Positions 1 through 64,000 of a stretch of DNA of 64,000 nucleotides are shown here, in pieces. Made by a program: the position numbers and the translations under genes. Source of the stretch: an uncultured Actinomycetes bacterium (GTDB lineage: Bacteria; Actinomycetota; Actinomycetes; Streptosporangiales; Streptosporangiaceae). How positions within the stretch are numbered: position 1 is the first letter of the stretch; every line of letters starts with the position of its first letter. Below the pieces are notes generated by a model. The model searched no databases. It was not told the DNA's origin and worked only from the letters and a program-made list of their open reading frames with translations. The stretch spans positions 132,925 through 196,924 of the forward strand of contig CAWIGE010000019.1 of NCBI GenBank assembly GCA_963835425.1. Reading direction: 5' to 3'.

Positions 1-87
1 CTGTGTTCGGTACTGAGTATTCAGGATTGACTATTCAATGTCAACTACCGAGCCGAATCTGAGCCGGGCTGGCTGTTGGACCGGGGG

Positions 88-1221
88 TCAAGTAGGGCCG
101 CCAGGTTCGGGGCCGGACGGGCTGATGGGCGCGGTGACCGGGCAGAGCATGAAGGCGACGGCGAGCAGCACACCGGTGATGGACAGGCCGCGCAGGACGC
201 CGACGTGGTCGGCGAGGAAGCCGATGGCCGGCGGTCCGGCCAGGAAGGCCAGGTAACCGATCGAGGCGGCGGTGCTCACCCGGCCGGGCGCGTACCGGGG
301 ATCGTCGGCGGCGGCGCTGATGCCGGCCGGGAACCCCAGCGACGTCCCGAGCCCCATCAGCAGCGCCGCAGCCAGCGCGGCCGCCAGCACCGCGCCGGCC
401 GCCAGGACCCCGTCGGCCGCCAGCGCCCCGCCCGCCTCGAGCAGGAAGAGGCCGGCCAGGGCGGTGGCGGCGCAGACCCGCAGCACTCGGACCCGGCCGT
501 AGCGGTCGATGAAGGCGGGGCCGAACCAGCGGCCGGTGGTCATGGCGGCCAGGAAGACGGCGAACGTGAGGGTGCCGAGGACGGCCGCCGTGTGGTAGCC
601 GCCGATGACCGCGAGGCTGAGCCAGTCGTTGCTGGTTCCCTCCGTGAAGGCCATGCATAGCACGAACAGGCCGATGAGCAGGGTCCGCGGCTCGGTCCAC
701 GCGGCGAGGGGGCTGCGCCTGGCCGCCGTCCCGTCCCGCCGCGTCGCGGCGCGGGCGTGCGGGAGGAAGCGGCGGGCCGCGATGGGCACCACGACCGCGA
801 CCGCGAGCGCGGCCGCGAGCAGGTGCACGGTGACCGGCACGCCGAGGGCGACCATGACCGCCCCGATACCGGCCCCGGCCACCGTTCCGACGCTCCACCC
901 GGCGTGGAACCTGGACATGATCGCCCGGCTCAGCCTCTGCTCGACCGCGGCGCCCTGCACGTTCATCGCCACATCCCAGGTGCCGCTGCTGAAGCCGAAC
1001 AGGAACAGCCCGGCCGCCACCGGCGGGATGCCATACCGGTAGCCGACCCCGACGGTGGCCATGCCGGCTGCCGCGACCAGCGACATCACGACGACCGTGC
1101 GGGAATCCCCCAGCCAGGTGATGACCAGCCCGGACAGCGGCGTGGCGATGGTCGAGCCGACCGCCGTGCACAGCAGGATCAGCCCGAGCACGCCGGGGGA
1201 GACCCGCAGCCCGTCGCGCAC
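88..1221 (-). CDS. MFS transporter; true 5' end lies upstream of 1221
   Basis: The 377-aa ORF is rich in transmembrane (TM) segments and MFS-like. The same frame stays open upstream (..AKQAVYIAFIANGFIFASWAARIPQV, which looks like MFS TM1) past 1440 with no ATG/GTG/TTG. The start is therefore unresolved. Confidence 0.8.
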   Translation of the reverse strand: MRDGLRVSPGVLGLILLCTAVGSTIATPLSGLVITWLGDSRTVVVMSLVAAAGMATVGVGYRYGIPPVAAGLFLFGFSSGTWDVAMNVQGAAVEQRLSRAIMSRFHAGWSVGTVAGAGIGAVMVALGVPVTVHLLAAALAVAVVVPIAARRFLPHARAATRRDGTAARRSPLAAWTEPRTLLIGLFVLCMAFTEGTSNDWLSLAVIGGYHTAAVLGTLTFAVFLAAMTTGRWFGPAFIDRYGRVRVLRVCAATALAGLFLLEAGGALAADGVLAAGAVLAAALAAALLMGLGTSLGFPAGISAAADDPRYAPGRVSTAASIGYLAFLAGPPAIGFLADHVGVLRGLSITGVLLAVAFMLCPVTAPISPSGPEPGGPT

Positions 1222-1523
1222 CTGCGGGATGCGGGCGGCCCAGCTGGCGAAGATGAACCCGTTGGCGATGAAGGCGATGTAGACGGCCTGCTTGGCGCTG
1301 CGGATCTGTGCTTCATCAGTGCCGCGCGCCTCGGGCCGGCCCCGGCGGTCACGAATCGCGGCTCCCCGGCCTGCCGGACTCGGTGCCTGCCCCCAGGTGC
1401 ATGCGGCAAGTCTTTCACAGGGCCCCGGGCCCCGATCTCTTCCGCCCGGGCCACCCCACGCTGGACCAGCCGGGCGCGGTCATGCTCTGATTTGACTCGT
1501 CGGGCGGGCCGGGAAGGTAGACA

Positions 1524-4001
1524 GTGGCGATCGATCCGGGAACCACCAGCGGGACTGTTCCGAGCCGGGCGCAGGTGGTGATCGTCGGCGGCGGGGTGAC
1601 CGGCTGCAGCATCGCCTACCACCTCGCCCACCTCGGCTGGACCGACGTGGTGCTGCTCGAGCAGCACCGGCTGACCGCCGGGACCACCTGGCACGCCGCC
1701 GGGCTGATCACCTCGGCCGGCATGACCGACGAGACCGCGCTGTTCTTCAGCCGGTACTCGCGGGACCTGTACGCCGGGCTGGAGGCCGAGACCGGGCACT
1801 CCACCGGGTTCCGCGCGGTCGGGCACCTCTCGCTGGCCACCACCCGCGAGCGGCAGGACGCGCTGCGCCGCGAGGCGGCCTGGATGCACGGGTTCGGCGT
1901 CGAGGACACCGAGATCTCAGCGGCCGAGGTCGCCGCCATGTGGCCGCTGGCCCGCACCGACGACGTGCTCTCGGCGTTCTACGTCGCCGACGAGGGGCGG
2001 GCCGACCCGGTGGGCGTGGCCACCTCGCTGGCCAAGGGCGCCCGGCAGCTCGGCGCGGCCGTCATCGAGGGCGTGGCCGCGACCGGCGTGCAGACCCGCC
2101 GGCGGCGGGTCAGCGCCGTGCTGACCGAGGCCGGCCCGATCGAGACCGAGGTCGTGGTGAACGCGGCCGGCATGTGGGCGCGGCAGTTCGGCGCGCTGGC
2201 CGGGGTCGCCGTGCCGCTGCAGGCGGCCGAGCACTACTACCTCCTCACCGACACCGTGCCCGGCATGGACGCCGACCTGCCGGTGATCGAGGACCCGGAC
2301 AACTACGGCTACTACCGGCCCGAGGGCGACGGGATGCTGGTCGGCCTGTTCGAGCCGGTGGCCGCGCCCTGGTCGCTGGACGGGGTGCCGCGGGGCTTCT
2401 CGTTCGGCAAACTGCCGCCCGACTGGGAGCGGATGGAGCCGTTCCTCGGCCCGGCCATGAACCGGATACCGTCGCTGGCCGACATCGGGGTGCGGACGTT
2501 CTTCTGCGGCCCGGAGTCGTTCACCGCCGACGTCCGGCCGCTGCTCGGGCCCGCGCCCGAGCTGGACGGCTACTTCGTCGCGGCGGGCCTGAACTCGCTG
2601 GGCATCCTGTCCGGCGGCGGGGTAGGCAGCATGATCGCGCACTGGATCGTGGACGGGGTGCCGCCGGTTGACGCGACCGCCGTGGCCATCGACCGGACCG
2701 CGGCCTACGAGACCTCCCGCCGGTTCCGGGCCGAGCGCACGGTCGAGCAGCTCGGGGTGCTGTTCGGCGACGCGGTCTGGCCGTCCTGGCAGCCGTCGTC
2801 CGCGCGCAACGTGCGCCGGTCGGTGCTGCACGACCGCCTGGCCGCGGCGGGCGCCCACTTCGGCGTCTCGGCCGGCTGGGAGTACGCCGAGTGGTTCGCC
2901 GACGGCGAGGCGCCGGTGCCCCGCCTGGACTACCGGCGGCCCGCCCCGCACGCGATCGTCGGGCGCGAGCACGCGGCCGTCCGCGAGGCGGTGGGCGTGA
3001 TCGACATGAGCCTGATGGCCAAGCTGATCGTGCAGGGGCCGGACGCGGCCACCGTGCTCAGCCGGCTGTCGGCCAACGACGTGCTGCTCGCAACGGGCAG
3101 GCTCGTCTACACCCAGTGGCTTAACGAAGCGGGCGGGATCATCGCCGACGTCACGGTGACCTGGCTGGAGGACGAGAAGTTCCTGGTCATCGCCAGCGAC
3201 ATCATCCACCGCCGGATCGAGCCCCTGATCCGGCGGGCCACACGGGACGGCGAGGTCGTCACCGTCACCGACGTCACCTCGGGCACCACGCTGCTGACCG
3301 TGCAGGGCCCGGCGTCGCGCGAGCTGATCGGCCGGCTGACCGACGCCGACCTGTCCAACGACGCGTTCGGGTACCTGACCGCGCGGCACATCCACGTCGG
3401 CTACGCGCCGGTGCTCGCCATCCGGGTCACCTACGTCGGCGAGCTCGGCTGGGAGCTGCACGTGCCCGCCGAGTACGCGGCCGGGGTGTACGACGACCTG
3501 GTGACGGCCGGCGGCGGCCTCGGCTTCCTGCCGGTCGGCCTGCAGGCCATGTCGAGCCTGCGGCTGGAGAAGGGCTACCGCGACATGGGGGTGGACATCG
3601 ACAACACCGACAGCCCCATCGAGGCGGGGCTCGGGTTCGCCGTCGCGTGGGACAAGCCCGGCGGGTTCATCGGCCGCGACGCGCTGCTCAAGTCGCGCGA
3701 GCTGGGCCCGCCCCGCCACCGCGTCGTCAGCCTGATCGTCGATGACCCGGCAGCCGACCTGTTCGGCAACGAGCCCGTGTTCGCCGATGGCGCGTGGGCC
3801 GGGTACGTCCGCGCCGCCGCCTACGGCTACACCGTCGGCGGACCGGTCGGGCTGGCCCAGGTCGCCTGCGGCGACGGCGTCACCGGCCAGTGGCTGAAGG
3901 AGGGCGACTTCCGGGTGCGCACCCCGGAGGGGGAGATCCCCGCCCGGCTCCAGATCGCGCCGCCGTACGACCCGCAACGGCTGCGCATCCTGGACCGCTG
4001 A
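1524..4001 (+). CDS. FAD-dependent oxidoreductase fused to a GcvT aminomethyltransferase-like domain (dimethylglycine/sarcosine dehydrogenase family)
   Basis: 825 aa. N-terminal dinucleotide-binding motif VVIVGGGVTGCSIAYHLA (DAO domain). The C-terminal half has the GcvT-like folate-binding pattern (..TYVGELGWELHVP..). Confidence 0.9.
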   Translation: MAIDPGTTSGTVPSRAQVVIVGGGVTGCSIAYHLAHLGWTDVVLLEQHRLTAGTTWHAAGLITSAGMTDETALFFSRYSRDLYAGLEAETGHSTGFRAVGHLSLATTRERQDALRREAAWMHGFGVEDTEISAAEVAAMWPLARTDDVLSAFYVADEGRADPVGVATSLAKGARQLGAAVIEGVAATGVQTRRRRVSAVLTEAGPIETEVVVNAAGMWARQFGALAGVAVPLQAAEHYYLLTDTVPGMDADLPVIEDPDNYGYYRPEGDGMLVGLFEPVAAPWSLDGVPRGFSFGKLPPDWERMEPFLGPAMNRIPSLADIGVRTFFCGPESFTADVRPLLGPAPELDGYFVAAGLNSLGILSGGGVGSMIAHWIVDGVPPVDATAVAIDRTAAYETSRRFRAERTVEQLGVLFGDAVWPSWQPSSARNVRRSVLHDRLAAAGAHFGVSAGWEYAEWFADGEAPVPRLDYRRPAPHAIVGREHAAVREAVGVIDMSLMAKLIVQGPDAATVLSRLSANDVLLATGRLVYTQWLNEAGGIIADVTVTWLEDEKFLVIASDIIHRRIEPLIRRATRDGEVVTVTDVTSGTTLLTVQGPASRELIGRLTDADLSNDAFGYLTARHIHVGYAPVLAIRVTYVGELGWELHVPAEYAAGVYDDLVTAGGGLGFLPVGLQAMSSLRLEKGYRDMGVDIDNTDSPIEAGLGFAVAWDKPGGFIGRDALLKSRELGPPRHRVVSLIVDDPAADLFGNEPVFADGAWAGYVRAAAYGYTVGGPVGLAQVACGDGVTGQWLKEGDFRVRTPEGEIPARLQIAPPYDPQRLRILDR

Positions 4002-4020
4002 CGGGCGGGTGGCGGTCTGC

Positions 4021-5019
4021 ATGAGCCAGGTACCGACCGTGCGGGGCCCGGTCAGCAGCGCCGAACTGGGCCCGACCTACATGCACGAGCACATCTTCAC
4101 GCTCACCGCCGACGTGCAGCAGAACTACCCGCAGGAGTGGGGGAGCGAGGAGGCGCGCGTCGCCGACGCGGCCGGCAAGCTGCGGGCGCTCGCCGCCCAG
4201 GGGATCGCCACCATCGTCGATCCCACCGTGGTCGGGCTCGGCCGGTACATCCCGCGGATCCAGCGGGTCGCGGAGCAGGTGCCCGGGCTGAACATCATCG
4301 TCGCCACCGGCGTCTACACCTACGACAGCGTCCCCTTCTTCTTCCGGCACCGCGGCCCGGCCCTGAACGAGGCGCTGGGGACCGAGGTGCCGGACCCGAT
4401 GGTGGACATGTTCGTCGCCGACATCGCCGAGGGGATCACGGGCACCGGCGTGCGTGCGGGCGTGCTCAAGTGCGCCATCGAGGCGGGCGGTATGACGCCG
4501 GGGGCCGAGCGGGTCATGCGGGCCGTCGCCGCCGCCCACCACCGGACCGGCGCGCCGGTCATGGTGCACACCCATCCCGGGTCCAGGACCGGGCTGGAGG
4601 TCAAGCGGGTGCTCTGCGACTCCGGGGGAGTGGAACCCCGCCGGGTGCTGCTCGCCCACAGCGGCGACACGACCGACTGCGACCACCTGGCCGAGCTGGC
4701 CGACGCCGGCTTCACGCTGGGGCTGGACCGGTTCGGGCTCAACACCGAGACGACGTTCGAGGCCCGGGCGGACACGCTGGTGGAGATGTGCCGCCGCGGG
4801 TATGCGGGGAGCATGGTGCTGTCGCAGGACGCGTCGTGCTACATCGACTGGATCGACCCAGCGGTCCTGCCCTTCCTGGCGCAATGGCACTACCTGCACA
4901 TCGGCGACGAAGTCCTGCCCTACGCGCGCGAGCGCGGCGTCACCGAGGACGAGATCACCACGATGCTGGTTGCGAACCCGCGCCGTTTCTTCGAGACCGC
5001 GGCCAGCGGGGGAGGCTGA
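4021..5019 (+). CDS. Phosphotriesterase-related protein (PTE/amidohydrolase family)
   Basis: N-terminus ..LGPTYMHEHIF.. carries the HxH metal motif, and the length is typical of the PTE family. ATG at 4021; the ORF track starts at an alternative GTG at 4009. Confidence 0.85.
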   Translation: MSQVPTVRGPVSSAELGPTYMHEHIFTLTADVQQNYPQEWGSEEARVADAAGKLRALAAQGIATIVDPTVVGLGRYIPRIQRVAEQVPGLNIIVATGVYTYDSVPFFFRHRGPALNEALGTEVPDPMVDMFVADIAEGITGTGVRAGVLKCAIEAGGMTPGAERVMRAVAAAHHRTGAPVMVHTHPGSRTGLEVKRVLCDSGGVEPRRVLLAHSGDTTDCDHLAELADAGFTLGLDRFGLNTETTFEARADTLVEMCRRGYAGSMVLSQDASCYIDWIDPAVLPFLAQWHYLHIGDEVLPYARERGVTEDEITTMLVANPRRFFETAASGGG

Positions 5020-5026
5020 CCGGCCG

Positions 5027-6577
5027 GTGATGAACGGGAGCGCGACAGGCGGCGGCGAGGGTGCCGGGGTGGTCTTCCCGGCGTCGGTGGACGGGCGGCG
5101 GAGCACGTCGGCGCTGGGCCGCGCGGTGGTCGCCGACGCGCTCCGCCCGGTGGACCCGGCCGGGGCGCTCGGCGCCGAGCACGAGACCAACTGGCGCTCG
5201 GGGTACCTCGTGCACTTCCGGCGGCTCATCGAGGCGGGCCTGGCCTCGAAGCAGGCCTGGCTGGAGATCGCCCGCGGCGGGCTGGACTCGCTGCACACCC
5301 GGATGCGGGTCGCCGGGCCCGGCGGGGACGAGGCCGGCCTGGGCTCCCTGCTGACCGCGCCCGCGCGGCACCGGTTCGTCACCGCCACCGTGCACGGCAC
5401 CGGCGAGGCGGAGCGCGAGTTCGCGCTGCCCTACCACGGCGACCGGCTGCGGGGGGACGCGCTGGCCCGCAAGCTGGCCGCCTGGGTGACCGCCGGGATC
5501 ATCGAGCCGACCTGCGCCGACGCGATCCGGGAGGTCGCTGCCCACCCGGAGTGGCTCCGCCTGCCCGGCCAGACGGTGGCGGTGCTCGGCGCGGGCGCCG
5601 AGATCGGCCCCCTGCCCGTCCTGCTCGGCTGGGGGGCCCAGGTGGCGGGGGTCGACCTGCCGCGGCCCGCCCTGTGGGACCGCGTGCTGCGGACCGCGCA
5701 GGGCAGCGGGGGGACGCTGCTGGTGCCGGTCGCGGCGCCGGCCGGCCCGGATGCGCCCGGCGGGCCGGACGCGGGGACCGCCGGGGGCGCGCCGGGCGCG
5801 GGCGGGGAGACCCTGCAGGAGCGCAGCGGACTCGATCTGGCCGGCGACGTCCCGGCCGCCGCGGACTGGCTCGCGGGCCTGGAGGGCCCGCTGGTGCTGG
5901 GCAACTACGTCTACGCCGAAGGCGCGGCGAACGTGCGGGTCTCCGTCGCCGTCGACGCGCTCACCGTGCGCCTCCAGGCCGCACGGGACGACCTGGCGCT
6001 GGCCTTCCTGGCCACCCCGACCGACGTGTTCGCGGTGAGCGCCGACGCGGTCGCGCAGTCGGTCAGCGCCTACGCGTCCCGCTCCCGCGGCGCGAAGCTG
6101 GCCGGCCGGCCGCTGCGGACGCTGTCGGGCGGACGGCTGCTGCGCCGCGCCTACCTGCCGGGCGCCGACCCCGGCATCAACGACAGCCTGGTCGCCCAGC
6201 AGGGCCCGAACTACGCGCTGGCCAAACGGCTGCAGCGGTGGCGGGCCTCGCTCGCCCGCGACGGCGGGGCCACGGTCTCGCTGAACGTCGCCCCGCCGAC
6301 GCGCACCAAGTCGGTGGTGCAGAACCGGGTGCTCGCCGCGGCGTACGCGGGCGCGCACCGGTTCGGCGTGGAGGTCTTCGAGCCCGCCACGACCAGGGTG
6401 CTCATGGCCGCGCTGCTCGTGCACGACCTGCACACCGGCGGCGGCCCGGCGCACGCTCATCCGTGGCAGGACGAGGCGTATGCGGCCGCGCCCGGCGGGC
6501 TGTGGCGTATCGCGTACGCGCCGAGGAGCGCGCTCGGGCTCGCCGCCCTGCTCGGCTACGGGGCGGCCCGGGCCTGA
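5027..6577 (+). CDS. Conserved hypothetical protein with a Rossmann-like glycine-rich segment
   Basis: Long ORF in the coding frame with a GTG/ATG pair at 5027/5030, 7-10 nt after the upstream TGA stop (5017-5019). Contains VAVLGAGAEIGPLPVLLGWGAQVAGVDL. No family recognised. Confidence 0.5.
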   Translation: MMNGSATGGGEGAGVVFPASVDGRRSTSALGRAVVADALRPVDPAGALGAEHETNWRSGYLVHFRRLIEAGLASKQAWLEIARGGLDSLHTRMRVAGPGGDEAGLGSLLTAPARHRFVTATVHGTGEAEREFALPYHGDRLRGDALARKLAAWVTAGIIEPTCADAIREVAAHPEWLRLPGQTVAVLGAGAEIGPLPVLLGWGAQVAGVDLPRPALWDRVLRTAQGSGGTLLVPVAAPAGPDAPGGPDAGTAGGAPGAGGETLQERSGLDLAGDVPAAADWLAGLEGPLVLGNYVYAEGAANVRVSVAVDALTVRLQAARDDLALAFLATPTDVFAVSADAVAQSVSAYASRSRGAKLAGRPLRTLSGGRLLRRAYLPGADPGINDSLVAQQGPNYALAKRLQRWRASLARDGGATVSLNVAPPTRTKSVVQNRVLAAAYAGAHRFGVEVFEPATTRVLMAALLVHDLHTGGGPAHAHPWQDEAYAAAPGGLWRIAYAPRSALGLAALLGYGAARA

Positions 6578-6706
6578 CCGTCCCGGCGGGCGGTCGCCGG
6601 TCATGGGTCCTGGCGCGTCCAGCAGTGCACCGAAGGCGCTGCTGCCTGCGGGCTCAGCTTGCGGGGCCGGACTCGCGGCCCGATTCCCGCGGTCCGCGCA
6701 CGGTGA

Positions 6707-7348
6707 TCAGCACCAGTCCGGCGGCGAGCACCAGGCAAGCGCAGATCGCGCCGCCCGGTCGTGCGGCGGCCGGGTCGGCCAGACCCATGGCGTGGTCGAA
6801 CCGTGGGCCAGCGCCCCTTCGGTGATCAGCAGGTAGGCCATCGGCCCGGTCCAGCCGAACGCGCCGCCGAGGGTGACCGCAGCCAGCAGGCCGATGCCGG
6901 CCATGCCGCCGAGGTTGCGGAGCAGGGCGAGGGTCCCGCCCGGCATCCCGCCCGCCGCGGCCCCGGCGGCCAGCGCGCCGAACGCGACGGCGGTGAGAGC
7001 CACGGCCGCGCCGAGCCGCAGCCAGGGCAGCCACCGGCCGGTGGCCCGTTCCGGCTCCCCGAACGGGCCGTAGGTGGTGACCGCGATGACCGCGGCCGCC
7101 CCGGTCTCGATCGTCAGCGGGATGAACTGCCGGGCGGCGGCGCCGCCGGCGATGTTCCAGTGCCAGTGCAGCGCGGCCCACAGCAGCGCGCCGAGCCCGG
7201 CCAGCAGCGCCAGCGCCATCGGTACCCGGCGGCTGACCAGGTAGAGCCGCGCCAGCCGCCATCCGGCGGCCGCCCGGTCTCGCCGGGTCCCGGCCGCCGG
7301 AGGCGGGACGCTTCCCGGGACCGGCCGGTGCAGGCCTGCGGTGGTCAT
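6707..7348 (-). CDS. Integral membrane protein, last gene of the sigma/ABC operon
   Basis: MTTAGLHRP.. starts at an ATG overlapping the upstream stop (ATGA at 7345-7348). Several hydrophobic helices. It is the C-terminal part of track ORF 6707..8524. Confidence 0.6.
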   Translation of the reverse strand: MTTAGLHRPVPGSVPPPAAGTRRDRAAAGWRLARLYLVSRRVPMALALLAGLGALLWAALHWHWNIAGGAAARQFIPLTIETGAAAVIAVTTYGPFGEPERATGRWLPWLRLGAAVALTAVAFGALAAGAAAGGMPGGTLALLRNLGGMAGIGLLAAVTLGGAFGWTGPMAYLLITEGALAHGSTTPWVWPTRPPHDRAARSALAWCSPPDWC

Positions 7349-8880
7349 GGCAGTTCCTTCAGGGTGAGCCGGCCGGCCCGCAGCGCGGCCAGATGAGCGG
7401 CGAGCCAGGCGTGCCGGGCCGCGGCCGGCAGGGTGGCGAGCCGCCGGGCGGCTGCGTAGACGGGCCCGGTCGCCGGTCCCGGTGGGGGTCCTGGTCCGTT
7501 CTTGGTGGTGGCCATCAGCCCGGGCTGCGCGGCGAATGGTATCCCGGCACCTCGCAGCAGGGCTGCCTGCACGGCCTGCTGCACCGGGCTGCCGGAGCCG
7601 TTGCCCGCGCCCACGAAGGCCTGGGCGAACCCCAGCCGTATCTGGTCGGCAAACTGTTTCGTGGCCACGGGCCCATCGCAAAAGCCGCACGGTCCCGGCA
7701 TGTTGAACGAGCCGAGCGACATGCGGAGCACCTGCGGGTGGCCGCCAAGCGTTATCGCCTGCGGTCCGCCTGCACTGCTGGGGTATGCCGCGGCGACCTG
7801 GGTGGCACGCACTGGCGTGCCGGGCAGGCCGGCCACCTCGGCGAGCGCCGGCGCCAGCGCGGCGTTCACGTCGGGCAGCCATCGGCGGTAGGCCGGGTTC
7901 AGGCACACCGGGACCCGGGCGGCGCGGCCGCAGGCGGGAGTGTACGTAATCGGCGCATCGTTCGCGGCGTCGTGCAGGGCGGGGATGGCCATTCCGTGAG
8001 CTGACAGCCGGGCGTTGCTGGCCAGCCCGACGGCGATCCCCGCCGACGCCATGCCGGCGACCGTGACGGCAGCGGCGGCGCGGCGCAGCCACGGGCCGCC
8101 GGCCCGGGCGGGCAGGCCGGTCAGGCCCAGCGCCGCGACGGCGATCCCGGCCAGGAACATGATCCGGGCGATCGGCAGGTCCGGGAGCCAGGGGTAGAAG
8201 ATCCCGGAATCGGTCTGGTCGAAGTTGCCGTTGGAGTTGGTCGGCAGGATCAGCGCCCACCCGCTGGTGTGGCTGAATCCGGTCTGCGACGACAGCGCCA
8301 TCGCCAGGAACCCGCCGAACGCGGCCACCGGCGCGGCGAACCGGCTCGGCCAGCAGGCGCCGATGGCGAAGCCTACGGCGCTGAACGCGGTAACCGCCGT
8401 GGCGCCGACAGCGACCCACCACCATGGCGGCGTGCCCCCGACGCCCTGGTGGGCGTACATCGCGAACATGACGCCCACGAAGACCAGGTAGGCGGCCACC
8501 GCCCAGATCGCGGTCGCAGTCCACGTGGCGAGCTGGGTCGCCCAGCGCGGCCGGGCGGTCGCGGTCACTAGGTCAGCCAGGCCGCGGCGGCCGTCCCGCG
8601 ACCCCATCCAGGCCGCCACGCCCGCCACGAACGGCCCGAAGTCAACGATCGTGTGCCCCTGGCCCATATTCCAGTACGTCCGCAGCACATACAGCTGCGC
8701 TGTGCCGGTGCTGGCCCGGTACGAGTCGAACCAGAACAGCGCGGCGATCAGCGGCAGGATCCATGGCATCGCGTTGCGGCGCAGTTCCACGCGCAGCAGC
8801 CGTGCGGCGCCCTGCGGGACCGGGCTGGTGGCGCGTGGTGCCCGGCGCCGCACCGGGGCGGCGGTGGCGGCGGTCATCAC
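7345..8880 (-). CDS. ABC-transporter-associated permease-like membrane protein with a large extracytoplasmic domain
   Basis: 511 aa. The N-terminal half has multiple TM helices and the C-terminal half is soluble. The GTGATGA overlap with the upstream ATPase stop indicates translational coupling. Confidence 0.6.
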   Translation of the reverse strand: MMTAATAAPVRRRAPRATSPVPQGAARLLRVELRRNAMPWILPLIAALFWFDSYRASTGTAQLYVLRTYWNMGQGHTIVDFGPFVAGVAAWMGSRDGRRGLADLVTATARPRWATQLATWTATAIWAVAAYLVFVGVMFAMYAHQGVGGTPPWWWVAVGATAVTAFSAVGFAIGACWPSRFAAPVAAFGGFLAMALSSQTGFSHTSGWALILPTNSNGNFDQTDSGIFYPWLPDLPIARIMFLAGIAVAALGLTGLPARAGGPWLRRAAAAVTVAGMASAGIAVGLASNARLSAHGMAIPALHDAANDAPITYTPACGRAARVPVCLNPAYRRWLPDVNAALAPALAEVAGLPGTPVRATQVAAAYPSSAGGPQAITLGGHPQVLRMSLGSFNMPGPCGFCDGPVATKQFADQIRLGFAQAFVGAGNGSGSPVQQAVQAALLRGAGIPFAAQPGLMATTKNGPGPPPGPATGPVYAAARRLATLPAAARHAWLAAHLAALRAGRLTLKELP

Positions 8881-9638
8881 GCAACCGCCGTGGTGGACCG
8901 GGCCGCCGCGAGCGCCGCGCTGTAGCCGCGCTCCAGCGGCGCGTCGCCTGCCGCGCCTGTGCCCTCGCCCCGGGCGATCAGCTCGTCCGGCGTGCCATGG
9001 AACACGATCCTCCCGGCGTCCATCAGCGCGACCTCGGTACAGGCGGCGCCCACGTCCTCGACCAGGTGGGTGGAGACGATCACGGTGGCCCGCTGGCCGA
9101 GGTCGCGCAGCAGGGCGCGGAACGCCACCCGCTGCTCAGGGTCCAGCCCGGCGGTCGGCTCGTCCAGCAGCAGCAGCTCCGGGCCGTTCACGATCGCCTG
9201 CGCGATCCCGGCCCGGCGCAGCATCCCGCCCGACAGGGTGCGCAGCTTGGCACGGGCCTTGTCGCCGAGGCCCACGTGTTCGATCGCGGCCGCCACCGCC
9301 CGCGGCACCTGTGTGGGGGGCATGTCCTTGAGCAGCGCGAAGTACTCGACGAACTCCGAGGCCGTAAAGCCCGGGTAGTAGCCGAGGTTCTGCGGCAGGT
9401 ACCCGAGCCGCCGCCGGATCTCGCGCCGCGGGCCGTAGGAGCCGGGATCGCGGCCGAGCAGCCGCAGCCGGCCCGAGGTCGGCGGCAGCACGGTGGCCAT
9501 CATCCGCAGCAGCGACGTCTTGCCTGCCCCGTTCGGGCCCAGCAGCCCGAACACCCCCGTGCCGGCCTGCAGGCTTACCCCGGCCACGGCCTGGGTCCGG
9601 CCGAACCGCCGGGTCAGGTCGGTCATGTCGACGTTCAT
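8877..9638 (-). CDS. ABC transporter ATP-binding protein
   Basis: Walker A GLLGPNGAGKTS, signature LSGGMLRR and Walker B LLLLDEPTAGLD. The ATG at 9638 overlaps the upstream stop (ATGA). Confidence 0.9.
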   Translation of the reverse strand: MNVDMTDLTRRFGRTQAVAGVSLQAGTGVFGLLGPNGAGKTSLLRMMATVLPPTSGRLRLLGRDPGSYGPRREIRRRLGYLPQNLGYYPGFTASEFVEYFALLKDMPPTQVPRAVAAAIEHVGLGDKARAKLRTLSGGMLRRAGIAQAIVNGPELLLLDEPTAGLDPEQRVAFRALLRDLGQRATVIVSTHLVEDVGAACTEVALMDAGRIVFHGTPDELIARGEGTGAAGDAPLERGYSAALAAARSTTAVA

Positions 9639-10372
9639 GATGTTCCTCTCGGGATCCGGGTCGCGTACATCACGACCGCGCCGCAGCAGGCGGCGAAGGC
9701 CAGGTAGGGAAGGATCAGGGCCGAATTGGTGACCGCCGTTGTGAACTGCCCGCTGGAGGCGGCGCCGGACAGCACCGTGATCACCCAGCCGGCCACCCCC
9801 GCGGCCACGCCCATGATCGCCGACCGGGTCACCGTGGCGACGGCCAGCGCCAGCGCGCAGACCGCGGTCATCGGGATCAGCCAGCCGAACGTGAGCGCGG
9901 CCGCGGTCCCCGATACGGCCGACGCGGCCAGCCCCAGCGCCGCGTTCAGGCCGAACACCGCCAGCGCCCGGACCAGCAGCACCATCCGGTCGCTCACCGC
10001 CATGCTCCGCGACAGCTCCCAGGCCGGATCGATGCCCGGCCCGTAGGCATACGCGATACCCGCCGCCGCGACCGCCGGCGCGAGCAGCGCCACGTACGGC
10101 GTCCCGGTCGCCAGGGTGGCGCCGGCCCCGGCGAACAGCACCACCACGGTGGCGATGACCCATGCGAGCAGCAGCGACGGCGTGGCCACCAGCGCCCGGG
10201 CCAGGCCCGGTGAGCGCAGCAGCCGCCCGGCCAGGCGCTCCACCCGGCCCGGGTCGCGGCGCCACACCTGCGCGGCCACCCCGGTCCACACCCGGCCCAG
10301 GTCAACGTCGGCCGGGACCGTGTCCCACGGCGCCGCTGCGCCGGGCGGCCGGGCCGCATCCATGTCGCTCAT
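9635..10372 (-). CDS. Putative anti-sigma factor / multi-pass membrane protein
   Basis: MSDMDAARPP.. starts at an ATG overlapping the sigma-factor stop (ATGA at 10369-10372). A cytoplasmic N-terminus is followed by several TM helices. The call rests on position directly downstream of the ECF sigma gene. Confidence 0.55.
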   Translation of the reverse strand: MSDMDAARPPGAAAPWDTVPADVDLGRVWTGVAAQVWRRDPGRVERLAGRLLRSPGLARALVATPSLLLAWVIATVVVLFAGAGATLATGTPYVALLAPAVAAAGIAYAYGPGIDPAWELSRSMAVSDRMVLLVRALAVFGLNAALGLAASAVSGTAAALTFGWLIPMTAVCALALAVATVTRSAIMGVAAGVAGWVITVLSGAASSGQFTTAVTNSALILPYLAFAACCGAVVMYATRIPRGTS

Positions 10373-10923
10373 CGCGACCCTCCCTCCGCCGGCGCGCCTC
10401 CGCGCAGCGCCGCCCGCAGCAGCCGCCGGGCCCGGTGGGCACGGCTTTTCACCGTGCCCGGCGGGACCCCCAGCAGCGCCGCCACCTCCGCCACCGGGCG
10501 GTCCTCCACATACAGGAGCCGCCACACCTCGCGTTCGGGGTCCCCTGGCGGCCCGAGCGCGGCGACCGCGGCCGCCAGGTCCACCCGGGCCAGCGCCACC
10601 TCCGCCGGGTCGGCCGCCTGCCGTGCGCCCGCCGTGACCTCCTCGGGCAGCGCGGCCGCGGCCGGGCCACGGCGGCGCAGGAGCAGCGCGGCCTGCCTGC
10701 GGGCGATGCCCCACAGCCATCCCCCCGCCGCGCCGCCGGGCCGGTAGCCACGCGCGCCACGCCATACCGCGAGGAACGTCTCCTGCAGGACGTCCTCCAC
10801 CTCGGCGGCGGGCAGCATCGCCCGCAGCCGGGCCGCCAGCCACGGCGCGTGCCGGGAGAACAGCTCCCGCAGCGCCGTGTCGTCGCCGGCCGCTACCCGG
10901 GCGACCAGCCCGTCGTCGTCCAT
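10369..10923 (-). CDS. ECF-type RNA polymerase sigma-70 family factor
   Basis: 184 aa. Region 2 (..VEDVLQETFLAVWRGA..) and a region 4 helix-turn-helix (..EVAALLGVPPGTVKSRAHRARRLL..). Confidence 0.9.
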   Translation of the reverse strand: MDDDGLVARVAAGDDTALRELFSRHAPWLAARLRAMLPAAEVEDVLQETFLAVWRGARGYRPGGAAGGWLWGIARRQAALLLRRRGPAAAALPEEVTAGARQAADPAEVALARVDLAAAVAALGPPGDPEREVWRLLYVEDRPVAEVAALLGVPPGTVKSRAHRARRLLRAALRGGAPAEGGSR

Positions 10924-11023
10924 CGCCCTTCTATTGCACTCCAGCGGCGGCCGGTTCGCGCCAGCCGTTATGTATCCCGTGACGCGGCAAGGGCCGGCCG
11001 GGTGAAGCGGTGACGGCGCCGGG

Positions 11024-11260
11024 CTACTGCCGGAGGAGGCTGGCGGCGGCCAGTAACCGGGCGAGCGGGCCGGGAGCCGCGCCGGTGGCGGAGGCAAGCT
11101 CCTCCGCCGTCCGTGCCGTCTCGCCCAGCTGATCGGGCACGCCCAGCAGGGCCATGACCCGGGCCACCTGCGGGGCGATGTACCCGTCGAGCAACCGCGC
11201 CAGCTGGCGGCCCTCATCGTCCACGGCCACCACGGCGTAATGAGACGTTTCCTCTGCCAT
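11024..11260 (-). pseudogene. Fragment resembling the N-terminal dimerisation/winged-helix domain of an O-methyltransferase
   Basis: 78-aa ORF: ..LLDGYIAPQVARVMALLGVPDQLGETARTAEELASATGAAPGPLARLL... No methyltransferase domain follows it. Confidence 0.45.
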
Positions 11261-11715
11261 GAGGCGCCCCTTTCCGGCCGGGTTGGCGAATCGGTCCATC
11301 CTGGCACGGCGGGCCCGGCAACGTCGATCGGGCGTTGACATGCACCGGCCACAGATGAACGCGGGCTGTATAGCGGGCATCTGGCGGGGATTTCGACCTC
11401 CAAATCCACCGCCGCTGACGCATTGGCTTCTCCGGGCTGGCATTATGGGATGTGATGAGTAACGCAAGTTCCCGCCGCTTTCCCGTGACCGTTACGCATC
11501 TCCCGGTCATGCGCTGCCAGATCTGTCACCGCACCGTCGCGTACCGGCCCGGCAAAGCGAGCGAAGTCCTAACCGAGCACTACCGGCGGGCCCACCCCAA
11601 GGCACTCGAACGGCCTTCCCGGTAGGGAAGCCGGCCCCGGGGTTCCCCGGTTCCCGGCCGTCTGCGGCGGCACGGGCGATAGCGCCATGCCTTGCGCTGG
11701 GCCGATATCTGCGAA

Positions 11716-12117
11716 TCAGTTTTCGCGCTTCAGCTTTCGCCAGCCGCCGGCCCGGTTGTTGGCAATGATTTGCCTGAACATGGCGGAGAGGGCGGGCGCA
11801 TTGATGGTTTCGCCCTGGCGGATGGCCACGGTGCGGGCGGTCTTGTTGTCATGGCCGCCGGTGATGATCCCTTCGGGATCGGGAACGATGCCGCCGTCAT
11901 AGAGAAAAACGTTGACGTGGTCCTTGGCAGCCAGCAGCGCGCAGATGTTGCCCTGCAGCACGAAGTACGGCTGGCGGGTGCGCTTGATGGTTTCGGCGAC
12001 CCCGGCACCGGCGCCGTGGACCAGGTCGCGTACCTCGCGGCAGATGGCCTGCTGCCAGGCGGGCAGGGCATCGATATAGGCGTCCACTTGCGGGTCAGCG
12101 GTGTATGTCATGGTCAT
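11716..12117 (-). CDS. DUF1801 (YdhG-like) domain protein
   Basis: 133 aa. ..VDAYIDALPAWQQAICREVRDLV.. and ..HVNVFLYDG.. match the pattern of this family. Confidence 0.8.
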   Translation of the reverse strand: MTMTYTADPQVDAYIDALPAWQQAICREVRDLVHGAGAGVAETIKRTRQPYFVLQGNICALLAAKDHVNVFLYDGGIVPDPEGIITGGHDNKTARTVAIRQGETINAPALSAMFRQIIANNRAGGWRKLKREN

Positions 12118-12161
12118 CCCCCACCCTAGCTGAGGCGGGGCGGACGACGTAGCGTGGCGCC

Positions 12162-12801
12162 GTGACCGCCGATGATCTTCCCCTGCCCACGTTGCTGTCG
12201 CGGCTGCTGATCGCGTTCACCATCGAGTTCGACAACGAGGCCGAGCGCCGGCTGGAGCACCGCACGACGCGGGGCGCGGCGGGCGACGGCGGCCGCGGCC
12301 CCTGGCTGGTGTCGCAGGCGATGTGGGCCAATTTCATGCAGTTCGTCGGCGGGGATGGGGTACCGCTGCACGAGGTTGACGACCTCGCCGGCATCACCAA
12401 CCTGGCCGGCCTGCAGCGGTGGGGCTACATCAGGGTCGGGCCGGACCCCGCGGACGGGCGAGCAGGCGCCGCCGCGCCGCGACTGGATCGTCAGGCCCAC
12501 CCGCGCCGGCCGCCGGGCGCAGGAGATGTGGGAACCGCTGGCGGGCATCATCGAGGACCGCTGGCGCGCCCGGTTCGGCGGCCCGGCGATCACCGCCATG
12601 CGGGACGCGCTGCAGGCACCAGCCAGCCATCTCGGCGCGGGGCTGCCGCGCTACCTGCCGGTCGTGAAGCACGAGATGTTCGCCGACGTCGCGCGCCTCC
12701 GGTCGCGGCCGCCCGCCGGCGGAGGCTCACCGGCCGACCTGTCGGTGCTCCTGTCCCAGGTGCTGCTCGCGTTCACCCGCGGGTGGCCCGACGGCAGCTG
12801 A
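12162..12801 (+). pseudogene. Winged-helix (MarR-like) regulator, frameshifted and probably 3'-truncated
   Basis: The N-terminal frame (..LLSRLLIAFTIEFDNEAE..GLQRWGYIRVGPDPADG) continues sensibly only in another frame (..EQAPPRRDWIVRPTRAGRRAQEMW..LLSQVLLAFT). The junction is at about 12446-12460 in C/G runs. Confidence 0.6.
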
Positions 12802-12864
12802 GCGGCCGATGCCGTTGATCCCGCCGGGCTGGGCTGCGCCGTGCCGCCGGGGCAAGATGGAGCC

Positions 12865-13268
12865 GTGATCGGACGCCTTCACCACGTGATCGTCAACTGT
12901 CCGACCCGGCTGCGCTTGCGGGGTTCTATGCCGAGCTCCTCGGCCTGCCAATCACCTGGCAAGAGGACGACTTTGCCGTCGTCGCCCGGAATGACAAATC
13001 CTCGGGCATCGGGTTCCAGCTGGCGCCCGATTTCCAGCCGCCGCAGTGGCCCGACCCAAGCCGGCCGCAGCAGATCCATTTCGACGTCATGGTCAACGAC
13101 GTCAACGCCGCCGAGCCGCGCGTGCTGGCGCTGGGTGCCCGGCGTCTGACGGGCGGGGACGGCGGCTCACGGGTATATGCGGATCCGGCCGGGCATCCTT
13201 TCTGCCTCATACCCCGTCCGGGCTGGGCGGCGCCCATCGGCGGTGCGCCGGGCAGGGAGTCAACATGA
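12865..13268 (+). pseudogene. VOC/glyoxalase-family protein with a 1-nt frameshift
   Basis: VIGRLHHVIVNCP in frame 1 continues as DPAALAGFYAELLGLPITWQEDDFAVVARNDKSSGIGFQLAPDF..HFDVMVNDV..DPAGHPFCLI in a second frame. One nt is missing at about 12901-12903. The stop overlaps the next gene's start. Confidence 0.75.
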
Positions 13269-14099
13269 CCGACCGGCCAGCGATCCTCATCACCGGCGCC
13301 ACCGACGGCCTGGGCCGGGCCCTGGCCCAGGCGCTCGCCGCCGACGGGGCAACCCTGATCCTGCACGGCCGGGACCAGGGAAGACTCGACCGCATCGCCG
13401 ATGACATCGTCAGTCCCGGCGGGGCGGACCGGCCCCCGCACCGTCCTGGCCGACCTGGCCGACCTGGCCCAGGTGCGCAGGCTCGCCGCCGACGTGCGGC
13501 AGGCAACCGACCGGCTCGACGTGCTCGTGAGCAACGCGGGCATCGGCGGCGGCCAGCCCGACGGGAACGATCGCCGCACCAGCGCCGACGGGTACGAGCT
13601 GCGGTTCGCCGTGAACTACCTCGCCGGGTTCCTGCTCACCCTGGAGCTGCTCCCGCTGCTGCGGGCGTCGGCGCCGGCCCGCATCGTCAACGTCGCCTCC
13701 GTCGGCCAGTTCCCGCTCGATTTCAGCGACCTGATGCTCGAACGCGGCTACAGCGGGATCCGTGCCTACGGCCAGAGCAAGCTCGCCCAGATCATGTCCG
13801 GGTTCGAGCTGGCCGGCCGCGTGCCCGCCGGCGAAGTCACCGTCAACAGCCTGCACCCGTCAACCTACATGCCCACCAAGATCGTCATGGATGAGATCGG
13901 GCACAGCATCGACAGCCTTGACGACGGTGTCGCGGCGACCCGGAGGCTGGTCAGCGACCCCGCCCTCACCCAGGTCACCGGCCGGTTCTACGATCGGGCC
14001 CGCGAGGCACGGGCAAACGCCCAGGCGTACGACGAACGCGCCCGCGCCGAGCTCTGGAACCGCAGCCTGCAGCTCACCGGGCAGACCGAACCGGCCTGA
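13265..14099 (+). pseudogene. Short-chain dehydrogenase/reductase (SDR) with a frameshift in a C5 run
   Basis: The N-terminus ILITGATDGLGRALA (TGxxxGxG) is in one frame. The catalytic part (..NAGIGG.., YGQSKLA = YxxxK) is in another. The junction lies at the C-run 13433-13437. Confidence 0.8.
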
Positions 14100-14184
14100 C
14101 GTTCCCCGGCGGTAGGCCCGCCAAGGTATCTGGAGGGCCGGGGCCGCTCACGCACCAGGACGGCTGGCCGCGGGTCAGCCGGGT

Positions 14185-14451
14185 TCAGCCGCCGCTCTTG
14201 CGGCGGAACGAGCGCCGCTGGCGCGCCGGGCCGTGCGCACCGTGGATCTTCCCGGTGTCCTTGCCCCCGCGGCCGCGGCCGGTGCCCGCCTCCTTGGCAC
14301 GCTTGCGTTCCAGCGCCTCGCGGAACTTGCGCCTCGCCTCGTCCTCGGCATCCGCCCCGTCGCCGGGGCTCATCTTGTCCCCGGGGCCAGCCCCGCTCGT
14401 GGGAGCCGCCTCGCTCTCAGGACCTTCCGGCCCCGACGCCGTGTCAGCCAT
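14185..14451 (-). CDS. Small conserved actinobacterial protein (DUF5302-like)
   Basis: 88 aa and charged: ..KFREALERKRAKE..IHGAHGPARQRRSFRRKSGG. Assigned from recalled family features. Confidence 0.6.
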   Translation of the reverse strand: MADTASGPEGPESEAAPTSGAGPGDKMSPGDGADAEDEARRKFREALERKRAKEAGTGRGRGGKDTGKIHGAHGPARQRRSFRRKSGG

Positions 14452-14549
14452 GCCGGCCTCCTACCGCCTGCGGATAGTCCCAAGCCTCGCACATCCGGCC
14501 GCGCCGGACCGCAGGCCATTCCGGTGTCCCGCGGCCGCCGGGTCCGGGA

Positions 14550-15167
14550 TCAGAACGGGATGAAGGGCAAGCGCGCGCCGGCCGCCTCCGCGCTGACCGT
14601 GGCATCCGGCGGTGCCTCCCGCCGGATCTGCTCGGCGAGTTCGCGGGCGTCAACCTCGTTGTTGGCGCCGACAACCAGGAACTTCCAGCGCTGGATGACC
14701 GTCCGGCCCTCGCTGCGCAGCTTGTCCGCCAGCGCGACCGCCTCATGGCGTGACGGGAACTCGACCCTGGCCTCCCACTGCGCGGCCCCGGCAGCCAGGG
14801 ATTCGGCGGTTTCGGCGTCCTCCAGCCGCTGGTGCTCGGCCTGGCGCTCGGCCTCGGTCCGCGGCAGCGCGACGTCCGGGTCCTCCCACTCCTCCTCGAT
14901 GGGGTGCCAGCGGTGCAGGGCGAACTCGGCCTGGATGCCCTGGCTGGCCAGGACGTCGCGGGCGACCCGCTCGGCGTCCCTGGCCGCGTTCTCGGTGCCC
15001 GCATACAGGAAGACCTGTGAGTCACCCGCGCCGATGGCGACGCTGCGGCCAAGCTGGCGGCGGACGTCTTCTTCCACCTCATGCGCGGAAAAGGACTGCC
15101 GCGCCCGCTCGAGGTGGGCCGGGTCGGTCAGTGAGATCGTCACACGCCAGTCGTTGCTGTCTGCCAC
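14550..15167 (-). CDS. Conserved hypothetical protein
   Basis: 205-aa ORF with good coding character and an acidic repeat-like two-halves organisation. No family recognised. Confidence 0.55.
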   Translation of the reverse strand: MADSNDWRVTISLTDPAHLERARQSFSAHEVEEDVRRQLGRSVAIGAGDSQVFLYAGTENAARDAERVARDVLASQGIQAEFALHRWHPIEEEWEDPDVALPRTEAERQAEHQRLEDAETAESLAAGAAQWEARVEFPSRHEAVALADKLRSEGRTVIQRWKFLVVGANNEVDARELAEQIRREAPPDATVSAEAAGARLPFIPF

Positions 15168-15339
15168 GCCGTGACTCTAGTGCACCTGCCTGTAATTCCA
15201 TAAGGCTCCTCGCCAGATGGCGAGCGACTCCCGGGCCAGCTTAGATTAGGTACGCACGAGTTGATTCTTTTTAGACAATTATCTGGTGACAGCAAGGCAG
15301 CGAGAGCTATCCGCGGGGTAGCGCCGCCCCTGCTACTCT

Positions 15340-16151
15340 GCGCAGACTGCTGAACGGAGCTCGGACGAGAAAGCGCTGCTGCCGTGACGCGATGCGGCGA
15401 CGATTGCTGACGTTGTGGAGCCTGGGCACATGGGCGCGGTGCTGGTTGTTCATGAAACGGGAGACGTCAGAAGGGCAGGGCAGTGCGCGTGCAGCGCCAG
15501 TATTCCGGCACCGCGGGGCGGGTAGAACTGCAGTTGCGGTGTTCTTGTCTACGCTGCGCCGGCGGGCACGCGCTGATTGACGGAACTGTACTGCCAGTCC
15601 TGGACGCTGATCCGCGTGCGCCGCGCGGCCCGCGGCGTCGCACAAGCGAAGTTGGCCGCGCTGACGCGGCGCTGGATACGGGCACCGCGCTGTCACGGCG
15701 ATGAGTGTACGGCGCGGACGGCTGCGCGCTGATGGAGGCCGCAGACGGCTAGTGCTGGCGGTGGCAGCACCGGTGACAGCGCGGCCTGCAGTCGGAAGAC
15801 GCCGCCGGCCGCGGCTGGCAGCGCTACCGGGTGCGGGCGCCAAGGGACACGCCACGACGGCGGGAGAGGCAGCGTCACGCTGGCTGCTGACGCGCACCGC
15901 ACACAGAGCTGGCGACCGCTGCACAGCCGCGCCAGACGCTGCCGCCTGCAGATCGCGGGGACGCGCGACAAGGAGACCAGGCCGGCAGGCAACTGGGCTC
16001 GACGAGCCCAGTCCGCCGGTGGGACCCTGGTACCGCTGGACCACCTGGCCATGCTCGCCTGGCCTCCTCACCATCACCGCCGCCGTCGAGCCACCACCGC
16101 CCCAGCCGATCAGATCCCTCACCGCACGAATCGCCGCCTGTTCAGCCGCTG
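15340..16151 (+). pseudogene. IS701-family DDE transposase remnant (5'-truncated, multiply frameshifted)
   Basis: Family landmarks are scattered over the three frames: LRRLLNGAR, RDAATIADVVEPGHMGAVLVVHETGDV, VQRQYSGTAGRVE, GHALIDxxLxLP, and a C-terminal ..IPHRTNRRLFSR (the typical IPLTxxEIRRL). Confidence 0.6.
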
Positions 16152-16213
16152 ATCTCGAGCCAGCGCGAGACGCCGGCCCGGCTGCGTGGTCGACTGCGGC
16201 GGCGGGAGAGGAC

Positions 16214-17556
16214 CTAGAGGGGGCTGGCGGGGGCGGGCCGGTGCCGGCCAGGGGACCCGCGGGCGCCGCGGTGATGGGCGCGGCGGCGTGGGTCACGTCG
16301 CGAGGGGGCGACACCGGGCAGGTGCGCCCCGGCGCGGCGGTGCGTGACGCCAGCCGGGGTGACCGGCGTGATCCCGCCGCCGAGTCTGGCGGCGATGCTG
16401 GCCGCCGCGGACAGGTCGCGGTGGCCGGTGAACTGGCAGGCCGGGCAGGCCAGCACCCGCCCTGCGGGCTTGGGAATCCGGGACCGGCAGGCCGGGCAGG
16501 TGGAGGAGGTGCCGCGCTCGTCCACCAGAGCCAGGCCGATCCCGGCCACCTCGGCCTTGTCGGCCAGGACGGTGATCAGGTGGCCGATCCGCCAGTCACG
16601 GGTGCGCTGGTTATGCCGCCGCCCCGCGTCCAGGTTCAGCACGCCGCGGGGATCGCCGACGGCCAGGGTGCCGGCCCGCCGCGCCACCGCCCAGCCGATC
16701 ACCGCCGTGGCGGCTTCGTGCTGGGCCTGGCGGACCCGCCGCCGGTGCCGCGCCTCCACCAAGCGCTGGCGGCGCCGGTAGTGCCGCCACCGCCGCGAGC
16801 CCTTCTGCCCGGGCTTGGGCGCGCGGCGAGCGGCCGCCCGGGCACGGGCTTTGCGGTCGGCTAGGTGCATCCGGTGCTCGGCGCGGATCGCCCGCCCCGA
16901 CACCAGCAGCCCTTGGCCATCCGGCCCGGCCACCGCATACGGGTGGATGATCCCCAGATCTACCCCTGCCACCCGGGCGGGGTCCGGTTCCTGCCCGGCT
17001 GGGTAGCAGGCGACCGGCACCTCGGCGGTCACATCGACCCACAGCCGCCCGGCGTCATATAGCAGGGTGACAGACCGGACCAGCTCGGGCGGGTAGGGCA
17101 GATCCCGGTCCAGCCGTACCCACAGCGGCGGGCGGCCGTGGGCCACTGGGATCCGCAGCCGCCGCCCAGTGAGCGTGAACCTGTCGTGGTACCAGCGCAC
17201 CGGCATCAGTGCCCGCCGCCGCCGCGGGAACCGCGCCGACCTACCACCCTCCCGGCGGCGCTGGGCGGCGGCAAACCAGGCGTCGGAATAGCGGCGCAGC
17301 ACCGACCGGGCGCCGGTGGTGTCCAGCTCCCCGAAGGCAGCCGGGCCCGGACGCGGCCAGCTCCCGGCACAGCTCCTGATAGGAGACCAGCGGGCGGTCC
17401 TGCCGGGCCCGCCGCCACGCGTTCAGCTCCAGCACACACGCCCACACATCACCCCCAGAGACCAGCAACCCCAGCAGCCGTCGCCGCTGCCCCCGGGTAA
17501 CACGCAGCCCCGCCCGGGCAGTGGGGTGCACCACCTTCGGCGATCGTGGGCTGCGG
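16214..17556 (-). pseudogene. tnpB: TnpB (IS200/IS605-family RNA-guided nuclease) with one frameshift and no adjacent tnpA
   Basis: RuvC motif and Zn finger are present: ..VAGVDLGI.., ..VDERGTSSTCPACRSRIPKPAGRVLACPACQFTGHRDLSAAASIA... The N-terminal 74 aa (MPRRRSPRSPKVVHPTARAGLRVTRGQRRRL..) are in another frame. Junction at about 17335-17345. Confidence 0.85.
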
Positions 17557-17673
17557 CGCCGTGGCATGCATCCAGCGCACCAGCCGACACCGACAAAACC
17601 ACCCCAGAACACGCTGACATAGCACGCACTAACGATCTTTGGTCGCGAGGTTGTGGACGTTTGGGTCAAGTTT

Positions 17674-19282
17674 TCAGGCGGCGCGGGGCAGGCGGGCCCG
17701 GGTGGCGTAGTCGTTGACGTGGCGGGTGATGGCGGCGAGCGCGGTGCGAAGTTCGGGTGGTGCCTGGGGCTGGTTGGCGGCGGTGAGGGGGACCAGGAGG
17801 CGGTTGTAGATCTTGGTGTAGAAGACGGCGATGCGGATGCCGTCGCTCGGTCAGGGTGTAGCGGTTGGTGTGCGGGAGCCTGCGGATCAGCCCGTTGAGG
17901 CGGAGCCGGCGCAGGTCGTAGGTCATCTGCCCGGGGCTGTAGGCGCTGCCGAGCAGCCCGGCGATCAAGACACGGAGGTTCTTGTTGGTGAAGCCGGTCG
18001 CGGCGAGCAGCGTCTGGCACAAGGCACCGGCCAGGGCCATGACCCGAGGATCGCCGAAGCGTAGCGCCGGGGTCCTCCGCCCCTCCGCGTCCACGGAGGG
18101 GTGCGCGATCCGCTCAAAGGCTGGGCTCGCAAGGACGGTGCCCTGGCCGGCACGTTCGGCATCCAGTATGCGCCGGTTGGCGGCGCGGGCTTTGGCCTGG
18201 AGCTCGTCCAGGTTGGGCAGGCGGGCGTTGCAGCCCAGGTCGCGGGGGGAGTTGACGACGGTCTCGATCCGCATCGCCCGGCCGTCCTTGAGGTACTGCT
18301 TGATCCGGGAGTGCTTGTAGAACACGTTGACCAGGACGCCGCCGTTGTCGCGGCGGTCGATCGCGGTCCGGAACACGCCCCGGGTGTCGCGGCGGACCTT
18401 GCGGGCGAAGATGATCTCGACGTTGTGCGGGCGGCCGATGTCGAGGTTGTCGGCGACCAGCGCCTCGAAGAAGCCACGAACATGGCGCGGGGCATCGAAG
18501 ACAAGGGTGCGGGAGATCTCCACCTGCCGCATCGAGATCTCCCGCCAGTAGCCGGCGTCATGGTCTCGGGTGGTGAACGGCAAGGGCAGCTGGTGCAGCC
18601 ACCGCTGGGCGAACACCTCGATGGTGCCCGGGCCCAGCCGGTCACAGATCACCTGCAGGGCAGCCGGGTCGTCGCAGGCGGCGAACCCGTTGGACAGCGC
18701 GGTGAACCCGAGCCCAGCCTTGTCGGCCTGGCGCTTGACCCACTCGTGCCCGTTGAGCCAGATCTTGGCTGGATACGGGAAGTAGGCGCAGACCTTGATG
18801 AACGCCGCGCCGAAGCCGGCGTCCCACAGGTAGAAGTAGTAGCAGGTCACCCGCCGGTCTGATTTGACGAACGACCACCGCGGCGTCCCGGTGGAGGTCT
18901 TGCCCTCATAAGCGGTCCACACCCGCTGGAACTCCTGGGCCACGCCGATCGCCGCCACCCCGGACCGGCCGGTGGATGCCTGCCGGGCCAGATACGGCGC
19001 CATCACCTCCAGCTTGGCCTCGCCCTTGCCGAACCTGACCCACGGGATGCCGTTGGCGTCGGCGAAGGATGCCACCGACTTGCGGAACCGCTCGCCGAGC
19101 TGCCGGAACAGCACCGGCGAGGGGAAGGGGAAGCCCAGGTGCCCGGAGAGGAATGCCACCACCTGCGCGCTGGTCTGCAGGATCGGCACGTAGGCGTTGA
19201 GATAGATCCGGTCCAGGCACTCAATGTCTAGCGTCACGTGCCCGTCGAGCACGTCGTTCACCGTGATGACCCGCTGCGCCAT
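17674..19282 (-). pseudogene. Conserved actinobacterial protein of unknown function (mobile-element context), frameshifted near the 3' end
   Basis: 538-aa track ORF MAQRVITVNDVLDGHVTLDIECLDRIYLNAYVP... After ..NRYTLT the track frame is low-complexity. A second frame reads DGIRIAVFYTKIYNRLLVPLTAANQP..ITRHVNDYATRARLPRAA*, with the junction at about 17843-17850. Confidence 0.5.
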
Positions 19283-19321
19283 GCCACCAGCGTGCGCTCA
19301 TCGCGGCGCAGCCGCGATCCC

Positions 19322-19415
19322 CTGAGGCCAGGCTCGGACCGATGCCCAGCCACCCGCCACCTGCACCGATCACCCCAGGCCAGCCACACGCTCGGCGGTC
19401 CGAGGCTGGCCTCAG
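19322..19415. repeat. Long inverted repeat (19/20 nt arms, 54-nt spacer) just upstream of the 538-aa gene
   Basis: ctgaggccaggctcggaccg (19322-19341) pairs with cggtccgaggctggcctcag (19396-19415). There is one mismatch. Confidence 0.7.
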
Positions 19416-19503
19416 TAGTACACCGGCATACTCCCAGCCACGACCACCAGCACACCGGCGATGGGTCCAGCCGGGCGCGGTCATCGCCCGCGATGGCGGG
19501 TAG

Positions 19504-20442
19504 GTGGCCCTTATGGCCGATGTGGAAAACGGACCAGGCGAGGCTCAGCAGGCGGCCGGGGACGCCATCCCAGAGCGGGCGCCGGACCTGGCTTCCGGGG
19601 ACGCCATCCCGGAACAGGTAGGCGACCTGGCGGCCGAGGACGCCATCGTGGAACGGGCCGCCGAGTTGGCCACCGAGGTCACCGAGGCAGACAAGGCGGC
19701 CGACCGGCGCCGGCTGACGGCCTCGCTGGCCGCGGCCGCGCGTTCGGGCGCGCGGGTAACCGGCCGCGGGGTACGCGCGGCCCGGCGCGGCATGGGTTCG
19801 GCCCGCCGTGGGATGGGCTCGGCCCGCCAGCGCATGGGCTCAGCCCGGCGGGGCATGGGCTCGGGCGGGGGACGCCTGACCAGGCAGGTCGTCGCCATGG
19901 CCCAGCGGCTGCGGATACGGGACCAGGCGGCGCTGCGCGCGCAGTTCCCGGGGAAGTCCTCCGAGGAGATCGCCGACGCGCTGATCGAGGGGGCGGCGCT
20001 GGCGTCGGCGACGGTCGGCGGGGCGGTGGGGGCGTGGGCGGCGCTGCCGGCCCTGCCCGCCTATCCGGTGGAGGTGGCGACCGAGACGCTGGCCCTGATC
20101 GGAATCGAGATCAAGCTGGTGGCGGAGCTGCATGAGGCGTACGGCACGCCCGCCACCGGCACTCCCGTGGAGCGGATGACCGCCTACGTCGCGGCGTGGG
20201 CGCACCGCCGTGGCGTCTTCATGGTTCCGACCGGGCTGGTCCTGGCCGCCGGATCCCCGCTGGCGCGGCGGCTGCGCTGGCGGCTCGCCAGCCGCATGAG
20301 CAGGAGCGCCTTCTCGCTGGGCCCGCTGCTCACCGGCGCTTTCGCGGGTGCCATGCTCAATCGCCAGGAGACGCGCCGGCTTGGCCATAGTGTCCGCACC
20401 GACCTGCGCCGACAGGTACAACAGGGGGGCGGCACCGGATGA
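19504..20442 (+). CDS. Hypothetical protein with two in-frame tandem-repeat blocks
   Basis: 312-aa ORF. The C-terminal half is a conserved-looking hydrophobic/helical domain. The N-terminal half carries the repeats listed separately. Confidence 0.6.
   Translation: MALMADVENGPGEAQQAAGDAIPERAPDLASGDAIPEQVGDLAAEDAIVERAAELATEVTEADKAADRRRLTASLAAAARSGARVTGRGVRAARRGMGSARRGMGSARQRMGSARRGMGSGGGRLTRQVVAMAQRLRIRDQAALRAQFPGKSSEEIADALIEGAALASATVGGAVGAWAALPALPAYPVEVATETLALIGIEIKLVAELHEAYGTPATGTPVERMTAYVAAWAHRRGVFMVPTGLVLAAGSPLARRLRWRLASRMSRSAFSLGPLLTGAFAGAMLNRQETRRLGHSVRTDLRRQVQQGGGTG
19558..19674 (+). repeat. 39-bp tandem repeat x3 (coding GDAIPERAPDLAS / GDAIPEQVGDLAA / EDAIVERAAELAT)
   Basis: Read directly from the sequence. 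The units are in frame with the 19504 ORF. Confidence 0.9.
19790..19873 (+). repeat. 21-bp tandem repeat x4 (coding ARRGMGS-like units)
   Basis: gcccggcgcggcatgggttcg and three near-identical successive units, all in frame. Confidence 0.9.
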
Positions 20443-20488
20443 GCGAGCTGGCCCGAGGCAGCAGCTCCACCGCGGAAAGGGAGTAGCC

Positions 20489-21556
20489 ATGATCGAGCCG
20501 TATCAGGCGGTAGGCCTGGTCCCCACCATGCGCGGCATCCGTCACCGCGGTGAGATCGAGGTGAACCTGGAGCACATCTCGCACCTGATCAAGGCCGCGT
20601 CGTGGCTGTCCAGCATGGACCTGCCGGTGCGGCTGATAGCCATTCCCGAAGGCGCCCTGCAGGGCTTCAACGACGAGGTCCTCGACCTCGACCACGAGGG
20701 GTTCGCGCGGGAGTGCGCGATCGACATCCCGGGCCCGGAGACTGATTACCTCGGCGGGCTCGCGCGGCAGTGGGACGCTTTCGTGATGGCACAGGCGAAA
20801 GCCCGCCACCCCGAGTTCCCTGGCCGTTTCTTCAACATTGGCTTCATCCTCAGCCCGGAGGGCGAACTCATCCTCCGGCACCACAAGGTGGTGCCGCTGC
20901 TCCCGGTCGAGCACTCGGTGACCCCGCACAACGTCTGGGACAAGTGGATCGAGCTGTACGGCCGCAACCTGGACGCGTTCTACCCGGTCGCCGAAACCGA
21001 AATTGGCCGGCTGGGATTCCTCATGGCCAACGAGGGCTCCTACCCCGAGAACGCGCGCGGCCTGGCAATGAACGGCGCGGAGGTCGTCTACCGCGGGCCC
21101 TACCCGCACCCGAACGCCGCCAACGGCCTGTTCGAGATCCAGAACCGCGCACGGGCACTCGACAACAACTTCTACCTGATCGCCTGCAACGTCGGCACCT
21201 ACTACCTGCACACCGACTCCGATGTGGCGATCGACACCTTCGGCGGCGGGTCGGCCGTGATCGACTACCGTGGGCAGATCGTCGGGCGGCACGATTACAG
21301 CGGCGGGTCCTCCTGGGTCGCCGGGACCGTCGACGTCGAGGCGCTGCGCCGGTTCCGCGCGAACGCGCAGTGGGACAACTGGATGAAGGACCTCACCACC
21401 GAGCAGTACCAGCTCATCTACGAGGAGCCGATCTACCCCAAGAACCTCTATCTCGACCGCGCCCCGTACACCCATGACGGGTACCGCCGTGAGGTCACCG
21501 ACAAGCAGATTGAGCTCCTGCACGAGCGGGATATCTGGGTGCGGCCGGACAAATGA
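20489..21556 (+). CDS. Carbon-nitrogen hydrolase superfamily protein, aliphatic amidase/formamidase-like; the nucleophile Cys appears replaced by Ala
   Basis: 355 aa with a ribosome-binding site (RBS, ggaaagggag) upstream. Alignment from memory to AmiE keeps Glu (IAIPEGAL) and Lys (RHHKVVP). The ..LIICDDGNYPE.. block reads ..FLMANEGSYPE.. here. Confidence 0.8.
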   Translation: MIEPYQAVGLVPTMRGIRHRGEIEVNLEHISHLIKAASWLSSMDLPVRLIAIPEGALQGFNDEVLDLDHEGFARECAIDIPGPETDYLGGLARQWDAFVMAQAKARHPEFPGRFFNIGFILSPEGELILRHHKVVPLLPVEHSVTPHNVWDKWIELYGRNLDAFYPVAETEIGRLGFLMANEGSYPENARGLAMNGAEVVYRGPYPHPNAANGLFEIQNRARALDNNFYLIACNVGTYYLHTDSDVAIDTFGGGSAVIDYRGQIVGRHDYSGGSSWVAGTVDVEALRRFRANAQWDNWMKDLTTEQYQLIYEEPIYPKNLYLDRAPYTHDGYRREVTDKQIELLHERDIWVRPDK

Positions 21557-21630
21557 TGTGACTACGGTCCATCGTGACCGCCTACCGGCCCCGGGCCGGC
21601 CGCCACTGCCCGCACGGGATACTCGGCGCT

Positions 21631-22506
21631 ATGCCTCACAGCGATCCCGTGGACGGTTTCCGCCTCGCCTACGACCGGGAGGGCAGCGGCCCCGCCGTGC
21701 TGCTGCTGCACGGCTGGCCCGGTGACCGGACCGATTACCGGGCCGTGGTGCCGCGGGTCACGGCGGCGGTGGAGGTCATCGTGCCGGATTTGCGGGGGTT
21801 CGGCGAATCGGACCGGCACCCGGCCGCGCCACGCGACCAGTACACCGCGGCCGCGCAGGCGCGCAGCATCATCGCGCTGATCGAGGAGCTCGGGCTCAGC
21901 CTGCCGGTGCTCGCCGGCTATGACATCGGCAGCCGGATCGCCCAGGCCGTGGCCCGCGAGCGACCCGATCTGGCCGGGGCACTGGTGGTGTCGCCGCCGC
22001 TGCCGGGGATCGGCGACCGGATCCTCAGCCCGCGGGCGCAGCAGGAGTTCTGGTACCAGCCGTTCCACCAGCTCAGCCTGTCCACCGAGCTCATCGACGG
22101 CCGGCCGGACCTGGTCCGTGCCTACCTGCGTCATTTCTGGTCGCATTGGTCCGGGCCGGACTTTGAGCCGGGCCACGAGCACCTTGAGCACCTGGTCTCG
22201 ATGTACGGGCGCCCTGGCGCCTTCGCCGCGTCGGTGGCCTGGTACCGGTCGGGGGCGGGCTCGGTCGCCACCTCCGTGGCCGAGCAGGTGCCCGGCCCGG
22301 CGGACCGGATCGCCGTGCCGGCCACCGTGCTCTGGCCAGAGCACGACCCGCTGTTTCCCCGCCAGTGGTCCGACCGGCTCGGCGAGTTCTTCACCGACGT
22401 CAGGCTGATCCACCTCGACGGCGCGGGGCACTTCACCCCGCTGGAGCGCCCGGAGGACTTCGCCGCGGCGGTGACCGCGGCGGCCGTCCCCTCCCGCGAC
22501 CCGTGA
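21631..22506 (+). CDS. Alpha/beta hydrolase (epoxide-hydrolase-like)
   Basis: ..GSGPAVLLLHGWPGDRTDY.. (HGWP motif), a nucleophile-elbow region ..LAGYDIGSRIA.., and the C-terminal His region ..LDGAGHFTPLERPEDF... Confidence 0.85.
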   Translation: MPHSDPVDGFRLAYDREGSGPAVLLLHGWPGDRTDYRAVVPRVTAAVEVIVPDLRGFGESDRHPAAPRDQYTAAAQARSIIALIEELGLSLPVLAGYDIGSRIAQAVARERPDLAGALVVSPPLPGIGDRILSPRAQQEFWYQPFHQLSLSTELIDGRPDLVRAYLRHFWSHWSGPDFEPGHEHLEHLVSMYGRPGAFAASVAWYRSGAGSVATSVAEQVPGPADRIAVPATVLWPEHDPLFPRQWSDRLGEFFTDVRLIHLDGAGHFTPLERPEDFAAAVTAAAVPSRDP

Positions 22507-23656
22507 CCGTGCGGGCGCCCGCGCCTCTGGGCCTGAGCCTGGTCAGGGCGGGCTGGCCGCCGGACGCCCCGGTCAGGGAGCGGGCTGGCCGCCGGGCGGC
22601 CCGGCTCCGGAATCCGCGTCGGCCTGGGAATCCGCGCCTGGCCCGGGAATCCCCGTTGGGCGGCGAATCCGGGCCGGCCCGGGACTCCCCGTTGGCCCGC
22701 GAATGGGCACTGGCCGGGGGATCGCTGCCGCGCCCGGAACCGGCGCCGGAACCGTTCCCCCCGGTGACTTGGGCGGCCGCCAGCCAGCCGTTGGCCCAGG
22801 GCCGGGTGCGGACCAGCCAGTAGCAGCCGCCGCCCAGCGCCACGGCGCACAGCGTCCAGCCCAGCGCGGTGGTCCCGACGCCGATGTACTTCAGCCCGGA
22901 AGCGAAGATCACAAAGGTGATGATCGGCCTGATGTATCGGTCCGGCGCCCGCGAGGACAGGAACGAGCCGATCAGCACGGCCGGCACGCTGCCGAGCACG
23001 ATCGACGCGGTCACGCCGAACTCGACATGGCCGAAGACCAGCGCCCCCAGGGCCGCCGCCGCGGTGAGCGGCACCGCCTGGGTCAGGTCGGTCCCGACCA
23101 GCTGCCCGGCGCTGAGCAGCGGGTACAGGAACAGCATCAGCACGATCATCAGCGAGCCGGAACCCACCGAGGTCAGGCCCACGATCAGCCCGCCGATCAT
23201 GCCGATGGCGATGGTCGGCAGCGGGCGGACCTGCACGTGCTGGATGGTGCCGATCCGCCGCCGGCCGGACCTGCGGTCCAGGACATAGCGGAGCACCATG
23301 GCCGCGGCGCCGACCAGAAGCGCCGTGCCGAGCAGGATCTCCACCTTCTGCTCCGCGGCCGCGGTATTGCCGAGCTCGCGCAGCAGGAAGGAGCCGAAGA
23401 ACGCCATCGGCACCGAGCCGGCCACCATCCAGCCGACCAGGCGCAGGTTCACCGTCCCCTTGAACAGGTGCACGGCCGCGCCGACGGGCCGCATCAGGAC
23501 GGCTGCCACCAGGTCGCTGGAGATCGCGGAGGACGGCTTGATGCCGAACAGCAAGATCAGCATCGGGGTCATCAGGGCGCCCCCGCCGGCGCCGGTGAGC
23601 CCGACAAGCAGCCCCACGACAGCACTGCCGAGGACGATGTAGGGGTTGAGGTGCAT
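22433..23656 (-). CDS. TauE/SafE-family sulfite/anion exporter membrane protein with a long low-complexity C-terminal tail
   Basis: ..LLVGLTGAGGGALMTPMLILLFG.. plus about 8 TM helices. The last ~120 aa are G/R/P/S-rich and overlap the convergent hydrolase gene, so the true stop is uncertain. Confidence 0.75.
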   Translation of the reverse strand: MHLNPYIVLGSAVVGLLVGLTGAGGGALMTPMLILLFGIKPSSAISSDLVAAVLMRPVGAAVHLFKGTVNLRLVGWMVAGSVPMAFFGSFLLRELGNTAAAEQKVEILLGTALLVGAAAMVLRYVLDRRSGRRRIGTIQHVQVRPLPTIAIGMIGGLIVGLTSVGSGSLMIVLMLFLYPLLSAGQLVGTDLTQAVPLTAAAALGALVFGHVEFGVTASIVLGSVPAVLIGSFLSSRAPDRYIRPIITFVIFASGLKYIGVGTTALGWTLCAVALGGGCYWLVRTRPWANGWLAAAQVTGGNGSGAGSGRGSDPPASAHSRANGESRAGPDSPPNGDSRARRGFPGRRGFRSRAARRPARSLTGASGGQPALTRLRPRGAGARTVTGRGRGRPPRSPPRRSPPGAPAG

Positions 23657-23894
23657 CGCCGGCCTTCTCCCTTGCCGCTAGTGACTGCCGCCGCGCCCAG
23701 TCTTCCCTAGTTTTCACGTTTGAAAAGAGGTGTTAGGCCCAGACTTCGCCCGGGTCGGGTCAACGAACGTGGTCCCGTTGTTCTCCTCTGACGCCTTCAC
23801 GTTCATGCTCAAGTTGTGCAGCTCGCTGTCGCTGGCTTCGTCACCGGGGTCACCGCCCTGGTCACCGGCGCCATCACCATCTAGGAGAGGTCCC

Positions 23895-25151
23895 ATGACT
23901 GACACCACCTCCTCACCCGCCGCCCGGTATGGCGTGCACTCCGAAGTCGGTCAGCTGCGCAAGGTGCTGGTCTGCGCCCCGGGACTGGCTCACCAGCGGC
24001 TGACCCCGACGAACTGCGACGACCTGCTGTTCGATGACGTGATATGGGTGCAAAACGCCCGCCGTGACCACTTCGACTTCATGACCAAGATGCGCGAACG
24101 CGGCGTCGAGGTCGTCGAGCTGCACAACCTGCTCACCGAGACCCTCGACGTCCCCGGGGCTAGGGCGTGGCTGCTCGACCGCAAGATCACCGCCAACCAG
24201 GTAGGGCCCGGGCTGGTTGCCGACACCCGCGCCTTCCTGGACAGCCTCGAACCGCGGCAGCTGGCGGAGTACCTGATCGGCGGGCTGTCCACGTCCGACC
24301 TGCCCGACGACTTCCGGCCCGCCTACCTCGCGCTGGCCCGCGAGCACACCGGCGTCCGCGAGTACCTCATGCCGCCGCTGCCCAACACCCTGTTCACCCG
24401 CGACACCACCTGCTGGATCTACGGCGGCGTGACGCTCAACCCGCTGTACTGGCCCGCCCGCCACGACGAGACCCTGCTGATGAAGGCCATCTACACCTTC
24501 CACCCCGGCTTCACCGGCGCCCGCATCTGGTGGGGCGACCCGGAGCAGGACTGGGGCCTGGCCACCCTCGAAGGCGGCGACGTGATGCCGGCCGGTAATG
24601 GCGTGGTGCTGATCGGCATGAGCGAGCGCAGCTCCCGCCAGGCGATCACCCAGGTCGCGGCCGCCCTGTTCGAGCACGGTGCGGCCGAACGGGTCATCGT
24701 GGCCGGGATGCCCAAGCTGCGGGCCGCCATGCACCTGGACACCGTGTTCACCTTCGCCGACCGCGATTGCGTCACTACCTATCCCGACATCGTCAACGGC
24801 ATCCACACCTTCACGCTCAGGCCAGCAGACACGACCACGATTGAGGTCACCGCCGAGAAAGACCCGTTCATCGTCGTGGTGGCCGCCGCCCTGAACCTGC
24901 CACACTTGCGGGTCGTCAGCCTCGACGGCGAGGCCTACGCCGACGAACGGCAGCAGTGGGACAGCGGCAACAATCTCGTCGCGGTCTCACCCGGGGTGGT
25001 GTTCGCCTACGACCGCAACACCCGCACCAACACCCTGCTGCGCAAGGCCGGCATCGAGGTCATCACCATCGTCGGCGCCGAACTCGGCCGCGGCCGCGGC
25101 GGCGGCCACTGCATGACCTGCCCCCTCATCCGCGACCCGGTGGACTTCTAG
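23895..25151 (+). CDS. arcA: Arginine deiminase
   Basis: 418 aa with RBS aggagagg. ..[18 protein letters not shown].., ..[13 protein letters not shown].. and the C-terminal catalytic ..[12 protein letters not shown].. are present. Confidence 0.95.
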
Positions 25152-25188
25152 TTAACCCCGAGGCACCACGGTGAAACCCGCTGGCAGT

Positions 25189-25205
25189 CCCGGCCCGCGG
25201 CCGGG
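25189..25205. terminator. GC hairpin between convergent arcA and the DUF4870 gene (possible bidirectional terminator)
   Basis: cccggcc-cgc-ggccggg gives a perfect 7-bp stem with a 3-nt loop. There is no U-tract. Confidence 0.35.
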
Positions 25206-25718
25206 TTACTTGACCATCGGGAAGCAGATGATCGTCGGGACCCGGAACAGCTGGCCCTGGTTCGACTTGACGGCCCCCAGGATCAGGTACACCAGGTGCG
25301 CGATGCCGAGGGCGACGAACGCCAGCAGCATAAGCAGGATGCCGAATCCGTGGGTGATGACCGCGAGGAGGATGCCGACGATGAAGATCCCTATCGACTC
25401 GATGATGGCGGTAATCCCCATGTTGAGCGCCTGCGCCGCGTGGAACCTGACGTAGCGCGATTCATTCATCTTCACCAGGTAGATCACCAGCGGCGCGATG
25501 ATGCTCGCCACAAAGGCCAGGACGTACGACAGCAGCGCCCAGGTGTGATCATCGGACGGCCCCTTGGGGCCGTAGCCCTGCGGGTTGTAGCCTTGCGGGT
25601 CGCCCTGCTGGCCATAGCTCTGCTGGCCGTAGCCTGGCTGGCTCCCCTGGCCGTAGCCCTGCGGGTTGTCCTGGCCGTAGCCCTGCGGGCTGTCTTGGGG
25701 GTATCCGGGATAGTTCAT
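25206..25718 (-). CDS. DUF4870-like membrane protein with an N-terminal PQGYG-type low-complexity repeat
   Basis: 170 aa. The N-terminus contains several GYG-type (Q/P-rich) repeats, followed by TM helices and ..YVRFHAAQALN... Confidence 0.75.
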   Translation of the reverse strand: MNYPGYPQDSPQGYGQDNPQGYGQGSQPGYGQQSYGQQGDPQGYNPQGYGPKGPSDDHTWALLSYVLAFVASIIAPLVIYLVKMNESRYVRFHAAQALNMGITAIIESIGIFIVGILLAVITHGFGILLMLLAFVALGIAHLVYLILGAVKSNQGQLFRVPTIICFPMVK

Positions 25719-25838
25719 GGGGGCACGTCGCCTTTCCTCGGCCGCGGCGGTCCATCCGCGGAACCACCGGACAGAATGGCGTAGCCCGCTGGCAAGCGCA
25801 AGCGCGCGAGCCGCCGGTATCGGCCGGGACCGGCTGGG

Positions 25839-26441
25839 TCACGTCCGGCGGATGGTGGCCAGCCACGCCTGCGCGGTAGGCGTGCCCAGCCCGGGGTTGA
25901 CCTCGAAGGCATCCGCCACGATGGAGGTGACGGCCCAGCCGTCGCTGAAGGCGGCGCGCAGCTCCTCCTGGCGGACCCGGCGGGGCCCGATGGCGCCGGG
26001 CTGGCGCTCGCTGAAGCACATCAGGTAGCAGGTGCCGCCGGACTCCAGCACCGAGGCCAGGCTGGTGACGTACCGGGCGCGGTCGGCGTCATCGAAGACG
26101 TGGAACAGCCCGCTGTCGATGACCGTGTCGAAGGTCAGGCCGAGGCCGTCCAGGCTGAGCGCGTCGGCGACCTCGAACCAGACGGCGAGGCCCCGCTCGC
26201 CTGCCTTGTGACGCGCCTGCTCGATGGCCCGCGGCGAGATGTCCACCCCCACCACGTCCGCGCCCCGGGCGGCGGCCAGCAGCGCGTGGTCCCCGCTGCC
26301 ACAGCCCGCGTCCAGTACCCGCCCGCGCAGCAGGCCGCCGTCGGCCAGGCGGACGAACGCGGGCTGTGGCCGGCCGATGTCCCAGGGCGCGCGCGAGCCC
26401 GCTTCATATGCCGAGTCCCAGCTCGCCGACGGCGTTGTCAT
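25839..26441 (-). CDS. Class I SAM-dependent methyltransferase
   Basis: Motif I ..VLDAGCGSGDHALLAA.. is followed by ..VVGVDISPRAIEQA... 200 aa. Confidence 0.9.
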   Translation of the reverse strand: MTTPSASWDSAYEAGSRAPWDIGRPQPAFVRLADGGLLRGRVLDAGCGSGDHALLAAARGADVVGVDISPRAIEQARHKAGERGLAVWFEVADALSLDGLGLTFDTVIDSGLFHVFDDADRARYVTSLASVLESGGTCYLMCFSERQPGAIGPRRVRQEELRAAFSDGWAVTSIVADAFEVNPGLGTPTAQAWLATIRRT

Positions 26442-26623
26442 GGTGCCTCCACATCCCGACGGCCACGATTGCTGCCCATGTATCAGCGGCCCGGCCGCCT
26501 GCTCCGATCCACAGAAGCAGATACCCAGCGATCCCGCGACAGCGGGTACCCGGGCGGGCGCAGCACCGCTGGCGGTGCTGCCGGACGCCGGCCAGCTGGG
26601 GAAGGCGCAGGCATGGGGGAAGC

Positions 26624-28351
26624 ATGGACACGGCTGTCGGCAGAGACCGGTTCTGGGAGATGTTCAAGGGACGGGCGGTAGTGGTGTCGGAGCTGCCCGC
26701 CGGGCCCAGCAGGGTCCTGGCCAATGTGGCCAGCGAGCTGGCGGGCCGTGATGACGCCTCGCTCCGCACGAGGGCCGAGTACGAGGCGCTGTTCGATCTG
26801 CTGCTGGCGCACGTCCCGCCCGCTCCGCCCGCGAAGCTGAGGCTGGTCGATAAGTCCGGGCTGCCCACCGCCGCCGCCCGGGCTATAGAGGACTACCTCG
26901 GCGCGTCGCTGGGGAAGCAGGAGTTCTTCGACGCGGACATGTACATGGTTCACGTCACCGGATTCGGCCCCGGACGCGGTGTGCTGACCGAGCCGGTGAG
27001 GCCCGGCCGCGATGCCAGTGTCAACGTGTGGAAGACCGATCCGGCCGACCGCCGGCGCGTTGCCGCTCTGGACGGCGGAGGCGCCCTGTTCAGCTCGCAG
27101 GCCTTCTCGCTGAAGAACACCGGGAACCGCACCCTGCGCGCGCCGAAGCGGTCCTGGCGGGTAATTCTCGATGCCGCGGGGCACGAGAACCGCCTCGCCG
27201 GAATGACCCGGATCAATCTCAAGGCGATGTACAACGACCCTTCACAGATGCGCGAGGCGCTGGCCTGGCGACTGTTCCGCATGGCGGATATCCCGGCACC
27301 GCGGCACACGTATGCGAAGCTGGCCTTTGGCTCCGCCTACCGCGGCCTGTTCTCGGTCATCGAACAGGTCGACAAGAGATTCCTGAAAGACCACTTCGGC
27401 GAGAACCACCAGGGGAACCTTTACAAGACCGCCTGCCGCGACCTCGGGTGCGCGTCTCTCGCCTACCGGTCCGGGCCCGACGGTGATGACTCGGGGCGCC
27501 AGTACTTCATCCCGGGAGCCGCTGAGCACACCTACCGCCTCAAGACAAACAAGAACAACCCCGAGGCCAACACGTACGACGACCTGGCCTGCTTCATCAG
27601 GACGATCAACGGCATCGGGCTGCCGGGCGGCGGGGAGCGCTTCGGCACCGACGCCTTCCGCGAGTCGGTGGATGGCATCATGGACGTCAGCACCTTCCTC
27701 CGCTGGGCGGCCATCAACATGCTGCTCGGCAGCTGGGACAACTATTATGCGACCCCGTCGAATTACTACCTCTACAACTCGGGGCGCAGGGGAGCGGCGG
27801 AGGATTTCGTCGGCTCTCCCTATTTCCACTGGATCCCCTGGGACTACGACAATTGCCTGGGGATCGATTATTCGGGCACGCAGTGGCAGTACGCCGACAT
27901 CCTCAACTGGCCGGGCAAGGTGAACCGCCACACCCCGAACATCCCGCTCGTCCGGAACCTGCTCCGCAACCCCGACTACATCGGGTGCTACCTGGACTAC
28001 GTGGAATACATGCTCGATACCGAGTTCAACCCGAGGGCGTTTGCCGCGCAGATCGGGGCGCGCTCGGAGGATGGCCTGTGGCACCGGGTCCGGCGGGCCG
28101 CCTACCTGGAATCCGATACGCCGTATGAGCGGCCGTTCACCGGCCGGCGGTACAGCAACGACGAGGTCTACCAGAGCGGCTTCCGGCAGCACGAGCTGCG
28201 GCACGGGAAGAAGAGGATGGACGGCATCGTCCACTACGTCCGCATGCGCCATGACAGCGCCCGCGTGCAGCTGAAACGGCTAAGGCGGAGGTACCCGCGC
28301 ACGGCCGACGGCTTTGCCCGGCCGGCGGAGCAGCTGCCGCGGGCGGCCTAG
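26624..28351 (+). CDS. CotH kinase-family protein
   Basis: ..NLKAMYNDPSQMREALAWRLFRMADIPAPRHTYAKL..GLFSVIEQVDKRFLKDHFGEN..GNLYK.. and ..WDNYYATPSNYYLY..WDYDNCLG.. match CotH hallmarks. The start is assumed at ATG 26624 inside track ORF 26366..28351. Confidence 0.8.
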   Translation: MDTAVGRDRFWEMFKGRAVVVSELPAGPSRVLANVASELAGRDDASLRTRAEYEALFDLLLAHVPPAPPAKLRLVDKSGLPTAAARAIEDYLGASLGKQEFFDADMYMVHVTGFGPGRGVLTEPVRPGRDASVNVWKTDPADRRRVAALDGGGALFSSQAFSLKNTGNRTLRAPKRSWRVILDAAGHENRLAGMTRINLKAMYNDPSQMREALAWRLFRMADIPAPRHTYAKLAFGSAYRGLFSVIEQVDKRFLKDHFGENHQGNLYKTACRDLGCASLAYRSGPDGDDSGRQYFIPGAAEHTYRLKTNKNNPEANTYDDLACFIRTINGIGLPGGGERFGTDAFRESVDGIMDVSTFLRWAAINMLLGSWDNYYATPSNYYLYNSGRRGAAEDFVGSPYFHWIPWDYDNCLGIDYSGTQWQYADILNWPGKVNRHTPNIPLVRNLLRNPDYIGCYLDYVEYMLDTEFNPRAFAAQIGARSEDGLWHRVRRAAYLESDTPYERPFTGRRYSNDEVYQSGFRQHELRHGKKRMDGIVHYVRMRHDSARVQLKRLRRRYPRTADGFARPAEQLPRAA

Positions 28352-28354
28352 GTC

Positions 28355-29416
28355 ATGGATGGCGCCCGGCGAGGTCCCGGCGAGGCGGGCAGCGGGGGAG
28401 CCGCCGCGGGCCAGGCGGTCCCCTGGCCCGTTCACGCCCTGTTCCAGCAGCGGGTCGACGGGGACGATGCGCTGCTCAAGCTGGCCGGGCTCCGCTTCGC
28501 CCAGATGGGCGTCGCCGCGGAGGTGTACGCCGAGACGCCGGGCCATCTCGAGTACGTCCTGCAGTTCGTGCCCCCCCATGCGCGCCTGCCCATCGTGCAC
28601 CTGAGCCGGGGCATCAACGTGCTGCACGGGCGGGACCGCGCCGTGGTGCGGGAATTCGCCGACCGCTTCGCCGGCCGCGTCGCTGGCCTGGTGGTCCACG
28701 ACAAGCGTGAGATGGGGGCCAAGACGGACCGTCTGCTGGCCGCGCTGCGCGAGCTGAACGCCCACCTGTGCCAGCGCCCGGGCAGCCCACTGCTTTTCCT
28801 CGAATACGCCGCCGGGCTGGATCGCGGCTGGTTCATCGAGGTGGCGGAGCGGCTCCAGGCCGCCGAACGGGTCAGCTGCTGCATTGACGTCGGCCACATT
28901 GGCCTGAGGCAGGCCACCGCCTGGTTCGAACGCCGCCATCCCGGCCTGAACCTCAAGAAGCTCAGCCCGGTGGACGACCGGGTGCCCGGCCTGGTGGCAG
29001 ACGTCCAGGACGCGGTGGGAAGCGCCTTGCCGCATGTGCTCGAGGTCACCCGGTCGCTTGGCCGGCTCGGCAAGCATGTGCACTTCCACCTGCACGACGG
29101 GCATCCCCTCATCCCGGGCCTCCGGGACCACTTCAGCTTCCTGACGCGGCTGCCGGTTCCCTTCAGTTACGGAGGCCGCAGGTCGTTGAGCACGATGTAC
29201 GGGCCGGGCGGGCTGGCTTCCATCGTGTCGGCGGCCGTCGACGCGTGCCCCCCACAGGGAGTCTCCTTCACGATCGAGGTCCACCAGGTCGAGGGCCGGC
29301 TGCCCCTCGCCGATGCCGCGTGGCTCTTTCCCCACTGGCAGGACACCACCAATGCCGAACGGATGAACCACTGGCTCTCCGTCCTGTCGGAGAACGCCCT
29401 GCTCATATCCGGCTGA
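28355..29416 (+). CDS. Hypothetical protein, possibly a xylose-isomerase-like TIM barrel
   Basis: 353-aa ORF starting 3 nt after the CotH stop. ..LVVHDK.., ..CIDVGH.. and ..HFHLHDG.. resemble metal-ligand strands of AP-endonuclease-2/TIM-barrel proteins. The assignment is weak. Confidence 0.45.
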   Translation: MDGARRGPGEAGSGGAAAGQAVPWPVHALFQQRVDGDDALLKLAGLRFAQMGVAAEVYAETPGHLEYVLQFVPPHARLPIVHLSRGINVLHGRDRAVVREFADRFAGRVAGLVVHDKREMGAKTDRLLAALRELNAHLCQRPGSPLLFLEYAAGLDRGWFIEVAERLQAAERVSCCIDVGHIGLRQATAWFERRHPGLNLKKLSPVDDRVPGLVADVQDAVGSALPHVLEVTRSLGRLGKHVHFHLHDGHPLIPGLRDHFSFLTRLPVPFSYGGRRSLSTMYGPGGLASIVSAAVDACPPQGVSFTIEVHQVEGRLPLADAAWLFPHWQDTTNAERMNHWLSVLSENALLISG

Positions 29417-30221
29417 GCCCGGGGGCCAACCGCGCAGGGCAGGACTCAGCGCATGCGACACGCCACGCCGCGCGTTGCGCGTCATTCCGGGGTTTTGTGC
29501 TAACGCTGAGTTACCATGGGGAAACGTGTACGGATATGCGGTTTCGACGGCTCTGTCGCAATTGCCGGGCTCGACGCTGCGACGTGTCATGCCCGCTAGC
29601 GGCGAGACCAGGCCAGTGCCGCCGCTGCGAGCCATACTCGCGGCGGTAAGTCCGTTTGGTCGAAGGTGGCATGACGTCCCAAGATGACGCCAGCAAGCCC
29701 CAGGCACTCCCGGCCGATCACGCGGGCAGCTTGCTATGCCGCCTTCTGATCGCCCACCCCGAGGTCGTCAACATTGAGATCCTCGGCCAGCTTGATCTGC
29801 CCGAGGGGATCATCTACTCGCTCGGTGTGACGCTGCCGGGCGGCCGGGAGCTGCTCATCGACGTCGGGGACGTCTGATCCCACGAGGCGGCGCCCGCGGG
29901 CGGCCGGGTGCAAGCCAGCATCGAGCAGCGCTTCCCGGCCTCCCAGACGGACACGGGTTAGGGCTGGCACGCGGTCCGCCACCCCGGCGGCCGCGCCGAG
30001 CTGACCCTCGCGGACGAGCGCGCCCTGCAGCGCGGCGACGTGGCGACCCTGATCCCGCCCCACGACGTGCACAACCACGGCCATGTCACCGGCACCGGGC
30101 CCAGCCCCTACTCGCTGATCCTGCTGGGCGACAACATGCTGCTGTTCGAGCGCGAGGAGTACGACCCGGAGCAGGGGGCGTGGCAGCGGCTCGCGCCCGG
30201 CGACCCGGGCCGGTCGAACCG

Positions 30222-30416
30222 CTAGGGGACAGCCGGGCCGGGCGCTAACCGGCCGATGTGCGTGTTCGTGATTGAGGTGAACTGGCAGATCAGCGCCGCA
30301 CTGAGCAGGACGAGCCCGACCGCGATCTCGTTGAAGCGGCGCAGCTCACGGCCGCTGGCGGCAAACAGGAACATGAGCATTGCCGCCACGGTCAGGATGA
30401 GGGCGAGGACGTCCAT
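30222..30416 (-). CDS. Small 2-TM membrane protein downstream of the P450 fusion
   Basis: MDVLALILTVAAMLMFLFAASGRELRRFNEIAVGLVLLSAALICQF.. (64 aa). It starts 15 nt after the upstream stop. Confidence 0.4.
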   Translation of the reverse strand: MDVLALILTVAAMLMFLFAASGRELRRFNEIAVGLVLLSAALICQFTSITNTHIGRLAPGPAVP

Positions 30417-30430
30417 GCGGCTCCCAGGGA

Positions 30431-33400
30431 TCAGACCCAGAGGTCGGGTCGGTAACGTTCGGCCGTCTCCATCTCCTGCAGGTAGGCCTCCGCATGCTCG
30501 CGCGGCAGCGACCCATCTTCGGTGACGACGTCGATGAGCGCGGCACGAACGGCGTCGCGCATCGGCTGCGAGCCGCAGACGTAGACGTAGCCGCCGGCGT
30601 CGAGCAGGCGCCAGACTAGCGCACCCTGCGCCCGGATCCGATCTTGGACGTATTCGCGGGAGCCGGTCGGCTCGCGCGACGTCGCCACGTAAACGTGATT
30701 GAGCACCCCCTCGGCAGCGAACTGCTCGATCTCGTCGCGGTAGATGTAGTCGATGGTGCTTGAGCGGATGCCGTTGAAGAGCGCCGCCTCCGCCAGCGAG
30801 ACACCGGCGCGCTTCAGCGCCACCCGTTCCCACAGGAACGCCCGCATCGGGGCGAAGCCGGTGCCGGCGGAGACGAAGATCATCGGCTTCGTCACGTCCG
30901 CCTGCAGGTGGAACCCATCGGCGCTGTCGTGGAAGACGTTCAGGCGGTCGCCCTCCCGGAGCGTGTGCACGTAGTACGAGCTCATCCCGCGGAAACCGGT
31001 GCCGGTCATGCCCGGCACCGGCGTGGCCTCGAGGCCGACGGTCACGTGGGCGACGCCGTCGCCGTGGATCCGCGGGCTGGAGCTCGTCGAGTAGTAGCGC
31101 GGCCGGAGTGGCTGCGCCACCTGCAGGAACTCGAAGATGTTCAGCGAGCAGGACGGGAACTCGTCCAGTAGCCGGAGCACGTGGTAGCCGCCCGCGTCGA
31201 TCGCCGCGCGCAGCGGCGTATCGGGACCGTCCGGTGCCTGCAGGACATCTCTGATCTCCACCAGCCTCGACCGCTCGGCGGGGTCGGCCGCCTTCTCGAG
31301 CAGGAGGTCGAGCAGCGGCACCGTCGGCCTGCCGGTGATGTCAACGAGGTTGGTGAGCACGTTGCGGATCTGGAGCACGACCCCCTTCGGCGCGGCCCGG
31401 GCGTTCATCGTCTTCGGCACCATGAACAGGCCGTCGGGCGCCGCGCCGAGGTGCTGTGCGAGCCGCTCCACCTGCTCCTCGTCGTTCTTCGGGCAGACCC
31501 CGAGGTGGTCGCCGACCCGGTAGGCGACGCCGGGCGGCAGGCTGACCTCCAGATGCCGCGTCCGCTTCGGCGAATCGGCCGGCAGGAGCTCCCGGCACAC
31601 CAGCACGCGCGCCTCGACCGTGTCCATTCCGACGGCATTGCTGAGGATCGCCGGGGCCAGCAGCACCCGTGACTGCGTGCGGCTCCGGCCGCCCGGTTCT
31701 GGCGGGCCGCCGCGCAGCGACGCGGCCCACCTCCGCGACCCCGACGACATGCGGCGCATGATCGAAGAGGCGCTCCTCTCCGGGGGCGCGGGGGCGGCCG
31801 GGTCCGGCGCGCGGTCGTCAGCAAGGAGTGATCTGTGCATCGCGGTGCTGGAGTCGGCGCCCGTCAGCACGCCCGCGGCCGCCTTCTCGGCGGCGTCGCG
31901 CGCGGCCGCGGCCTCGGTCGGCCGCGCCCCGGACAGCTCGAGGAGCGCGGGCCAGACGCGGGCGTTCCAGTCCGCGTGCAAGCGCTCCCACACGGGCGAG
32001 CCCACGTCACCGTAGGCGAGCTCCGCGACCGGCGTGGCGCCGAGCCCAGACAGTTTCTTGTGCACGTAGCGGGGGAACGCCATGAACGCGTTCCACTGGG
32101 TGTTGCCGAGCCCCCAGACGAGATACCGGCAGTTCCGCCACATCTCGCCGCCGGGTTCCGTGCGCTCCAGCCACGCGCTGAACGCCGCCGCGTTCGTGGG
32201 CGGGTTCGACGTGTAGGTGGAGGTCATGACGACGAGCAGCCAGGGGTGCGTGCGGGCCGGGGACTCCGCGAGCTCGTTCAGCGTGATCGCGTCGCTCACG
32301 TAGCCGTGGAAGTGGCTGCGCTCGGCGAACCGCTCAGCCAGCTCCTTGTTCGCGCCGAAGTTGCTGCCATAGGCGATCACGAGATCCCGGTAGGCGCTCG
32401 TCTCGGGAATCTCCGTCGGCTGTCCCCACTCGGGCGCGGCGGCGGCCACGGCGACCGGGGGAGCGGCGGCAGGAGCGGGAGCGGCCGGGCGGTCACGTAC
32501 CACGGCCGCCCGCGGGCGCCCGTCCTGCTCGCGCGGCAGGCGGATGATCGGAACCGCGGCCGGTTTCGTCGTCACGACCGTGTTCTTCGCCACCGTCGCG
32601 CCCGGCGCGAGACGCAGCCGGTAGTGGCGGAAGACCTCGAACAGGACGACGCGGAGCATCATGAACGTGACCTCTTGCGCCATGCACTGCCGCTTCCCGA
32701 TCGAGAACGGGATGTATGCGTGGCGCGGCCGGTCGACGACCTTGTCCATCGCGAACTGGTCCGGATCGAACCTGTCGGCGTCGGGCCCCCAGTAGCGCGG
32801 GTCGCGCTGCGCGGCGAGCGTCCCGACGAGGATCATGTCGTCCTTCCGGATCCGGTAACCGCCGATCATCCCGTCCTTGAGGCTGCGGCGGATCGTGACC
32901 GGCATCGGCGGATAGATCCGCATCGTCTCCTTGATCACCTGCGTCGTGTAGGTCAGCGCCATCAGGTCGTCGTACTGAAGGTCGTAGTCCGGGTCGCGGC
33001 CGGTGATCCCGTCGATCTCGGCGATCAGCTTCTCCTCGACGTCCGGGTGGGTGCCGATGACATAGGCGAGCCACCCACCCGTGATCGACGGCCCGTTGAA
33101 GCCGTTCGAGAGGTGCATGAGGATCTGGTCGCGCATGGTCTCGTGGTCGAGGAACTCGCCCGTCCCGGGATCCGGCGTGGTCACGAGGCGAGTGAGCAGA
33201 TCCGTCGGCTGCCCGAGCGGGCAGGCGTGCGTGCGCGCGCGCACGAGCGCGTCGGCCGTTCTGAATAGCTCCTTGTTGTGACGGCGGTAGCGCCTCCTCC
33301 GCGCGCGCTTCGCACGCCCGGCGAAGAGCGTGGAGTCTGGGTAGGGATCGGCGACGCGCCGGATGCTCTCCTTCGTGCTCTCCGGAACGGCGACCGCGAA

Positions 33401-34711
33401 CGGGTGCGGCTCGCCGCTGCCGTCGAGCAGGCCGAAGTCGTAGTTGCACGCGCCGCGTCCCGAGACCTCCAGCGTGTAGCGCTCCATCCAGGCGCGCGCG
33501 TCGATCGGCTCGTCGTCGGGGATCGCGGACCACGCGGCGACGAGCTTCCGCGCCTGATCCTTCATCTGCCCGAGCTGCGTCCGCTGGTTCATCGGTGAGT
33601 ACCACGGCAGCATCACGCGGCGGATCTGCTCAGTGTGCTCGCCGTCGCCGATCACCGAGATGCCGCCGCCACGGGAGTTGCTCAGCTGGGCGAAGAAGTT
33701 GACCTCCTCGGCGCGCTTGCCGAACTGCTCCTCGTCCGCCGCCACCTCGTCGAGCAACTCGGGGTCCGAGACCACCACGAGCCGCCACTTCTTCGTCGGC
33801 ACTCCGACCGCGTAGATGTGCCCGAACCGGCGGTAGTAGTCGAGCTGAGTGTCGTTGTCGTTCAGGATGTGGAAGTTCGCGAACCGCTCGCCATTCGGCA
33901 CGAGCCAGCGGATCGCGTAGGGGATCTCGAGCGCGCCGTCGCCGTCGCCCGGCGGGGCCGAGGCCAGTTCCAGCCGTTCCCCGGCGAGGGCGCCGGGTGC
34001 CGCGGTGACCGGCGGTGCCTCCGCGGCGGCGGCCGGCGGCGGTGCCTCCCCGGCCTCGGCGTCGGCGTCGGTGACCTGCTGCAGTTCCTGGCCGATCAGC
34101 CGGAACGTGGCGGAGCCGACCTGGACGGTGTCCCCCTCGGACAGCGCCGCGTCCGTAACGCGCTGCCCATTGACGAAGGTGCCGTGACTGCTGTCCAGGT
34201 CCACGATGCGGTATCCGCCCGCCGTGTTGCGCAGTTCCGCGTGCTGGCGGGAGGCGGTGGGATCGGAGACCACGATGTCGTTCTCCGGCGCCCGGCCGAT
34301 GTGCACCGTCGTGGCGGACCGTGGCCGAGCCGCATCCGGCTCACCGTCCGGCTCCGGCTGCGAGCCGTCTTCGCTGACAGTGCAGGTCAGCACCGGCCCA
34401 TCAGCGGGATTGCCGAGCCGGACCTGGCATTCCGCGTCGATCTCGATCCGGTCTACCTGCTGGCCCCGGGCATAGGTGCCATTGGTGCTGCCGTTGTCCG
34501 CCAGCACCCAGCGGCCGTTCTCCAGCTGGAGCATTGCATGGTGCCAGGACACGCGGATATCGGCGATCGCGATGTCGCACTCTGGATCGCGGCCGATCAC
34601 ATACGAAGGGCGCCGGCAGGCTCCGGTCAGATCCCTGGGTCCGTACCAGAAGCGGCGCGGCCCCCCCCGAAAGGGACTTTCCGTCCACGCGCCAACTCTA
34701 GAGCGATTCAT
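30431..34711 (-). CDS. FHA-FHA-cytochrome P450-FMN/FAD/NADPH reductase fusion (CYP102/P450-BM3-like self-sufficient monooxygenase with two N-terminal FHA domains)
   Basis: Intact 1426 aa. Two FHA cores are present (..IGRDPECDIAI..VSWHHAML..NGSTNGTY.. and ..IGRAPENDIVV..ASRQHAEL..DSSHGTFVNG..). The heme loop is PFSIGKRQCMAQ (Cys codon about 32684-32686). Flavodoxin-like LVIAYGSNFGANKELAE..VVMTSTY. FAD/NADPH motifs RHLEVSLP..GDHLGVCP, RYYSTSSSP and IFVSAGTGFAPMRAF. Confidence 0.9.
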   Translation of the reverse strand: MNRSRVGAWTESPFRGGPRRFWYGPRDLTGACRRPSYVIGRDPECDIAIADIRVSWHHAMLQLENGRWVLADNGSTNGTYARGQQVDRIEIDAECQVRLGNPADGPVLTCTVSEDGSQPEPDGEPDAARPRSATTVHIGRAPENDIVVSDPTASRQHAELRNTAGGYRIVDLDSSHGTFVNGQRVTDAALSEGDTVQVGSATFRLIGQELQQVTDADAEAGEAPPPAAAAEAPPVTAAPGALAGERLELASAPPGDGDGALEIPYAIRWLVPNGERFANFHILNDNDTQLDYYRRFGHIYAVGVPTKKWRLVVVSDPELLDEVAADEEQFGKRAEEVNFFAQLSNSRGGGISVIGDGEHTEQIRRVMLPWYSPMNQRTQLGQMKDQARKLVAAWSAIPDDEPIDARAWMERYTLEVSGRGACNYDFGLLDGSGEPHPFAVAVPESTKESIRRVADPYPDSTLFAGRAKRARRRRYRRHNKELFRTADALVRARTHACPLGQPTDLLTRLVTTPDPGTGEFLDHETMRDQILMHLSNGFNGPSITGGWLAYVIGTHPDVEEKLIAEIDGITGRDPDYDLQYDDLMALTYTTQVIKETMRIYPPMPVTIRRSLKDGMIGGYRIRKDDMILVGTLAAQRDPRYWGPDADRFDPDQFAMDKVVDRPRHAYIPFSIGKRQCMAQEVTFMMLRVVLFEVFRHYRLRLAPGATVAKNTVVTTKPAAVPIIRLPREQDGRPRAAVVRDRPAAPAPAAAPPVAVAAAAPEWGQPTEIPETSAYRDLVIAYGSNFGANKELAERFAERSHFHGYVSDAITLNELAESPARTHPWLLVVMTSTYTSNPPTNAAAFSAWLERTEPGGEMWRNCRYLVWGLGNTQWNAFMAFPRYVHKKLSGLGATPVAELAYGDVGSPVWERLHADWNARVWPALLELSGARPTEAAAARDAAEKAAAGVLTGADSSTAMHRSLLADDRAPDPAAPAPPERSASSIMRRMSSGSRRWAASLRGGPPEPGGRSRTQSRVLLAPAILSNAVGMDTVEARVLVCRELLPADSPKRTRHLEVSLPPGVAYRVGDHLGVCPKNDEEQVERLAQHLGAAPDGLFMVPKTMNARAAPKGVVLQIRNVLTNLVDITGRPTVPLLDLLLEKAADPAERSRLVEIRDVLQAPDGPDTPLRAAIDAGGYHVLRLLDEFPSCSLNIFEFLQVAQPLRPRYYSTSSSPRIHGDGVAHVTVGLEATPVPGMTGTGFRGMSSYYVHTLREGDRLNVFHDSADGFHLQADVTKPMIFVSAGTGFAPMRAFLWERVALKRAGVSLAEAALFNGIRSSTIDYIYRDEIEQFAAEGVLNHVYVATSREPTGSREYVQDRIRAQGALVWRLLDAGGYVYVCGSQPMRDAVRAALIDVVTEDGSLPREHAEAYLQEMETAERYRPDLWV

Positions 34712-34917
34712 GTGAAAGTAAAACAGTTTTTGCTGAACCGTTCAGGGGCTTTCGCCGTCGCGGCGGTGCGCGCCACTGCAGTGCGAGCCAGCGCCGTTCG
34801 CCAGCTCGGCCAGATGGTCACGTTCGGGTCGAATCAGCCGAGGGGAACGGGGCCGCTGTAGGCCGTCACGCTCCGTTTCGCAACGTCCTCGTTGTGTGAA
34901 CCCAGCCCGCAGCGGCC

Positions 34918-35330
34918 ATGCCCGGTCATGTGCCCCGGACTGTCCCCTATATCGGCTCCAAAACCCAGAATGGTTTCGGCACCTTTGGCCAGCCGGACAT
35001 TGCTGCGACGCTGGTGGCGGCGGGCAAAGCGATCAGGGAAGTCTGCTACCAGAAATGGTGGGTGCACCTGCGCCACCGGCCGGAATCCGGCGGCGCGATC
35101 GTCTACCTGCAGAAAACCGGGCAGGGCGGGACCGTCGAGGGCCATGTGAGCGATACGGTTCTCAATTCGCAGGCGGTGCAGGCCAGCTTCAAGGCGAACA
35201 ACAGCTATTTCTGCCCCAAGCCTTCCCCGGAGGCTCGCCCACCCATCCGGTGTATCCGGCCGGGCCTGGCATCCATGCCGGGATCCAGCGCCACCGCGAC
35301 GATCCTCAACCTACATCCCGCTGTGTGAAC
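34918..35330 (+). pseudogene. Partial, diverged second copy of the vanadium-haloperoxidase-like gene (internally deleted)
   Basis: ..PYIGSKTQNGFGTFGQPDIAATLVAAGKAIREVCYQKWWVHLRHRPESGGAIVYLQKTGQGGTVEGHVSDTVLNSQA.. parallels 36549-36790 with scattered substitutions. It then jumps to a GIHAGI-like segment. Confidence 0.6.
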
Positions 35331-35564
35331 TCGGCCCGCAGTGGCCGGCGTACCGTTGCCGGTCCTGCCCGGGTGCCCGCCAGTGGACCCTGGGGCGGCG
35401 ACGGGGTATCACGCTGGCAGGTCATCCTGGTCATACCCGGCCATGTGTCCCGGACTGCTCCGTCATCCGGGCCGATGGACCTCACCGGGCAAGGTCCTTC
35501 ACGGCCAAGGCGTCAGCTTGACCGTGACTCAAGCGAGACTTAATTTGCCCATGCCACTATCCGG

Positions 35565-37215
35565 GTGGGCAAAGACTGGAGCACGACACAGGATCCGGAT
35601 GTAGAAACGATGGCCCGGGCCGGGCCAAGCGACGCTGCCGCCCTCAGGCCCGGACCACCGGATGGAGCCAGGAAGACACTTAACGCGGAGCTGAACCGGC
35701 GACCGGCGGCCGGGTCTGGCGATCCTGGGCATTGCGTACCCGAACGGCAGGGGAGCGACGCCTTCGCCGCCCCTCCGGCCCAAGTCGATAATGGCGACGA
35801 GGCGCGCTACGGCGATAAATCGGGAACCCATACGAAAGATGTGCTGCAATCAAACGTCGGCGTGGTCGATCCCGCTGCCTACCAATCGTTCAAGGCCGCG
35901 CTGAGCAGTGGCGACCCGGCTGACTTCGAGAAGATCGTCGTGGGTGGGTCGCGTACCCTCAATGGGCCGCAGGCGGCCTGGCGTTCTACCTGGACAGCCT
36001 GGATGGCAGCCAGTACGCCGTCCCGCCCGCTCCCGAGCTGGCGAGCGAGGCCTACACGACGGAACTCGTGGAGCTCGACTGGGCCTCACTACTGAGGGAT
36101 GTCGCGTTCACCACCTATCCGGCGAGCAGCTGAGGCCATGCGGGCGGCGGCCGAGTTATCGTCCACGCCGACATACGCGGGCCCACGTGACGCCGCCAAT
36201 CAGGTCACGCCGGGGCTGTTGTTCCGTGGCGGCCTCGCCGGCGAGACGGTTGGGCCTTATGTATCACAGTTCCTGCTCCAGCCGACCGCGCTGGGATCGC
36301 TGCCGATCACCCGGAAGTACATCGGCAACAAGGCCGGTGAAGACTTCATGACGGGGCCCGCCGAGTTCCTGAATGTGCAGAACGGCATCCCCACCGGGAA
36401 GAGCCTTACCCCGGGCACGGCACTTTATCTGCACAACGGGCGCGACCTGGCCGCCTACACGCATGATGACGTCCTGTATCAGGCATATCTCATCGCGTAC
36501 CTCGTGCTGACCCACAATCAACAACGGCACCCCGGCGACCCTGAACCGGGCAACCCCTATATCGGTTCCAGTACCCAGAATGGGTTCGGCACTTTGGGCC
36601 AGCCTGACATTGCTGCGACACTGGTAGCGGTGGCGGGCAAAGCCATCAGAGAAGTGTGGTACCAGAAATGGTGGATGCACCTGCGCCACCGGCCGGAATC
36701 CGGCGGCGCGATCGTCTACCTGCAGAAAACGGGGCAGGGCGGAACCGTCGAGGGCCACGTCAGCGATACAGTTCTCAATTCGCAGGCGGGCAGACCAGCT
36801 TCAAGGCAAACAATAGCTACTTTCTGCCACAAGCCTTCCCCGAAGGTTCGCCAACCCGTCCGGCATATCCGACCGGTCATGGCGCAGTGGCTGGAGCCTG
36901 CATCACGGCACTGAAGTTCTTCTTCGATGGCACCTTCGCAATCGAGAACCCGCTCGTGCCGTCCAGCGACGGAACGGCCACCGCCGCCTGCACTGCCCCG
37001 GCGGGCGAGGCGCCACTGACCGTGAACGGCACAACATCAGCTTCGGTCATGGCATCCATGCCGGGATCCACGGGCGCAGCGATACCGATACGTCGATCCA
37101 GCTGAGCGAGGCGGTGGCGCTGAGCCACCTGCAGGACCACGCTCACACCTACAACGAGCGACTCCGTATCTCGCTCACCAGGGTGGACGGCACCACCGCG
37201 ACCATCACCAACTCC
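35565..37215 (+). pseudogene. Vanadium-dependent haloperoxidase-like (PAP2 superfamily) gene, multiply frameshifted or deleted
   Basis: Family landmarks are spread over three frames: NGDEARY..KDVLQSNVGVVDPAAYQSFKAALSSGDPADFEKIVVGGSRTLNGPQ, GLAFYLDSLDGSQYAVPPAPELASEAYTTELVELDWASLLRDVAFTTY, WYQKWWMHLRHRPE, LPQAFPEGSPTRPAYPTGHGAVAGACITALKFFFDG and GIHAGIHGRSDTDTS..TYNE. Confidence 0.65.
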
Positions 37216-37239
37216 CGAAGCCGGGCCAGGCTCCCTGGC

Positions 37240-37585
37240 TCAGCTTGGCCCATGGCCGCGGGTCGCTGAGTTGGTGCCGCCAGGCTGCGGCTGCGTACTC
37301 GCTGGGTCGCGTCGCCAGGTCAGCGCCACGGTGAAGTTCGCCGTAGTGCTGACAGCAGCGATGAACGCCCCGGCCTCGGCGTGGAGGTCGAGGCCGAACT
37401 CGACGTGCACCTCGTCTGGTACCTCGGCGAGAGAGCGCAACTGCGTGATGACGCCTTCCACCGCAGGCTGGACGCGGCCAACCGCCTCTTCGAAGGTCTG
37501 CCGCGCCCGTTCAACTACTTCGGGCCCCTTCAGGCTGGCGCGTCACCGGGCCCGTGTGATGCCCGGTGACGTTGACCAGCACTGA
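37240..37585 (-). pseudogene. 3' part of a Trypco1-like (CU044_2847-family-like) gene interrupted by the IS; also carries a frameshift
   Basis: ..VLVNVTGHHTGPVTR / ASLKGPEVVERARQTFEEAVGRVQPAVEGVITQLRSLAEVPDEVHVEFGLDLHAEAGAFIAAVSTTANFTVALTW... The family call is from a recalled motif (PDEVxVEFGxKxxAEAGxxIAKxxxEANFxVxLTW). The frame changes at about 37525-37535. Confidence 0.6.
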
Positions 37586-37604
37586 TACGGCAGCTGTAGT
37601 TCGT
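37586..37604. repeat. Terminal inverted repeat of the IS (left end in window coordinates)
   Basis: tacggcagctgtagttcgt. Confidence 0.9.
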
Positions 37605-37609
37605 TGTGA

Positions 37610-38968
37610 TCATGGTGTTGTCTCGGCATAGGCGTTCCAGCGTTGGTGGGCTTGGCGGGCGCGGTGCTGGTGGCGGCGCCGCCAGGTGGACCAGTGCAGC
37701 CGGTGGGGCCGGTCTCGGTGGGGTGGTGGGATGACGGTGTCGCGCAAGAGCCGCAGCAGTTCCGGGATGGTGATCGGGATCAGCCCGGCGTCCGGGTCTG
37801 AGCCGGCGTCGTGCTGGCGCTGCACGGCGACGGCGACGGCGAGGTAGAGGTAGGCGAGCAGGCAGATCGCGGTCCAGCGGTGCCAGGACTTCCAGCGGAT
37901 GACCTGCCCGGCGTCCAGGCCGGTGGCTCTGCTTGGCTGAGCTGGTGATCTTCCTCGATACGCCACCTGGCCGACTGCGATGGCGATCAGCCGGGACAGC
38001 GGGACCGGCCCGGGTGTCCAGCACCGGTAGAAGGACAGCTTGCCGGTATAGCGGTGCCGCCGGACCAGCAGCACGCTGTGCCCGTCCTGGTGCCCGTCGG
38101 GGGTGTCGTCGCTGGTCACCTGGAGCATGGCCCAGTCGTAGTGCCGGGTGCCCTTGGTCCCGGACCCGGTGCGCATCCGGTGCCAGGCGCGGGCGGGAAT
38201 CAGCGGCACAGCTTGGGCCGCGGTCAGGGCGCGGCCCGAGCCGGCGGTGATGGCGTGGTTGGCGCGGACCGCCAGCACATAGCCCATGCCGCGCTGGCGG
38301 ATGCCGCGGCGCAGCTGGCGGCCGCCGTAGACCTCATCACCGGCCACGAAGGCGGCGCGGATCCCCGCGCGCATGCGCGCGGTCCAGCAGGCCGCCGGCC
38401 AGCTGCGGCTTGGTGGCGAACATCACCTCCTCCGGGACCCCGGCCAGCTCGCGGTGCTCCTCATCGCAGCGCAGCGCTTCGGGCAGGTACAGAGCCCGGC
38501 CGATCAGCGCGTGCCCGCGGCGGGTGGCATAGGTCAAGGTGACCGCCACCTGGCACAGCGCGATCCCGCCCACGGTGCCGCTGTACTGGCGGGCCGCGCC
38601 GGCCGCAGTCGGCTGAGGACTTCTCATCGGCGGTCTCATCCACGATCAGCACCGCATCCCCGTCATCGAGATGGCTGACCGCCCAGGCCGCCGCGGCGTC
38701 CAGGATCTGCTGGTCGTCCCAGACCGCCCGCGACAGCAGGTGCTGCAGCCGGTGCGGCCCGCGGTGCCCGGCCGCCTCGGCGATGGTCCAGCAGTTGTGA
38801 TCTTCCAGCTCCATCAGCAGCCCGCTGCACCATCTGGCTGCAGGACTGGCGGGTCTCCCGCCGGGGAAAGCACCCGGCCACCCGCCCGAGCAGATCCGCC
38901 AGCAGCGCCGACCGGGCATCATCAGATAGGGTGGCAGCAGCGGCTGCCGCGTCTTGATTGTGTCTCAC
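37610..38968 (-). pseudogene. IS701-family transposase gene, broken into at least 4 frames
   Basis: The pieces are MRHNQDAAAAAATLSDDARSALLADLLGRVAGCFPRRETRQS, ..LLMELEDHNCWTIAEAAGHRGPHRLQHLLSRAVWDD..AVLIVDETADEK, ..ARQYSGTVGGIALCQVAVTLTYATRRGHALIGRALYLPE..FATKPQLA and ..AFVAGDEVYGG..WHRWTAICLLAYLYLAV. An RWRIEEDHQ segment is readable only in a shifted frame. Confidence 0.8.
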
Positions 38969-39040
38969 AACTCGTCATGATCGCGGCAGCCGCACCTTTA
39001 TGCGGTCATCCTGCTGACCTGCACAAACAACCCGAAGATC

Positions 39041-39059
39041 ACGAACTACAGCTGCCGTA
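39041..39059. repeat. Terminal inverted repeat of the IS (right end in window coordinates)
   Basis: acgaactacagctgccgta is the exact reverse complement of 37586-37604. Confidence 0.9.
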
Positions 39060-39105
39060 ACTGAGCCTCCTGATTCCAGCGGGAATTCGACCAACTGTCC
39101 CATCG
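39060..39105 (-). pseudogene. 5' part of the IS-interrupted Trypco1-like gene
   Basis: The reverse strand reads ATG GGA CAG TTG GTC GAA TTC CCG CTG GAA TCA GGA GGC TCA GT = MGQLVEFPLESGGS. An RBS ggaagggag lies upstream. It joins in frame to 37585 once the IS and one TSD copy are removed. Confidence 0.65.
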
Positions 39106-39276
39106 CCACCACTCCCTTCCAGGCGATTCCCGGGCTCGCTGAGCGAGATCGGTGACCGCCACTTCAGGCCTAGAGAGAAAGAAACTAGCAGCGAGAATGG
39201 TTATAGGTCTGCGCATACCCGCAGGTCACAAGGGGGGAGTGGCGGAGTTGTCAGATGAAGGGCCTGCCCAACCAGA

Positions 39277-40852
39277 GTGGGCGGACGGGATCCGCGGCAG
39301 GAACAGCCAGTGACGGACACACCGCAGGAGAAGCCACCGCCAGAACGCGGCAAGGTCCAGTGGGGCGACATCCTGTCTGAGCTAATGTATTTGCTCCGTT
39401 ACATGCTTGGTATGGGGGTGATGCGGGCATCTGGACGGCCCCGGCACCCGGTCAGCGGCGGCGAGCCTCTTTATGCGCGTGCGGTGCTGGAAAGCGCGAA
39501 GATCGAAGAACGCTACTTCTACGAGCAGGAGATCTCCCGGAACCCGCACAGCAAGATGTTGCGCCGTCCAAAGGGGAAAATAGAACTCACGCTCCCCTAT
39601 GACGGAGATCGGTATTTCACCAGGCAAGCGTACACAGATATCACCCGTCTCTATAACCCCACCTATGGTGATGCCCGCGCGCTTGTCGGACACTTGGCGC
39701 TTACCGGCTACGGGCAGACGAACCTCGGCGGTCTGCTGGACCTAGGCGAGACCTACGGATCCATCCCGCTTAAGGTAGCTGTCCCGGCCGCTTCCGGCCA
39801 GCCTGCTGACTTGATAGCTGATCGCAGCAGCAGCGTCTTCAGCTGCGAGTACGAGCCGAGCACCGATCGGATCAAGGTCAGGCCGGTCACCGTCGAGATC
39901 GACCTGCTCGACCCCGATAGTTCCGGATTTTCTGCCCGTGAGGGTGAGGAGGGGACGGCCGAAGAGATCATGCAGCAGGTCAGCTTCCGGTCCGAACTGC
40001 TGCTCCGCATGAAGGTCTGGCTCCACGCTCCCGGTGCGCCGGATGGGGTCGTACCCGCGGAGGTGAAGAAGGTGACTGTTAGCTGGCCGACCATCACGTC
40101 CCTCAGGTCACTCAGCCTGACGGTGAACGGGGAGGATCACCCGGTCAGGTACAACCCCAAGGATCGCTGCCTCGAGTGGTTCAAGGTCTCGATGACCCTG
40201 AGCCCTGACGCACCTGCCGGAGACATGCAGACCTATACCAGCGGCGTAATGGAGTTGCGGATTCCGGAGCCGGGAGAGCTCTACCAGGAGCGTAACCTGA
40301 CGGGCACGGTAGAGGTGAGGATGGGCAAGCTCCTGTCCGGCATGGAGGCAAGGCTCTACAGCAGCGACCGGGTCTATTCGGCACCGGCCAAGGCTTAAGC
40401 TCCATACTTACATATCCACTGACTTTGACCTGATCCTAGGTGACGCCTTCGCTCGGCGGGAGCTCACGCCATACCAGCACCTCCACTTCGATGAAGTGAT
40501 ACCGAGCGAGATGCGGATAAGCGACATCAAGATCGCGTTGACCAACCGTGGCTTCAGGCTCACGCATGAATGGCTAGATAGTGGCACGGAGGGCCGGTGG
40601 CTGCGGGCGGAGCGGTTCGAGGGCCCAGACCGGATGGTACTCGTTCTCTACATCCAGGGGATATTGCATCAGGCGAGGCGAGATTCACGGATCCCCGGCG
40701 GCATCACCTACCGGAGCAACCTGGATAGCGGCGAGATACGAATCTACGTCCGTGGTCAGCTGAAAAGGAAGAGCCAGCCAGTTATCCATGAGATGAACGC
40801 GCTGCGCAGGGCTCTCCGCGAGCGTTTCGACCACCTCCCGGCTAGACGCTGA
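39277..40852 (+). CDS. Island gene 1: large uncharacterised protein, paralogue of island gene 2 (one apparent frameshift at about 40385-40400 joins track ORFs 39277..40398 and 40496..40852)
   Basis: The second ORF has no RBS, and its frame stays open back to 40382 (..LKLHTYISTDFDLILGDAFARRELTPYQHLHFDEVIPSEM..). The joined protein aligns collinearly with gene 2 (see findings). Lower-GC codon usage. Confidence 0.55.
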
Positions 40853-40876
40853 TGAAGGAAGCTGGAGGGCAGCCTG

Positions 40877-42585
40877 ATGGATGGCACGCCCAAAGAGCGC
40901 GCTCCGCGGGCGCGCTGCTATAAGTGTGGATCATCTCAGATCACCCGCATGTGCCACCATTGCGGGAGAATTGGCTGCAGCGCGCATGTCACGCCAACCC
41001 GCAAGCTCTGGGGCCGGCCGCTTAGCCGGGAACTGCGGGGCCTGGACATGGACAAGAAGGCTGCTTATCACTGCCCCGATTGCGCTCATCTCGGCAGTCC
41101 CGTGCTGACGGTTGGCGTCATAGGGGTGATAGTGGCACTGGCGGGTGCCGTTGTCCTCTGGCTGAGTTTCTGGGCCGGCCTGGCCATGGTTCTGCTGGGC
41201 GCAGCAATAGCGATTGGAAGCTATATCGCAGGCCGCCGCAGAGAGGCAAAGCGAGAGAGATTGCCGCTTCCAGTCCTGCCGAGACTGGAAGAACTCAGCG
41301 TGAGAGAAGAACTCAGTGGCAGGGTCATACTCTGGCCGAGCGGTGATTACGACCAGCCCACACCTGATCCGGTACAGGGTGAACTAACAGCTAATCTGGT
41401 GCTCGGTAAGACCGACCGTCGCCGTCTCGAGGGGTACGTACACAGGCACCGGATGCCACAAGGTAGCGACGTTAAGTTCTGTGCGGGATTCCTGGTTCTC
41501 CAGGGCCAGGTCGGCAGCAGTTTGTCACGCATTTTTCCCGACCTATCTATCCCGCTCGATGGCACGACCTCCGACTATCTGGTGTTTGATGTGGAACGTC
41601 ATCGCGCATCGAGTTCATATCGTATCGACTACACTTATGATCTGATAGCAGGCCGGGAAGTTAAGAAGGTTCCGGTCTGGATCACACCTGCTATTGCCCC
41701 CAGATCCGACAAGCGTGGACTGGAGCTGCAGATTCAGTGGGTTGATATGGGTAACCAGGAGCACAGCTTTCGTTGGAGAACGTTGAGTCACTGGAATTGA
41801 GGGTTCCAGTGGAATGGGGGGATGTTGTAGACTTCAACAAGCCCGTCCTATCGAGCCTCCGGGCAAACGAAGAGGACGGTCAAGCGCGAGGCTCATTGAA
41901 TGGGTACAGTTGCGGCCCAGCGAGCAGGAGAACCAGCGCAAGCGGCTTGATTTTGTTGTACAGTTTGAAGACAAGATCAAAGAGGGAGATGCCATATCTG
42001 GCCGCCTCGATATGGTCTTCAAAGGAGCCATCTCGGGGATCGAGCGGATCCATCTCTACAGTCCCCTTGGGGATCGGCGGATACATTCATCTGCCGCGAA
42101 CGTTACAACCCATGTGATGCTGGACTTCGAGCTCAGCCTGACGAGCACCCGCTATCAAGACGTCAGGTTGGTTCCTGATCGCAGGATGTCGGAAGATCGG
42201 GATAGGGGCGAGGCCAGAGAATTCCCGGCAGTGATACCGAACGACAGATACCGTCATCAGACTCACGAATGCCCTGAGCGAGCAGGGATACTACATAAAG
42301 CGGATCATAGAGAACCCGCGGAGAAGTGGCCCCCGGGCGAATCTGGTCCGTCGTTACTGGGACATCGCGGGTCGGCATTATGCGGGTGTCTACCCAATAG
42401 ATTTCCATATCATCCTGACCGGTGACGAGATTCAACGCGGTGGAATACGCGCACATAGTGGTACGACGAAGGCGTGCGTAACTGTGCAAGGATCATACGC
42501 GAACCCGGATATGCAAAATCGCGTCGAGAGGGCATGGGACAGGCTATACGACCTGATAGTGAGCACGCTGGAGTCACTGTCGTGA
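40877..42585 (+). CDS. Island gene 2: double Zn-ribbon + 2 TM helices + beta-rich region + C-terminal domain shared with gene 1 (three apparent frameshifts at about 41770, 41888 and 42245)
   Basis: RBS ggaggg precedes ATG 40877. CYKCG..MCHHCGRIGC..YHCPDC, then VLTVGVIGVIVALAGAVVLWLSFWAGLAMVLLGAAIAIGSYIAG. A sensible reading continues through frames 41773.. and 41814.., then a third frame to the TGA at 42583-42585 (..IRLTNALSEQGYYIKR..RVERAWDRLYDLIVSTLESLS*). Confidence 0.6.
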
Positions 42586-42738
42586 CCCGCACAGTCCGGG
42601 GCGGCTCGACCGGATCCACCAGATGGCTGGGAAGAACCCGTTGGCGGCCTGGCCGTCGCTGGCAGGCAAAATGACTCCGGCCCGGATCACGTCCCGAGGA
42701 ACACCGCGGTGGCTAGGGCGGCGATGATAGGAGGCTTC

Positions 42739-42963
42739 ATGTCCTGGGAGTGCGCTGAATGCAATGTCAAGGAATCGGCCGGCAGGATGATCGACGCCAT
42801 CTGCCATCATTGTGGCAAGCCGCTGTGCCGTGATGACCGGATTGAGATCGCTGACAATGCCTTCAGCAGTGGTGGGTCAACTGGCCCAACGGCGATCCAC
42901 TGTCGTGCCTGCAGGCGGAAGCATCATGCCAGTGCCGTGGCGCTGGGCGTGGCAGAGCGATGA
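42739..42963 (+). CDS. Island gene 3: small stand-alone Zn-ribbon protein homologous to the N-terminus of gene 2
   Basis: RBS aggagg (42729-42734) sits 4 nt before ATG 42739. The protein reads MSWECAECN..ICHHCGKPLC..IHCRACRRKHH. Its stop overlaps the gene 4 start (ATGA at 42960-42963). Confidence 0.6.
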   Translation: MSWECAECNVKESAGRMIDAICHHCGKPLCRDDRIEIADNAFSSGGSTGPTAIHCRACRRKHHASAVALGVAER

Positions 42964-44247
42964 TCGAAGTGACGCTCCGGCAGGCGGAGCTTCTCGTCGG
43001 CGAGGACGCGGACGTCGTCGTGCAACTCGCGAACACCGGGCCGGGGGCATGCACGCACATCTTTTTCACGCTGACGTTGCCGGGCGAGATCATGCTGCTG
43101 CACGGCCAGGACGAGATAGAGGTGGACCGCCTGGAACCGGGGGAAACTGCCACCCGCACCTTGCGTGTCCGGCCTCTTAGCGCCGCCCGGTGCCGGGTCA
43201 CGAGCACGAACTTCTCGTACCGGGATCGCTACGGGTTGACATGCCGCCGGGACCGTGACTTCCGAGCGGTGCTTGTTACGACGGTGCCCGAGCGGCGCGG
43301 GCCGGAGCCGGGAGCGCGGCCACCCGCCCTGAAGACGACTTTCACCGTCAACCTCGTCACGGCCGAGCTGCCTTACGGTGAGTGGACTTTACTGGAGGGT
43401 CGCATCACCAACTCGGGCGATACGGAGCTGGGGAACGTTGAGCTCAGCATCTCAGGGCCGGTAGCCCCCGGCAAACGGGGGCGCAAGGCCAGGCTCGGTT
43501 CGGTGCGCGCCGGCAGCCGAGGCTTCGTTTGGATTCTTCGTATGCGCAGATGGGGCCGCGGGCACGGTGCCAGTTTACCTCGACCTCTCTTTCGTTGATA
43601 AGGCCAGGCGCTACGCTCGGGCGCTTGTGCGGACGGTGCAGGTCGCCAAGAAGAATCAGCCATCACCTTCGGCGCTGACAGAATCTGTTGTCCTGTTTTT
43701 TGCTGCCAATCCTGTCGATACCGAGGTGTTGCGTACAGGCAAGGAATTCATGGTGATCGAGAGGGCCCTGGAGAGCGGCCGCGGGAAGGCCAGGATAAAG
43801 ATACGCCCTTCGCTTGCCACGCGAGCCAGAGATATTAGCCGAGAGCTACTGCAGGTAAAGCCGTGGATTGTTCATTTCGCGGGCCACGGCGGAGGACTGG
43901 AGGAGAGTTTCGCAGTTGAAGACGAGGATGGTTACGCGCGCGTTGTTCCGACGGGTGGCTTGTCAAGTCTTTTCGAAATAGCCGGGAAAGGTGTTGAGTG
44001 CGTCATTATAAATGCTTGCTCTACCGTGGGACTGGCGCAGGCTCTGTCTCAGCACGTTGATTACGTGATCGCGATGAGCCAGCCTATCTATGATTGGGAT
44101 GCAATCGAATTCAGCAGGGCCTTTTACCAGGCGCTGGCGGCCGACTACTCGATCAGGTCCGCCTTCGACCTAGGCCTTGCGGAGCTGGAGATGTTGTCGG
44201 ACGGTGCGGCCTATGACATTCCAAAAATCCTAGGCCGCCAGGGCTGA
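42960..44247 (+). CDS. Island gene 4: two CARDB-like beta-sandwich repeats + C-terminal minimal CHAT/caspase-like peptidase domain (one apparent frameshift at about 43515-43526)
   Basis: Two repeats follow the pattern V..G....V.V.L.N.G.......L..P.....L.PGE. After ..RLGSVRAGS the sensible frame becomes EASFGFFVCADGAAGTVPVYLDLSFVD.. (track ORF 43567..). The CHAT-like core is VVLFFAANPVDT..WIVHFAGHG (His codon 43885-43887)..VECVIINACS (Cys codon 44017-44019)..YVIAMSQPI.D..AIEFSRAFYQAL. Confidence 0.65.
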
Positions 44248-44308
44248 CCCGGCTGTCCTGCCCGTTGGGTGGCCAAGATCCGCAGCTGTTGCCGCGCAGG
44301 TAGCCGCC

Positions 44309-45826
44309 TCAGGCCGTGATGACGTGGTACTCCGATACGTCCAGGTGACGGGTGGCACGCCGGAACCCGAGCGTGGAGCCGGGCCACAGCGTCGTGTTGC
44401 GCCCGGCGGCGTTGAGGTACCAGCTCACGCAGCCGCCGGTGGCCCACACCGAGGACGCCATCCGCCGCTCGACGCCGGCGCACCAGCGCTCCTGCGCGCC
44501 CCGTCGCGCGTCGAGGGCGGCAGCCCCGGTCCGGTCCAGCGTCGCGAGATAATCCAGGATGTAGTGGAGCTGGGACTCGATGATGTGGACCATCGAGCTG
44601 TGGCCGAGCCCGGTGTTGGGCCCGATGACCAGGCACAGGTTGGGGAAGCGCGGCACGGTGGTGCCCCGCAGCGCCCGCATGTCGCCGTCCCAGGCCTGGG
44701 CCAGGGTCACGCCATCGGCTCCGGTGATGCGCCCGGCAATGGGCATGTCCACCGCGCGGAACCCGGTGGCCAGAATGATCACGTCCACATCGTGGGCGGT
44801 GCCGTCCCCGGCGATCACGGTGTGGCCGTCCACCCTGGCGAGTCCGCCGCCGACCACCTCCACGTTCGGCCGCGTCAGCGCCGGATAGAAGTCGCTGGAC
44901 AGCAGGATCCGCTTGCAGCCCATCACGTAGCGCGGTGTCAGCTTGGCGCGCAGGACGGGGTCGGGCACGGACTTGGCCAGGTGGCGCTCCGCGATGCGCT
45001 GTGCGGCCTTCAGCATCCCCGGCCGTGCGACGAAGGCGGCGAACGCGGGCTCGCGGACCAGATAATTCCCCAGGCGGGCCAGGCGCTGGGCCGGAGGAAG
45101 GTGGCGGTAGACCCACTTTTCCGGCCCGGTGATGACCCGGTCACGGCGCGGCAGCACCCAGGCCGGGGTGCGCTGGAACAGCACCAGGCGGGCCGCCGTG
45201 GGCTGGATCTCGGGCACGATCTGGATCGCGCTTGCCCCGGTGCCGACCACCGCGACCCGCTTGCCGTCGAGACGGGCGCCGTGGTCCCAGCGTGCTGAGT
45301 GGAACACCTCCCCGGGGAAATCCGCGAGCCCGGGAACGTCGGGAAGGCGCGGTTCGGAGAGCGGGCCCGCCGCCGAGATGAGGACGTCGGCGGTCAGGCC
45401 AGTCTGGGCAGCCGGGTTGGCGTGGAGGTCTGGCCCGGCAGGGGAGTCCGTCGGCCCGGTGCGGGCGATTCGCAGCCGCCAGCGCGCCAGGCCGGCGTCC
45501 CAGCGGGCCTCGGTGACTTCCGCCCCGAGCCGCAGATGGCCGCGCAGGCGGTAGCGGTCGGTGATCTCTTCCAGGTAGTCCCAGATCTCTGGCTGCCGGG
45601 AGAAGCTGTGGGTCCAGCCGGGGTTCGGCGCGAACGAGAACGAGTACAGGTGCGACGGGATGTCGCAGGCGCACCCGGGATAGGTGTTGTCCCGCCAGGT
45701 GCCGCCCACCGAGACCGCCCGCTCCAGGATGACGAAGTCGGTCACGCCCGCCTGCCGCAGCCGGACGCCCGCACCGAGCCCGCCGAAGCCAGCGCCGATG
45801 ATGGCGACGCGCACATGTTCAGGCAC
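44309..45826 (-). CDS. Flavin-dependent (Baeyer-Villiger/FMO-type) monooxygenase
   Basis: ..VAIIGAGFGGLGAG.. (FAD-binding), ..GGTWRDNTYPGCACD.., FxGxxxHxxxW-like FPGEVFHSARWDH, and a second Rossmann motif VAVVGTGASAIQ. The start could instead be ATG 45901. Confidence 0.85.
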   Translation of the reverse strand: MPEHVRVAIIGAGFGGLGAGVRLRQAGVTDFVILERAVSVGGTWRDNTYPGCACDIPSHLYSFSFAPNPGWTHSFSRQPEIWDYLEEITDRYRLRGHLRLGAEVTEARWDAGLARWRLRIARTGPTDSPAGPDLHANPAAQTGLTADVLISAAGPLSEPRLPDVPGLADFPGEVFHSARWDHGARLDGKRVAVVGTGASAIQIVPEIQPTAARLVLFQRTPAWVLPRRDRVITGPEKWVYRHLPPAQRLARLGNYLVREPAFAAFVARPGMLKAAQRIAERHLAKSVPDPVLRAKLTPRYVMGCKRILLSSDFYPALTRPNVEVVGGGLARVDGHTVIAGDGTAHDVDVIILATGFRAVDMPIAGRITGADGVTLAQAWDGDMRALRGTTVPRFPNLCLVIGPNTGLGHSSMVHIIESQLHYILDYLATLDRTGAAALDARRGAQERWCAGVERRMASSVWATGGCVSWYLNAAGRNTTLWPGSTLGFRRATRHLDVSEYHVITA

Positions 45827-46008
45827 GGTGTCAGTGTCCTGGATCCAGGGCCCCGGCGGCGAGCCCACGCGGCACCCATGGATGTATCGGGCGGAACCCA
45901 TGGATGTGTAAAGCAAAACCCATCGATGTATCAAGCCATCAAGGTGGCGCTCCTATCCATGTTGGGACGGCCGTGACACGGCATCGGGGAGGCAGGGGGA
46001 GTTCGGCG

Positions 46009-47451
46009 ATGACCTTTGATGACGCCGGGAGCGCTGCGATGCGTGCTGACCTGGTAGATGTCCGGGCCATCCGTGAGCATTTCGTGTTCCCCAAGCTGGG
46101 CCGGGTGGTGACGAACAACGCGGCGAGTACACAGCCGCCGGCCGAGTTGCTGGAGCTGTACGCCTCACTGGGGCCCGGCTATGAGAACGTCCACCGCGGC
46201 CAGTCCAGCGCCTCCCAGGCGATGACCGCGCGGTTTGAGGAGTCCTACGACACCATCGCCCGGTTCATCGGCGCGCCCAGCCGGGCCTGTATCGCCCTGT
46301 ACCGGAACACGACCGAGGCGATCAACGCGGTCATGTACGCGCTGCTGACCGAGTTCCGCGACGGCGACAACGTGGTCACCACGCTGATGGAGCACAACTC
46401 CAACTACGTCCCCTGGTACGGCCTGTGCCGGGAGATCCTGCCGCGCCTGGGGCGGCGGGTCGAATACCGGCTGGCCAGGTTCGACCCGGTGACCGGGGAG
46501 CTGGACCTGGCCCACCTGGCGTCGCTGATCGATGGGCGGACCAAGCTGGTGTGCTGCACCGGGGCGTCGAATTTTTTGGGCACTCGGCCCCCTCTCGATC
46601 AGGTGCGGGCGCTGGCCGGTGCCAGCGGGTACCGCCAGCCGAACGGGGAGCGCCGGTCGTATCTGCTGGTGGATGGGGCGCAGCTGGTCCCCGGGTCGTT
46701 TGTTGATGTGCGGACGCTGGATGTGGATTTTTTGGCGTTCTCGTTCCACAAGCTGCTCGCCCCGTTCGGCGTAGGCGTCCTGTACGCCAAGCAGCATCTG
46801 CTGGAGGGCATGCTGCCGTTCCTGTACGGCGGCGACATGATCGCCGAAGGGCGCGTGCTGCCCGACCTGGTGGAGTACAACGCGCTGCCGTGGAAGTACG
46901 CGGCCGGCACGCCCAACATCCTGGGGGCGATCGTCTCCGGCCAGACGGTGCGCATGCTGATGGACCTGGCGCTGTCCCCCCGGCGGCCGCTCTACTACGG
47001 CACGGGCAAGGTGATCGAGCGCGCGGCTGTGCGGGAGGCGATGGGGCGGGTGGCAGCGTGGAACCGGCAGCTGACCGCCCGCGCGCTCGACGGGCTGGCC
47101 GCCATCCCCGGCATCACCATCTACGGGCCCCGCGACCCGGCGCAGCGTACGTCGCTGGTGGCGTTCAACCTGGCCGGCCGCGACCCGGTAAGCGTGGCCC
47201 AGGCGCTGGACCGGGCCGGGATCGAGGCCCGGGCCGGCTGCCACTGCGCCACCCTGGCCCACCACACGCTCAAACTCGACCCGCCCGCCAGCTGCCGGCT
47301 GAGCTTCTACCTCTACAACACCCCCACCGAGATCGACCGGGCCGTCGCCGCGGTGGCCGCCATCGCCACCGGCCACCACGAACACACGGTCCCGTGGTAC
47401 CGGCGCCTCCGCTGGCCGGCCCTCGTGCCGGTCACGGTGGCACCGGCATGA
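46009..47451 (+). CDS. Class V aminotransferase / cysteine-desulfurase-like PLP enzyme
   Basis: ..NNAASTQPP..NVHRGQSSASQ..YRNTTEAINAV..DFLAFSFHKLLAPFGVGVLY (PLP lysine)..AGCHCA... Start taken at ATG 46009 inside the track ORF. Confidence 0.85.
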   Translation: MTFDDAGSAAMRADLVDVRAIREHFVFPKLGRVVTNNAASTQPPAELLELYASLGPGYENVHRGQSSASQAMTARFEESYDTIARFIGAPSRACIALYRNTTEAINAVMYALLTEFRDGDNVVTTLMEHNSNYVPWYGLCREILPRLGRRVEYRLARFDPVTGELDLAHLASLIDGRTKLVCCTGASNFLGTRPPLDQVRALAGASGYRQPNGERRSYLLVDGAQLVPGSFVDVRTLDVDFLAFSFHKLLAPFGVGVLYAKQHLLEGMLPFLYGGDMIAEGRVLPDLVEYNALPWKYAAGTPNILGAIVSGQTVRMLMDLALSPRRPLYYGTGKVIERAAVREAMGRVAAWNRQLTARALDGLAAIPGITIYGPRDPAQRTSLVAFNLAGRDPVSVAQALDRAGIEARAGCHCATLAHHTLKLDPPASCRLSFYLYNTPTEIDRAVAAVAAIATGHHEHTVPWYRRLRWPALVPVTVAPA

Positions 47452-49054
47452 CCGTGCTGGACGCCGGCAGCAGCACCGCCGAGGGTCGTTCCGTGGTGTG
47501 GTAGATCGCGATGTCGGTGGGGGCCAGGCGCGTCCCGGTTGCGAGCGGCTCGCCGGTGCTGCGGGCGAAGCGCGGGAAGGCGCCGCCGCTGAGCTGGAGC
47601 CGGAGCCGGTGCCCCGCTGCGAAGCGGTATGCGATGGGGCTCATCACGACCGTGGCGCCGGCTTGACTGGGGGAGGCCAGGGAGAGGCGGCGGATGCCGT
47701 CGCAGACGTTCCGGGACTTGCCCTCCGGGTCGACATCGCAGAGACGGGCGAAGACATGGGCGTGCCGGTTGCTGACGTCCAGCTGCAGGTCCACCTGGAC
47801 GGCGCCGAGGATCTCCAGCGACGCAGCGAGCGGCGGACCGGTGAACGTCAGAACGTCGGGACGCGCCTCGAGAGCCGTGTTGACCTGCTGGCCGGACCGG
47901 TGGGAGAGCACCTGCCCGCCGACCGAGGGAGTCGGGTCAACGGGGTCATAACGCAGCGGCGTCGCGGGCGATTCACCCGGGGGATCGGGGCTGAGGCTTC
48001 CGCCACCGTGGAGATACCAGGCCTGGCCCGGTGAGGGCGGCGGCCAGTCCGGCAGGTCCCGCCACTCGCCGCAGCCGCCAACGTGGATGCGCACCGGCAC
48101 CGGGCGCGCAGTGGGCGGGTCGGCGCAGAGATGCCTGCGCAGCCAGCCGAGTGAGTCGCCGAACACCGCGGTGCCGCCCTCGTTCATCATCGAGGTGTGT
48201 GTCCAGGGCCCGATGAGCAGCCTGATCTCTTGCCCGTTCGCGCGAAGCGCATGGTACTGGGCGACGGTCTGGTCGAGCAGGATGTCGTACCAGCCGCCGA
48301 CCAGGGCCGTTGGCACAGTTATCCGGCCGAGGGCCGGGCTGAGGTCGATCTGCTGCCAGTAGGGATCGCCCCGTTCGCTCTGGCTCAGCCAGTTCAGTGA
48401 GTCCGGCAAATGGGCGCCGAAGGCTTTCCGGAAGGCGTCGGTAAGCGGCAGCGTGCGGGTGGTGCGCCGGTACCGGAGCTGGAGCCGCGTGGCGGCGGCC
48501 ATCATCCGGAGCATCCCCCGCTGCCAGTAGGCAGTCCCGATCCCGCCGATCAGGGCGGTCTCGAGCGCGAACACGCCGCCGGGGTAGAAGCCGTCATAGG
48601 GACAGTGCATGCCAACCTGCACCACCATGGCCTTCAGCTCGGGGGGTGCCTCGGCGGCCAGCGCCAGCTGGGTGTAGCCCAGGTAACTCGGGCCGACCAT
48701 GCCGAGCATGCCGTTGAACCAGCCCTGGCGCCGGAGCCAGGCCACGGCCGCCAGGCCGTCCGCGCCCTCGTCATGGCACCAGCGGAACGTGCCCCCCGAG
48801 CCAGCGGTTCCCCGGCAGCTCTGAATGACCACATGGAATCCCTGCTCCGCGAAGGCGACCCCGTACAGCGCGTCCCAGGGGAAACCCCGCCCGTAGGGCG
48901 AGCGGAGCAGGACGGTCGGGCAGGCCTCCGCGGTCACCGGCAGGTAGTGGTCGGTGAGCAGCGTGCTGCCGTCGTCGGCGGGCACCCGCAGCGCGGGCTC
49001 CCACGCGACCTTGAACCGGCCCCGGGGCAGCTGGCGCGCGAGGCGCCGCATCAT
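47432..49054 (-). CDS. CocE/NonD-family (S15 X-Pro dipeptidyl-peptidase-like) hydrolase
   Basis: ..VLLLRSPYGRG..GFHVVIQSCRGTAGSGG.., nucleophile region ..MVGPSYLGY.., and a C-terminal beta-sandwich. Start taken at ATG 49054. Confidence 0.85.
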   Translation of the reverse strand: MMRRLARQLPRGRFKVAWEPALRVPADDGSTLLTDHYLPVTAEACPTVLLRSPYGRGFPWDALYGVAFAEQGFHVVIQSCRGTAGSGGTFRWCHDEGADGLAAVAWLRRQGWFNGMLGMVGPSYLGYTQLALAAEAPPELKAMVVQVGMHCPYDGFYPGGVFALETALIGGIGTAYWQRGMLRMMAAATRLQLRYRRTTRTLPLTDAFRKAFGAHLPDSLNWLSQSERGDPYWQQIDLSPALGRITVPTALVGGWYDILLDQTVAQYHALRANGQEIRLLIGPWTHTSMMNEGGTAVFGDSLGWLRRHLCADPPTARPVPVRIHVGGCGEWRDLPDWPPPSPGQAWYLHGGGSLSPDPPGESPATPLRYDPVDPTPSVGGQVLSHRSGQQVNTALEARPDVLTFTGPPLAASLEILGAVQVDLQLDVSNRHAHVFARLCDVDPEGKSRNVCDGIRRLSLASPSQAGATVVMSPIAYRFAAGHRLRLQLSGGAFPRFARSTGEPLATGTRLAPTDIAIYHTTERPSAVLLPASSTVMPVPP

Positions 49055-49250
49055 GGTGACGTGCCGGGGCAGCGGCCGCGCCGATACCGGGGCCTCGCCG
49101 CCTCTTGAGGTTCCCTCGGTGGTGGGATGCAACGCGCCTCGACCTCCTGGATCGCCCGTCCGCAGCCGGGCCGCCAGCATTTGGCGTATGATGTACGTTG
49201 TTTCTTGGGACGAGAATACTACATACGACGCACGTTGAAAGTCGGGGCCC

Positions 49251-50063
49251 GTGACGAGTCAAGCCGCCCAGCCGTCGCCCGCCCGGAACCCGCGAACGGA
49301 CGAAGGTGCCTGGGCGCACGTGCCAATATGGGACCTGCCCGAGCGCGGAACCCGGGGTCCGAAGCCACGCTACGACCGTGCCGCCATCGCCGCCGCCGCG
49401 ATCCGGATCGCCGACGCGGAGGGCGCGGACGCCCTCACCATGCGCCGGGTCGCCGGCGCGCTGGGCATCGCCACCATGTCGCTGTACAACTACGTGCCGG
49501 CCAAGGACCACCTGGTCCAGCTCATGTGCGACCAGCTCGCGGGCGAGTACACCTACCCCGCCGCGGCACCGCCCGACAAGCGCTCGGCGATCGCCGGACT
49601 GGCCAGGCAGGCCCGCGATATCGCGCGGCGCCACCCGTGGCTGCCCGCGCTGCTCCACCGGCCCCCTCCGCCGGGCCCGAACGGCCTGCGCTACCTGGAT
49701 TACTTCCTCGGGCTGCTGGTCGGCTCCGGGCTCGACACCGGGGCGAAGATGGAGGTTATTTCGCTGATCAGCGGCTTTGCCACCATGTACGGCGGCATGC
49801 AGGCGGCACTGGCCAGCGAGCGGGCGGGCACCGGATCCAGCGCGGAGGACCAAGCCGCGGCCCCGGTCCAGGCGCTCGCCCGGGCGGCGGCCAGCGGCCA
49901 GTACCCGAACCTTGCCGCCGCGCTCGCCGCGGCCGGGCCCGCCCGCGGCGAGGACGACGTCTTCGAATCCTGCATCACGCATCTGATCGACGTGGCCAGG
50001 CCGGATGACCTGCGAGGCGCCGCACCAGAGGTGGCTGAGCCATCTCGCCCGGTCCGGCGGTGA
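49251..50063 (+). CDS. TetR/AcrR-family transcriptional regulator
   Basis: Helix-turn-helix ..IAAAAIRIADAEGADALTMRRVAGALGIATMSLYNYVPAKDHL... It is divergent from the hydrolase gene. Confidence 0.9.
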   Translation: MTSQAAQPSPARNPRTDEGAWAHVPIWDLPERGTRGPKPRYDRAAIAAAAIRIADAEGADALTMRRVAGALGIATMSLYNYVPAKDHLVQLMCDQLAGEYTYPAAAPPDKRSAIAGLARQARDIARRHPWLPALLHRPPPPGPNGLRYLDYFLGLLVGSGLDTGAKMEVISLISGFATMYGGMQAALASERAGTGSSAEDQAAAPVQALARAAASGQYPNLAAALAAAGPARGEDDVFESCITHLIDVARPDDLRGAAPEVAEPSRPVRR

Positions 50064-50069
50064 AGGCGG

Positions 50070-50315
50070 TCAGCTAAGGCTGTCCACCTGATGGACGTCG
50101 CCGCACGGCACTCCCAGCGCGGCGTGGTGCTGGCGGATGGCGTCCTCGTCCGGGCCGTCCAGCAGGCAGTACACCTTGCCCCCGGCGTTGTGCTACAGCT
50201 CGATCTGGCGCACGCCGAACTGATCGGCCCTGGCGTTGCGGGTGTCATCGGCGATCTGCGCGATGGCCTCGGCGGGCAGCTTCAGATCCTCGTGAAAGTC
50301 CATGAATCGTGCCAT
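50070..50315 (-). pseudogene. DUF4242 (SCO4226-like) small protein with an in-frame TAG
   Basis: MARFMDFHEDLKLPAEAIAQIADDTRNARADQFGVRQIEL-TAG(50193-50195)-HNAGGKVYCLLDGPDEDAIRQHHAALGVPCGDVHQVDSLS*. Both halves are in the same frame. Confidence 0.7.
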
Positions 50316-50329
50316 GACAAGCTCCTTCG

Positions 50330-50585
50330 TTCGATGTGGTGATGGTTTCGGCGGCACCGCTTGCCTGCCCGCGGGGTCGGCGGCGAAGAACAGCGCGGTG
50401 CCCGGGAGCGGGTCAGCGAAGTTCTCCCAGCCCAGAGTGTTGAACGCCCGCACATAACTGGCCTGCGGGGCGGCGGCCACGACCGCCGCCCGGCTGTTGA
50501 CCTCCGGCTCACCCATGCGGTTCGAGGCGTCGATCACCACCTTGCCGGCCAGCGCCGCGCCGTTCGCGGCGGCGGCCGGCGGCAG
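50330..50585 (-). pseudogene. Remnant resembling the middle of an NADPH-dependent F420-reductase-like (NAD(P)-binding) protein
   Basis: ..LAGKVVIDASNRMGEP....SYVRAFNTLGWENFADP..GTALFFAADP.. has no N-terminal Rossmann part and no proper C-terminus. Confidence 0.4.
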
Positions 50586-50588
50586 AGG

Positions 50589-50972
50589 TCACGTTTCCGG
50601 CCGCGTCCGGGCCAGGCTGGCCAGCGTGATGACGAGCGCCGTCAGGATCGACGCGTGATAGATGAGGTCGGGCAGGTCCTGGCGGCCGGACGCGATGATG
50701 GCCAGGCCCACCATGGTGCCGAACGTGGCGAAGGCGGCCGTGCCCACGGCCGCGCCCCAGGCGTGCGCGCGCTGGGTGAGGACCGCCCAGCTGCCGGCCG
50801 CCAGCACGGCAGCGATCACCAGTTCCGGGATCGCGGCCTGGGTGAAGCCCGTGCCGAAGTGGATGGCCGAGGCGACCGCGAAGGTGGCGGCTTCGGCCAC
50901 CATCGCCAGCCCGATCCTCCTGCTGGGCGTGCGGCGCCGGGTGGCCAGCCGCGCCTGTGATGTCGAGGTCAT
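50589..50972 (-). CDS. Small 4-TM membrane protein
   Basis: 127 aa with four hydrophobic helices. Confidence 0.55.
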   Translation of the reverse strand: MTSTSQARLATRRRTPSRRIGLAMVAEAATFAVASAIHFGTGFTQAAIPELVIAAVLAAGSWAVLTQRAHAWGAAVGTAAFATFGTMVGLAIIASGRQDLPDLIYHASILTALVITLASLARTRPET

Positions 50973-51180
50973 GGTTTCTCCCGGTGAGTCGGTCTGATGG
51001 TTCGCCCCCGACGTTAGGGACCGGCACCGGGGGGTGTCGTCGGGCCGGCGGAGGCTTTCGCCCTGCCCCGGAGGGCGGACGGCTGCCCGGCGCGGCGCGG
51101 CCGGCTACCACCGGGGGAGTAGCCGCCGCTGCATCCCGCAGCCGACGGCGGATGGGCGGCGCTGACCTACGCTCGTGTTT

Positions 51181-52352
51181 ATGAGCGCGGTGAACGGCAA
51201 CACCGAGCGGGCACCGGCCCGCCGGACGAGCCCGATCGCCGATGGCGCTCTGGCGGCGGTGCTGGCCGTCGTGCTGTCGGTGGGCACCTACTTCGCCGCA
51301 TGGCATCAGCACGGCCATCGGGCCGTCGACGCCGGGGCCATCGCCCTGGTCATCGCGTCGGCCGGGGCGCTGGCGCTGAGGCGGCGGTATCCGGTGGCGA
51401 TTCTGGCCCTGGTGTTCGGGACGACCCTGATCTACTTCGTGCTCGGATACGCCAGCGGGCCGATCTGGCTGGCCCTGATCATCGCCTACTACACCGCCAC
51501 CGCCTGCGGTCACCGGCTGGCCGCCGTCATCGCGGCGGTGGCCGGGTTCGCCGTCTTCCCCTGGCTGGGCTACCTGCTCCGGAACGGGCCGGCGCCATCG
51601 CTGGCCGGGCTGGCCGCGCTGGCCGCCTGGCTGGTGGTGGTACTGGGCGCGGGCGAGGCCGTGCGCATCCGGCGGGAGCGGGCCGCCGCGGCAACCCGGA
51701 TCCGGGAAGAGGAGGAGCGCCGGCAGGCCAGCGAGGAACGGCTGCGGATGGCCCGGGAACTCCACGATTCCCTGGGCCACTACCTGTCTTTGATCAGCGT
51801 GCAGTCGGGAGTGGCCCTGAACCTCAACCAGGAGCTGCCCGAGCAGGTCCGGGCGTCCCTGACCACGGTCAAGCAGGCCAGCAAGGAGGCCCTCACCGAG
51901 CTCCGCTCGGTGCTGGACATCCTGCGCCAGGACGGCGAGCGCGCCCCCCGCTCCCCGACCGCCACCCTGGCCCGGCTCGGCGACCTGGTATCCCAGGCGG
52001 CCGCGCCCGGGCTGGAGGTGCGGGCGGAGACCGAGGGCAGCGTCCGGCCACTGCCGTTCGGGGTCGACGTCGCGGCCTACCGGATCGTGCAGGAGGCACT
52101 GACGAACGTGGCGCGCCACGCCGGGCCGGCCACCGCCACCGTGCGCGTCGTCTACGGCGAGGACGACGTCACCGTGCAGGTAGACGACGACGGAGGTGGG
52201 CGGCCCGGCGCCGCTCAGCAGCCGATGAGCGGCAACGGAATCGCCGGCATGCGGGAACGCGTGGCCGCCCTCGGCGGCGAGTTTGACGCCGGCTCCGCCC
52301 GGAAGGCGGTTTCCGGGTCCGGGCCCGGTTTCCGCTGGGCGGTGCCGGATGA
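51181..52352 (+). pseudogene. Sensor histidine kinase (NarX/DesK-type HisKA_3) with a frameshift about 20 codons before the stop
   Basis: TM-rich N-terminus, H-box ..MARELHDSLGHYLSLI.., and ATPase ..EALTNVARHA..GNGIAGMRERVAALGGEF... The canonical tail RPEGGFRVRARFPLGGAG* (its TGA overlaps the regulator ATG) is only readable after a 1-nt shift at about 52288-52296. Confidence 0.8.
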
Positions 52353-53014
52353 TCCGGGTCGTGCTGGCCGACGATCAGGTCCTGGTCCGGGCCGGGTTCC
52401 GCGCCCTGCTCGACGCGCAGGACGACATCGAGGTGGTGGGCGAGGCCGGCGACGGGGAGCAGGCCGTGGGCCTGGCCACCGAGCTCACCCCCGACGTTGT
52501 GCTGATGGACATCCGGATGCCGGGCACCGACGGCCTGGCCGCCACCCGGCGGATCTCCGCCGACGGGGACCTGGCCGGTGTCCGGGTGGTGATCCTCACC
52601 ACGTTCGAGCTCGACGAGTACGTGTTCGAGGCCATCCGGTCCGGGGCCAGCGGGTTCCTGGTCAAGGACACCGAGCCGGATGAGCTGGTGCAGGCGGTCC
52701 GGGTGGTGGCCGGCGGTGACGCCCTGCTGTCTCCCAGCGTCACCCGCCGGCTGATCGGGGAGTTCGCGGCACGGGCCAAGGAGCCGCACGACGTCGGCGG
52801 CCTTCACGAGCTGACCGACCGGGAACAGGAGGTGCTGGCGCTCGTCGCGGACGGGCTGTCGAATCACGAGATCGCCAGGCGCCTGTACGTCAGCCCCGCC
52901 ACGGCCAAGACCCACGTCAGCCGGGCCATGATCAAGCTCCGGGCCAGGGACCGGGCCCAGCTCGTGGTCATCGCCTACGAGTCGGGCCTGGTGCGGCCCG
53001 GCTGGCGCGCCTGA
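52349..53014 (+). CDS. NarL/LuxR-family response regulator
   Basis: Receiver ..IRVVLADDQ..VVLMDIRMPGTDG.. and LuxR HTH ..LTDREQEVLALVADGLSNHEIARRLYVSPATAKTHV... Confidence 0.9.
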   Translation: MIRVVLADDQVLVRAGFRALLDAQDDIEVVGEAGDGEQAVGLATELTPDVVLMDIRMPGTDGLAATRRISADGDLAGVRVVILTTFELDEYVFEAIRSGASGFLVKDTEPDELVQAVRVVAGGDALLSPSVTRRLIGEFAARAKEPHDVGGLHELTDREQEVLALVADGLSNHEIARRLYVSPATAKTHVSRAMIKLRARDRAQLVVIAYESGLVRPGWRA

Positions 53015-53056
53015 GGCGCTGCCAGCCGGGCGTTGACGCCGGTCGCGCGCGGGGCG

Positions 53057-53856
53057 TCAGACGCGGGCGGTGTCCTTGCGGAACCGCCAGATCGCGCCGG
53101 CGGTGAAGATGGCCAGCCAGGCGACGGCGTTGACCACCCACCACACGTCCATCGCCCCGCCGGTCAGCGGCCAGTGCACCAGCTGGTTGACGCCATACAG
53201 GGGAGTGAACTTGGCCAGCACCTGCAGGGCGTGCGGGTACTGGCTCAGCGGGACGAACAGGCCGCCGCCGAACGCCAGCAGGATCATGATGAAGCCCATG
53301 AACTGCATGACGTTCTCGGTCGGCAGCAGGTAGCCCAGGAACAGCCCGAAGGGCGCGAACACCAGCGCGCCGATCCACACGCACAGCGCGGTGACGATCC
53401 ACAGGTACCCCAGCATGGACGGCTTGTGGGTGGCGAACCCGACGATGTAGACGGCGAGCACCGAGACGAACCCGAGCACCATCGAGGTGAGCATCTTGGT
53501 CACCACGTAGGCCAGCGGGGACAGCGGGGTCAGCCGGCAGCTGCCTGGTCCAGCCCTGCGCCCGCTCGATGGAGATCATCGCCCCGCCGCTCGTGGTCGC
53601 CAGGACCGCAGCCGTACAGCGCCATGCTGATCAGGATGAAGGCGGAGACGTTGCCCTTCCCCGCCGACTCGTTCGCGTACGCGGCGTTGAGCCCGAACAG
53701 CAGGAAGAAGATCGAGGGAGTCACCAGGGCGAAGATCACTGTGCGCCGGTTGCGGAGCAGGCGGCGGATTTCCAGCTTCAGCACCGTGAAGCTGAACCCG
53801 CCCATCGGCGGGACCGGCCGGCTGCTGAGCTCGGCCGCGGTTGCGGTGGTGGTCAC
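53057..53856 (-). pseudogene. ABC-2 type permease split over three frames
   Basis: ..FTVLKLEIRRLLRNRRTVIFALVTPSIFFLLFG..ILISMALYG / AVLATTSGGAMISIERAQGWTRQL / RLTPLSPLAYVVTKMLTSMVLGF... The shifts are at about 53607-53613 and 53533-53542. A GTGA overlap links it to the ATPase stop. Confidence 0.7.
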
Positions 53857-54807
53857 CGGTTCCCTCCAGTGGTGTCGTCGTCGCCGGTGAGGGCGAGGAA
53901 CGCCTCCTCCAGCCCGCGCGAGGCGATCTCCAGGTCGTGCGCGCTGGTCTCGGTCAGCAGGTAGCGGGCGACCTTGTCGGCGTCGCCGGAGTGGATGAGC
54001 ACGGTCTCGCCCCGGATCTCGATGCTGTCCGCGCCGGGCACGGCGCGCAGCGCCTGCTCGGTGGCGCCGGGCAGCGTGGCCCGCACGGTCCGGCCGGAGG
54101 CCAGGCTCTTCACCTGCGCGCTGGTGCCGTCGGCGACGATCTCGCCCTTGCGGATGAGCACGATCCGGTCGGCGTAGGCGTCGGCCTCCTCCAGGTAGTG
54201 CGTGGCGAACAGCACCGTGCGGCCCCGGTCGGCGTCGTGGCGGATCGAGCCCCAGAACTCGCGGCGGCCCTCTACGTCCATGCCGGTGGTCGGCTCGTCC
54301 AGGACGAGCAGCTCCGGGTCGGACAGCAGCGCCATCGCGAACCGCAGCCGCTGCTGCTCGCCGCCGGAGCACTTGTCCACCCGCCGGTCGGCGATCTCGG
54401 CGATGCCGGCCCGCCGCAGCGCCGCGGGCACGTCCGCATTGTGCGCGAACAGGCTGGCCGTGTAGAGCGCGGTCTCACCGACGGTGAGGTCCTTGAGCAG
54501 CCCCCCGGTCTGCATGACCGCGGAGACCAGCCCCCGCCGGATGGCCTGCTGGGGCGTCATGCCCAGCACCGACGACCTCACCGCCGCTGGGCGTGGACAG
54601 CCCCAGGATCATGTCGATGGTCGAGGTCTTGCCCGCGCCGTTAGGGCCGAGGAACGCCACCACCTCGCCCTGCTCCACGGTCAGGTTGACGTGCCGCACG
54701 GCCTGGACATGACCGAAATTCTTGCTGAGGTCCTGCAGCAAGACCGCGGGCGGCGATCCGTTATCCGCCCGCGGACCGGGCGCCCGTACGGGGTCAGTTG
54801 TTGTCAT
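53853..54807 (-). pseudogene. ABC transporter ATP-binding protein with one frameshift
   Basis: The Walker A part (..FLGPNGAGKTSTIDMILGLSTPSGGEV) is in one frame. The rest (RSSVLGMTPQQ..CSGGEQQRLRFAMAL..LLVLDEPTTGMD) is in another. Junction at about 54572-54582. Confidence 0.8.
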
Positions 54808-55064
54808 GTGACCAGCGTGGCCGAGGCCCCGCAGATACTCCACTGAAGTTCGGCGCGTGTTGCCCATGACAAATGTCATGACCGGTGGCGCGGGCCGTCC
54901 GCCCGGGCCAGGCGCCCGGGGGTTACCTATCCTATTTACCAATAAATGGTATGCCTGACGTAAAGACTGATTCGGGCGACATAACGGATGTGCCCGGCCG
55001 GCCTGGCTGCCACGCATAAGGCGGTTGTGGCTCATGAGCAAGTCCCTGGCCACGGCCCTAATAA

Positions 55065-57188
55065 TTGTTTGTGGCGAATGCCACAATTAATGCTGTGGGA
55101 GGGAAAGCCCGGCGTTTGTGGCCGCTGGCCGCAATCACCGTGGTCCTGGCCGTCGCTGGCATATTGGTGTGGGCGGTCTGGCGGTCGCCGCATCGCGGCG
55201 ACCTGTTGACGTTCGGCGGTTTCGTCGTCGCCGTGATCGCGCCGGTGGCGAGCCTGATCGTCTACCTGACCAAGCTCAGGCGCACCGGCGATACGGGCCT
55301 GGGCCGACCACTCAGCGAGCTGGCCGACTCCCTCGCGGCAGCGGTGATGGAGCAGTGGACCCGGGCGGCGCTGGAGCGGCGGCTGCTGCAGCCGGAGCCG
55401 ATTCCGGTGCGCTGGGTGAGGTCGGCCAGGCCGCTCGCCGGGCCGGTGTCGGCCGCGGTCGGGTCGCGGCAGTTCCCGCCGCTGCCGGGGCTCCCGGCGG
55501 CAGCGGCGGGCAGGCTCCGGGGCGGGCAGCTGCAGGACCTGCACGCCGTCTACGGGGGCCTGGGATCCGGCCGGCTGGTGATCATCGGGGGCCCCGGGTC
55601 CGGCAAGAGCGGCGCCGCCGTGCTGCTGATCCTGGCCGCGCTGAACTACCGGGCGCAGATGACCGAGGAGGAGCGGCGGCTGGTGCCGGTGCCCGTGCTG
55701 GTCACCGTGCACGGGTGGGATCCCGGCACCGAGCGGGTCGGGCACTGGCTCGCCGGGCGGCTCCAGCAGGCCTACCCGCTGTTCGCGGGCAAGGGCGGAC
55801 TGGAGGCGGCAACCGAGCTGGTGCGGACGTCCAGGATCGCGGCGATCCTGGACGGGCTCGATGAGATCCCGGAAGAGCTCCGGCCGCCCGCGCTGCGGGC
55901 GCTCAGCGACCAGGCGGACTTCCGGGTCGTCGTCCTGAGCCGGAGCGATGAGATGGCGGCCGCCGCCAGCCAGGAGTTCCTGCAGGCGGCCGTCGTCCTC
56001 GAACTGCAGGACGTGGGTCCCAAGGTGGCCGCGGATTACCTGACGCGCGTCCAGCGTCACCCGGCGCCTGCCGGGTGGGATGAGCTGACCGGCCGCCTCC
56101 GCCGCGCACCCGGCAGCCCGATCGCCGGGGCACTCAGCCTGCCGCTGACCCTGACCCTGGTCCGGGACACCTACCGCGGCGGCGACGATGTTGGCGAGCT
56201 GCTCGATTTCTGCGATGCCGGCGATCACGGCGCTTCACGGGAGAGCATCGAGGACTATCTGCTCGACCGGGTTCTGCCCGCCGCCTATGCGCCGCGCCCG
56301 GGAGAACCACCGCCCCGGTATGGGCTGCCTGCGGCCCGCCTTGCCCTTGGCCACGTGGCCGCGAGGATGAACCGGGACGGCACCCGGGACCTGGCCTGGT
56401 GGCGGATTCCCGCATGGGCCTCGGTCGCGCCGCGCGTCGTGGCGACCGCTCTTGTGTTCGGGCTGTTGTTCTGGCTCGGAGGCGGGCCCAAGCTGGGGCT
56501 GGTGGCCGTGCCCGTGGCCGCGCTCGGCTACCTGGCCGGGCTCAGGGACAAATCCCCCCGGCGGATGGCGCCCCTGCGGTGGCGTCAGCTGTTCAGCCGC
56601 TCGTCCCTTGCGGTCGGGCTCCAGTTCGCGGTGGTGGGCGGGCTCTTCGGCGCGCTCGTGTTCGGGCTCGCATCCGGGCTCACGGCCGGCCGCACCGTCG
56701 GGCTCGTGGCCGCGGTCGCGACCGGGCTGGCGGGCACGCTCGCGGCCGGCCTCTCCCGGCCGGCCGTGGACGATGCGAGTCCCCTCACCCCGCCCGCTGC
56801 CTGGCATCGTGACCAGGCGTTCGGGCTCATCGTGGGCGTCGTGTTCGGCATCAGCGTCGGTCTCGGCCTCGGTTTCATCCTCGGGACCAGGCACGTGCTG
56901 GGGCTCGTGCCGGGACTCGGGTACGGGCTTCTGTTCGGAGTCGTGTTCGGGCTGGTGTGGGGGCTCTCGTTCCCCCTGACCTGGACGGCCTCGCTGGCGT
57001 TTGCTCAGCTCACCCTGCGCTGGCATACCCCCGCCCGCCTCCTGCATTTCCTGGAAGACGCCCGGCAGCGCGATGTGCTGCGCACCGTCGGGCCCATCTA
57101 CCAGTTCCGGCACGCCCGGCTGCAGGATCGCCTCGCCGGGCAGGCCGGGCCCAATGAGCCGGCCGCCCGTCATGCGTTGCGGATGTAA
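55065..57188 (+). CDS. Membrane-anchored NACHT/STAND P-loop NTPase
   Basis: 707 aa with two N-terminal TM helices. Walker A IIGGPGSGKSGAAVLL (about 55588-55611) and Walker B AAILDGLDE. A helical region is followed by about 6 C-terminal TM helices. The start codon (TTG 55065 or GTG 55071) is uncertain. Confidence 0.8.
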   Translation: MFVANATINAVGGKARRLWPLAAITVVLAVAGILVWAVWRSPHRGDLLTFGGFVVAVIAPVASLIVYLTKLRRTGDTGLGRPLSELADSLAAAVMEQWTRAALERRLLQPEPIPVRWVRSARPLAGPVSAAVGSRQFPPLPGLPAAAAGRLRGGQLQDLHAVYGGLGSGRLVIIGGPGSGKSGAAVLLILAALNYRAQMTEEERRLVPVPVLVTVHGWDPGTERVGHWLAGRLQQAYPLFAGKGGLEAATELVRTSRIAAILDGLDEIPEELRPPALRALSDQADFRVVVLSRSDEMAAAASQEFLQAAVVLELQDVGPKVAADYLTRVQRHPAPAGWDELTGRLRRAPGSPIAGALSLPLTLTLVRDTYRGGDDVGELLDFCDAGDHGASRESIEDYLLDRVLPAAYAPRPGEPPPRYGLPAARLALGHVAARMNRDGTRDLAWWRIPAWASVAPRVVATALVFGLLFWLGGGPKLGLVAVPVAALGYLAGLRDKSPRRMAPLRWRQLFSRSSLAVGLQFAVVGGLFGALVFGLASGLTAGRTVGLVAAVATGLAGTLAAGLSRPAVDDASPLTPPAAWHRDQAFGLIVGVVFGISVGLGLGFILGTRHVLGLVPGLGYGLLFGVVFGLVWGLSFPLTWTASLAFAQLTLRWHTPARLLHFLEDARQRDVLRTVGPIYQFRHARLQDRLAGQAGPNEPAARHALRM

Positions 57189-57221
57189 TTCGTCGGTGCG
57201 CCGGCCCGGCCGCCGTTGCCG

Positions 57222-57797
57222 TCATCTGGCCAGGGCGGGAACCAGGGACCTCGCCGCGAAGGCGATGCGCGCGGTGCTGGCCACCATGGCCCCCACCATC
57301 ACCCAGGTCATGGGCGCGCTGGTGAACGTCACGCCGGTGATGAGCACCGCGTCGAGCGTGGCGATGCCGATGCATCCCGCGACTCCCGCCCGGGCGGCCA
57401 GCCGGTAGCGCGTGGTCAGTGCGGCGGCGGCGAGCAGCGCGATGATGGTGATGAGCGCCACGCCGACCAGGATGCGCACCGAGAGCGGGACGGCCCAGGC
57501 CGGCGCCCGGTCGGTGATCAGCGCCACGGCCCAGCAGGCACCGACCAGCGGCCCGATCCCGAGCAGCCTGCGGGCGGCGCGGCGGGAGGGGTTCACGCGG
57601 GCAAACTCGGCCACGATCGCCTGCGGGTCGCCGAATTCGGCCACCGCGGACTCGGCGGCGAGATCGGGGGCCAGTCCCTGCCGGAGATAGGACCGGTGGG
57701 TCTCGGTCAGGCCGTCGGCCAGCTCCTCGACTATCGGGGCGGGCAGCCGGGCGGCCAGGACCGCCAGGTAGCTGCTGATCAGGCGGGGCTCGGACAT
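57222..57797 (-). CDS. PadR-associated membrane protein
   Basis: 191 aa. The N-terminal soluble helix bundle ..YLAVLAARLP..IVEELADGL.. is followed by TM helices. It overlaps the PadR gene 3' end. Confidence 0.6.
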   Translation of the reverse strand: MSEPRLISSYLAVLAARLPAPIVEELADGLTETHRSYLRQGLAPDLAAESAVAEFGDPQAIVAEFARVNPSRRAARRLLGIGPLVGACWAVALITDRAPAWAVPLSVRILVGVALITIIALLAAAALTTRYRLAARAGVAGCIGIATLDAVLITGVTFTSAPMTWVMVGAMVASTARIAFAARSLVPALAR

Positions 57798-58117
57798 GGC
57801 CTGCCCTCGAGTGCTGCGCTCACCGTGGCCGAGAAGTCCAGCCAGTCCGCCCGCTTGCCGGTCAGCGCCCGGGTTCCCGCCGCGGTCAGCTTGTACTCAC
57901 GCCGCCGCCGGCCGCCCACCACCGACCACGACCCGGCGATCAGCCCGGCCTGCTCCAGCCGCCGCAGCGCCGGGTAGATCGTCCCGGTGGGCAGATCCAG
58001 CCGCCCTCCAGTGCTCTGCCGCAGGGACTCGATCACGGCGTAACCGTGCCGCGGCCCGTCCTCGAGGGCGGCCAGCAGCACGGCGTCCAGATGGCCCTTC
58101 AGCTCCTCGGCTCGCAT
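57779..58117 (-). CDS. PadR-family transcriptional regulator
   Basis: ..LLAALEDGPRHGYAVIESL..LPTGTIYPALRRLEQAGLI..REYKLTAAG... Confidence 0.9.
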   Translation of the reverse strand: MRAEELKGHLDAVLLAALEDGPRHGYAVIESLRQSTGGRLDLPTGTIYPALRRLEQAGLIAGSWSVVGGRRRREYKLTAAGTRALTGKRADWLDFSATVSAALEGRPCPSPA

Positions 58118-58212
58118 ACGTAGTAATCCTACATTATGGGTTCCGGCCAGGCAATCCGCCGGGTAGAGTGGCCTAATAGGTAGTAACGCTATATATGAGG
58201 GGGTGAGCGGGG

Positions 58213-58701
58213 ATGGCCCGCACGCTGAGCCTCATCGTCCGCAATCTCGTGTTCACCGTCGTGGTGCCGGGGCTGGGGGGAGTCTGGGCTCCCTGGTGGA
58301 TCATGACGCGCCATGGAGGCACCGCCGCGCCGGTCGCGTGGGAGGCGGTTCCGGTCATCGCGGGCGGGGCGGCCCTGTACCTGTGGTGTGTCTGGAACTT
58401 CGCGTCCGTGGGGCATGGCACTCCCGGCCTCTGGGACGCACCGAGGCGCGTTGTCGCGGCCGGGCCCTACCGCTGGGTGCGCAACCCGATCTACATCGCC
58501 GCGCTGCTGGTTGTCCTGGGGGAGGCGTGGCTGTTCATGTCGCTGCCGGTGCTGGCGTACGCGGGCGCCATGGCGGTCTTCTTCCACCTGTTCGTCACCG
58601 GCTACGAAGAGCGGAGGCTCGGCCGCCACTTCGGCGACAGCTATCTGGAGTACCGGCGCCGGGTCCCGCGCTGGATCCCCCGCCCGCCGCGCCACGCGTA
58701 A
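58213..58701 (+). CDS. Isoprenylcysteine carboxyl / phospholipid methyltransferase-family membrane protein
   Basis: ..GPYRWVRNPIYIAALLVVLGEA.. and ..EERRLGRHFGDSYLEYRRRVPRWIP.. are characteristic of the family. Confidence 0.8.
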   Translation: MARTLSLIVRNLVFTVVVPGLGGVWAPWWIMTRHGGTAAPVAWEAVPVIAGGAALYLWCVWNFASVGHGTPGLWDAPRRVVAAGPYRWVRNPIYIAALLVVLGEAWLFMSLPVLAYAGAMAVFFHLFVTGYEERRLGRHFGDSYLEYRRRVPRWIPRPPRHA

Positions 58702-58767
58702 GACCTGGCGGCCTGCGCGTCACACCGGGACAAGCAGGCCGGACGCTACCAACAGGAAGGTGAGCAG

Positions 58768-59240
58768 ATGAGCATCGATGCGAAATCAGCCACCCGGCCG
58801 ATGAGCGCTGCGGTGCCGGCCAGCCTGACCAGGGTACGGCGGGGCAGCCTGGCGGTCTTGTGCTGGTCGTCGCGGAGTACCTCATCGGCATGTATGTCAA
58901 CTTGTTCGTCACGATCCCCCCGGCCGACCATGACCACAGCGTCCGCACCGCGATCGCGAACGGGCCGGCCATCCTGGCCACTCACGCCGTTATCGGGCTG
59001 CTGCTGGGGCTGGCGGCCCTGGGCGTGCTCGTGCAGGCCATCATGGCCCGCCACCCGGGCGCCATCGCCGCGTCGGCGGTAGGCCTGTTCGCGCTGGCCT
59101 TTGCCTCCGTAGCGGGGGCCAGCTTCACCAGCAGCGGCCACCCTGCCGACTCGATGGCCATGTCGGTCTTCACCGGCGTCGGGCTGCTGTGTTACGCGGC
59201 CAACCTGTACCTGCTGCCACCGCCCGGCCGCCGCGGGTAG
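58768..59240 (+). pseudogene. Small multi-TM membrane protein, probably frameshifted near 58858
   Basis: Track ORF 58860.. begins mid-helix (VLVVAEYLIGMYVNLFV). The ATG ORF at 58768 (MSIDAKSATRPMSAAVPASLTRVRRGSLAVL) abuts it in another frame. Alternatively it is an intact 126-aa protein starting at GTG 58860. Confidence 0.45.
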
Positions 59241-59378
59241 GCACAGCCCCCCCGCTGACCACCCGGCCCGGTACGGCCGGGCTCACCGCGCGGGCCCGCG
59301 CCGGCCTAGCGGTGGCGAAGGATCCGTGGCATAACGGCTAGATGTGACGGAGCCAGGACGGGTGGAATCGAGGAGCCG

Positions 59379-59900
59379 ATGAATGCGTCCCTGCTGGCCG
59401 TGCTCAGCGACGCCGAGCGGCTGCTGGCCGCCGAGACCGGGCGGGCCGAGCTCGCCGCGCTTGACGAGGACGCGGCTATCGACCTGGAAACCCGGATCAG
59501 GCGCGCCCGGAACAAGTACGTCGGCCAGTACCGCCGGGCCGCCAGCGCCGCCGTGGCCGAGCACGGCGGGCGCGGCAAGGCGCGGCCGGAGAACAGGCGG
59601 GCCGCCATGAAGGCCGAGGCGTTCGAAGAGGCCTTGTCCCGGGTGAGCCGGCGGGTCGCGGCCCTGGCCCGGCAGGCAGCAGCGGAGCTGCGGGCGGAAC
59701 GGCTTGCGGCAGCCAGGGCGGCGAGGCAGGGCCGCGGGCCCAATGCCGGGGCGGCCCTGCCCGCCGCCGGGCAGCCGGCCCCCGCGGTCACCGGTGAGCC
59801 CACCGGCGACCGCGCCCTGCGCTCGCCCGCCAGCGCGAAGCGGCGGGCGAGCACCCGCGCCATGGGCGCCCGCCAGCAGGCGAAGCGGGACAGCCGCTGA
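59379..59900 (+). CDS. Hypothetical Ala/Arg-rich protein
   Basis: 173-aa ORF with an ATG start. The N-terminal 90 aa have a non-random helical pattern. No family recognised. Confidence 0.45.
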   Translation: MNASLLAVLSDAERLLAAETGRAELAALDEDAAIDLETRIRRARNKYVGQYRRAASAAVAEHGGRGKARPENRRAAMKAEAFEEALSRVSRRVAALARQAAAELRAERLAAARAARQGRGPNAGAALPAAGQPAPAVTGEPTGDRALRSPASAKRRASTRAMGARQQAKRDSR

Positions 59901-60208
59901 GCACCGGCCGGGCCAGCGCGGCGTTTGTCATGGTTGCGCCAACCATGAGCTTCATATGTGCTGGTTGGTAACCAGGCGCGCAGATCGCTGAGTATGAGCC
60001 GTTGACGGCCGCATCGGCCCCGTAGTCGGCTGCGCGCCGATCGTCCAGGTATGGCCTCGGCTGTCCGGGCGCTGGCGGGGATGGTGCGCGAGCCAGCAGC
60101 TTCCGGTCTGCTCGGCTTCGCGACGGCGGGCCTGCCCGGGTGCAGAAGGCCTCCCGTGGGCCAGTAGTGGGGGTGGTTCGTGGTGGCCGGTCGGTACAGG
60201 GTTGAGCC

Positions 60209-60946
60209 ATGAGGCTGGGTACGCAGCCCAGCCAGCGGCTCACCCTCGTGGTGGCGTGCACGGCTCAGGTCATGATGGTGCTGGATGTCCGCGCTGCGTA
60301 CCGGCCTGTCCTGGCTTTTCTTCTGCATTCCGTACTTTGCCGTGGCCCAGCTCAGCAAGTGGGTCGAGCGGTGGCTGCCGGTGGCATCGGCCGTCGGGTG
60401 GGGGTGCTTCATCGCCGCCGCGGGCGTGCTTGGCATGAGCCAGCTGACGACGGCGACGCCGTTTGCCTGGCCGGCCGCCTGCTACGTCCTGGTGGGGGTG
60501 GGCTTTGCCCTGATGGTCCCGGCGGGTTCGTCCGCGGCGATGGCCGAGGTTCCGGGGGGATCGTCGGGGATCGGGTCAGGCCTGTTCAACGCCTGCCGCC
60601 AGATCGGCACCGCCACCGGGCTGGCCATACTGGGATCCGTCGGCGCCGGCGTGACCCTGGCCGACTGGCACCACCAGGCCGGATCCCTCCCCCGGGCCGA
60701 GCAGCAGCGGGCAGCCCAGATCGGGCCGACGTCGCGGGTGGTCAGGTCCACAACGCCGCCGCGTCGGCAGGCCAGCACACGCTCGACCTGGCGGTGGCCT
60801 CCTTTCTCCGGGGTTTCGAGCTCGCCCTGGTCTTGGCGGGCGCGATCCTGGCCGCCGCTGGGGTCGTGGGCTTCCTGGGCCTGCGGCACCTCCAGAGCCC
60901 TGCTTCCCAGCAGCGCCAAAGGACCGATGTGAGCACGAGCAGGTGA
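60209..60946 (+). pseudogene. DHA2/EmrB-like MFS transporter remnant (internal deletion plus frameshifts)
   Basis: TM1-like ..LTLVVACTAQVMMVLDV is directly followed in other frames by late-TM segments (..VGVGFALMVPAGSSAAMAEVPGGSSGIGSGLFNACRQIGTATGLAILGSVGAG..) and a C-terminal TM. Confidence 0.6.
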
Positions 60947-61464
60947 AATGCGATGACTCATGCGGTGCACGGGTCCTCGCTGCCCCGCGGGCCGGAATGT
61001 CCGGATCGCGCCGCCTGCCTGGCGGCGCTAGGAACTGCCGGGCCGGTCAGGCCGGCGGTGCCCGTGGTCACCGGAGCGACCGGGCCCAAGCGGGCTTCCG
61101 GGGCAGTCAATGCCTGCCGGGCGGCACCGGCGAGGTAGGGGCGACGATCGAGGTGGCGTGCCGGCCGGGACTGTCGCGGGCATGGCCGTAGCGCCGCATC
61201 GTGCGCGGGCCGGCATGGAAGGCGGCTGGCCCTGGAACCAGGTTGAGCACCCAGCGGTCATCACGAATTAGAGATCTTTGTTAACTTTCCCGGCAAATGC
61301 AGGGATTTCCCCGTTGCTCGGCTGGTCTGCCCCGTCCAGGCTCAACTTAGCCCGGGGGCGGAGTTTTGGCACGCCGCGACCAGCCGCGCCGGCGCGAGCG
61401 GCCCGGGGCGGGCACGCTCCCGGCTGGTTCCACAGAGCGGCCACGCAGGTTACGGGAGGATGGC

Positions 61465-62205
61465 ATGCGACCACAGTTCAAGATCTTGGTTATCACGGGA
61501 GCGATGCTCACGGCGGGCCTGGGCGCAGCGGTGCCCGCGAGCGCCGCCACGGCGGCACCGGTGATGGACACGTCGGTTTTCGCCTGCAGCGGCAGTTCCT
61601 GCGAGGTGGGCCCCGGCAACGTGGGCGTGCCGTTCGCGGCCGGGCTGAACGTGATCGGCGACGGGATACCGAAGTCGGTGGAGAAGTTCTACGGGGACGA
61701 CTTCACCATGAAGATCACCAGCGGCAGCCTGCCGCCGGGCCTGCAGCTGTCGCTGCCCAGCAGCGAATGGACGGTTACCGGCACGCCCACCAAGGCCGGA
61801 ACCTATCCATTCACCGTCCAGTTCGCCCCCACCCAGGACGCGCCCGAGGCGGGGCCCCCGGGGACCCAGCAGCTCACCATCACCATCGGCACCGGCACCG
61901 CCGACCGGCTCGACCTGACCGGGGCCATCTGGTCACCTCACTCGGTCAACAAGACGCTGCAGATCCAGGGGTTCGACGCCAACTTCGGCGCCACCTACAC
62001 CGTGTTCGTGACCGCCAACGGCACCAAGCTCGGGACCTTTACCGAAAGCAGCGCCTGGCAGGACGGTGGCATCCAGAACAACCTCAGGGTGCCGCCCGGC
62101 CCGACGACCTTCACGTCCTTCACCAACCCGGGGTCGATCACCGTCAAAGACAGCCTGGGCGGGTCTGCCACGATCCCAGTCACCGTGAACCTCAAGTATT
62201 CATAG
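61465..62205 (+). CDS. Secreted protein with a putative Ig-like (He_PIG-type) domain
   Basis: RBS gggagga. Signal peptide MRPQFKILVITGAMLTAGLGAAVPASAATA, then ..GSLPPGLQLSLPSSEWTVTGTPTKAGTYPFTVQ... Confidence 0.7.
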   Translation: MRPQFKILVITGAMLTAGLGAAVPASAATAAPVMDTSVFACSGSSCEVGPGNVGVPFAAGLNVIGDGIPKSVEKFYGDDFTMKITSGSLPPGLQLSLPSSEWTVTGTPTKAGTYPFTVQFAPTQDAPEAGPPGTQQLTITIGTGTADRLDLTGAIWSPHSVNKTLQIQGFDANFGATYTVFVTANGTKLGTFTESSAWQDGGIQNNLRVPPGPTTFTSFTNPGSITVKDSLGGSATIPVTVNLKYS

Positions 62206-63244
62206 GCACAGGCACCGGATCCCTTCTGCCCACGGGGGATGGGCCCACTGGACGTCTGGCCGTGACCCGGAGAACGCGGGCCACGGCCAGATCCGTGGAA
62301 GACCCTCCATCCCGCGGCTACCTCCGTTACGGAAACCAAGCATCTCCGCAGAGATGGCACTGCGCACGCGGTGACATATCGCTTAATACACGGGTGATCC
62401 GTGTCGCTTCCGCGTTGTTGCGGGCCGGGCTGGGACGGTGCTGAGCATGCGAGGCTGGCCGCAGCGCAGGGGCGGATGGTGCTGATCTACAGATGTGCGA
62501 TGGCTGGCCACCCTTACCCATTCGTCCCCTCACAGGCGAGGGTGACGTCATCGAGGCGACCGAGGGAGAGGGCTGGCGGCTGGAGCAGCTCGCCTACGAC
62601 GGGACGCAAGCAGAACACGGCCCGCGTCACCGATGCCCTCCAGGGCGGCAAGATCGCCGAGGCCCAGGTATACGACCTGCTCATGGTCGCCGACGCGATC
62701 CCGCGGGAGCCCGTCAGCATCATCTCGAACAGCTGAGAAGACTTCGCCACCGCCCTCAGCGTCCCCTGGACCAGATCACCCGAATCCTGGACCGAGTAGA
62801 AAACGCGGTCATGCGCCTAGAGTCGTCCAGCGGCGTGGTGCCCGCCTTCTGAATTCGGACCGGGCCCGCCCGACAGATCGTTATCAAGACAGCCCGTAAG
62901 CGGCGGCGGCCGATTCGGAGGTCAGGCCGGGACCCGGTTACGCCCACATCACCACCAAGCCCTGGAAGCAGGGCCGGAGCACTTGCCCACATCCTCCCTG
63001 CCGACTCGCGCGCCGAGTCGGCGTTTCGGTGACGGCTCTGAGCGTGTGCAGATCGGTTGGTGAGCGGCGCCGAGCTGGCTAAGGTGTTCACCGCGGCGGG
63101 CGCGCAGGCGGTGTGGATAGCCGACGGTGAGCTGGGCAGGCTGGGACAGTCGCCACCCAAGCGTCCCGCGCGCTGACCCGCAACCCAATGCACCGGACGG
63201 GGAACCGATCGTCGCGGCGAACCGTCCAAGTTCCTGTGTTGGGC

Positions 63245-63667
63245 ATGATGCGATGGCTGGCCCGGCAGGCCCGGTGGCTTTTGCCTGCGGTCGGCATCGT
63301 CCTTGTGAGCGCGTCGTGCGGCGTGCGTTCGGCCGCGATGGCCTCCCCGAAGCCGTCAGCGTCGGCCGTGCTTGTCTTCGGCGTGGTGGAAGCCAGCCCG
63401 GGATGTTCGGTCGAACGGCAGCTGCATCCGTGCGGGGTCCTCCTACTGGGTCATGTCCGGGTCGAGGCCCGGCGCCTGCCCGCCGAGACGACCGCGAGCA
63501 CCCGTACCCGCGCGGATGGTCACTACTCCTTCCGGCTCGGACGGGGGCGATATGTGCTCGTCGCGGTGTGGAGGCAGGGCCTCGTACGCTGCTCGCCGGT
63601 CCTGGTCTCGGTGACGTCGTTGGCGCCTGTGCGCGCCAACATCCATTGCGGTAGCGGCATCCGCTGA
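63245..63667 (+). CDS. Putative lipoprotein with a carboxypeptidase-regulatory-like beta-sandwich
   Basis: MMRWLARQARWLLPAVGIVLVSASCG (lipobox), then ..RTRADGHYSFRLGRGRYVLVA... Confidence 0.55.
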   Translation: MMRWLARQARWLLPAVGIVLVSASCGVRSAAMASPKPSASAVLVFGVVEASPGCSVERQLHPCGVLLLGHVRVEARRLPAETTASTRTRADGHYSFRLGRGRYVLVAVWRQGLVRCSPVLVSVTSLAPVRANIHCGSGIR

Positions 63668-63776
63668 CGCAGACCGTAGTTCGGCGTCGCCTCGGGCGGC
63701 TACCTAGGGGTACTCGTAGCGGTGGGTGCAATCCAGAAGCCGGGCCCGGCCCGGGGCGACGCTTGTCAGGCGCCGG

Positions 63777-64000
63777 GTGGTGGCATCCTGGCGACTCCGA
63801 CGGTTCCCGGCGATCCCGCTGGCGGTGGCCGGGATAGTCCCGGTGATCGCGGGAATGGTGTGGCTCTCGCGGATTACGCCCGGCACGCCGTACCTGCCCG
63901 GCGTGCTGGGGCCGATGATCTTGTTCGGGGCGGGGATGGGGCTGGCGATGGTGCCGCTGACCACCGCCGCGCTGGCCGGGTCCGGCCGGAGGATTCGGGC
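63777..64000 (+). CDS. Partial MFS (DHA2-like) transporter segment running off the window end
   Basis: ..FPAIPLAVAGIVPVIAGMVWLSRITPGTPYLPGVLGPMILFGAGMGLAMVPLTTAALAG.. has the typical late-TM pattern. The upstream part is not readable in the same frame. Confidence 0.55.
   Translation, partial: MVASWRLRRFPAIPLAVAGIVPVIAGMVWLSRITPGTPYLPGVLGPMILFGAGMGLAMVPLTTAALAGSGRRIR

Follow-up and report, generated by a model that had tools for sequence, protein, structure and literature searches.

A tandem FHA module on a predicted single-chain P450-diflavin reductase of an unnamed family outside CYP102, with inferred kinase control

On the minus strand of the window (the whole 64,000-nt stretch of DNA analysed here), a single open frame of 1426 codons and a stop runs from 34711 to 30431, and a small membrane-protein gene starts 15 nt past this stop. 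The features of the locus are listed below, with residues numbered in the 1426-aa reading.

30431..34711, minus strand: gene for FHA-FHA-P450-flavodoxin-FAD/NADPH reductase, from open-frame translation, Pfam and structure alignment
34611..34688, minus strand: family-type 5' end, GTG start at 34688-34686 and then VDGKSLSGGAAPLLVRTQGSDRSLPA; in a different frame, cut from the rest of the gene by a 2-nt gap
34379..34606, minus strand: FHA1, residues 36-111; G40-R41, S55-x-x-H58 and S75-T-N77-G-T present, native first strand lost to the frameshift; pLDDT about 90
34091..34306, minus strand: FHA2, residues 136-207; G139-R140 and S154-x-x-H157 present, S174-S-H176-G-T with His for Asn
33938..34090, minus strand: Ala/Pro-rich variable linker between FHA2 and P450, residues 208-258; weakly conserved, pLDDT below 50
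32537..33937, minus strand: P450 heme domain, residues 259-725, opening with the family motif LEIPYAIRWLVP.GERFANF
33080..33115, minus strand: I-helix HLSNGFNGPSIT, residues 533-544, with N539-G540 at the places of BM3 E267-T268
32672..32707, minus strand: heme-thiolate loop FSIGKRQCMAQE, residues 669-680, with Cys676, from the family alignment
31937..32386, minus strand: FMN (flavodoxin-like) domain, residues 776-925, from Pfam, structure alignment and structure prediction
31676..31807, minus strand: Ser/Arg-rich insert in the hinge, found only in the FHA clade, residues about 969-1012, with the core S-x-S-S-I-M-R-R-M-S-S-G-S-R-R; predicted to be disordered
30434..31618, minus strand: FAD- and NADPH-binding domains, residues 1032-1426, terminating in the D-L-W stacking motif
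30222..30416, minus strand: small partner gene, 64 aa with two predicted transmembrane helices (MDVLALILTVAAMLMFLFAASGRELRRFNEIAVGLVLLSAALICQFTSITNTHIGR..), with a GGGAG ribosome-binding site ahead

The original prediction read this frame as a single-chain BM3-like P450 and diflavin reductase carrying two FHA domains, and the domain scan agrees with it: Pfam places six domains in one frame, namely FHA twice (residues 36-111 and 136-207), p450 (291-707, 190 bits), Flavodoxin_1 (779-903), FAD_binding_1 (1033-1246) and NAD_binding_1 (1279-1389). PF00067, PF00258, PF00667 and PF00175 follow in order on a single polypeptide, which is the class VIII P450-CPR architecture, and full-length BM3-type structures (9wuc, 8dme) are collinear with it from about residue 295 (E 1e-114 to 1e-101), in keeping with the collinearity proposed from about residue 270. 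Every motif quoted earlier for the heme loop, the flavodoxin domain and the reductase is present in the translation: FSIGKRQCMAQ at 669-679, YGSN at 781-784, RHLE..GDHLGV from 1052 and RYYSTSSSP at 1205-1213. FSIGKRQCMAQ with Cys676, which fits the heme-ligand pattern F-x-x-G-x-R-x-C, and the EXXR motif (E-T-M-R in KETMRIYPP) are the class VIII heme motifs, and the flavin and NADPH motifs YGSN, RYYSTSSSP, GTGFAP and the C-terminal DLW are intact. The replacement of the Gly after the heme Cys by Ala was also read correctly, and the CMAQ loop is invariant in 108 homologs. The gene is therefore predicted from its sequence to encode an NADPH-driven P450 with P450, FMN and FAD/NADPH domains on one chain in the BM3 layout.

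The assignment to CYP102, however, does not hold. By customary nomenclature, P450s of the same family share at least 40% amino-acid identity in the P450 domain, while the heme domain here is 27–28% identical to that of BM3 (109/388 aligned positions, from the 9l7u alignment) and at most 31.1% identical (median 26%) to those of 85 P450-reductase representatives from outside the family. In BM3, E267-T268 is the I-helix acid-alcohol pair for oxygen activation; in the present family this pair is replaced by N539, invariant in 108/108 homologs, and G540, found in 107 of them. Both the identity below the 40% threshold and the N-G in place of the acid-alcohol pair argue that the enzyme is not a CYP102. 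After clustering at 50%, the family is one full-length representative and the next P450-reductase fusions are 27–34% identical overall; the I-helix and the CMAQ loop are invariant in its FHA, cytochrome b5 and bare forms, across phyla. On these comparisons, this soil-bacterial family, which is unnamed and unstudied, is discrete and tight.

There are at least 495 homolog clusters, with the full architecture in nearly all of the best 120. Four N-terminal architectures occur in the family (two cytochrome b5 domains, one b5, none and two FHA domains), and we regard its N-terminus as a swappable accessory slot. The FHA type forms a single clade (SH-aLRT 99) that branches from within the bare and one-b5 forms, in a tree whose root depends on long outgroup branches; its members are actinobacterial Streptosporangiaceae/Trebonia-like MAGs, and among the best 150 representatives at 50% clustering no other has FHA domains. 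The survey of FHA-P450 fusions suggested earlier thus returned a conserved fusion confined to one clade, with the same continuous architecture in over 100 metagenome and MAG assemblies, all independent, and the fusion is under selection. Moreover, a gene for a 56–64-aa two-helix membrane protein lies directly downstream throughout the family; it follows the P450 stop in 14/14 loci that reach beyond this point and is independently called by gene callers. Its product is probably a membrane tether, which would suggest a membrane-associated or amphiphilic substrate. No conserved biosynthetic or catabolic gene context was found across the loci.

FHA domains recognise phosphothreonine. PF00498, the FHA profile, matches in two stretches with 136.7 bits (curated cut-off, 20.7), and the phosphothreonine-contact residues (G-R, S-x-x-H and N-G-T) are invariant or nearly invariant among 108 homologs; FHA2 position 176 is Asn in 88/108 and, as here, His in 18/108. 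The claim of two complete FHA cores stands in that the Pfam scan finds both, but of the 11-strand FHA sandwich the first strand of FHA1 is out of frame here, and FHA2 has His for Asn. The closest solved structures are Rv1747 FHA-1 (6ccd) for FHA1, and GarA (6i2q) and Rv1747 FHA-2 (6cah) for FHA2. Within the same genome, an FHA-FHA-ABC_tran-ABC2_membrane protein carries a collinear FHA pair with 48% identity to the present one (E 2e-57); it is by far the best FHA paralog (93 bits per domain, compared with at most 51 for the other FHA proteins), and this protein type was also matched in three further genomes of the family. In one actinobacterial clade, an Rv1747-type ABC transporter thus seems to have supplied the tandem FHA module whole; in such a transporter the module is the regulatory part that responds to a kinase.

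In the window's copy, 2 nt are missing between 34612 and 34611 compared with the close relatives L008 and L020. The family start and the first 26 codons, including the first strand of FHA1 (PLLVRTQGSDRSLPA), which is complete in the relatives, are in a different frame here, and because of this gap the first 34 residues of the 1426-aa reading do not belong to the family frame. The ORF called intact earlier is formally one open frame, but its native 5' end is displaced. An assembly error is more likely than a real lesion, since other frame breaks occur in window genes that are 92–99% identical to L020; if the gap is real, FHA1 of this copy is without its first strand. It is possible, though we lean against it, that the copy is a decaying gene in which a real deletion causes early termination from the family start, leaving a product with a crippled FHA1 from the ATG at 34711, so that the locus would be a pseudogene or encode a form in which a single FHA domain works. 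The gap is seen against two relatives, the surroundings hold broken genes and an inserted island at 35–44 kb, and the alternative frame is open only through a single silent-site change (TGG, with TAG in L008). Nevertheless, the other 1392 codons are unbroken and 88–94% identical to the relatives, with all catalytic motifs intact, and frame breaks in other genes that are 98–99% identical to L020 are typical of consensus indel errors. That separate FHA and P450 genes were joined by mis-assembly or a lost stop codon has practically no probability: although the FHA2-P450 linker is of low complexity and poorly conserved and several entries in the databases are cut short, the same continuous frame is kept by over 100 complete proteins from independent assemblies (JGI, ENA, NCBI and Logan), and long contigs of up to 1.75 Mb have it as one gene, which rules out this artefact. 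A plain CYP102-type hydroxylase with decorative domains, performing sub-terminal hydroxylation of free fatty acids with ordinary oxygen activation as BM3 does, is improbable. The best solved matches are all CYP102 (CYP102L1, 146 bits; BM3, about 125 bits), the domain order is identical, and the invariant P-T-K-K-W-R, a basic patch, lines up with the region around R47 at the mouth of the BM3 channel; against this stand the low identity to BM3, the invariant N-G, and a membrane partner and sister-form b5 domains foreign to CYP102.

Regarding the function of the fusion, the most probable mechanism is that the FHA pair binds phosphothreonine on some phosphoprotein, such as a Hanks-type kinase that has phosphorylated itself. 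Ser/Thr kinases would then control the enzyme by clustering it, by recruiting it or by phosphorylating its disordered segments. The hinge sets how the FMN domain swings and is the candidate control point. The insertion of about 100 aa described earlier in this hinge holds relative to BM3, but only about 40 aa (residues about 969-1012) are extra relative to sister members; it is at least 25 aa long in 98/116 FHA-type proteins, short or lost in about 18 of the 116, and absent from 54/54 others. Both the FHA module and the insert arose on a single branch, so that finding them together counts as one event and carries no statistical weight. In the FHA-clade alignment the insert has no conserved Thr (36% at most in any column). 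The search for kinase partners gave a divided answer: at least 20 Hanks-type kinases are encoded in the genome, but none was matched by Pkinase on the window's contig, and no kinase or phosphatase is adjacent or syntenic in related loci. In addition, no conserved Thr acceptor was found in the clade-specific linkers; the inter-FHA linker is about 25 aa and poorly conserved, and T135 belongs to the first strand of FHA2, not to this linker. Among the papers searched, none joins FHA with a P450 fusion, in line with the original statement of knowing no characterised example.

An unlikely reading is that the FHA pair serves for interaction or oligomerisation independently of phosphorylation, as in GarA/OdhI, and tethers the P450 to a partner protein or promotes a dimer with no kinase input. 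BM3-type enzymes need a dimer for inter-subunit electron transfer, and GarA/OdhI can hold metabolic enzymes in the FHA pocket with no phosphate involved; FHA2 resembles GarA (6i2q, 54.7 bits) no less than Rv1747 FHA-2, NCBIfam OdhI scores 94.7 bits, and neither a gene-linked kinase nor a conserved linker Thr was found. Yet the full phosphothreonine-contact set is invariant or nearly so in both FHA domains, the characterised homolog of the source transporter module is under PknF control, and the GarA pocket is itself switched by phosphorylation. Phospho-dependent regulation, coupling the P450 to a kinase, is what we infer, and the explanation we favour, with moderate confidence, is a discrete non-CYP102 family that took its FHA module from an Rv1747-type transporter and came under kinase control. 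On this explanation, the enzyme would be the first P450 that seems to be tied into signalling by protein kinases. A more specific version is doubtful, namely that the FHA module and the co-acquired disordered Ser/Arg-rich insert form a kinase-operated switch on a bacterial P450, in which the FHA domains would bind a Ser/Thr kinase that has phosphorylated itself, or the phosphorylated linkers of one another (Rv1747-like clustering), and hinge phosphorylation would gate the FMN swing, and thereby electron delivery to the heme.

Among known systems, BM3 (CYP102A1) and other class VIII fusions (8dme, 9wuc, CYP102L1 6n6q) have the same P450-FMN-FAD/NADPH order, are collinear over about 1000 residues, and share the reductase motifs YGSN, RYYS.SSSP, GTG.AP and C-terminal D-L-W. 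Relative to BM3, the present enzyme has N-G for E267-T268, CMAQ instead of C-x-G, a heme domain of 27–28% identity, a hinge about 40–100 aa longer, N-terminal accessory domains and an obligatory small membrane-protein partner. The cytochrome b5-P450-reductase fusions are of the same enzyme family (58–74% identity over the P450-reductase body), share the I-helix and heme loop unchanged and are likewise followed by the small membrane gene, but carry one or two N-terminal b5 domains where the FHA clade has two FHA domains, and are without the Ser/Arg-rich hinge insert. The M. tuberculosis ABC transporter Rv1747 has a similar N-terminal tandem, in which FHA-1 corresponds to FHA1 and FHA-2 to FHA2, and its regulatory module (FHA-1, linker and FHA-2) is controlled by PknF phosphorylation (PMC3138270, PMC8339232). 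There the module is on a transporter and here on a P450-reductase, with an inter-FHA linker of just about 25 aa, no Thr in place of the Rv1747 acceptors T152/T210 and no adjacent kinase gene. GarA/OdhI likewise represent an FHA domain acting directly on an enzyme in Actinomycetota, and FHA2 matches GarA at 54.7 bits; GarA is free-standing, with a single FHA and an N-terminal ETTS self-binding motif, whereas here the FHA domains sit on the same chain as the enzyme, and a motif of this kind is not conserved. In eukaryotic nitric-oxide synthase (NOS), an autoinhibitory insert and phosphorylation sites in the reductase gate FMN-domain electron transfer. NOS resembles the present enzyme in having a diflavin reductase on a heme-thiolate oxygenase (its reductase aligns at E 1e-49) and a disordered insert, specific to the lineage and close to the FMN domain, that could plausibly exert control, but the NOS insert lies inside the FMN domain and ours in the FMN-FAD hinge, with no calmodulin site. 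If the switch were true, the enzyme would be the bacterial parallel to NOS with its phospho-regulated reductase, and the first post-translationally signalled bacterial P450.

The gene is a single open frame of 1426 codons on the minus strand, from 34711 down to 30431, and the plus strand of this interval has stops throughout. Its product carries six Pfam domains, in the order FHA pair, p450, Flavodoxin_1, FAD_binding_1 and NAD_binding_1:

N-terminal, two stretches: FHA (136.7 bits)
Residues 291-707: p450 (190.7 bits)
Residues 779-903: Flavodoxin_1
Residues 1033-1246: FAD_binding_1
Residues 1279-1389: NAD_binding_1

The domain scan bears out the two FHA domains of the original prediction, and all the sequence motifs quoted there were found in the protein, while no NCBIfam model reached its cut-off. 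The closest solved structures are full-length BM3-type proteins (9wuc, E 9.5e-114; 8dme, E 2.4e-101), which are collinear with residues 295-930 and 1029-1425. A survey of how widespread the fusion is, using residues 1-700 as the query, returned at least 495 clusters, and nearly all of the best 120 (68-90% identity) have the full set of FHA, p450, flavodoxin, FAD and NAD domains. These homologs were drawn from JGI, ENA, NCBI and Logan assemblies, and the whole protein is one called gene on long contigs of 0.22-1.75 Mb. The FHA-P450 fusion is real, conserved and selected. Every FHA-type member seen is from a MAG or a metagenome; the labels are Streptosporangiaceae, Trebonia sp. and uncultured Actinomycetota, and now and then Gaiellaceae or Thermoleophilia. 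NCBI names these proteins merely 'cytochrome P450'. Of the 121 species genomes searched in its own GTDB family, only about 7 have an ortholog, making this an accessory gene.

The gene had been assigned to CYP102, and this assignment does not hold. The heme domain is 28% identical to that of BM3 (CYP102A1, the reference P450-reductase fusion; 109 identities over 388 aligned positions in the HMMER alignment with 9l7u) and at most 31.1% (median 26%) to those of 85 P450-reductase representatives outside the family. In an exhaustive library clustered at 50%, the family has one full-length representative (P0122, a cytochrome b5 form), beyond which the scores fall from 1307 to about 440 bits and the identity to 27–34%. 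Judged by sequence, the enzyme family is distinct and is not CYP102. Moreover, the I-helix reads H-L-S-N-G-F-N-G-P-S-I-T, and three independent pairwise alignments place N536-G537-F538-N539-G540 opposite A264-G265-H266-E267-T268 of BM3. This helix is invariant in 108 of 108 homologs, and members from other phyla with b5 or bare N-termini have it unchanged. Equally invariant is the heme loop F-S-[IV]-G-x-R-Q-C-M-A-Q-E, and the EXXR motif (K-E-T-M-R) and all the reductase motifs are canonical. Because the N-G of the I-helix is invariant, oxygen activation cannot follow the proton relay of BM3, and the consistent absence of the acid-alcohol pair points to chemistry, or a route of proton delivery, different from that of BM3. 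Other P450s lacking the conserved Thr perform substrate-assisted or non-monooxygenase chemistry. In addition, an invariant P-T-K-K-W-R patch aligns with the channel mouth R47-Y51 of BM3, which gives only a hint of compatibility with an anionic amphiphile as substrate.

The orthologous P450-reductase bodies are 58–74% identical over residues ~230-1425 and bear four kinds of N-terminus:

Two cytochrome b5 domains (PF00173), ~1360-1400 aa: Chloroflexota, Thermoleophilaceae
One b5 domain, ~1220-1310 aa: Gaiellaceae, and MAGs labelled Verrucomicrobiota and Frankiales
No N-terminal module, ~1110-1150 aa: Gaiellaceae, Tepidiformaceae
Two FHA domains, ~1350-1500 aa: the clade of the window

The tandem b5 pair, with the HPGG motif twice, stands before the same body at ~9380-9900 in each of the loci L003, L004, L005, L007, L016 and L017, whose MAGs are labelled Chloroflexota, Solirubrobacterales and Proteobacteria; frame breaks occur in several of the copies from long-read MAGs (L007, L014, L016 and L017). 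In a quick maximum-likelihood tree of the body (92 family members and 6 outgroups), the FHA forms make up one clade (SH-aLRT 99), which is sister to the bare forms and nested among the one-b5 and bare forms, and the two-b5 forms lie towards the root. An order from b5 to bare to FHA may be read from this tree and depends on its long-branch root; the FHA form has a single origin, independent of the root. The family is an unusual evolutionary experiment, in which one conserved catalytic body has a swappable N-terminal slot.

In 108 full-length homologs, the ligand-contact residues of the FHA domains are invariant or nearly so. In FHA1, G40-R41 occur in every sequence covering them, and S55, H58 and S75-T76-N77 are also kept; the conserved contacts in FHA2 are G139-R140, S154, H157, S174 and G177-T178, and position 176 is His instead of Asn in the window protein and 17 others. 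The variable regions are the first 34 residues and the linkers 112-135 and 208-258. Apart from the P450 itself, the protein of this genome that best matches both FHA domains lies on another contig, C2 (93 bits per domain, 54–56% identity), and each of the remaining FHA proteins of this genome scores at most 51 bits:

C2 611390-614173 (L021:891-3674), minus strand: Rv1747-type ABC transporter, 927 aa, FHA-FHA-ABC_tran-ABC2_membrane

The FHA pair of the P450 is collinear with this protein across both domains (48% identity, E 2e-57). Similar FHA matches are present in three other genomes of the GTDB family, and the only one of these proteins examined, from genome G103, is also an FHA-FHA-ABC transporter. 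Among solved structures, FHA1 matches Rv1747 FHA-1 (6ccd), and FHA2 matches GarA (6i2q) and Rv1747 FHA-2 (6cah). Considering the collinear identity, the best match in the same genome and the structure matches, the FHA pair was most probably captured as a unit from an Rv1747-type transporter, and the C2 transporter probably represents the source type. A Hanks-type kinase (915-aa frame) lies at C2:619287-619955, about 5 kb from the transporter.

The FHA-type proteins also differ from the other forms in the hinge, with a median of 39 extra residues between the FMN and FAD domains (window ~969-1012). Of the 116 FHA-type proteins examined, 98 have an insert of 25 aa or more, about 18 a shortened one and one none at all; it is absent in all 54 b5-type and bare proteins. 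It consists of 19% Ser, 16% Arg and 11–13% each of Ala, Gly and Pro, around a conserved core S-x-[S/T]-S-[IV]-M-R-x-M-S-x-G-S-R-R; the Ser/Arg/Pro-rich insertion first noticed is thus confirmed in composition, but not in its length of ~100 aa, as measured against the sister forms. When AlphaFold2 was run on residues 30-1035 with a shallow alignment (pTM 0.48, the N-terminal third of the P450 being poorly predicted), pLDDT was about 90 for both FHA domains and about 30 for the insert, which has a short low-confidence helix at S-S-I-M-R-R; the linkers and the insert are predicted to be disordered. No Thr is conserved in the insert (at most 36% Thr at any column), so intramolecular binding of an FHA domain to a hinge phosphothreonine is not supported. 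A scan of the whole P450-reductase body in the FHA clade found no clade-specific Thr acceptor or fixed residue outside the insert, and since nothing there is fixed differently, the catalytic machine is the same and only the accessories have changed. The hinge governs the movement of the FMN domain in diflavin reductases such as CPR and BM3. The FHA pair and the insert were gained on the same branch, so that they became associated only once, and the association is no more than suggestive.

The frame described as intact is open throughout, but its first 34 residues are out of frame relative to the relatives. The homologs begin V/M-(D/G)-G-K-S-L-S-G-G-..-P-L-L-V-R-T-Q-G-S-D-R-S-L-P-A-G-P-S-Y-V-I-G-R, whereas the window protein opens with MNRSRVGAWTESPFRGGPRRFWYGPRDLTGACRR-PSYVIGR. 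Aligned at the DNA level with L008 and L020, its two closest relatives, the window is without 2 nt in CTGCCGGC[CG]GCCCTTCG, between 34612 and 34611, and the family GTG start (34688-34686) with its 26 codons VDGKSLSGGAAPLLVRTQGSDRSLPA is present in a different frame; the first 34 residues of the '1426-aa protein' are therefore read out of frame. The long frame reaches up to ATG 34711 only because it has TGG where L008 has TAG. As assembled, FHA1 is missing its native first strand. Either the assembly carries an indel here, in which case the true sequence would be CCGGCCGGCCC and the protein would be ~1419 aa from GTG 34688, or the frameshift is real. We lean towards the assembly indel over a real lesion, because the genes for an ABC-2 permease and an ABC ATPase (53060-54882), 92–99% identical to those of L020, are also divided among two or three frames. 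Where genes are this similar, such breaks suggest consensus indel errors, a point that matters for each 'pseudogene' call made in the window. Immediately upstream of the start region (34700-34730) lies an AT-rich stretch, AAAACTGTTTTACTTTCA, unusual for a host genome of ~70% GC and kept in L008 (9975-10000), which could serve as promoter or leader. The sigma-70 consensus scan gave no match, and the promoter, terminator and Rfam scans over 29.5-35.5 kb were negative.

In the related loci compared, the sole conserved neighbour of the P450 gene is a small membrane gene:

30416..30222, minus strand: small membrane gene, 64 codons (MDVLALILTVAAMLMFLFAASGRELRRFNEIAVGLVLLSAALICQFTSITNTHIGR..), 15 nt after the P450 stop, preceded by GGGAG

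It encodes two hydrophobic helices with a basic loop between them, was independently predicted by gene callers, and follows the P450 stop in 14 of the 14 related loci that extend past it (56-64 aa, 72–97% identical), which belong to Actinomycetota, Chloroflexota and MAGs labelled Verrucomicrobiota and Proteobacteria. A Pfam search gave no family, with sub-threshold DUF matches only. Such a small partner gene is easily missed in annotation; its product probably tethers the soluble enzyme to the membrane or acts as its partner there. Downstream of it, a convergent gene (29656-30222, plus strand) aligns at 86% identity with only residues 95-190 of an L020 gene of 190 aa, and 29671-29874 correspond to another L020 gene, of 68 aa; either the window gene is broken or the gene calls differ. 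PspA is near the P450 gene in the related loci L018 and L019 only. In L008 and L020 the gene directly upstream of the P450 encodes an FMO-like flavin monooxygenase, whose window homolog is at 44312-45826, and thus the window carries an insertion of ~9 kb at 34900-44300. On the question of kinase partners, at least 20 Hanks-type kinases are encoded in the genome, and a PF00069 search of the window's contig found none there. The CotH kinase at 26366-28351 was rejected as a conserved partner: together with the following 353-aa gene (26366-29416) it is kept in the very close relative L020 (93–95% identity) and is missing near the P450 in L018 and L019, and its proximity reflects local synteny rather than any functional connection.

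Bacterial P450s are regarded as catalysts that are always competent and are controlled at transcription. Starting from the observed architecture and its conservation, the intact phosphothreonine-binding residues, the similarity to a kinase-regulated module, the disordered clade-specific insert and the membrane partner, we infer that the enzyme is probably an NADPH-driven oxygenase acting at the membrane. The FHA pair would dock it on a partner carrying phosphothreonine, of which an autophosphorylated membrane kinase is the most plausible. By analogy with Rv1747, the target could alternatively be phosphorylated copies of the enzyme itself. Through docking on either partner, kinases would come to control how active the enzyme is, how it assembles or where it is located, and the Ser-rich hinge is a candidate phosphorylation site. 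If the FHA module responds to kinases, this conserved clade, with over 100 self-sufficient P450s, would make post-translational control of P450 electron transfer directly testable, and a new, well-separated P450 family has practical value because self-sufficient P450s are prized biocatalysts.

A non-exhaustive literature search found no paper joining FHA with a P450 fusion and none on a natural bacterial b5-P450-reductase triple fusion, and a 2025 CYP102 survey does not mention FHA. The FHA-type proteins are already public under generic names, and the self-sufficient P450-reductase fusions and FHA-regulated actinobacterial enzymes to which they relate are known kinds. In Mycobacterium tuberculosis, the kinase PknF acts on the FHA module of Rv1747: it phosphorylates T152 and T210, which lie between the two FHA domains, and regulates the transporter positively (PMC3138270, PMC8339232). 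Unlike Rv1747, the P450 has an inter-FHA linker of ~25 aa without a conserved acceptor Thr, and its gene has no adjoining kinase gene. The C2 transporter shares with Rv1747 the architecture FHA-FHA-ABC_tran-ABC2_membrane.

Follow-up and report, generated by a model that had tools for sequence, protein, structure and literature searches.

The effector modules in which a Pepco protein (Trypco1/Trypco2) is paired with a protease are the closest described relatives of the locus presented here (Kaur et al. 2020, eLife e52696; Evans et al. 2025, bioRxiv 10.1101/2025.11.14.688446). Pepco was shown by experiment to be a protease-activated pore toxin, with an adjacent serine protease clipping a ~2 kDa Pro/charged tail from its C-terminus. 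In the published case the protease is trypsin-like and cuts after a conserved Ile, and in Actinobacteria Pepco is also found with cysteine proteases (Evans et al. 2025, bioRxiv 10.1101/2025.11.14.688446). The proteases of these modules are trypsin-like or caspase-like and carry a fused STAND, FGE or peptidoglycan-binding sensor. Also comparable are the CHAT and caspase-fold defence systems, including the type III-E Craspase (TPR-CHAT/Csx29-Csx30), the SAVED-CHAT to PCaspase pathway, bacterial gasdermin with its caspase-like protease, and the CATRA ternary systems. Their outputs often damage membranes.

The 64-kb stretch of DNA that we analysed (the window) carries a Pepco (Trypco1) gene that is divergent from an operon of four genes, g1-g2-g3-g4 (Table 1). 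The initial annotation had described four co-directional genes in a low-GC island, and the gene-layout check recovered them with matching architecture, including the 24 nt between g1 and g2 and the ATGA overlap of g3 and g4. The ~150-nt gap with a strong ribosome-binding site claimed between g2 and g3 is an artefact that appears because the 3' end of g2 has decayed; the median gap in intact loci is 1 nt. A sliding-window calculation showed the GC dip to be real (0.53-0.64 in 500-nt windows over 39.0-44.25 kb; mean of 0.599 for the cassette versus 0.695 and 0.715 for the flanks), but the contrast first reported, 45-57% against 75%, was overstated at both ends. The cassette has a GC3 of 0.75-0.78, compared with ~0.9 for flanking genes. 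On the right, g4 ends 61 nt from a convergent FMO-like gene (44309-45934, minus strand), and on the left the functional unit runs beyond position 39106 and takes in the two pieces of Pepco (37240-37585 and 39060-39103). The region between Pepco and g1 holds a block at ~39170-39200 that is kept across the Pepco clade and a palindrome, CTGCGCATACCCGCAG, at 39209-39224, directly 5' of the g1 Shine-Dalgarno sequence AAGGGGGGA and the GTG at 39239.

Table 1. Features of the module in the window, with positions counted from the first nucleotide of the window.
Feature	Position	Strand	Evidence or remarks
Pepco/Trypco1 pseudogene, C-terminal part (codons ~16-126)	37240..37585	-	tblastn with L031 and L001 Pepco proteins
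IS701-family insertion sequence, 1474 bp	37586..39059	-	Pfam DDE_5; NCBIfam transpos_IS701, E 8e-30 and 1.4e-20
Pepco/Trypco1 pseudogene, N-terminal 15 codons, MGQLVEFPLESGGSV	39060..39103	-	severed from remainder by IS
Intergenic region, divergent, Pepco to g1	39104..39238	.	alignment of six loci
g1 pseudogene	39239/39277-40852	+	frameshifts ~39289, ~40363
g2 pseudogene	40877..42705	+	frameshifts ~41750, ~41888, 42246; nonsense codon; deletion
g3, intact, 74 aa	42739..42963	+	eight-ligand (Cys/His) zinc finger
g4 pseudogene	42960..44247	+	two CARDB-like beta-sandwiches, then CHAT (caspase-fold) protease; frameshift ~43507

The Trypco1 neighbour is itself a component of the module, which the initial annotation had overlooked while correctly placing an IS701 element within a Trypco1-like gene. 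That placement is shown by tblastn, by family matches (NCBIfam CU044_2847 for 37240-37585, E 3.9e-17; Pfam PF19493 Trypco1 in the orthologues), by perfect 18-bp terminal inverted repeats (TACGGCAGCTGTAGTTCG) and by duplication of the 5-bp target ACTGA (37581-85 and 39060-64). The element is missing at the corresponding position of the syntenic contig L001, and its transposase is broken across at least two frames. A divergent Pepco/Trypco1 gene is present in all six loci of the monophyletic g1 clade to which the window belongs, in four different genomic contexts. As in the described actinobacterial modules, a small Pepco gene adjoins a protease gene and its product has a disordered Pro/charged C-terminal tail (~20 aa here); in every copy of the clade, ...ALTWRR leads into a terminal tail rich in Pro and charged residues, and translations of the window copy give ...FTVALTWRR and then a Pro-rich tail. 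By analogy, clipping of the tail by the protease would be expected to yield an active pore, and Pepco is the probable effector of the module in this clade. The locus departs from the described modules in that Arg-Arg rather than a conserved Ile precedes the tail, the protease is a stand-alone CARDBx2-CHAT protein, and sensing would fall to three separate proteins, g1, g2 and g3. Moreover, Pepco is limited to one cassette clade and is therefore not the universal effector.

Judged by its sequence, g4 is a CARDB-CARDB-CHAT cysteine protease, with Pfam matches above the cut-offs to CARDB (E 3e-5) and CHAT (E 2.5e-7). The two CARDB-like repeats and the intact His/Cys dyad noted at the outset were both borne out, the former by hhalign (E 3e-9) and the latter by an alignment of 26 orthologues, in which the columns of the His (VHFAGHG) and of the Cys (NAC) do not vary (H292 and C339). 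The g3 protein is homologous to the N-terminal zinc finger of g2 (hhalign E 1.3e-10), consistent with its description as a copy of that domain; C5, C8, C24, H25, H26, C27, C32, H60, C61, C64 and H69 are invariant in its alignment, and it has sub-threshold matches to C1, DZR and Prok-RING. The gene is translationally coupled to g4, and 21 of 22 intact loci have the 4-nt overlap. As in the CHAT and caspase-fold defence systems, a His/Cys caspase-fold protease would be the switch of a multi-gene conflict module, but the cassette is without a CRISPR, SAVED, TPR, gasdermin or alpha/beta-hydrolase partner, and g1-g3 matched none of the Pfam CATRA/CATASP or PADLOC models. To our knowledge, neither N-terminal CARDB-like sandwiches nor a coupled zinc finger has been reported for such systems.

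The large proteins g1 and g2 are predicted to have in common a mu-homology-domain (MHD)-like beta fold and, at the C-terminus, an alpha/beta domain that is conserved. The g1 product is soluble, ~525-536 aa long and belongs to a family of 532 representatives; a clade-specific N-terminal helix is followed by the predicted all-beta MHD-like region (~60-395) and the C-terminal domain (~396-524). In g2, a two-zinc finger and a TM hairpin precede the same two regions, and the window g2 is without a helical tail. The hairpin is predicted to be helical (helices 75-94 and 98-124 in the AF2 model of the intact L001 orthologue; pLDDT 82.5, versus 78.7 for g1) and would put the remainder of g2 at the cytoplasmic face of the membrane. 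The proposed paralogy of g1 and g2 holds over the C-terminal ~190 columns (hhalign E 7.8e-9) but not for the N-terminal halves alone (E 0.05), for which the same fold is predicted despite the non-significant sequence match. Neither protein matched a Pfam, NCBIfam or PADLOC model, and the only PADLOC match in the cassette is the g4 CHAT domain, in agreement with the earlier view that the cassette is uncharacterised and corresponds to no named system.

In Foldseek searches of the PDB, the g1 and g2 models matched MHDs only (top 49 and top 46, respectively; E down to 1e-9), with modest TM-scores of 0.2-0.5 and high RMSD. The predicted ~300-residue region matches over nearly its whole length the MHDs of AP-1 to AP-4 mu subunits, delta-COP and the FCHo/Syp1/SGIP1 muniscins, and g2, like active MHDs, is predicted to be membrane-proximal. 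Could g1 and g2 be true adaptor-like sorters or recruiters of cargo, a prokaryotic analogue of AP complexes or muniscins that the protease merely matures or regulates? The exclusive match to MHDs and the predicted membrane tether of g2 are in keeping with that idea, which we nevertheless regard as extremely improbable given that coat, GTPase or longin partners occur in none of the loci examined, that the cassette is sporadically distributed and frequently lost, and that it is linked to a pore toxin. The proteins also differ from eukaryotic MHDs in that profile searches found no sequence support for the likeness, a bacterial-specific alpha/beta domain comes after the region, longin domain and coat partner are absent, and the setting is a protease/toxin module rather than trafficking.

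An alternative output of the cassette is killing by its own membrane protein, with the CHAT protease cleaving g2 (or g1) such that the g2 hairpin is freed or rearranged into a pore, in the manner of 2TM effectors or gasdermin, and with Pepco as a late add-on in a single clade. The four genes persist without Pepco in most clades, the hairpin is predicted to be tight, the shared C-terminal domain and linker are the best-conserved parts of g1 and g2, and effector-less caspase-like proteases are reported to give phage protection (bioRxiv 10.1101/2025.11.14.688446). This mechanism is nonetheless quite unlikely, as neither a cleavage site nor an autoinhibitory segment was identified, the hairpin (entropy 1.96 bits) is one of the g2 segments with the lowest conservation, and no likeness of g2 to known pore formers was found.

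The operon is an obligate unit of four genes whose order is conserved. The order g1-g2-g3-g4 was found in every fetched locus that holds all four genes (n>35), as the proposal of a conserved quartet would have it, and even the full-length relative of g4 that has diverged furthest (34% identity) lies within the same quartet. Hosts are Amycolatopsis, Kibdelosporangium, Actinosynnema, Saccharothrix, Lentzea, Streptomyces, Streptosporangiaceae, Frankiaceae, soil MAGs and one Acidobacteriota MAG; an intact cassette occupies 3,738,324-3,743,266 of Kibdelosporangium phytohabitans CP012752, and L031 and L033 are intact loci of the Pepco type. Which accessory modules accompany the cassette depends on the clade, with one set exchanged for another between clades, and the suspected conflict-system context was found in two forms. 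Cassettes of the window's clade accompany Pepco/Trypco1 and have a GC deficit of 9-13 points in every genomic context. Those of Pseudonocardiaceae are without Pepco and have host-like GC, conserved synteny and, as neighbours, Crp-type cNMP-binding regulators, Sa_NUDIX and a TCAD9-STAND (NACHT-like) NTPase, a cNMP-type set that is absent from the window. Comparison with cNMP-based defence (Pycsar, and CBASS with 2TM/Sa_NUDIX effectors) applies only to this second form: the cNMP-binding domains are similar to the sensors of Pycsar effectors (PADLOC PycTIR, E 8e-14), and, as in CBASS, a NUDIX domain of the SMODS-associated type occurs, but the cNMP-binding domain is joined to a Crp-type HTH, i.e., a transcription factor, and not to a killing domain. 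Near the Pseudonocardiaceae cassettes we found no recognisable cyclase or CD-NTase; a partner protein, 'X', looked cyclase-like by eye and failed every HMM test.

Many 'bare' cassettes have ordinary metabolic neighbours and no obvious defence island. It is possible, if rather unlikely, that the cassette is a module for regulated proteolysis or signalling in the normal physiology of filamentous actinomycetes, with possible roles in membrane-protein processing, developmental cell death or envelope-stress signalling, and that its links to conflict genes are incidental. CHAT proteases with non-immune roles exist, as in separase and cyanobacterial HetF; the metabolic neighbours and the host-like GC and synteny in Pseudonocardiaceae resemble those of a resident gene set, and a search by sequence entropy for a hypervariable sensor surface saw none. 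Such a role fits poorly with the patchy distribution, the GC deficit of up to 13 points in several lineages, and the tight linkage to the suicide toxin Pepco or to Sa_NUDIX, STAND NTPase and cNMP-binding regulators. It also fits poorly with repeated, independent inactivation (an IS4-like element in g2 of L004, transposases in g1 of L026, lesions in L007, L009 and L010, and the window), and in the window's lineage the cassette was lost with no visible compensation.

The initial annotation suspected that the window copy is inactive and counted five frameshifts. There are six in g1, g2 and g4 (Table 1), and these, together with two other lesions in g2, a nonsense codon (42583-85) and the loss of 106 bp at 42706, bear out the suspicion. 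A 15-bp deletion is also among the lesions, and Pepco has a further frameshift near 37526-37536 in addition to the IS701 insertion, for seven frameshift-type lesions in the module. The decay is restricted to the module: the module genes, ~5.4 kb in all, contain all seven, and the ~7.4 kb of flanking P450, FMO and aminotransferase genes are free of them, a split with a chance of about 0.002, or (5.4/12.8)^7, under uniform spread. Errors of assembly or consensus, of the kind that a long-read metagenome assembly or strain heterogeneity across a variable island can produce, might mimic such decay in a cassette that is functional in the organism; L001 has a split FMO gene of its own, and the transposase of IS701 is broken across frames although the element's terminal repeats are perfect and its target duplication is intact. 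We consider this explanation very unlikely, as an IS insertion, deletions of 106 and 15 bp and a nonsense codon are atypical of consensus errors, no single-base indel falls in a long homopolymer, all seven frameshifts lie inside one functional module, and long genes elsewhere in the window are all intact.

On balance, we lean towards reading the region as a pseudogenised, horizontally acquired five-gene module whose intact relatives carry out protease-gated suicide or defence with Pepco as the pore; the defence function and mechanism are what we infer from the combined evidence. Every large component is inactivated in the window, and the module therefore does nothing here. In intact copies, fold and architecture suggest that g1 and membrane-tethered g2 may form a membrane-proximal pair for sensing and scaffolding, with the MHD-like domains offering surfaces that bind peptide or protein. 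The CHAT protease would be produced stoichiometrically with g3 and kept inactive or positioned by contacts with the zinc fingers of g3 and of the g2 N-terminus. Infection, envelope stress or another such trigger would activate the protease, which would then cut the disordered C-terminal tail from a pre-assembled Pepco barrel after ...TWRR, and the trimmed Pepco would form a membrane pore and kill the cell, following the logic of abortive infection or programmed death. In clades without Pepco the output may instead be the g2 TM hairpin or broad proteolysis, and in Pseudonocardiaceae the operon may additionally be tied to cNMP-type signalling through the Crp regulators, Sa_NUDIX with its partner protein, and the TCAD9-STAND NTPase.

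The four co-directional genes of the cassette, which encode a soluble large protein (g1), its membrane-tethered paralogue (g2), a small zinc finger (g3) and a CARDB-CARDB-CHAT protease (g4), form a conserved unit. With repaired g1 as the query, over 120 homologues were found that cover its full length (480-590 aa) and lack Pfam annotation. Clustered at 50%, the hits of an exhaustive profile search comprise 532 representatives of uniform length, of which 298 reach E<=1e-30, and these hundreds of 50%-identity clusters come chiefly from filamentous Actinobacteria. The initial annotation had called for a gene-neighborhood search, and the quartet order proved to be kept across the fetched loci: g1-g2-g3-g4 occurs in essentially all of the 27 loci from a scan of species-representative genomes, by tblastn with the four Kibdelosporangium phytohabitans proteins, and in every locus reached via individual proteins. 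The most divergent full-length relative of g4 (34% identity) also lies within such a quartet. A 4-nt overlap joins g3 to g4 in all but one of 22 intact loci (21), and the median gap between g2 and g3 is 1 nt. The cassette had been described as matching no named system, and this held: PADLOC finds only the CHAT domain of g4, Pfam is blank for g1 and g2, and neither of these two proteins has a match in PADLOC, Pfam or NCBIfam when window fragments and intact orthologues are scanned. A literature search for a system combining CHAT, CARDB and a zinc ribbon found no paper.

The sequence of g4 suggests a catalytically competent protease of the caspase fold. As first proposed, it consists of CARDB-like repeats and a CHAT domain with an intact His/Cys dyad: the N-terminal region is made of two CARDB-like beta-sandwich repeats (hhalign E 3e-9), the CHAT domain follows them, and Pfam reports CARDB at E 3e-5 and CHAT, above threshold, at E 2.5e-7 (30.9 bits, the cut-off being 24). 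Neither H292 nor C339, the latter numbered as in K. phytohabitans, varies among 26 orthologues, and the window g4 retains the dyad motifs VHFAGHG and NAC. Pfam scans detected no NTPase or other sensor domain in g4, just the two CARDB-like sandwiches besides CHAT, and its PADLOC matches are to the SAVED_CHAT and chat models only. The alignment of orthologues shows g3 to be an eight-ligand Cys/His zinc finger, and its homology to the N-terminus of g2 (hhalign E 1.3e-10) agrees with its earlier description as a free copy of the g2 Zn-ribbon. It has one weak PADLOC match, to HEC-08 (E 0.006), and its sub-threshold likeness to C1, double-zinc-ribbon and prokaryotic-RING models is generic zinc-finger noise. 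In protein P0389 (JGI 3300075153), a distant g4 relative of 531 aa, zinc-ribbon domains are fused straight to CHAT; this fusion hints, independently, at joint action of zinc finger and CHAT protease.

What kind of proteins are g1 and g2? That they are paralogues had been claimed at the outset; sequence supports this over the C-terminal ~190 columns, which carry the profile-profile matches (E 7.8e-9 and 1.5e-9) of these collinear proteins, but the N-terminal halves are not significantly similar by sequence (E 0.05) and are related on predicted fold only. AlphaFold2 models of g1 (pLDDT 78.7) and of the intact g2 orthologue (pLDDT 82.5) from L001, a contig syntenic with the window, were searched against the PDB with Foldseek. 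The top 49 matches of the g1 model and the top 46 of the g2 model are all mu-homology domains (MHDs), from AP-1 to AP-4 mu, delta-COP, SGIP1, FCHo1 and Syp1, with E-values of 1e-9 to 1e-5, a probability of 1.0 and ~320-340 aligned columns; nearly the entire MHD is aligned, with a target-normalised TM of at most 0.53. The two proteins are predicted to share an MHD-like, two-subdomain, all-beta fold. Neither protein matches the Pfam Adap_comp_sub or muHD models (E<=0.1-1), a sequence-profile search of g1 against PDB chains found no relative, and Foldseek of the g2 model against viral structures in BFVD gave nothing at E<=0.001. A literature search for mu-homology domains in bacteria or prokaryotes found no paper.

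In the L001 model, g2 consists of the zinc finger, adjacent predicted transmembrane helices (residues 75-94 and 98-124) and the MHD-like region, and past the C-terminal alpha/beta domain that it shares with g1 it continues into a disordered linker and a two-helix tail. The shared domain, which has a beta-alpha-beta4-alpha topology, is the best-conserved part of both proteins and has only sub-threshold Foldseek matches to START/helix-grip folds (E ~5e-3). The two-helix tail (residues ~604-640 of the L001 gene at 7374-9302) has the consensus RLLxxLGxLDEAxxxGRISxExYxEMR, which may resemble a SHOCT-type short C-terminal oligomerisation motif. Sequence entropy revealed no hypervariable surfaces of a putative sensor. 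It is conceivable, but in our judgment rather unlikely, that g1 and g2 are genuine prokaryotic MHD homologues that act as a soluble and membrane-tethered peptide-recognition pair gating a caspase-fold protease and a pore toxin.

A pore toxin enters the argument through the gene next to g1. The initial annotation placed an IS701 element within a Trypco1-like gene, and both parts of that statement stand: the element has an IS701-family DDE transposase, terminal repeats and a target duplication, and the gene, left in two parts, is a Trypco1 (its remnant matches NCBIfam CU044_2847 at E 3.9e-17 and shares 82% identity with an L031 protein whose annotation is PF19493 Trypco1). Beyond that description, it is the fifth gene of the unit in this lineage. 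A gene of ~125 aa with Pfam Trypco1 annotation lies directly upstream of, and divergent from, g1 in L031/L032, L033, L034, L001 and L003, and six Pepco-linked loci form one clade in a neighbour-joining tree of g1, in which the gene is present in 6 of 6 loci. Pepco moves with the cassette, since this one clade spans four different chromosomal contexts. The definition of Trypco1 was that of a partner to peptidases in conflict systems (PMC7159879), and Trypco1/2 were renamed Pepco in a 2025 preprint, according to which Pepco pre-assembles as a 9-10-mer beta-barrel, becomes a lethal membrane pore once an adjacent protease removes its ~2-kDa Pro/charged C-terminal tail, and in Actinobacteria is paired with serine or cysteine proteases (10.1101/2025.11.14.688446). 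All six orthologues here end in ...FTVALTWRR followed by a Pro-rich tail of ~20 residues, and the only protease near Pepco in the module is g4.

The intergenic region between Pepco and g1 (39165-39238 in the window) contains a strongly conserved block, CTAGACAGAAAGAAACTAGCAGCGAGAATGG, and the same block region occurs in L001 (5640-5740), L034, L031, L033 and L003. The palindrome CTGCGCATAC(C/T)CGCAG lies directly upstream of the g1 Shine-Dalgarno sequence and may serve as an operator, or form an RNA hairpin, that controls the operon. In two other loci, L005 (566-1039, - strand) and L006 (9224-9724, - strand), the Pepco position is held by a divergent protein of 157-166 aa with one hydrophobic segment, a C-terminal coiled coil and no family match, which may be an alternative small membrane effector.

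In the window the cassette stands out as a low-GC island, as had been noticed. In sliding windows of 500 nt, GC drops from 0.70-0.74 to 0.53-0.64 across about 39.0-44.25 kb, and the cassette mean is 0.599 against flanks of 0.695 and 0.715; the island is therefore real, but differs from its flanks by about 10 points rather than the 20-30 first estimated. Gene boundaries were drawn from the three frames of the + strand and from protein-guided alignment to an intact relative (see table). The 24-nt gap between g1 and g2 and the ATGA overlap of g3 and g4 were recovered as described, and the convergent FMO-like gene lies 61 nt from the end of g4. The gap of ~150 nt reported between g2 and g3 is a product of decay, because the median in intact loci is 1 nt. 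A consensus scan for promoters and terminators gave matches not above shuffles. Neither an Rfam nor a tRNA scan gave a hit anywhere in the window, which therefore lacks an integration site of the tRNA type.

Features of the cassette region (positions in the window; lesions called relative to L001)
Feature	Position	Strand	Remarks
P450 fusion	30431-34711	-	1426 aa: two FHA domains, P450, flavodoxin, FAD/NAD-binding reductase
Insert of ~2.3 kb	34920-37198		
ORFs in ~2.3-kb insert	34896-35543, 35565-36095, 36099-36914, 36656-37105		
Pepco codons ~16-126	37585-37240	-	tblastn; one extra frameshift
IS701 element	37586-39059		1474 bp; perfect 18-bp inverted repeats, 5-bp target duplication
IS701 transposase ORFs	37610-38374, 38461-38922		at least two frames
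Pepco codons 1-15	39103-39059	-	tblastn
g1	39239/39277-40852	+	three-frame translation, protein-guided alignment
g1 single-base indels	~39289, ~40363		vs L001
g2	40877-42705	+	three-frame translation, protein-guided alignment
g2 single-base indels	~41750, ~41888, 42246		vs L001
Nonsense codon	42583-85		vs L001
106-bp deletion	42706		vs L001; g2 tail lost, g2 remnant runs in frame into g3
15-bp deletion			vs L001
g3	42739-42963	+	three-frame translation, protein-guided alignment
g4	42960-44247	+	three-frame translation, protein-guided alignment
g4 single-base indel	~43507		vs L001

The window and L001 are syntenic over the P450 gene, the cassette and two downstream genes, with 82-91% nucleotide identity. 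An early suspicion that the window copy is inactive is backed by this comparison, but with six frameshifts in g1, g2 and g4 rather than the five first counted, and the sole intact cassette gene is the 74-codon g3. One possibility is that these frameshifts are assembly errors in a variable island. The FMO-like orthologue in L001 (10897-12462, - strand) is split into ORFs of 278 and 159 aa while the window copy is intact, so that each assembly has its own broken gene, and the split bears on the reliability of frameshifts in these contigs. The IS701 transposase in the window is likewise out of frame. We favor true decay of the window cassette, because the lesions are confined to the module: all seven frameshift-type lesions fall within ~5.4 kb of module genes and 0 within ~7.4 kb of neighbors, a split with a probability of about 0.002 under a uniform error rate by our own calculation. 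No interruption is seen in the flanking FHA-P450-reductase fusion, FMO-like gene (541 aa) and aminotransferase gene (515 aa), nor in any other long gene of the window.

The IS701 insertion is missing from L001, and its perfect repeats and intact target duplication suggest that it is recent. The transposase frame is broken, which reflects either a dead copy or local consensus errors. The window also has ~2.3 kb, located between the P450 fusion and what is left of Pepco, that is absent from the syntenic L001 and L034. The ORFs of this insert have a low GC3 (0.73-0.79) and no Pfam or NCBIfam match, tblastx matches them to no fetched locus, and the insert probably represents another stretch of DNA that is foreign or decayed. 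The fusion gene, which encodes a P450-BM3-like self-sufficient enzyme with an N-terminal FHA pair, adjoins the cassette in L001 and L034 as well.

Loss of the cassette is not peculiar to the window. An IS4-like transposase lies inside g2 in L004 (12717-14902), two Transposase_29 genes lie inside g1 in L026 (5383-10001), and a gene is frameshifted, truncated or missing in L007, L009 and L010; with the window, inactivated copies amount to about one locus in six. The cassette is commonly and independently inactivated. Cassette GC in the Pepco clade falls 9-13 points short of that of the surrounding DNA, whatever the context, a deficit in keeping with horizontal transfer; the difference in Pseudonocardiaceae is 0-3 points.

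The Pseudonocardiaceae-clade loci (Kibdelosporangium, Amycolatopsis, Actinosynnema and Saccharothrix), 17 of 17, share one accessory set within 10 kb of the cassette, an island observed in L002, L012-L021 and L024-L028. The set comprises one or two cNMP-binding transcription factors of the Crp type just upstream of the cassette, a convergent downstream pair encoding a ~375-aa protein 'X' and a Sa_NUDIX protein, and a TCAD9 + NACHT-like STAND NTPase of ~1,350-1,600 aa, whose gene is on one side of the cassette in Kibdelosporangium and on the other in Amycolatopsis, with the linkage kept. Cassette expression or activation in Pseudonocardiaceae is probably tied to a nucleotide signal. Protein X has motifs that look cyclase-like by eye (AADTESYSRF, SGDGQF and RLRVALHRGHV...GW.G...VHRLLD); its assignment as a class III nucleotide cyclase found no support in Pfam, PADLOC, NCBIfam or PDB profiles, and we treat it as a lead only. 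In the remaining clades the quartets are 'bare' and sit amid ordinary genes.

The obligate quartet, the translational g3-g4 coupling, the homologous zinc fingers of g3 and membrane-tethered g2, the caspase-fold protease, the predicted protein-binding beta fold of g1 and g2, and Pepco, a validated pore toxin activated by proteolysis and a partner in one clade, together fit a protease-gated suicide module. One way in which such a module might work is that g1 and g2 serve as sensors or scaffolds on the inner side of the membrane, while the zinc fingers of g3 and g2 position or restrain the g4 protease. Upon a trigger, g4 would trim Pepco, and trimmed Pepco would permeabilise the membrane. In clades that lack Pepco, the output may instead be the g2 hairpin or broad proteolysis.

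By analogy, the logic of the cassette resembles that of Pepco-protease modules and of other CHAT/caspase systems. As in the former, a Pepco/Trypco1 gene adjoins the protease operon (6 of 6 loci of the clade) and a serine or cysteine protease is nearby, here the g4 CHAT; however, the protease of those modules is fused to a sensor (STAND, FGE or PG-binding) and g4 is unfused. The six Pepco orthologues carry their ~20-aa tail after ...ALTWRR, and they lack the conserved Ile reported for Pepco linked to serine proteases. Unlike other CHAT/caspase systems, the cassette has no SAVED, TPR or gasdermin parts. The cassette falls outside the named systems for which membership could be tested: with regard to CATRA/CATASP, tested indirectly, intact g1, g2 and g3 match no Pfam-A model whatever; and among PADLOC-catalogued systems, no component matches beyond the CHAT domain, bar the weak HEC-08 hit on g3. 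For Pycsar/CBASS-like cNMP signalling, which would call for a nucleotide cyclase or CD-NTase gene, the Pseudonocardiaceae loci have in X, the conserved partner of Sa_NUDIX, a possible cyclase by its motifs, with no match in the four profile collections searched. The AP mu, delta-COP and muniscin MHDs are alike in predicted fold to g1 and g2, but Pfam and PDB sequence profiles do not place the two proteins among them.

Gating of death effectors by proteases is emerging as a major principle in bacterial immunity. In the cases characterised so far that we know of, the protease is fused to a recognisable sensor (STAND, SAVED or TPR). The cassette would be a different solution, in which an unfused CHAT protease is teamed with a zinc finger and two large proteins, and its family is in neither the defence catalogues nor the domain databases. 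While the window copy is a relic, its value is as a pointer to intact orthologues in K. phytohabitans, Amycolatopsis spp. and Pepco-type metagenomic loci. The K. phytohabitans cassette occupies 3,738,324-3,743,266 of CP012752, and L031, a locus of the Pepco type, is on ERZ25039538 contig_42131. To our knowledge, no prokaryotic relatives of the cargo-binding domain of eukaryotic vesicle coats have been reported, and if the MHD likeness of g1 and g2 reflects common ancestry, it bears on the origin of that domain. An origin in bacterial conflict systems has also been proposed for the Death, TIR, NACHT and gasdermin domains; if true here, the cargo-recognition domain of vesicle adaptors (AP complexes, COPI and muniscins) would trace to a bacterial conflict system.

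Follow-up and report, generated by a model that had tools for sequence, protein, structure and literature searches.

Two remotely paralogous bacterial proteins with a predicted mu-homology-like fold at the core of a four-gene cassette with a swappable effector domain

The mu-homology domain is found in the mu subunits of the AP1-4 adaptor complexes and in delta-COP, FCHo1, SGIP1 and Syp1 (Pfam PF00928 and PF10291). In these eukaryotic proteins it binds cargo and partner motifs, that is, short linear peptides such as YxxPhi, DPF and WxxF, and/or acidic lipids. To our knowledge, it has so far been regarded as an invention of the vesicle-coat machinery confined to eukaryotes, and our literature search found no report of a prokaryotic one. 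On the bacterial side, the closest described systems are conflict systems of multicellular bacteria with caspase-like (CHAT) or TIR effectors, namely the ternary and CATRA-type systems, which are reportedly the work of Kaur, Burroughs, Iyer and Aravind, as well as the type III-E Craspase and SAVED-CHAT. CHAT and TIR domains are exchanged there on a constant docking module, and such systems are enriched in Actinomycetota, Cyanobacteriota and Chloroflexota. A further relative is the module of a protease and the toxin Pepco (Trypco1/2). Pepco is reported to be a pore toxin that is activated by a protease and whose gene, in Actinobacteria and cyanobacteria, neighbours those of serine or cysteine proteases (bioRxiv 10.1101/2025.11.14.688446), and the protease of the described modules is fused to a sensor such as a STAND ATPase, FGE or peptidoglycan-binding domains (Evans et al., bioRxiv 10.1101/2025.11.14.688446; Kaur et al. 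2020, PMC7159879).

The locus compared here with these systems lies in a window of 64,000 nucleotides, the whole stretch of DNA that was analysed, from an uncultured member of the Streptosporangiaceae. Its first two genes lie on the plus strand and are both interrupted by frame breaks. Gene 1 (G1 family, 39277..40849) encodes ~524 aa when joined across one break near 40363; in the three-frame translation it is read in frame 1 for 39277-40395 and then in frame 2 up to 40849. Gene 2 (G2 family, 40877..42585) encodes ~568 aa across three breaks near 41752, 41888 and 42246, and its reading moves from frame 2 (40877-~41770) through frame 1 (to ~41880) and frame 0 (to ~42248) to frame 1 again, ending at the stop at 42583-42585. 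The peptide blocks quoted in the earlier note are visible in the same translation. The joined gene 1 product (524 aa) matched 120 proteins, most of them of 480-580 aa, and the closest homologues are single ORFs that cover 97-99% of the query. The joined gene 2 product (568 aa) matched 88 proteins, including P0121, an intact protein of 569 aa with 97% identity at 100% coverage. Altogether, more than 100 uninterrupted homologues cover the joined readings to about 97-100%. The metagenome contig L001, 96.6% identical in DNA to window positions 39060-45852, carries all four genes of the cassette described below without interruption, and its copy of gene 1 encodes 513 aa. Thus, genes 1 and 2 are each one gene despite the frame breaks. 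It had been suggested earlier that the ORFs 39277..40398 and 40496..40852 belong to one gene, and this stands, since all close homologues are single ORFs and none is split at that point. Gene 1 alone accounts for a family of ~530 clusters at 50% identity. Members of the G1/G2 family come mainly from multicellular or filamentous lineages (Pseudonocardiaceae, Streptosporangiaceae, Anaerolineales and cyanobacteria).

The stop of gene 2 at 42583-42585 is premature when compared with relatives of 640-670 aa, and the tail of the gene has a ~105-nt deletion relative to the loci L013 and L014. The conserved helical tail is lost in the lineage of the window and L001, so that even the "intact" relative L001 may be impaired. 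A SHOCT domain was considered as the helical tail of the longer G2 relatives (…LGLLDEAxxHGRISxxxY…) and was dropped, as Pfam gave no match even at E<=10.

Genes 1 and 2 had also been proposed to be paralogues, collinear over at least 250 aa. Collinearity was borne out at the family level: when 40 relatives of gene 1 were compared with 41 of gene 2 by hhalign, the probability was 95.5% and E=1.6e-8 over 408 collinear columns, whereas reversed profiles gave E 0.12-0.4 and mismatched domains E 0.15-0.18. The beta region alone reached E 1.5e-7, and the C-terminal domain alone E 3.4e-4 over 124 columns. The two proteins thus have a core of about 410 aa in common, longer than had been proposed, which comprises the whole beta-rich region and the C-terminal domain. 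The blocks aligned in the earlier note fall into the register of hhalign except for the first one (VKKVTVSWP / VESLELRVPVEW), which is offset by about 10 residues. Lack of a significant score on formal pairwise alignment had been named beforehand as refuting the paralogy, and the scores of this pair, considered by themselves, would have done so. Direct comparison of the gene-1 and gene-2 pieces of the window gave nothing significant (E of at least 0.13), nor did that of their intact stand-ins P0001 and P0121 (BLASTP E=0.18; Smith-Waterman z 1.5-1.9 against shuffles). Only methods at the family level were significant, and these are required to demonstrate the relationship, because the pair of this lineage is not significant by itself. 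Such scores, together with an identity of only about 17%, would be expected if two beta-rich proteins resembled each other by chance or by convergent composition, in the absence of homology. We regard this as hardly credible in view of the profile-profile result, which none of the reversed or mismatched controls approached (E>=0.12), and of several cross-family protein pairs that align in the same register at E 1e-5 to 1e-6 by BLASTP (the best at E 1.6e-6). Similarly, HMM searches from one family into the other give matches at E 1e-5 to 1e-6, and the AF2 models of the two proteins, although predicted independently, share the order of domains and the top structural matches. Comparison of the sequence families thus confirms genes 1 and 2 as ancient and remote paralogues with a collinear core.

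The models suggest what this core may look like. Gene 1 (AF2 model of P0001, pLDDT 79.6) is predicted to begin with a disordered N-terminus and one helix, which are followed by a mu-homology-like double beta-sandwich (~39490-40460) and a C-terminal alpha/beta domain (~40460-40849) with the family-wide motif ...RERFDxLPARR at the C-terminus. In gene 2 (pLDDT 88.3), a double Zn-ribbon (~40916-41090) and a predicted two-helix transmembrane hairpin (~41100-41250; helices 75-94 and 98-125 of the model) precede the same kind of double beta-sandwich (~41265-42180) and C-terminal domain (~42205-42582). When both models were compared with the PDB by Foldseek, the top matches (40 for gene 1 and 20 for gene 2) were all mu-homology domains, with E 1e-5 to 1e-9 and probability 1.00, and they span five eukaryotic families, AP mu subunits, FCHo1, SGIP1, Syp1 and delta-COP. 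The next fold class in the lists appears only at E>=1e-4. Both predicted structures show the ~270-aa all-beta arrangement of two interlocked beta-sandwich subdomains that defines the fold, in a region of ~300 aa with about 17 strands. Thus, of the folds in the PDB, the eukaryotic mu-homology domain comes nearest to the one predicted for the beta-rich region of genes 1 and 2. The similarity could nevertheless be convergent, since the TM-scores normalised to the target are only moderate (0.26-0.56), with rmsd of 7-19 Å and identity of 8-15% in the structural alignments. No sequence support accompanies it: Pfam, including PF00928 and PF10291, gave no match at E<=1 with the gene-1 and gene-2 pieces of the window or with the 41 gene-2 relatives one by one. 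Likewise, Pfam, NCBIfam and PADLOC recognised no family for G1 or G2, the PDB sequences, searched with the profiles A1, A2 and A3 (the C-terminal domain of both families combined), gave nothing beyond chance matches to designed proteins, and Foldseek against the viral structures of BFVD yielded nothing above noise. The beta-rich region, which the earlier note did not recognise, therefore belongs to no sequence family in these collections, but its predicted fold is not a new one. The C-terminal domain, equally unrecognised then, again has no match in Pfam, NCBIfam, PADLOC or PDB sequences. In the AF2 models it consists of ~125 aa arranged as beta-alpha-beta4 and a long C-terminal helix. The last ~165 residues of the gene-2 model weakly match PYL abscisic-acid receptors, which have the START/Bet v 1 helix-grip fold, in which an antiparallel sheet wraps around a long C-terminal helix to form a ligand cavity (probability about 0.9, E 4e-3 to 9e-3, TM 0.29-0.34), with no sequence signal, and Foldseek gave no PYL or START match for the gene 1 model. 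This resemblance is too weak for a START/PYL identity to be adopted, and we keep it as a lead only. A gasdermin-like or other pore-forming nature of G1 and G2 was also considered and rejected, as Foldseek found no gasdermin, MACPF or other pore-former for either model.

The context of the two proteins differs from that of the eukaryotic ones. In AP mu subunits a longin domain precedes the mu-homology domain, whereas in genes 1 and 2 the mu-homology-like part itself precedes the alpha/beta domain and follows a helix or a Zn-ribbon and transmembrane hairpin. The longin or F-BAR N-terminal parts and the large adaptins of eukaryotic adaptors are absent, and so are partners of an adaptor complex; the bacterial genes instead share an operon with a protease or TIR effector. 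A membrane-adjacent position, as predicted from the gene 2 model, would be common to both.

The operon continues on the plus strand with two more genes. Gene 3 (42739..42963) encodes a free-standing double Zn-ribbon protein of 74 aa, and its stop overlaps the start of gene 4. It shows weak Zn-finger matches in Pfam and shares homology with the Zn-ribbon at the N-terminus of gene 2: the A2 HMM matches the small proteins at E 1e-7 to 1e-9. By tblastn, a counterpart lies between G2 and the effector gene in every locus, with second matches on the N-terminus of G2. Gene 4 (42960..44247, broken near 43507 by a single frame change that precedes the CHAT part) encodes two CARDB/TRAP-beta-like beta-sandwich domains and then a CHAT domain (Pfam CARDB 3.1e-5, CHAT 2.5e-7; PADLOC SAVED_CHAT/chat ~1e-7). 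The HFAGHG and INAC motifs are present in both the window and L001, the intact copy of which has 428 aa, and gene 4 is thus predicted to retain the catalytic motifs of a caspase-like protease. The order of G1, G2, Zn-ribbon protein and beta-sandwich protein was kept in all 11 other distinct loci examined, which come from Actinomycetota, Chloroflexota and Cyanobacteriota. The C-terminal domain of the fourth protein is CHAT in most of them, TIR_2 (3.4e-14) in an Anaerolineales MAG and a non-enzymatic tail in Crocosphaera, and the N-terminal beta-sandwich is homologous among these versions (E 4.9e-32 and 1.4e-42). A word-index search with the beta-sandwich adaptor yielded only 19 close relatives, all of them CHAT-bearing, and the evidence of swapping therefore comes from L007 (TIR) and L003. 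In this conserved, unnamed set of four genes, genes 1 and 2 form the constant core and the last gene has a swappable domain. No defence-system model of PADLOC-DB v2.0.0 matched the cassette, and G1 and G2 relatives had no match there; gene 4 gave only the generic chat/SAVED_CHAT hits, and the Zn-ribbon a marginal one to HEC-08 (E 0.006-0.011). Neighbours of the cassette in other loci include PIN toxin genes, one of them paired with a PhdYeFM antitoxin, TCAD9 and Sa_NUDIX.

Upstream, on the minus strand and divergent from gene 1, the window carries a Pepco/Trypco1 gene (37240..39105; Pfam Trypco1 1.2e-14 for the window fragment and 6.6e-23 for L001). It is split by an IS element (37586..39059), whose transposase, also encoded on the minus strand, is broken into three or more frame pieces. 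L001 lacks the IS and has an uninterrupted Pepco gene at the same position, as do L013 and L014; in blastn of the window against L001, the two aligned blocks overlap by 5 bp. When plasmids were searched for an intact copy of the IS, only relatives of 70-74% identity were found, on Streptomyces plasmids. Adjacency of Trypco1 is common to the four loci of this subclade (the window, L001, L013, which has different flanks, and L014). It is absent from most loci outside the subclade; L002 (Kibdelosporangium phytohabitans), L006, L008, L009, L011 and L012 lack it.

The cassette thus resembles Pepco-protease modules in being an actinobacterial island where a Pepco/Trypco1 protein of ~115-130 aa is encoded next to a predicted caspase-like cysteine protease, and their logic of sensor, protease and latent pore toxin would fit it. 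However, the protease here carries two CARDB/TRAP-beta-like beta-sandwich domains only rather than a fused sensor, the presumed sensor would be separate (the mu-homology-like pair and the Zn-ribbon protein), and Pepco is missing from most cassettes outside the subclade. With CHAT/TIR conflict systems it shares the exchange of CHAT and TIR on a constant docking module, the three phyla, and TCAD9 and toxin-antitoxin genes as neighbours. It differs in having no NTPase (STAND, MoxR-vWA or GTPase), CRISPR effector, SAVED or cyclic-nucleotide component, and PADLOC models of the known systems match its CHAT domain alone. Again, no ATPase, nuclease or nucleotide-signalling part is present in the cassette to explain how a signal reaches the effector.

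The explanation that in our opinion best covers the whole, and to which we give slightly better than even credence, is that G1 and G2 form a membrane-tethered hetero-oligomer, which a conflict cassette of four genes would use as its constant sensor or scaffold. Gene 2, with its cytoplasmic double Zn-ribbon and predicted two-helix membrane hairpin, would tether the complex, and the predicted soluble gene 1 product would join it. The small Zn-ribbon protein and the effector protein would be the other two parts. The effector may dock onto the complex by its constant N-terminal beta-sandwich, leaving the C-terminal domain free to be exchanged among CHAT, TIR and others. The function would be in conflict, probably as an anti-phage, abortive-infection system. 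In the subclade of the window, the likely substrate of CHAT would be the divergently encoded Pepco/Trypco1 pore-forming toxin, licensed by proteolytic removal of its tail.

Compared with the intact L001, the copy of the window is frame-broken at five places, each time by a single base, in three of the cassette's four genes, and the breaks as well as the IS in the Pepco gene could be real. In that case the cassette would be a dead relic that encodes nothing functional in this genome, as the premature stop and gene-2 tail deletion shared by the lineage of the window and L001 might also indicate. We take this to be a serious contender, although short of an even chance. dN/dS between the window and L001 is 0.14-0.59 across the four genes, close to the 0.25 of the flanking FMO gene, which argues that there was no long period of neutral decay. 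Moreover, the transposase of the IS is itself in several frame pieces, a pattern that fits indel-type assembly errors, and L001 has a frame-breaking indel of its own in the flanking FMO gene. The frame breaks may thus be sequencing errors, and the copy of the window is either recently inactivated or mis-sequenced.

A living cassette need not be an immune one. It could be a scaffold at the membrane on which regulated proteolysis or signalling takes place in the service of development, of envelope biology or of interactions between cells, and the pair would then bind endogenous peptide motifs. The lineages in which the family mainly occurs, multicellular or filamentous ones, would suit such a role, and so would the motif binding of eukaryotic mu-homology domains, as the PDB entries matched by the gene 1 and gene 2 models are complexes with peptides. 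The cassettes of Lentzea and Kibdelosporangium also sit among ordinary chromosomal genes. We consider this role unlikely, however, since a constant adaptor on which CHAT can be replaced by TIR is characteristic of conflict systems rather than of housekeeping pathways. The patchy phyletic spread, the toxin-antitoxin and TCAD9 genes nearby, the adjacent Pepco toxin and the low GC of the island (57-63%, against about 70% in the flanks), with an IS beside the cassette, point in the same direction. Alternatively, genes 1 and 2 might themselves be latent effectors, pro-proteins that CHAT cleaves to free a membrane-active or toxic fragment, as in gasdermin, EACC1 and Pepco. Pairs of a protease and a latent effector are common, gene 2 is predicted to be membrane-anchored, and the almost invariant ...LPARR tail of gene 1 could be a protease recognition site. 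But G1-G2 pairs are also accompanied by a TIR effector or a non-enzymatic fourth protein, in cassettes that encode no protease, no pore-former was among its structural matches, and the subclade already has a dedicated protease-activated toxin in Pepco; these points make the idea quite improbable.

Returning to the sensor or scaffold reading, a bolder version can be formulated, which we put forward tentatively and rate as rather doubtful. G1 and G2 would be true prokaryotic homologues of the eukaryotic mu-homology domain, and the same peptide-motif-binding surface would recognise a signal of invasion or damage at the membrane and release the caspase-like or TIR effector. If true, this would add a new sensor class to bacterial immunity and provide a candidate bacterial root for a domain of adaptor complexes. 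Prokaryotic relatives of another group of trafficking proteins, the COMMD proteins, have recently been reported (PMC13392464), and if the fold similarity described here reflects descent, it would bear on the origin of eukaryotic coat and adaptor components. If the cassette is a defence system, its sensor would consist of paired mu-homology-like proteins and a Zn-ribbon adaptor and would work without an NTPase or nucleotide second messenger, and the cassette would be another natural context for the protease-activated Pepco pore toxin. For the family itself, two "hypothetical" ORF fragments have become a defined family, whose partner and operon are conserved and whose role can be tested.

Genes 1 and 2 (39277-40849 and 40877-42585) fall within a stretch, at 39 to 44 kb, in which the G+C content drops to 57-63%, from the 68-79% found in most of the window. 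The peptide blocks quoted for them in the earlier note are all visible in a three-frame translation of 39000-43000. Gene 1 occupies frame 1 over 39277-40395 and frame 2 from there to 40849. The reading of gene 2 opens at 40877, also in frame 2, passes to frame 1 at ~41770, to frame 0 at ~41880 and again to frame 1 at ~42250, and stops at 42583-42585. Each is a single gene. The joined gene-1 reading (524 aa) retrieved 120 proteins, mostly of 480-580 aa, and the closest, P0001, is encoded by one ORF and matches 99% of the query at 83% identity. The joined gene-2 reading (568 aa) retrieved 88 proteins, with P0121 (569 aa, 97% identity, 100% coverage) at the top. P0121 is encoded on a metagenome contig, L001, which matches window 39060-45852 at 96.6% identity and has the cassette genes uninterrupted (513, 569, 74 and 428 aa). 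In a base-level alignment with L001, each change of frame in the window coincides with a single-base difference: one near 40363 for gene 1, three in gene 2 (near 41752, 41888 and 42246) and one near 43507 for gene 4. The joining of 39277..40398 and 40496..40852 into one gene, as had been proposed, is upheld, and no homologue has the two halves as separate genes.

The two genes had also been proposed to be paralogues, collinear over at least 250 aa. For the window pair itself, formal pairwise scores are not significant. BLASTP between the gene-1 and gene-2 pieces gave E values of at least 0.13, and the intact stand-ins P0001 and P0121 gave E = 0.18, with Smith-Waterman scores only 1.5-1.9 SD over shuffles. 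Taken literally, this result counts against paralogy and leaves room for a resemblance by chance. However, it is overturned by comparison at the family level. When 40 aligned gene-1 relatives (A1) were compared with 41 aligned gene-2 relatives (A2) by hhalign, A1 positions 61-531 mapped onto A2 positions 138-590 over 408 collinear columns (probability 95.5%, E = 1.6e-8), and the E values rose to 0.12-0.4 with either profile reversed and to 0.15-0.18 when the beta region of one family was set against the C-terminal domain of the other. The beta regions by themselves (E 1.5e-7, 272 columns) and the C-terminal domains by themselves (E 3.4e-4, 124 columns) also align. In cross-family BLASTP of 40 × 41 pairs, the best E was 1.6e-6 and the register was always the same, and the HMM of each family also reaches into the other, with matches at about 1e-5 to 1e-6. 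Chance similarity is thus very improbable, and the relationship is genuine though ancient, with about 17% identity. The collinearity stands, and the shared core is larger than first claimed, at about 410 aa. The blocks …LEWxxV…, …SGxExxLYS…, …DFxLxL… and …VIPxxxxxxxLxxALxxxG[FY]… and three C-terminal blocks keep their proposed register in hhalign, but the first block is shifted by ~10 residues. Both the observation of paralogy and the single-gene interpretation are therefore retained.

By sequence, the beta-rich region and the terminal domain are as unrecognisable as had been stated. Pfam, NCBIfam and PADLOC yielded no match to either family (G1 or G2), and nor did sequence-profile searches of the PDB. 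Confident AlphaFold2 models were built on A1 and A2 for P0001 (mean pLDDT 79.6, pTM 0.67) and P0121 (pLDDT 88.3, pTM 0.74). In both, ~17 beta strands are predicted across ~300 residues, followed by a compact beta-alpha-beta4 unit with a long helix last. Against the PDB, the best 40 Foldseek matches of gene 1 and the best 20 of gene 2 are exclusively mu-homology domains, namely those of AP2 mu2, AP1, AP3 and AP4 mu, delta-COP, FCHo1, SGIP1 and Syp1 (best E 1.5e-8 and 1.8e-9, respectively; probability 1.00). Folds of another kind (two-domain adhesins, integrins and Cys-loop receptors) appear only from E values of at least 1e-4. Since this holds for two independent models, the beta-rich region of both families is called mu-homology-like, as a predicted fold only. 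The target-normalised TM is mostly 0.3-0.56, structural-alignment identity to mu-homology domains is only 8-15%, and Pfam lends no support. The rmsd against isolated mu-homology domains is 7-9 Å, which suggests that the angle between the two modelled subdomains differs from theirs. A literature search combining mu homology, MHD or adaptin with prokaryotic or bacterial terms returned no report of a prokaryotic mu-homology domain, which is not proof of absence.

The part still deserving the description "novel-looking" is the terminal domain of ~125 aa common to both families. The profile of their combined alignment found no relative among PDB sequences, and weak Foldseek matches to PYR/PYL START-fold receptors (E 4e-3 to 9e-3) came up for gene 2 alone. 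The domain is left unassigned. The families also have parts of their own. Gene 2 begins with a Cys/His-rich double Zn-ribbon and two hydrophobic helices (residues 75-94 and 98-125 in the P0121 model), a hairpin that would leave both ends cytoplasmic, and most of its relatives (640-670 aa) close with a conserved helical tail. Gene 1 has a disordered N-terminus and a single helix. Its relatives in A1 carry a nearly invariant …RERFDRLPARR at the very C-terminus (window 40800-40849), which could be a docking or protease-recognition tail.

The A1 profile was scored against 1.84 billion representative proteins and matched 532 clusters at E ≤ 1e-3 and 451 at E ≤ 1e-10. The best 150 are mostly of 450-620 aa and match most of the profile, shorter ones being partial, and no additional fused domains are evident among them. 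By name, the sources are Pseudonocardiaceae genera, Streptosporangiaceae, Anaerolineales and Crocosphaera. Another 11 distinct loci were examined, drawn from Kibdelosporangium, Lentzea, Pseudonocardia-like and other actinobacterial metagenome contigs, an Anaerolineales MAG and a Crocosphaera MAG. In all 11, the gene-1 relative lies directly 5′ of the gene-2 relative, and a Zn-ribbon protein of 60-160 aa, homologous to gene 2's own Zn-ribbon, comes next (uncalled genes were found by tblastn). In the window, this gene 3 most likely starts at ATG 42739 (MSWECAEC…), as in all relatives, rather than at the ORF-finder's GTG 42709, and ends at 42963. A fourth gene is present and complete in nine of the loci. 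The other two are uninformative: L010, whose contig stops just past the Zn-ribbon gene, and L012, where no effector-type gene was found. The N-terminal part of the fourth protein consists of CARDB/TRAP-beta-like beta-sandwich domains, and its C-terminal end varies by lineage, being a CHAT protease in actinobacterial loci, a TIR_2 domain (3.4e-14) in the Anaerolineales locus and a low-complexity, coiled tail in Crocosphaera. A profile of the beta-sandwich part of the CHAT proteins also detects the TIR protein (4.9e-32) and its cyanobacterial counterpart (1.4e-42), so that a single presumed docking module carries interchangeable output domains. In this unnamed cassette, the G1-G2 pair forms the constant core and the CHAT or TIR output is exchangeable. 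In Kibdelosporangium phytohabitans (CP012752.1), the genes that follow the cassette (L002:12949-17515) encode a 380-aa unknown protein, a Sa_NUDIX protein, a 119-aa protein and one TCAD9 protein of >1350 aa, and they resemble an additional conflict system within that island. At L005:6770-7972, a 400-aa gene-1 relative (partial HMM match, 1.7e-61) with a weak Pfam match to the nucleotidyltransferase family NTP_transf_2 (3.9e-4) could represent either a variant architecture or an error of gene calling.

In the window's subclade (L001, L013, L014 and the window itself), gene 1 is preceded by a divergently oriented Trypco1/Pepco gene, and because the flanking genes of L013 differ, Pepco moves together with the cassette. 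The name Trypco1 goes back to its description as a trypsin-co-occurring domain in conflict systems (PMC7159879). According to a 2025 preprint (10.1101/2025.11.14.688446), Pepco is a small protein found in Actinobacteria and cyanobacteria, its gene lies beside those for serine or cysteine proteases, and it forms a beta-barrel pore toxin that becomes active once the protease removes its C-terminal tail. In the window, an IS at 37586-39059, absent from L001, splits this gene. The two window/L001 blastn blocks share 5 bp there, as would be expected of a target-site duplication, and the transposase is in at least three frame pieces.

With frame breaks in three of the four cassette genes and Pepco interrupted too, the cassette as it stands in the window is either damaged or wrongly sequenced. 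Between the window and L001, dN/dS is 0.59, 0.23, 0.14 and 0.25 for genes 1-4 and 0.25 for a flanking FMO-like monooxygenase gene, so neutral decay has not gone on for long. That gene is intact in the window (541 aa, 44309-45934) and split into 332 + 197 aa in L001:6339-8017 by a single-base difference near window 45434. Thus, frame-breaking indels occur in both assemblies. The low dN/dS, the fragmented transposase and the FMO indel make indel-type assembly error somewhat likelier than real pseudogenisation. Independently of frameshifts, gene 2 is truncated in the window/L001 lineage even where "intact". Comparison of window 42583-42738 with L013:9330-9660 and L014:9040-9350 revealed a premature stop common to the window and L001 (42583-42585, a Cys codon in L014) and a common ~105-nt deletion, by which the helical tail (…LGLLDEAxxHGRISxxxYxxMRxxAEQQL) is gone. 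Linker remnants (PPDGWEEPVGGLA…) run on in frame into the Zn-ribbon gene. The cassette dS (0.02-0.08) is lower than that of the FMO gene (0.16), and in the compared interval 39060-47474 the aminotransferase region is only 86.7% identical, which hints that the island was exchanged or swept more recently than its flanks.

What the cassette does may be read in several ways. A role in conflict or abortive infection, rather than housekeeping, is put forward as slightly better than an even bet. It is favoured by the exchange of output domains, the toxin partner Pepco, the low-GC island with an IS, the neighbouring genes for PIN toxins (one with a PhdYeFM antitoxin), TCAD9 and Sa_NUDIX, and the patchy spread across three phyla. 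PADLOC models match its CHAT domain and nothing beyond, and an NTPase or nucleotide-signalling part is absent. A non-immune membrane scaffold for regulated proteolysis is an unlikely reading of the same genes. Less probable again is that G1 and G2 are protease substrates or latent effectors, as the TIR and cyanobacterial versions are without a protease.

For the putative conflict system, the following course is proposed as the most likely. The paralogy of genes 1 and 2 and their constant adjacency suggest a hetero-oligomer, which would be held at the membrane by the gene-2 hairpin. A peptide or protein signal would most obviously be recognised by the mu-homology-like surfaces. The Zn-ribbon occurs twice, fused in gene 2 and free in gene 3, and the gene 3 stop overlaps the start of the effector gene (42960-42963). 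The Zn-ribbon and the beta-sandwich of the effector may couple it to the gene 1/gene 2 complex. Activation would then release CHAT proteolysis, acting on Pepco in the window's subclade, or TIR activity.
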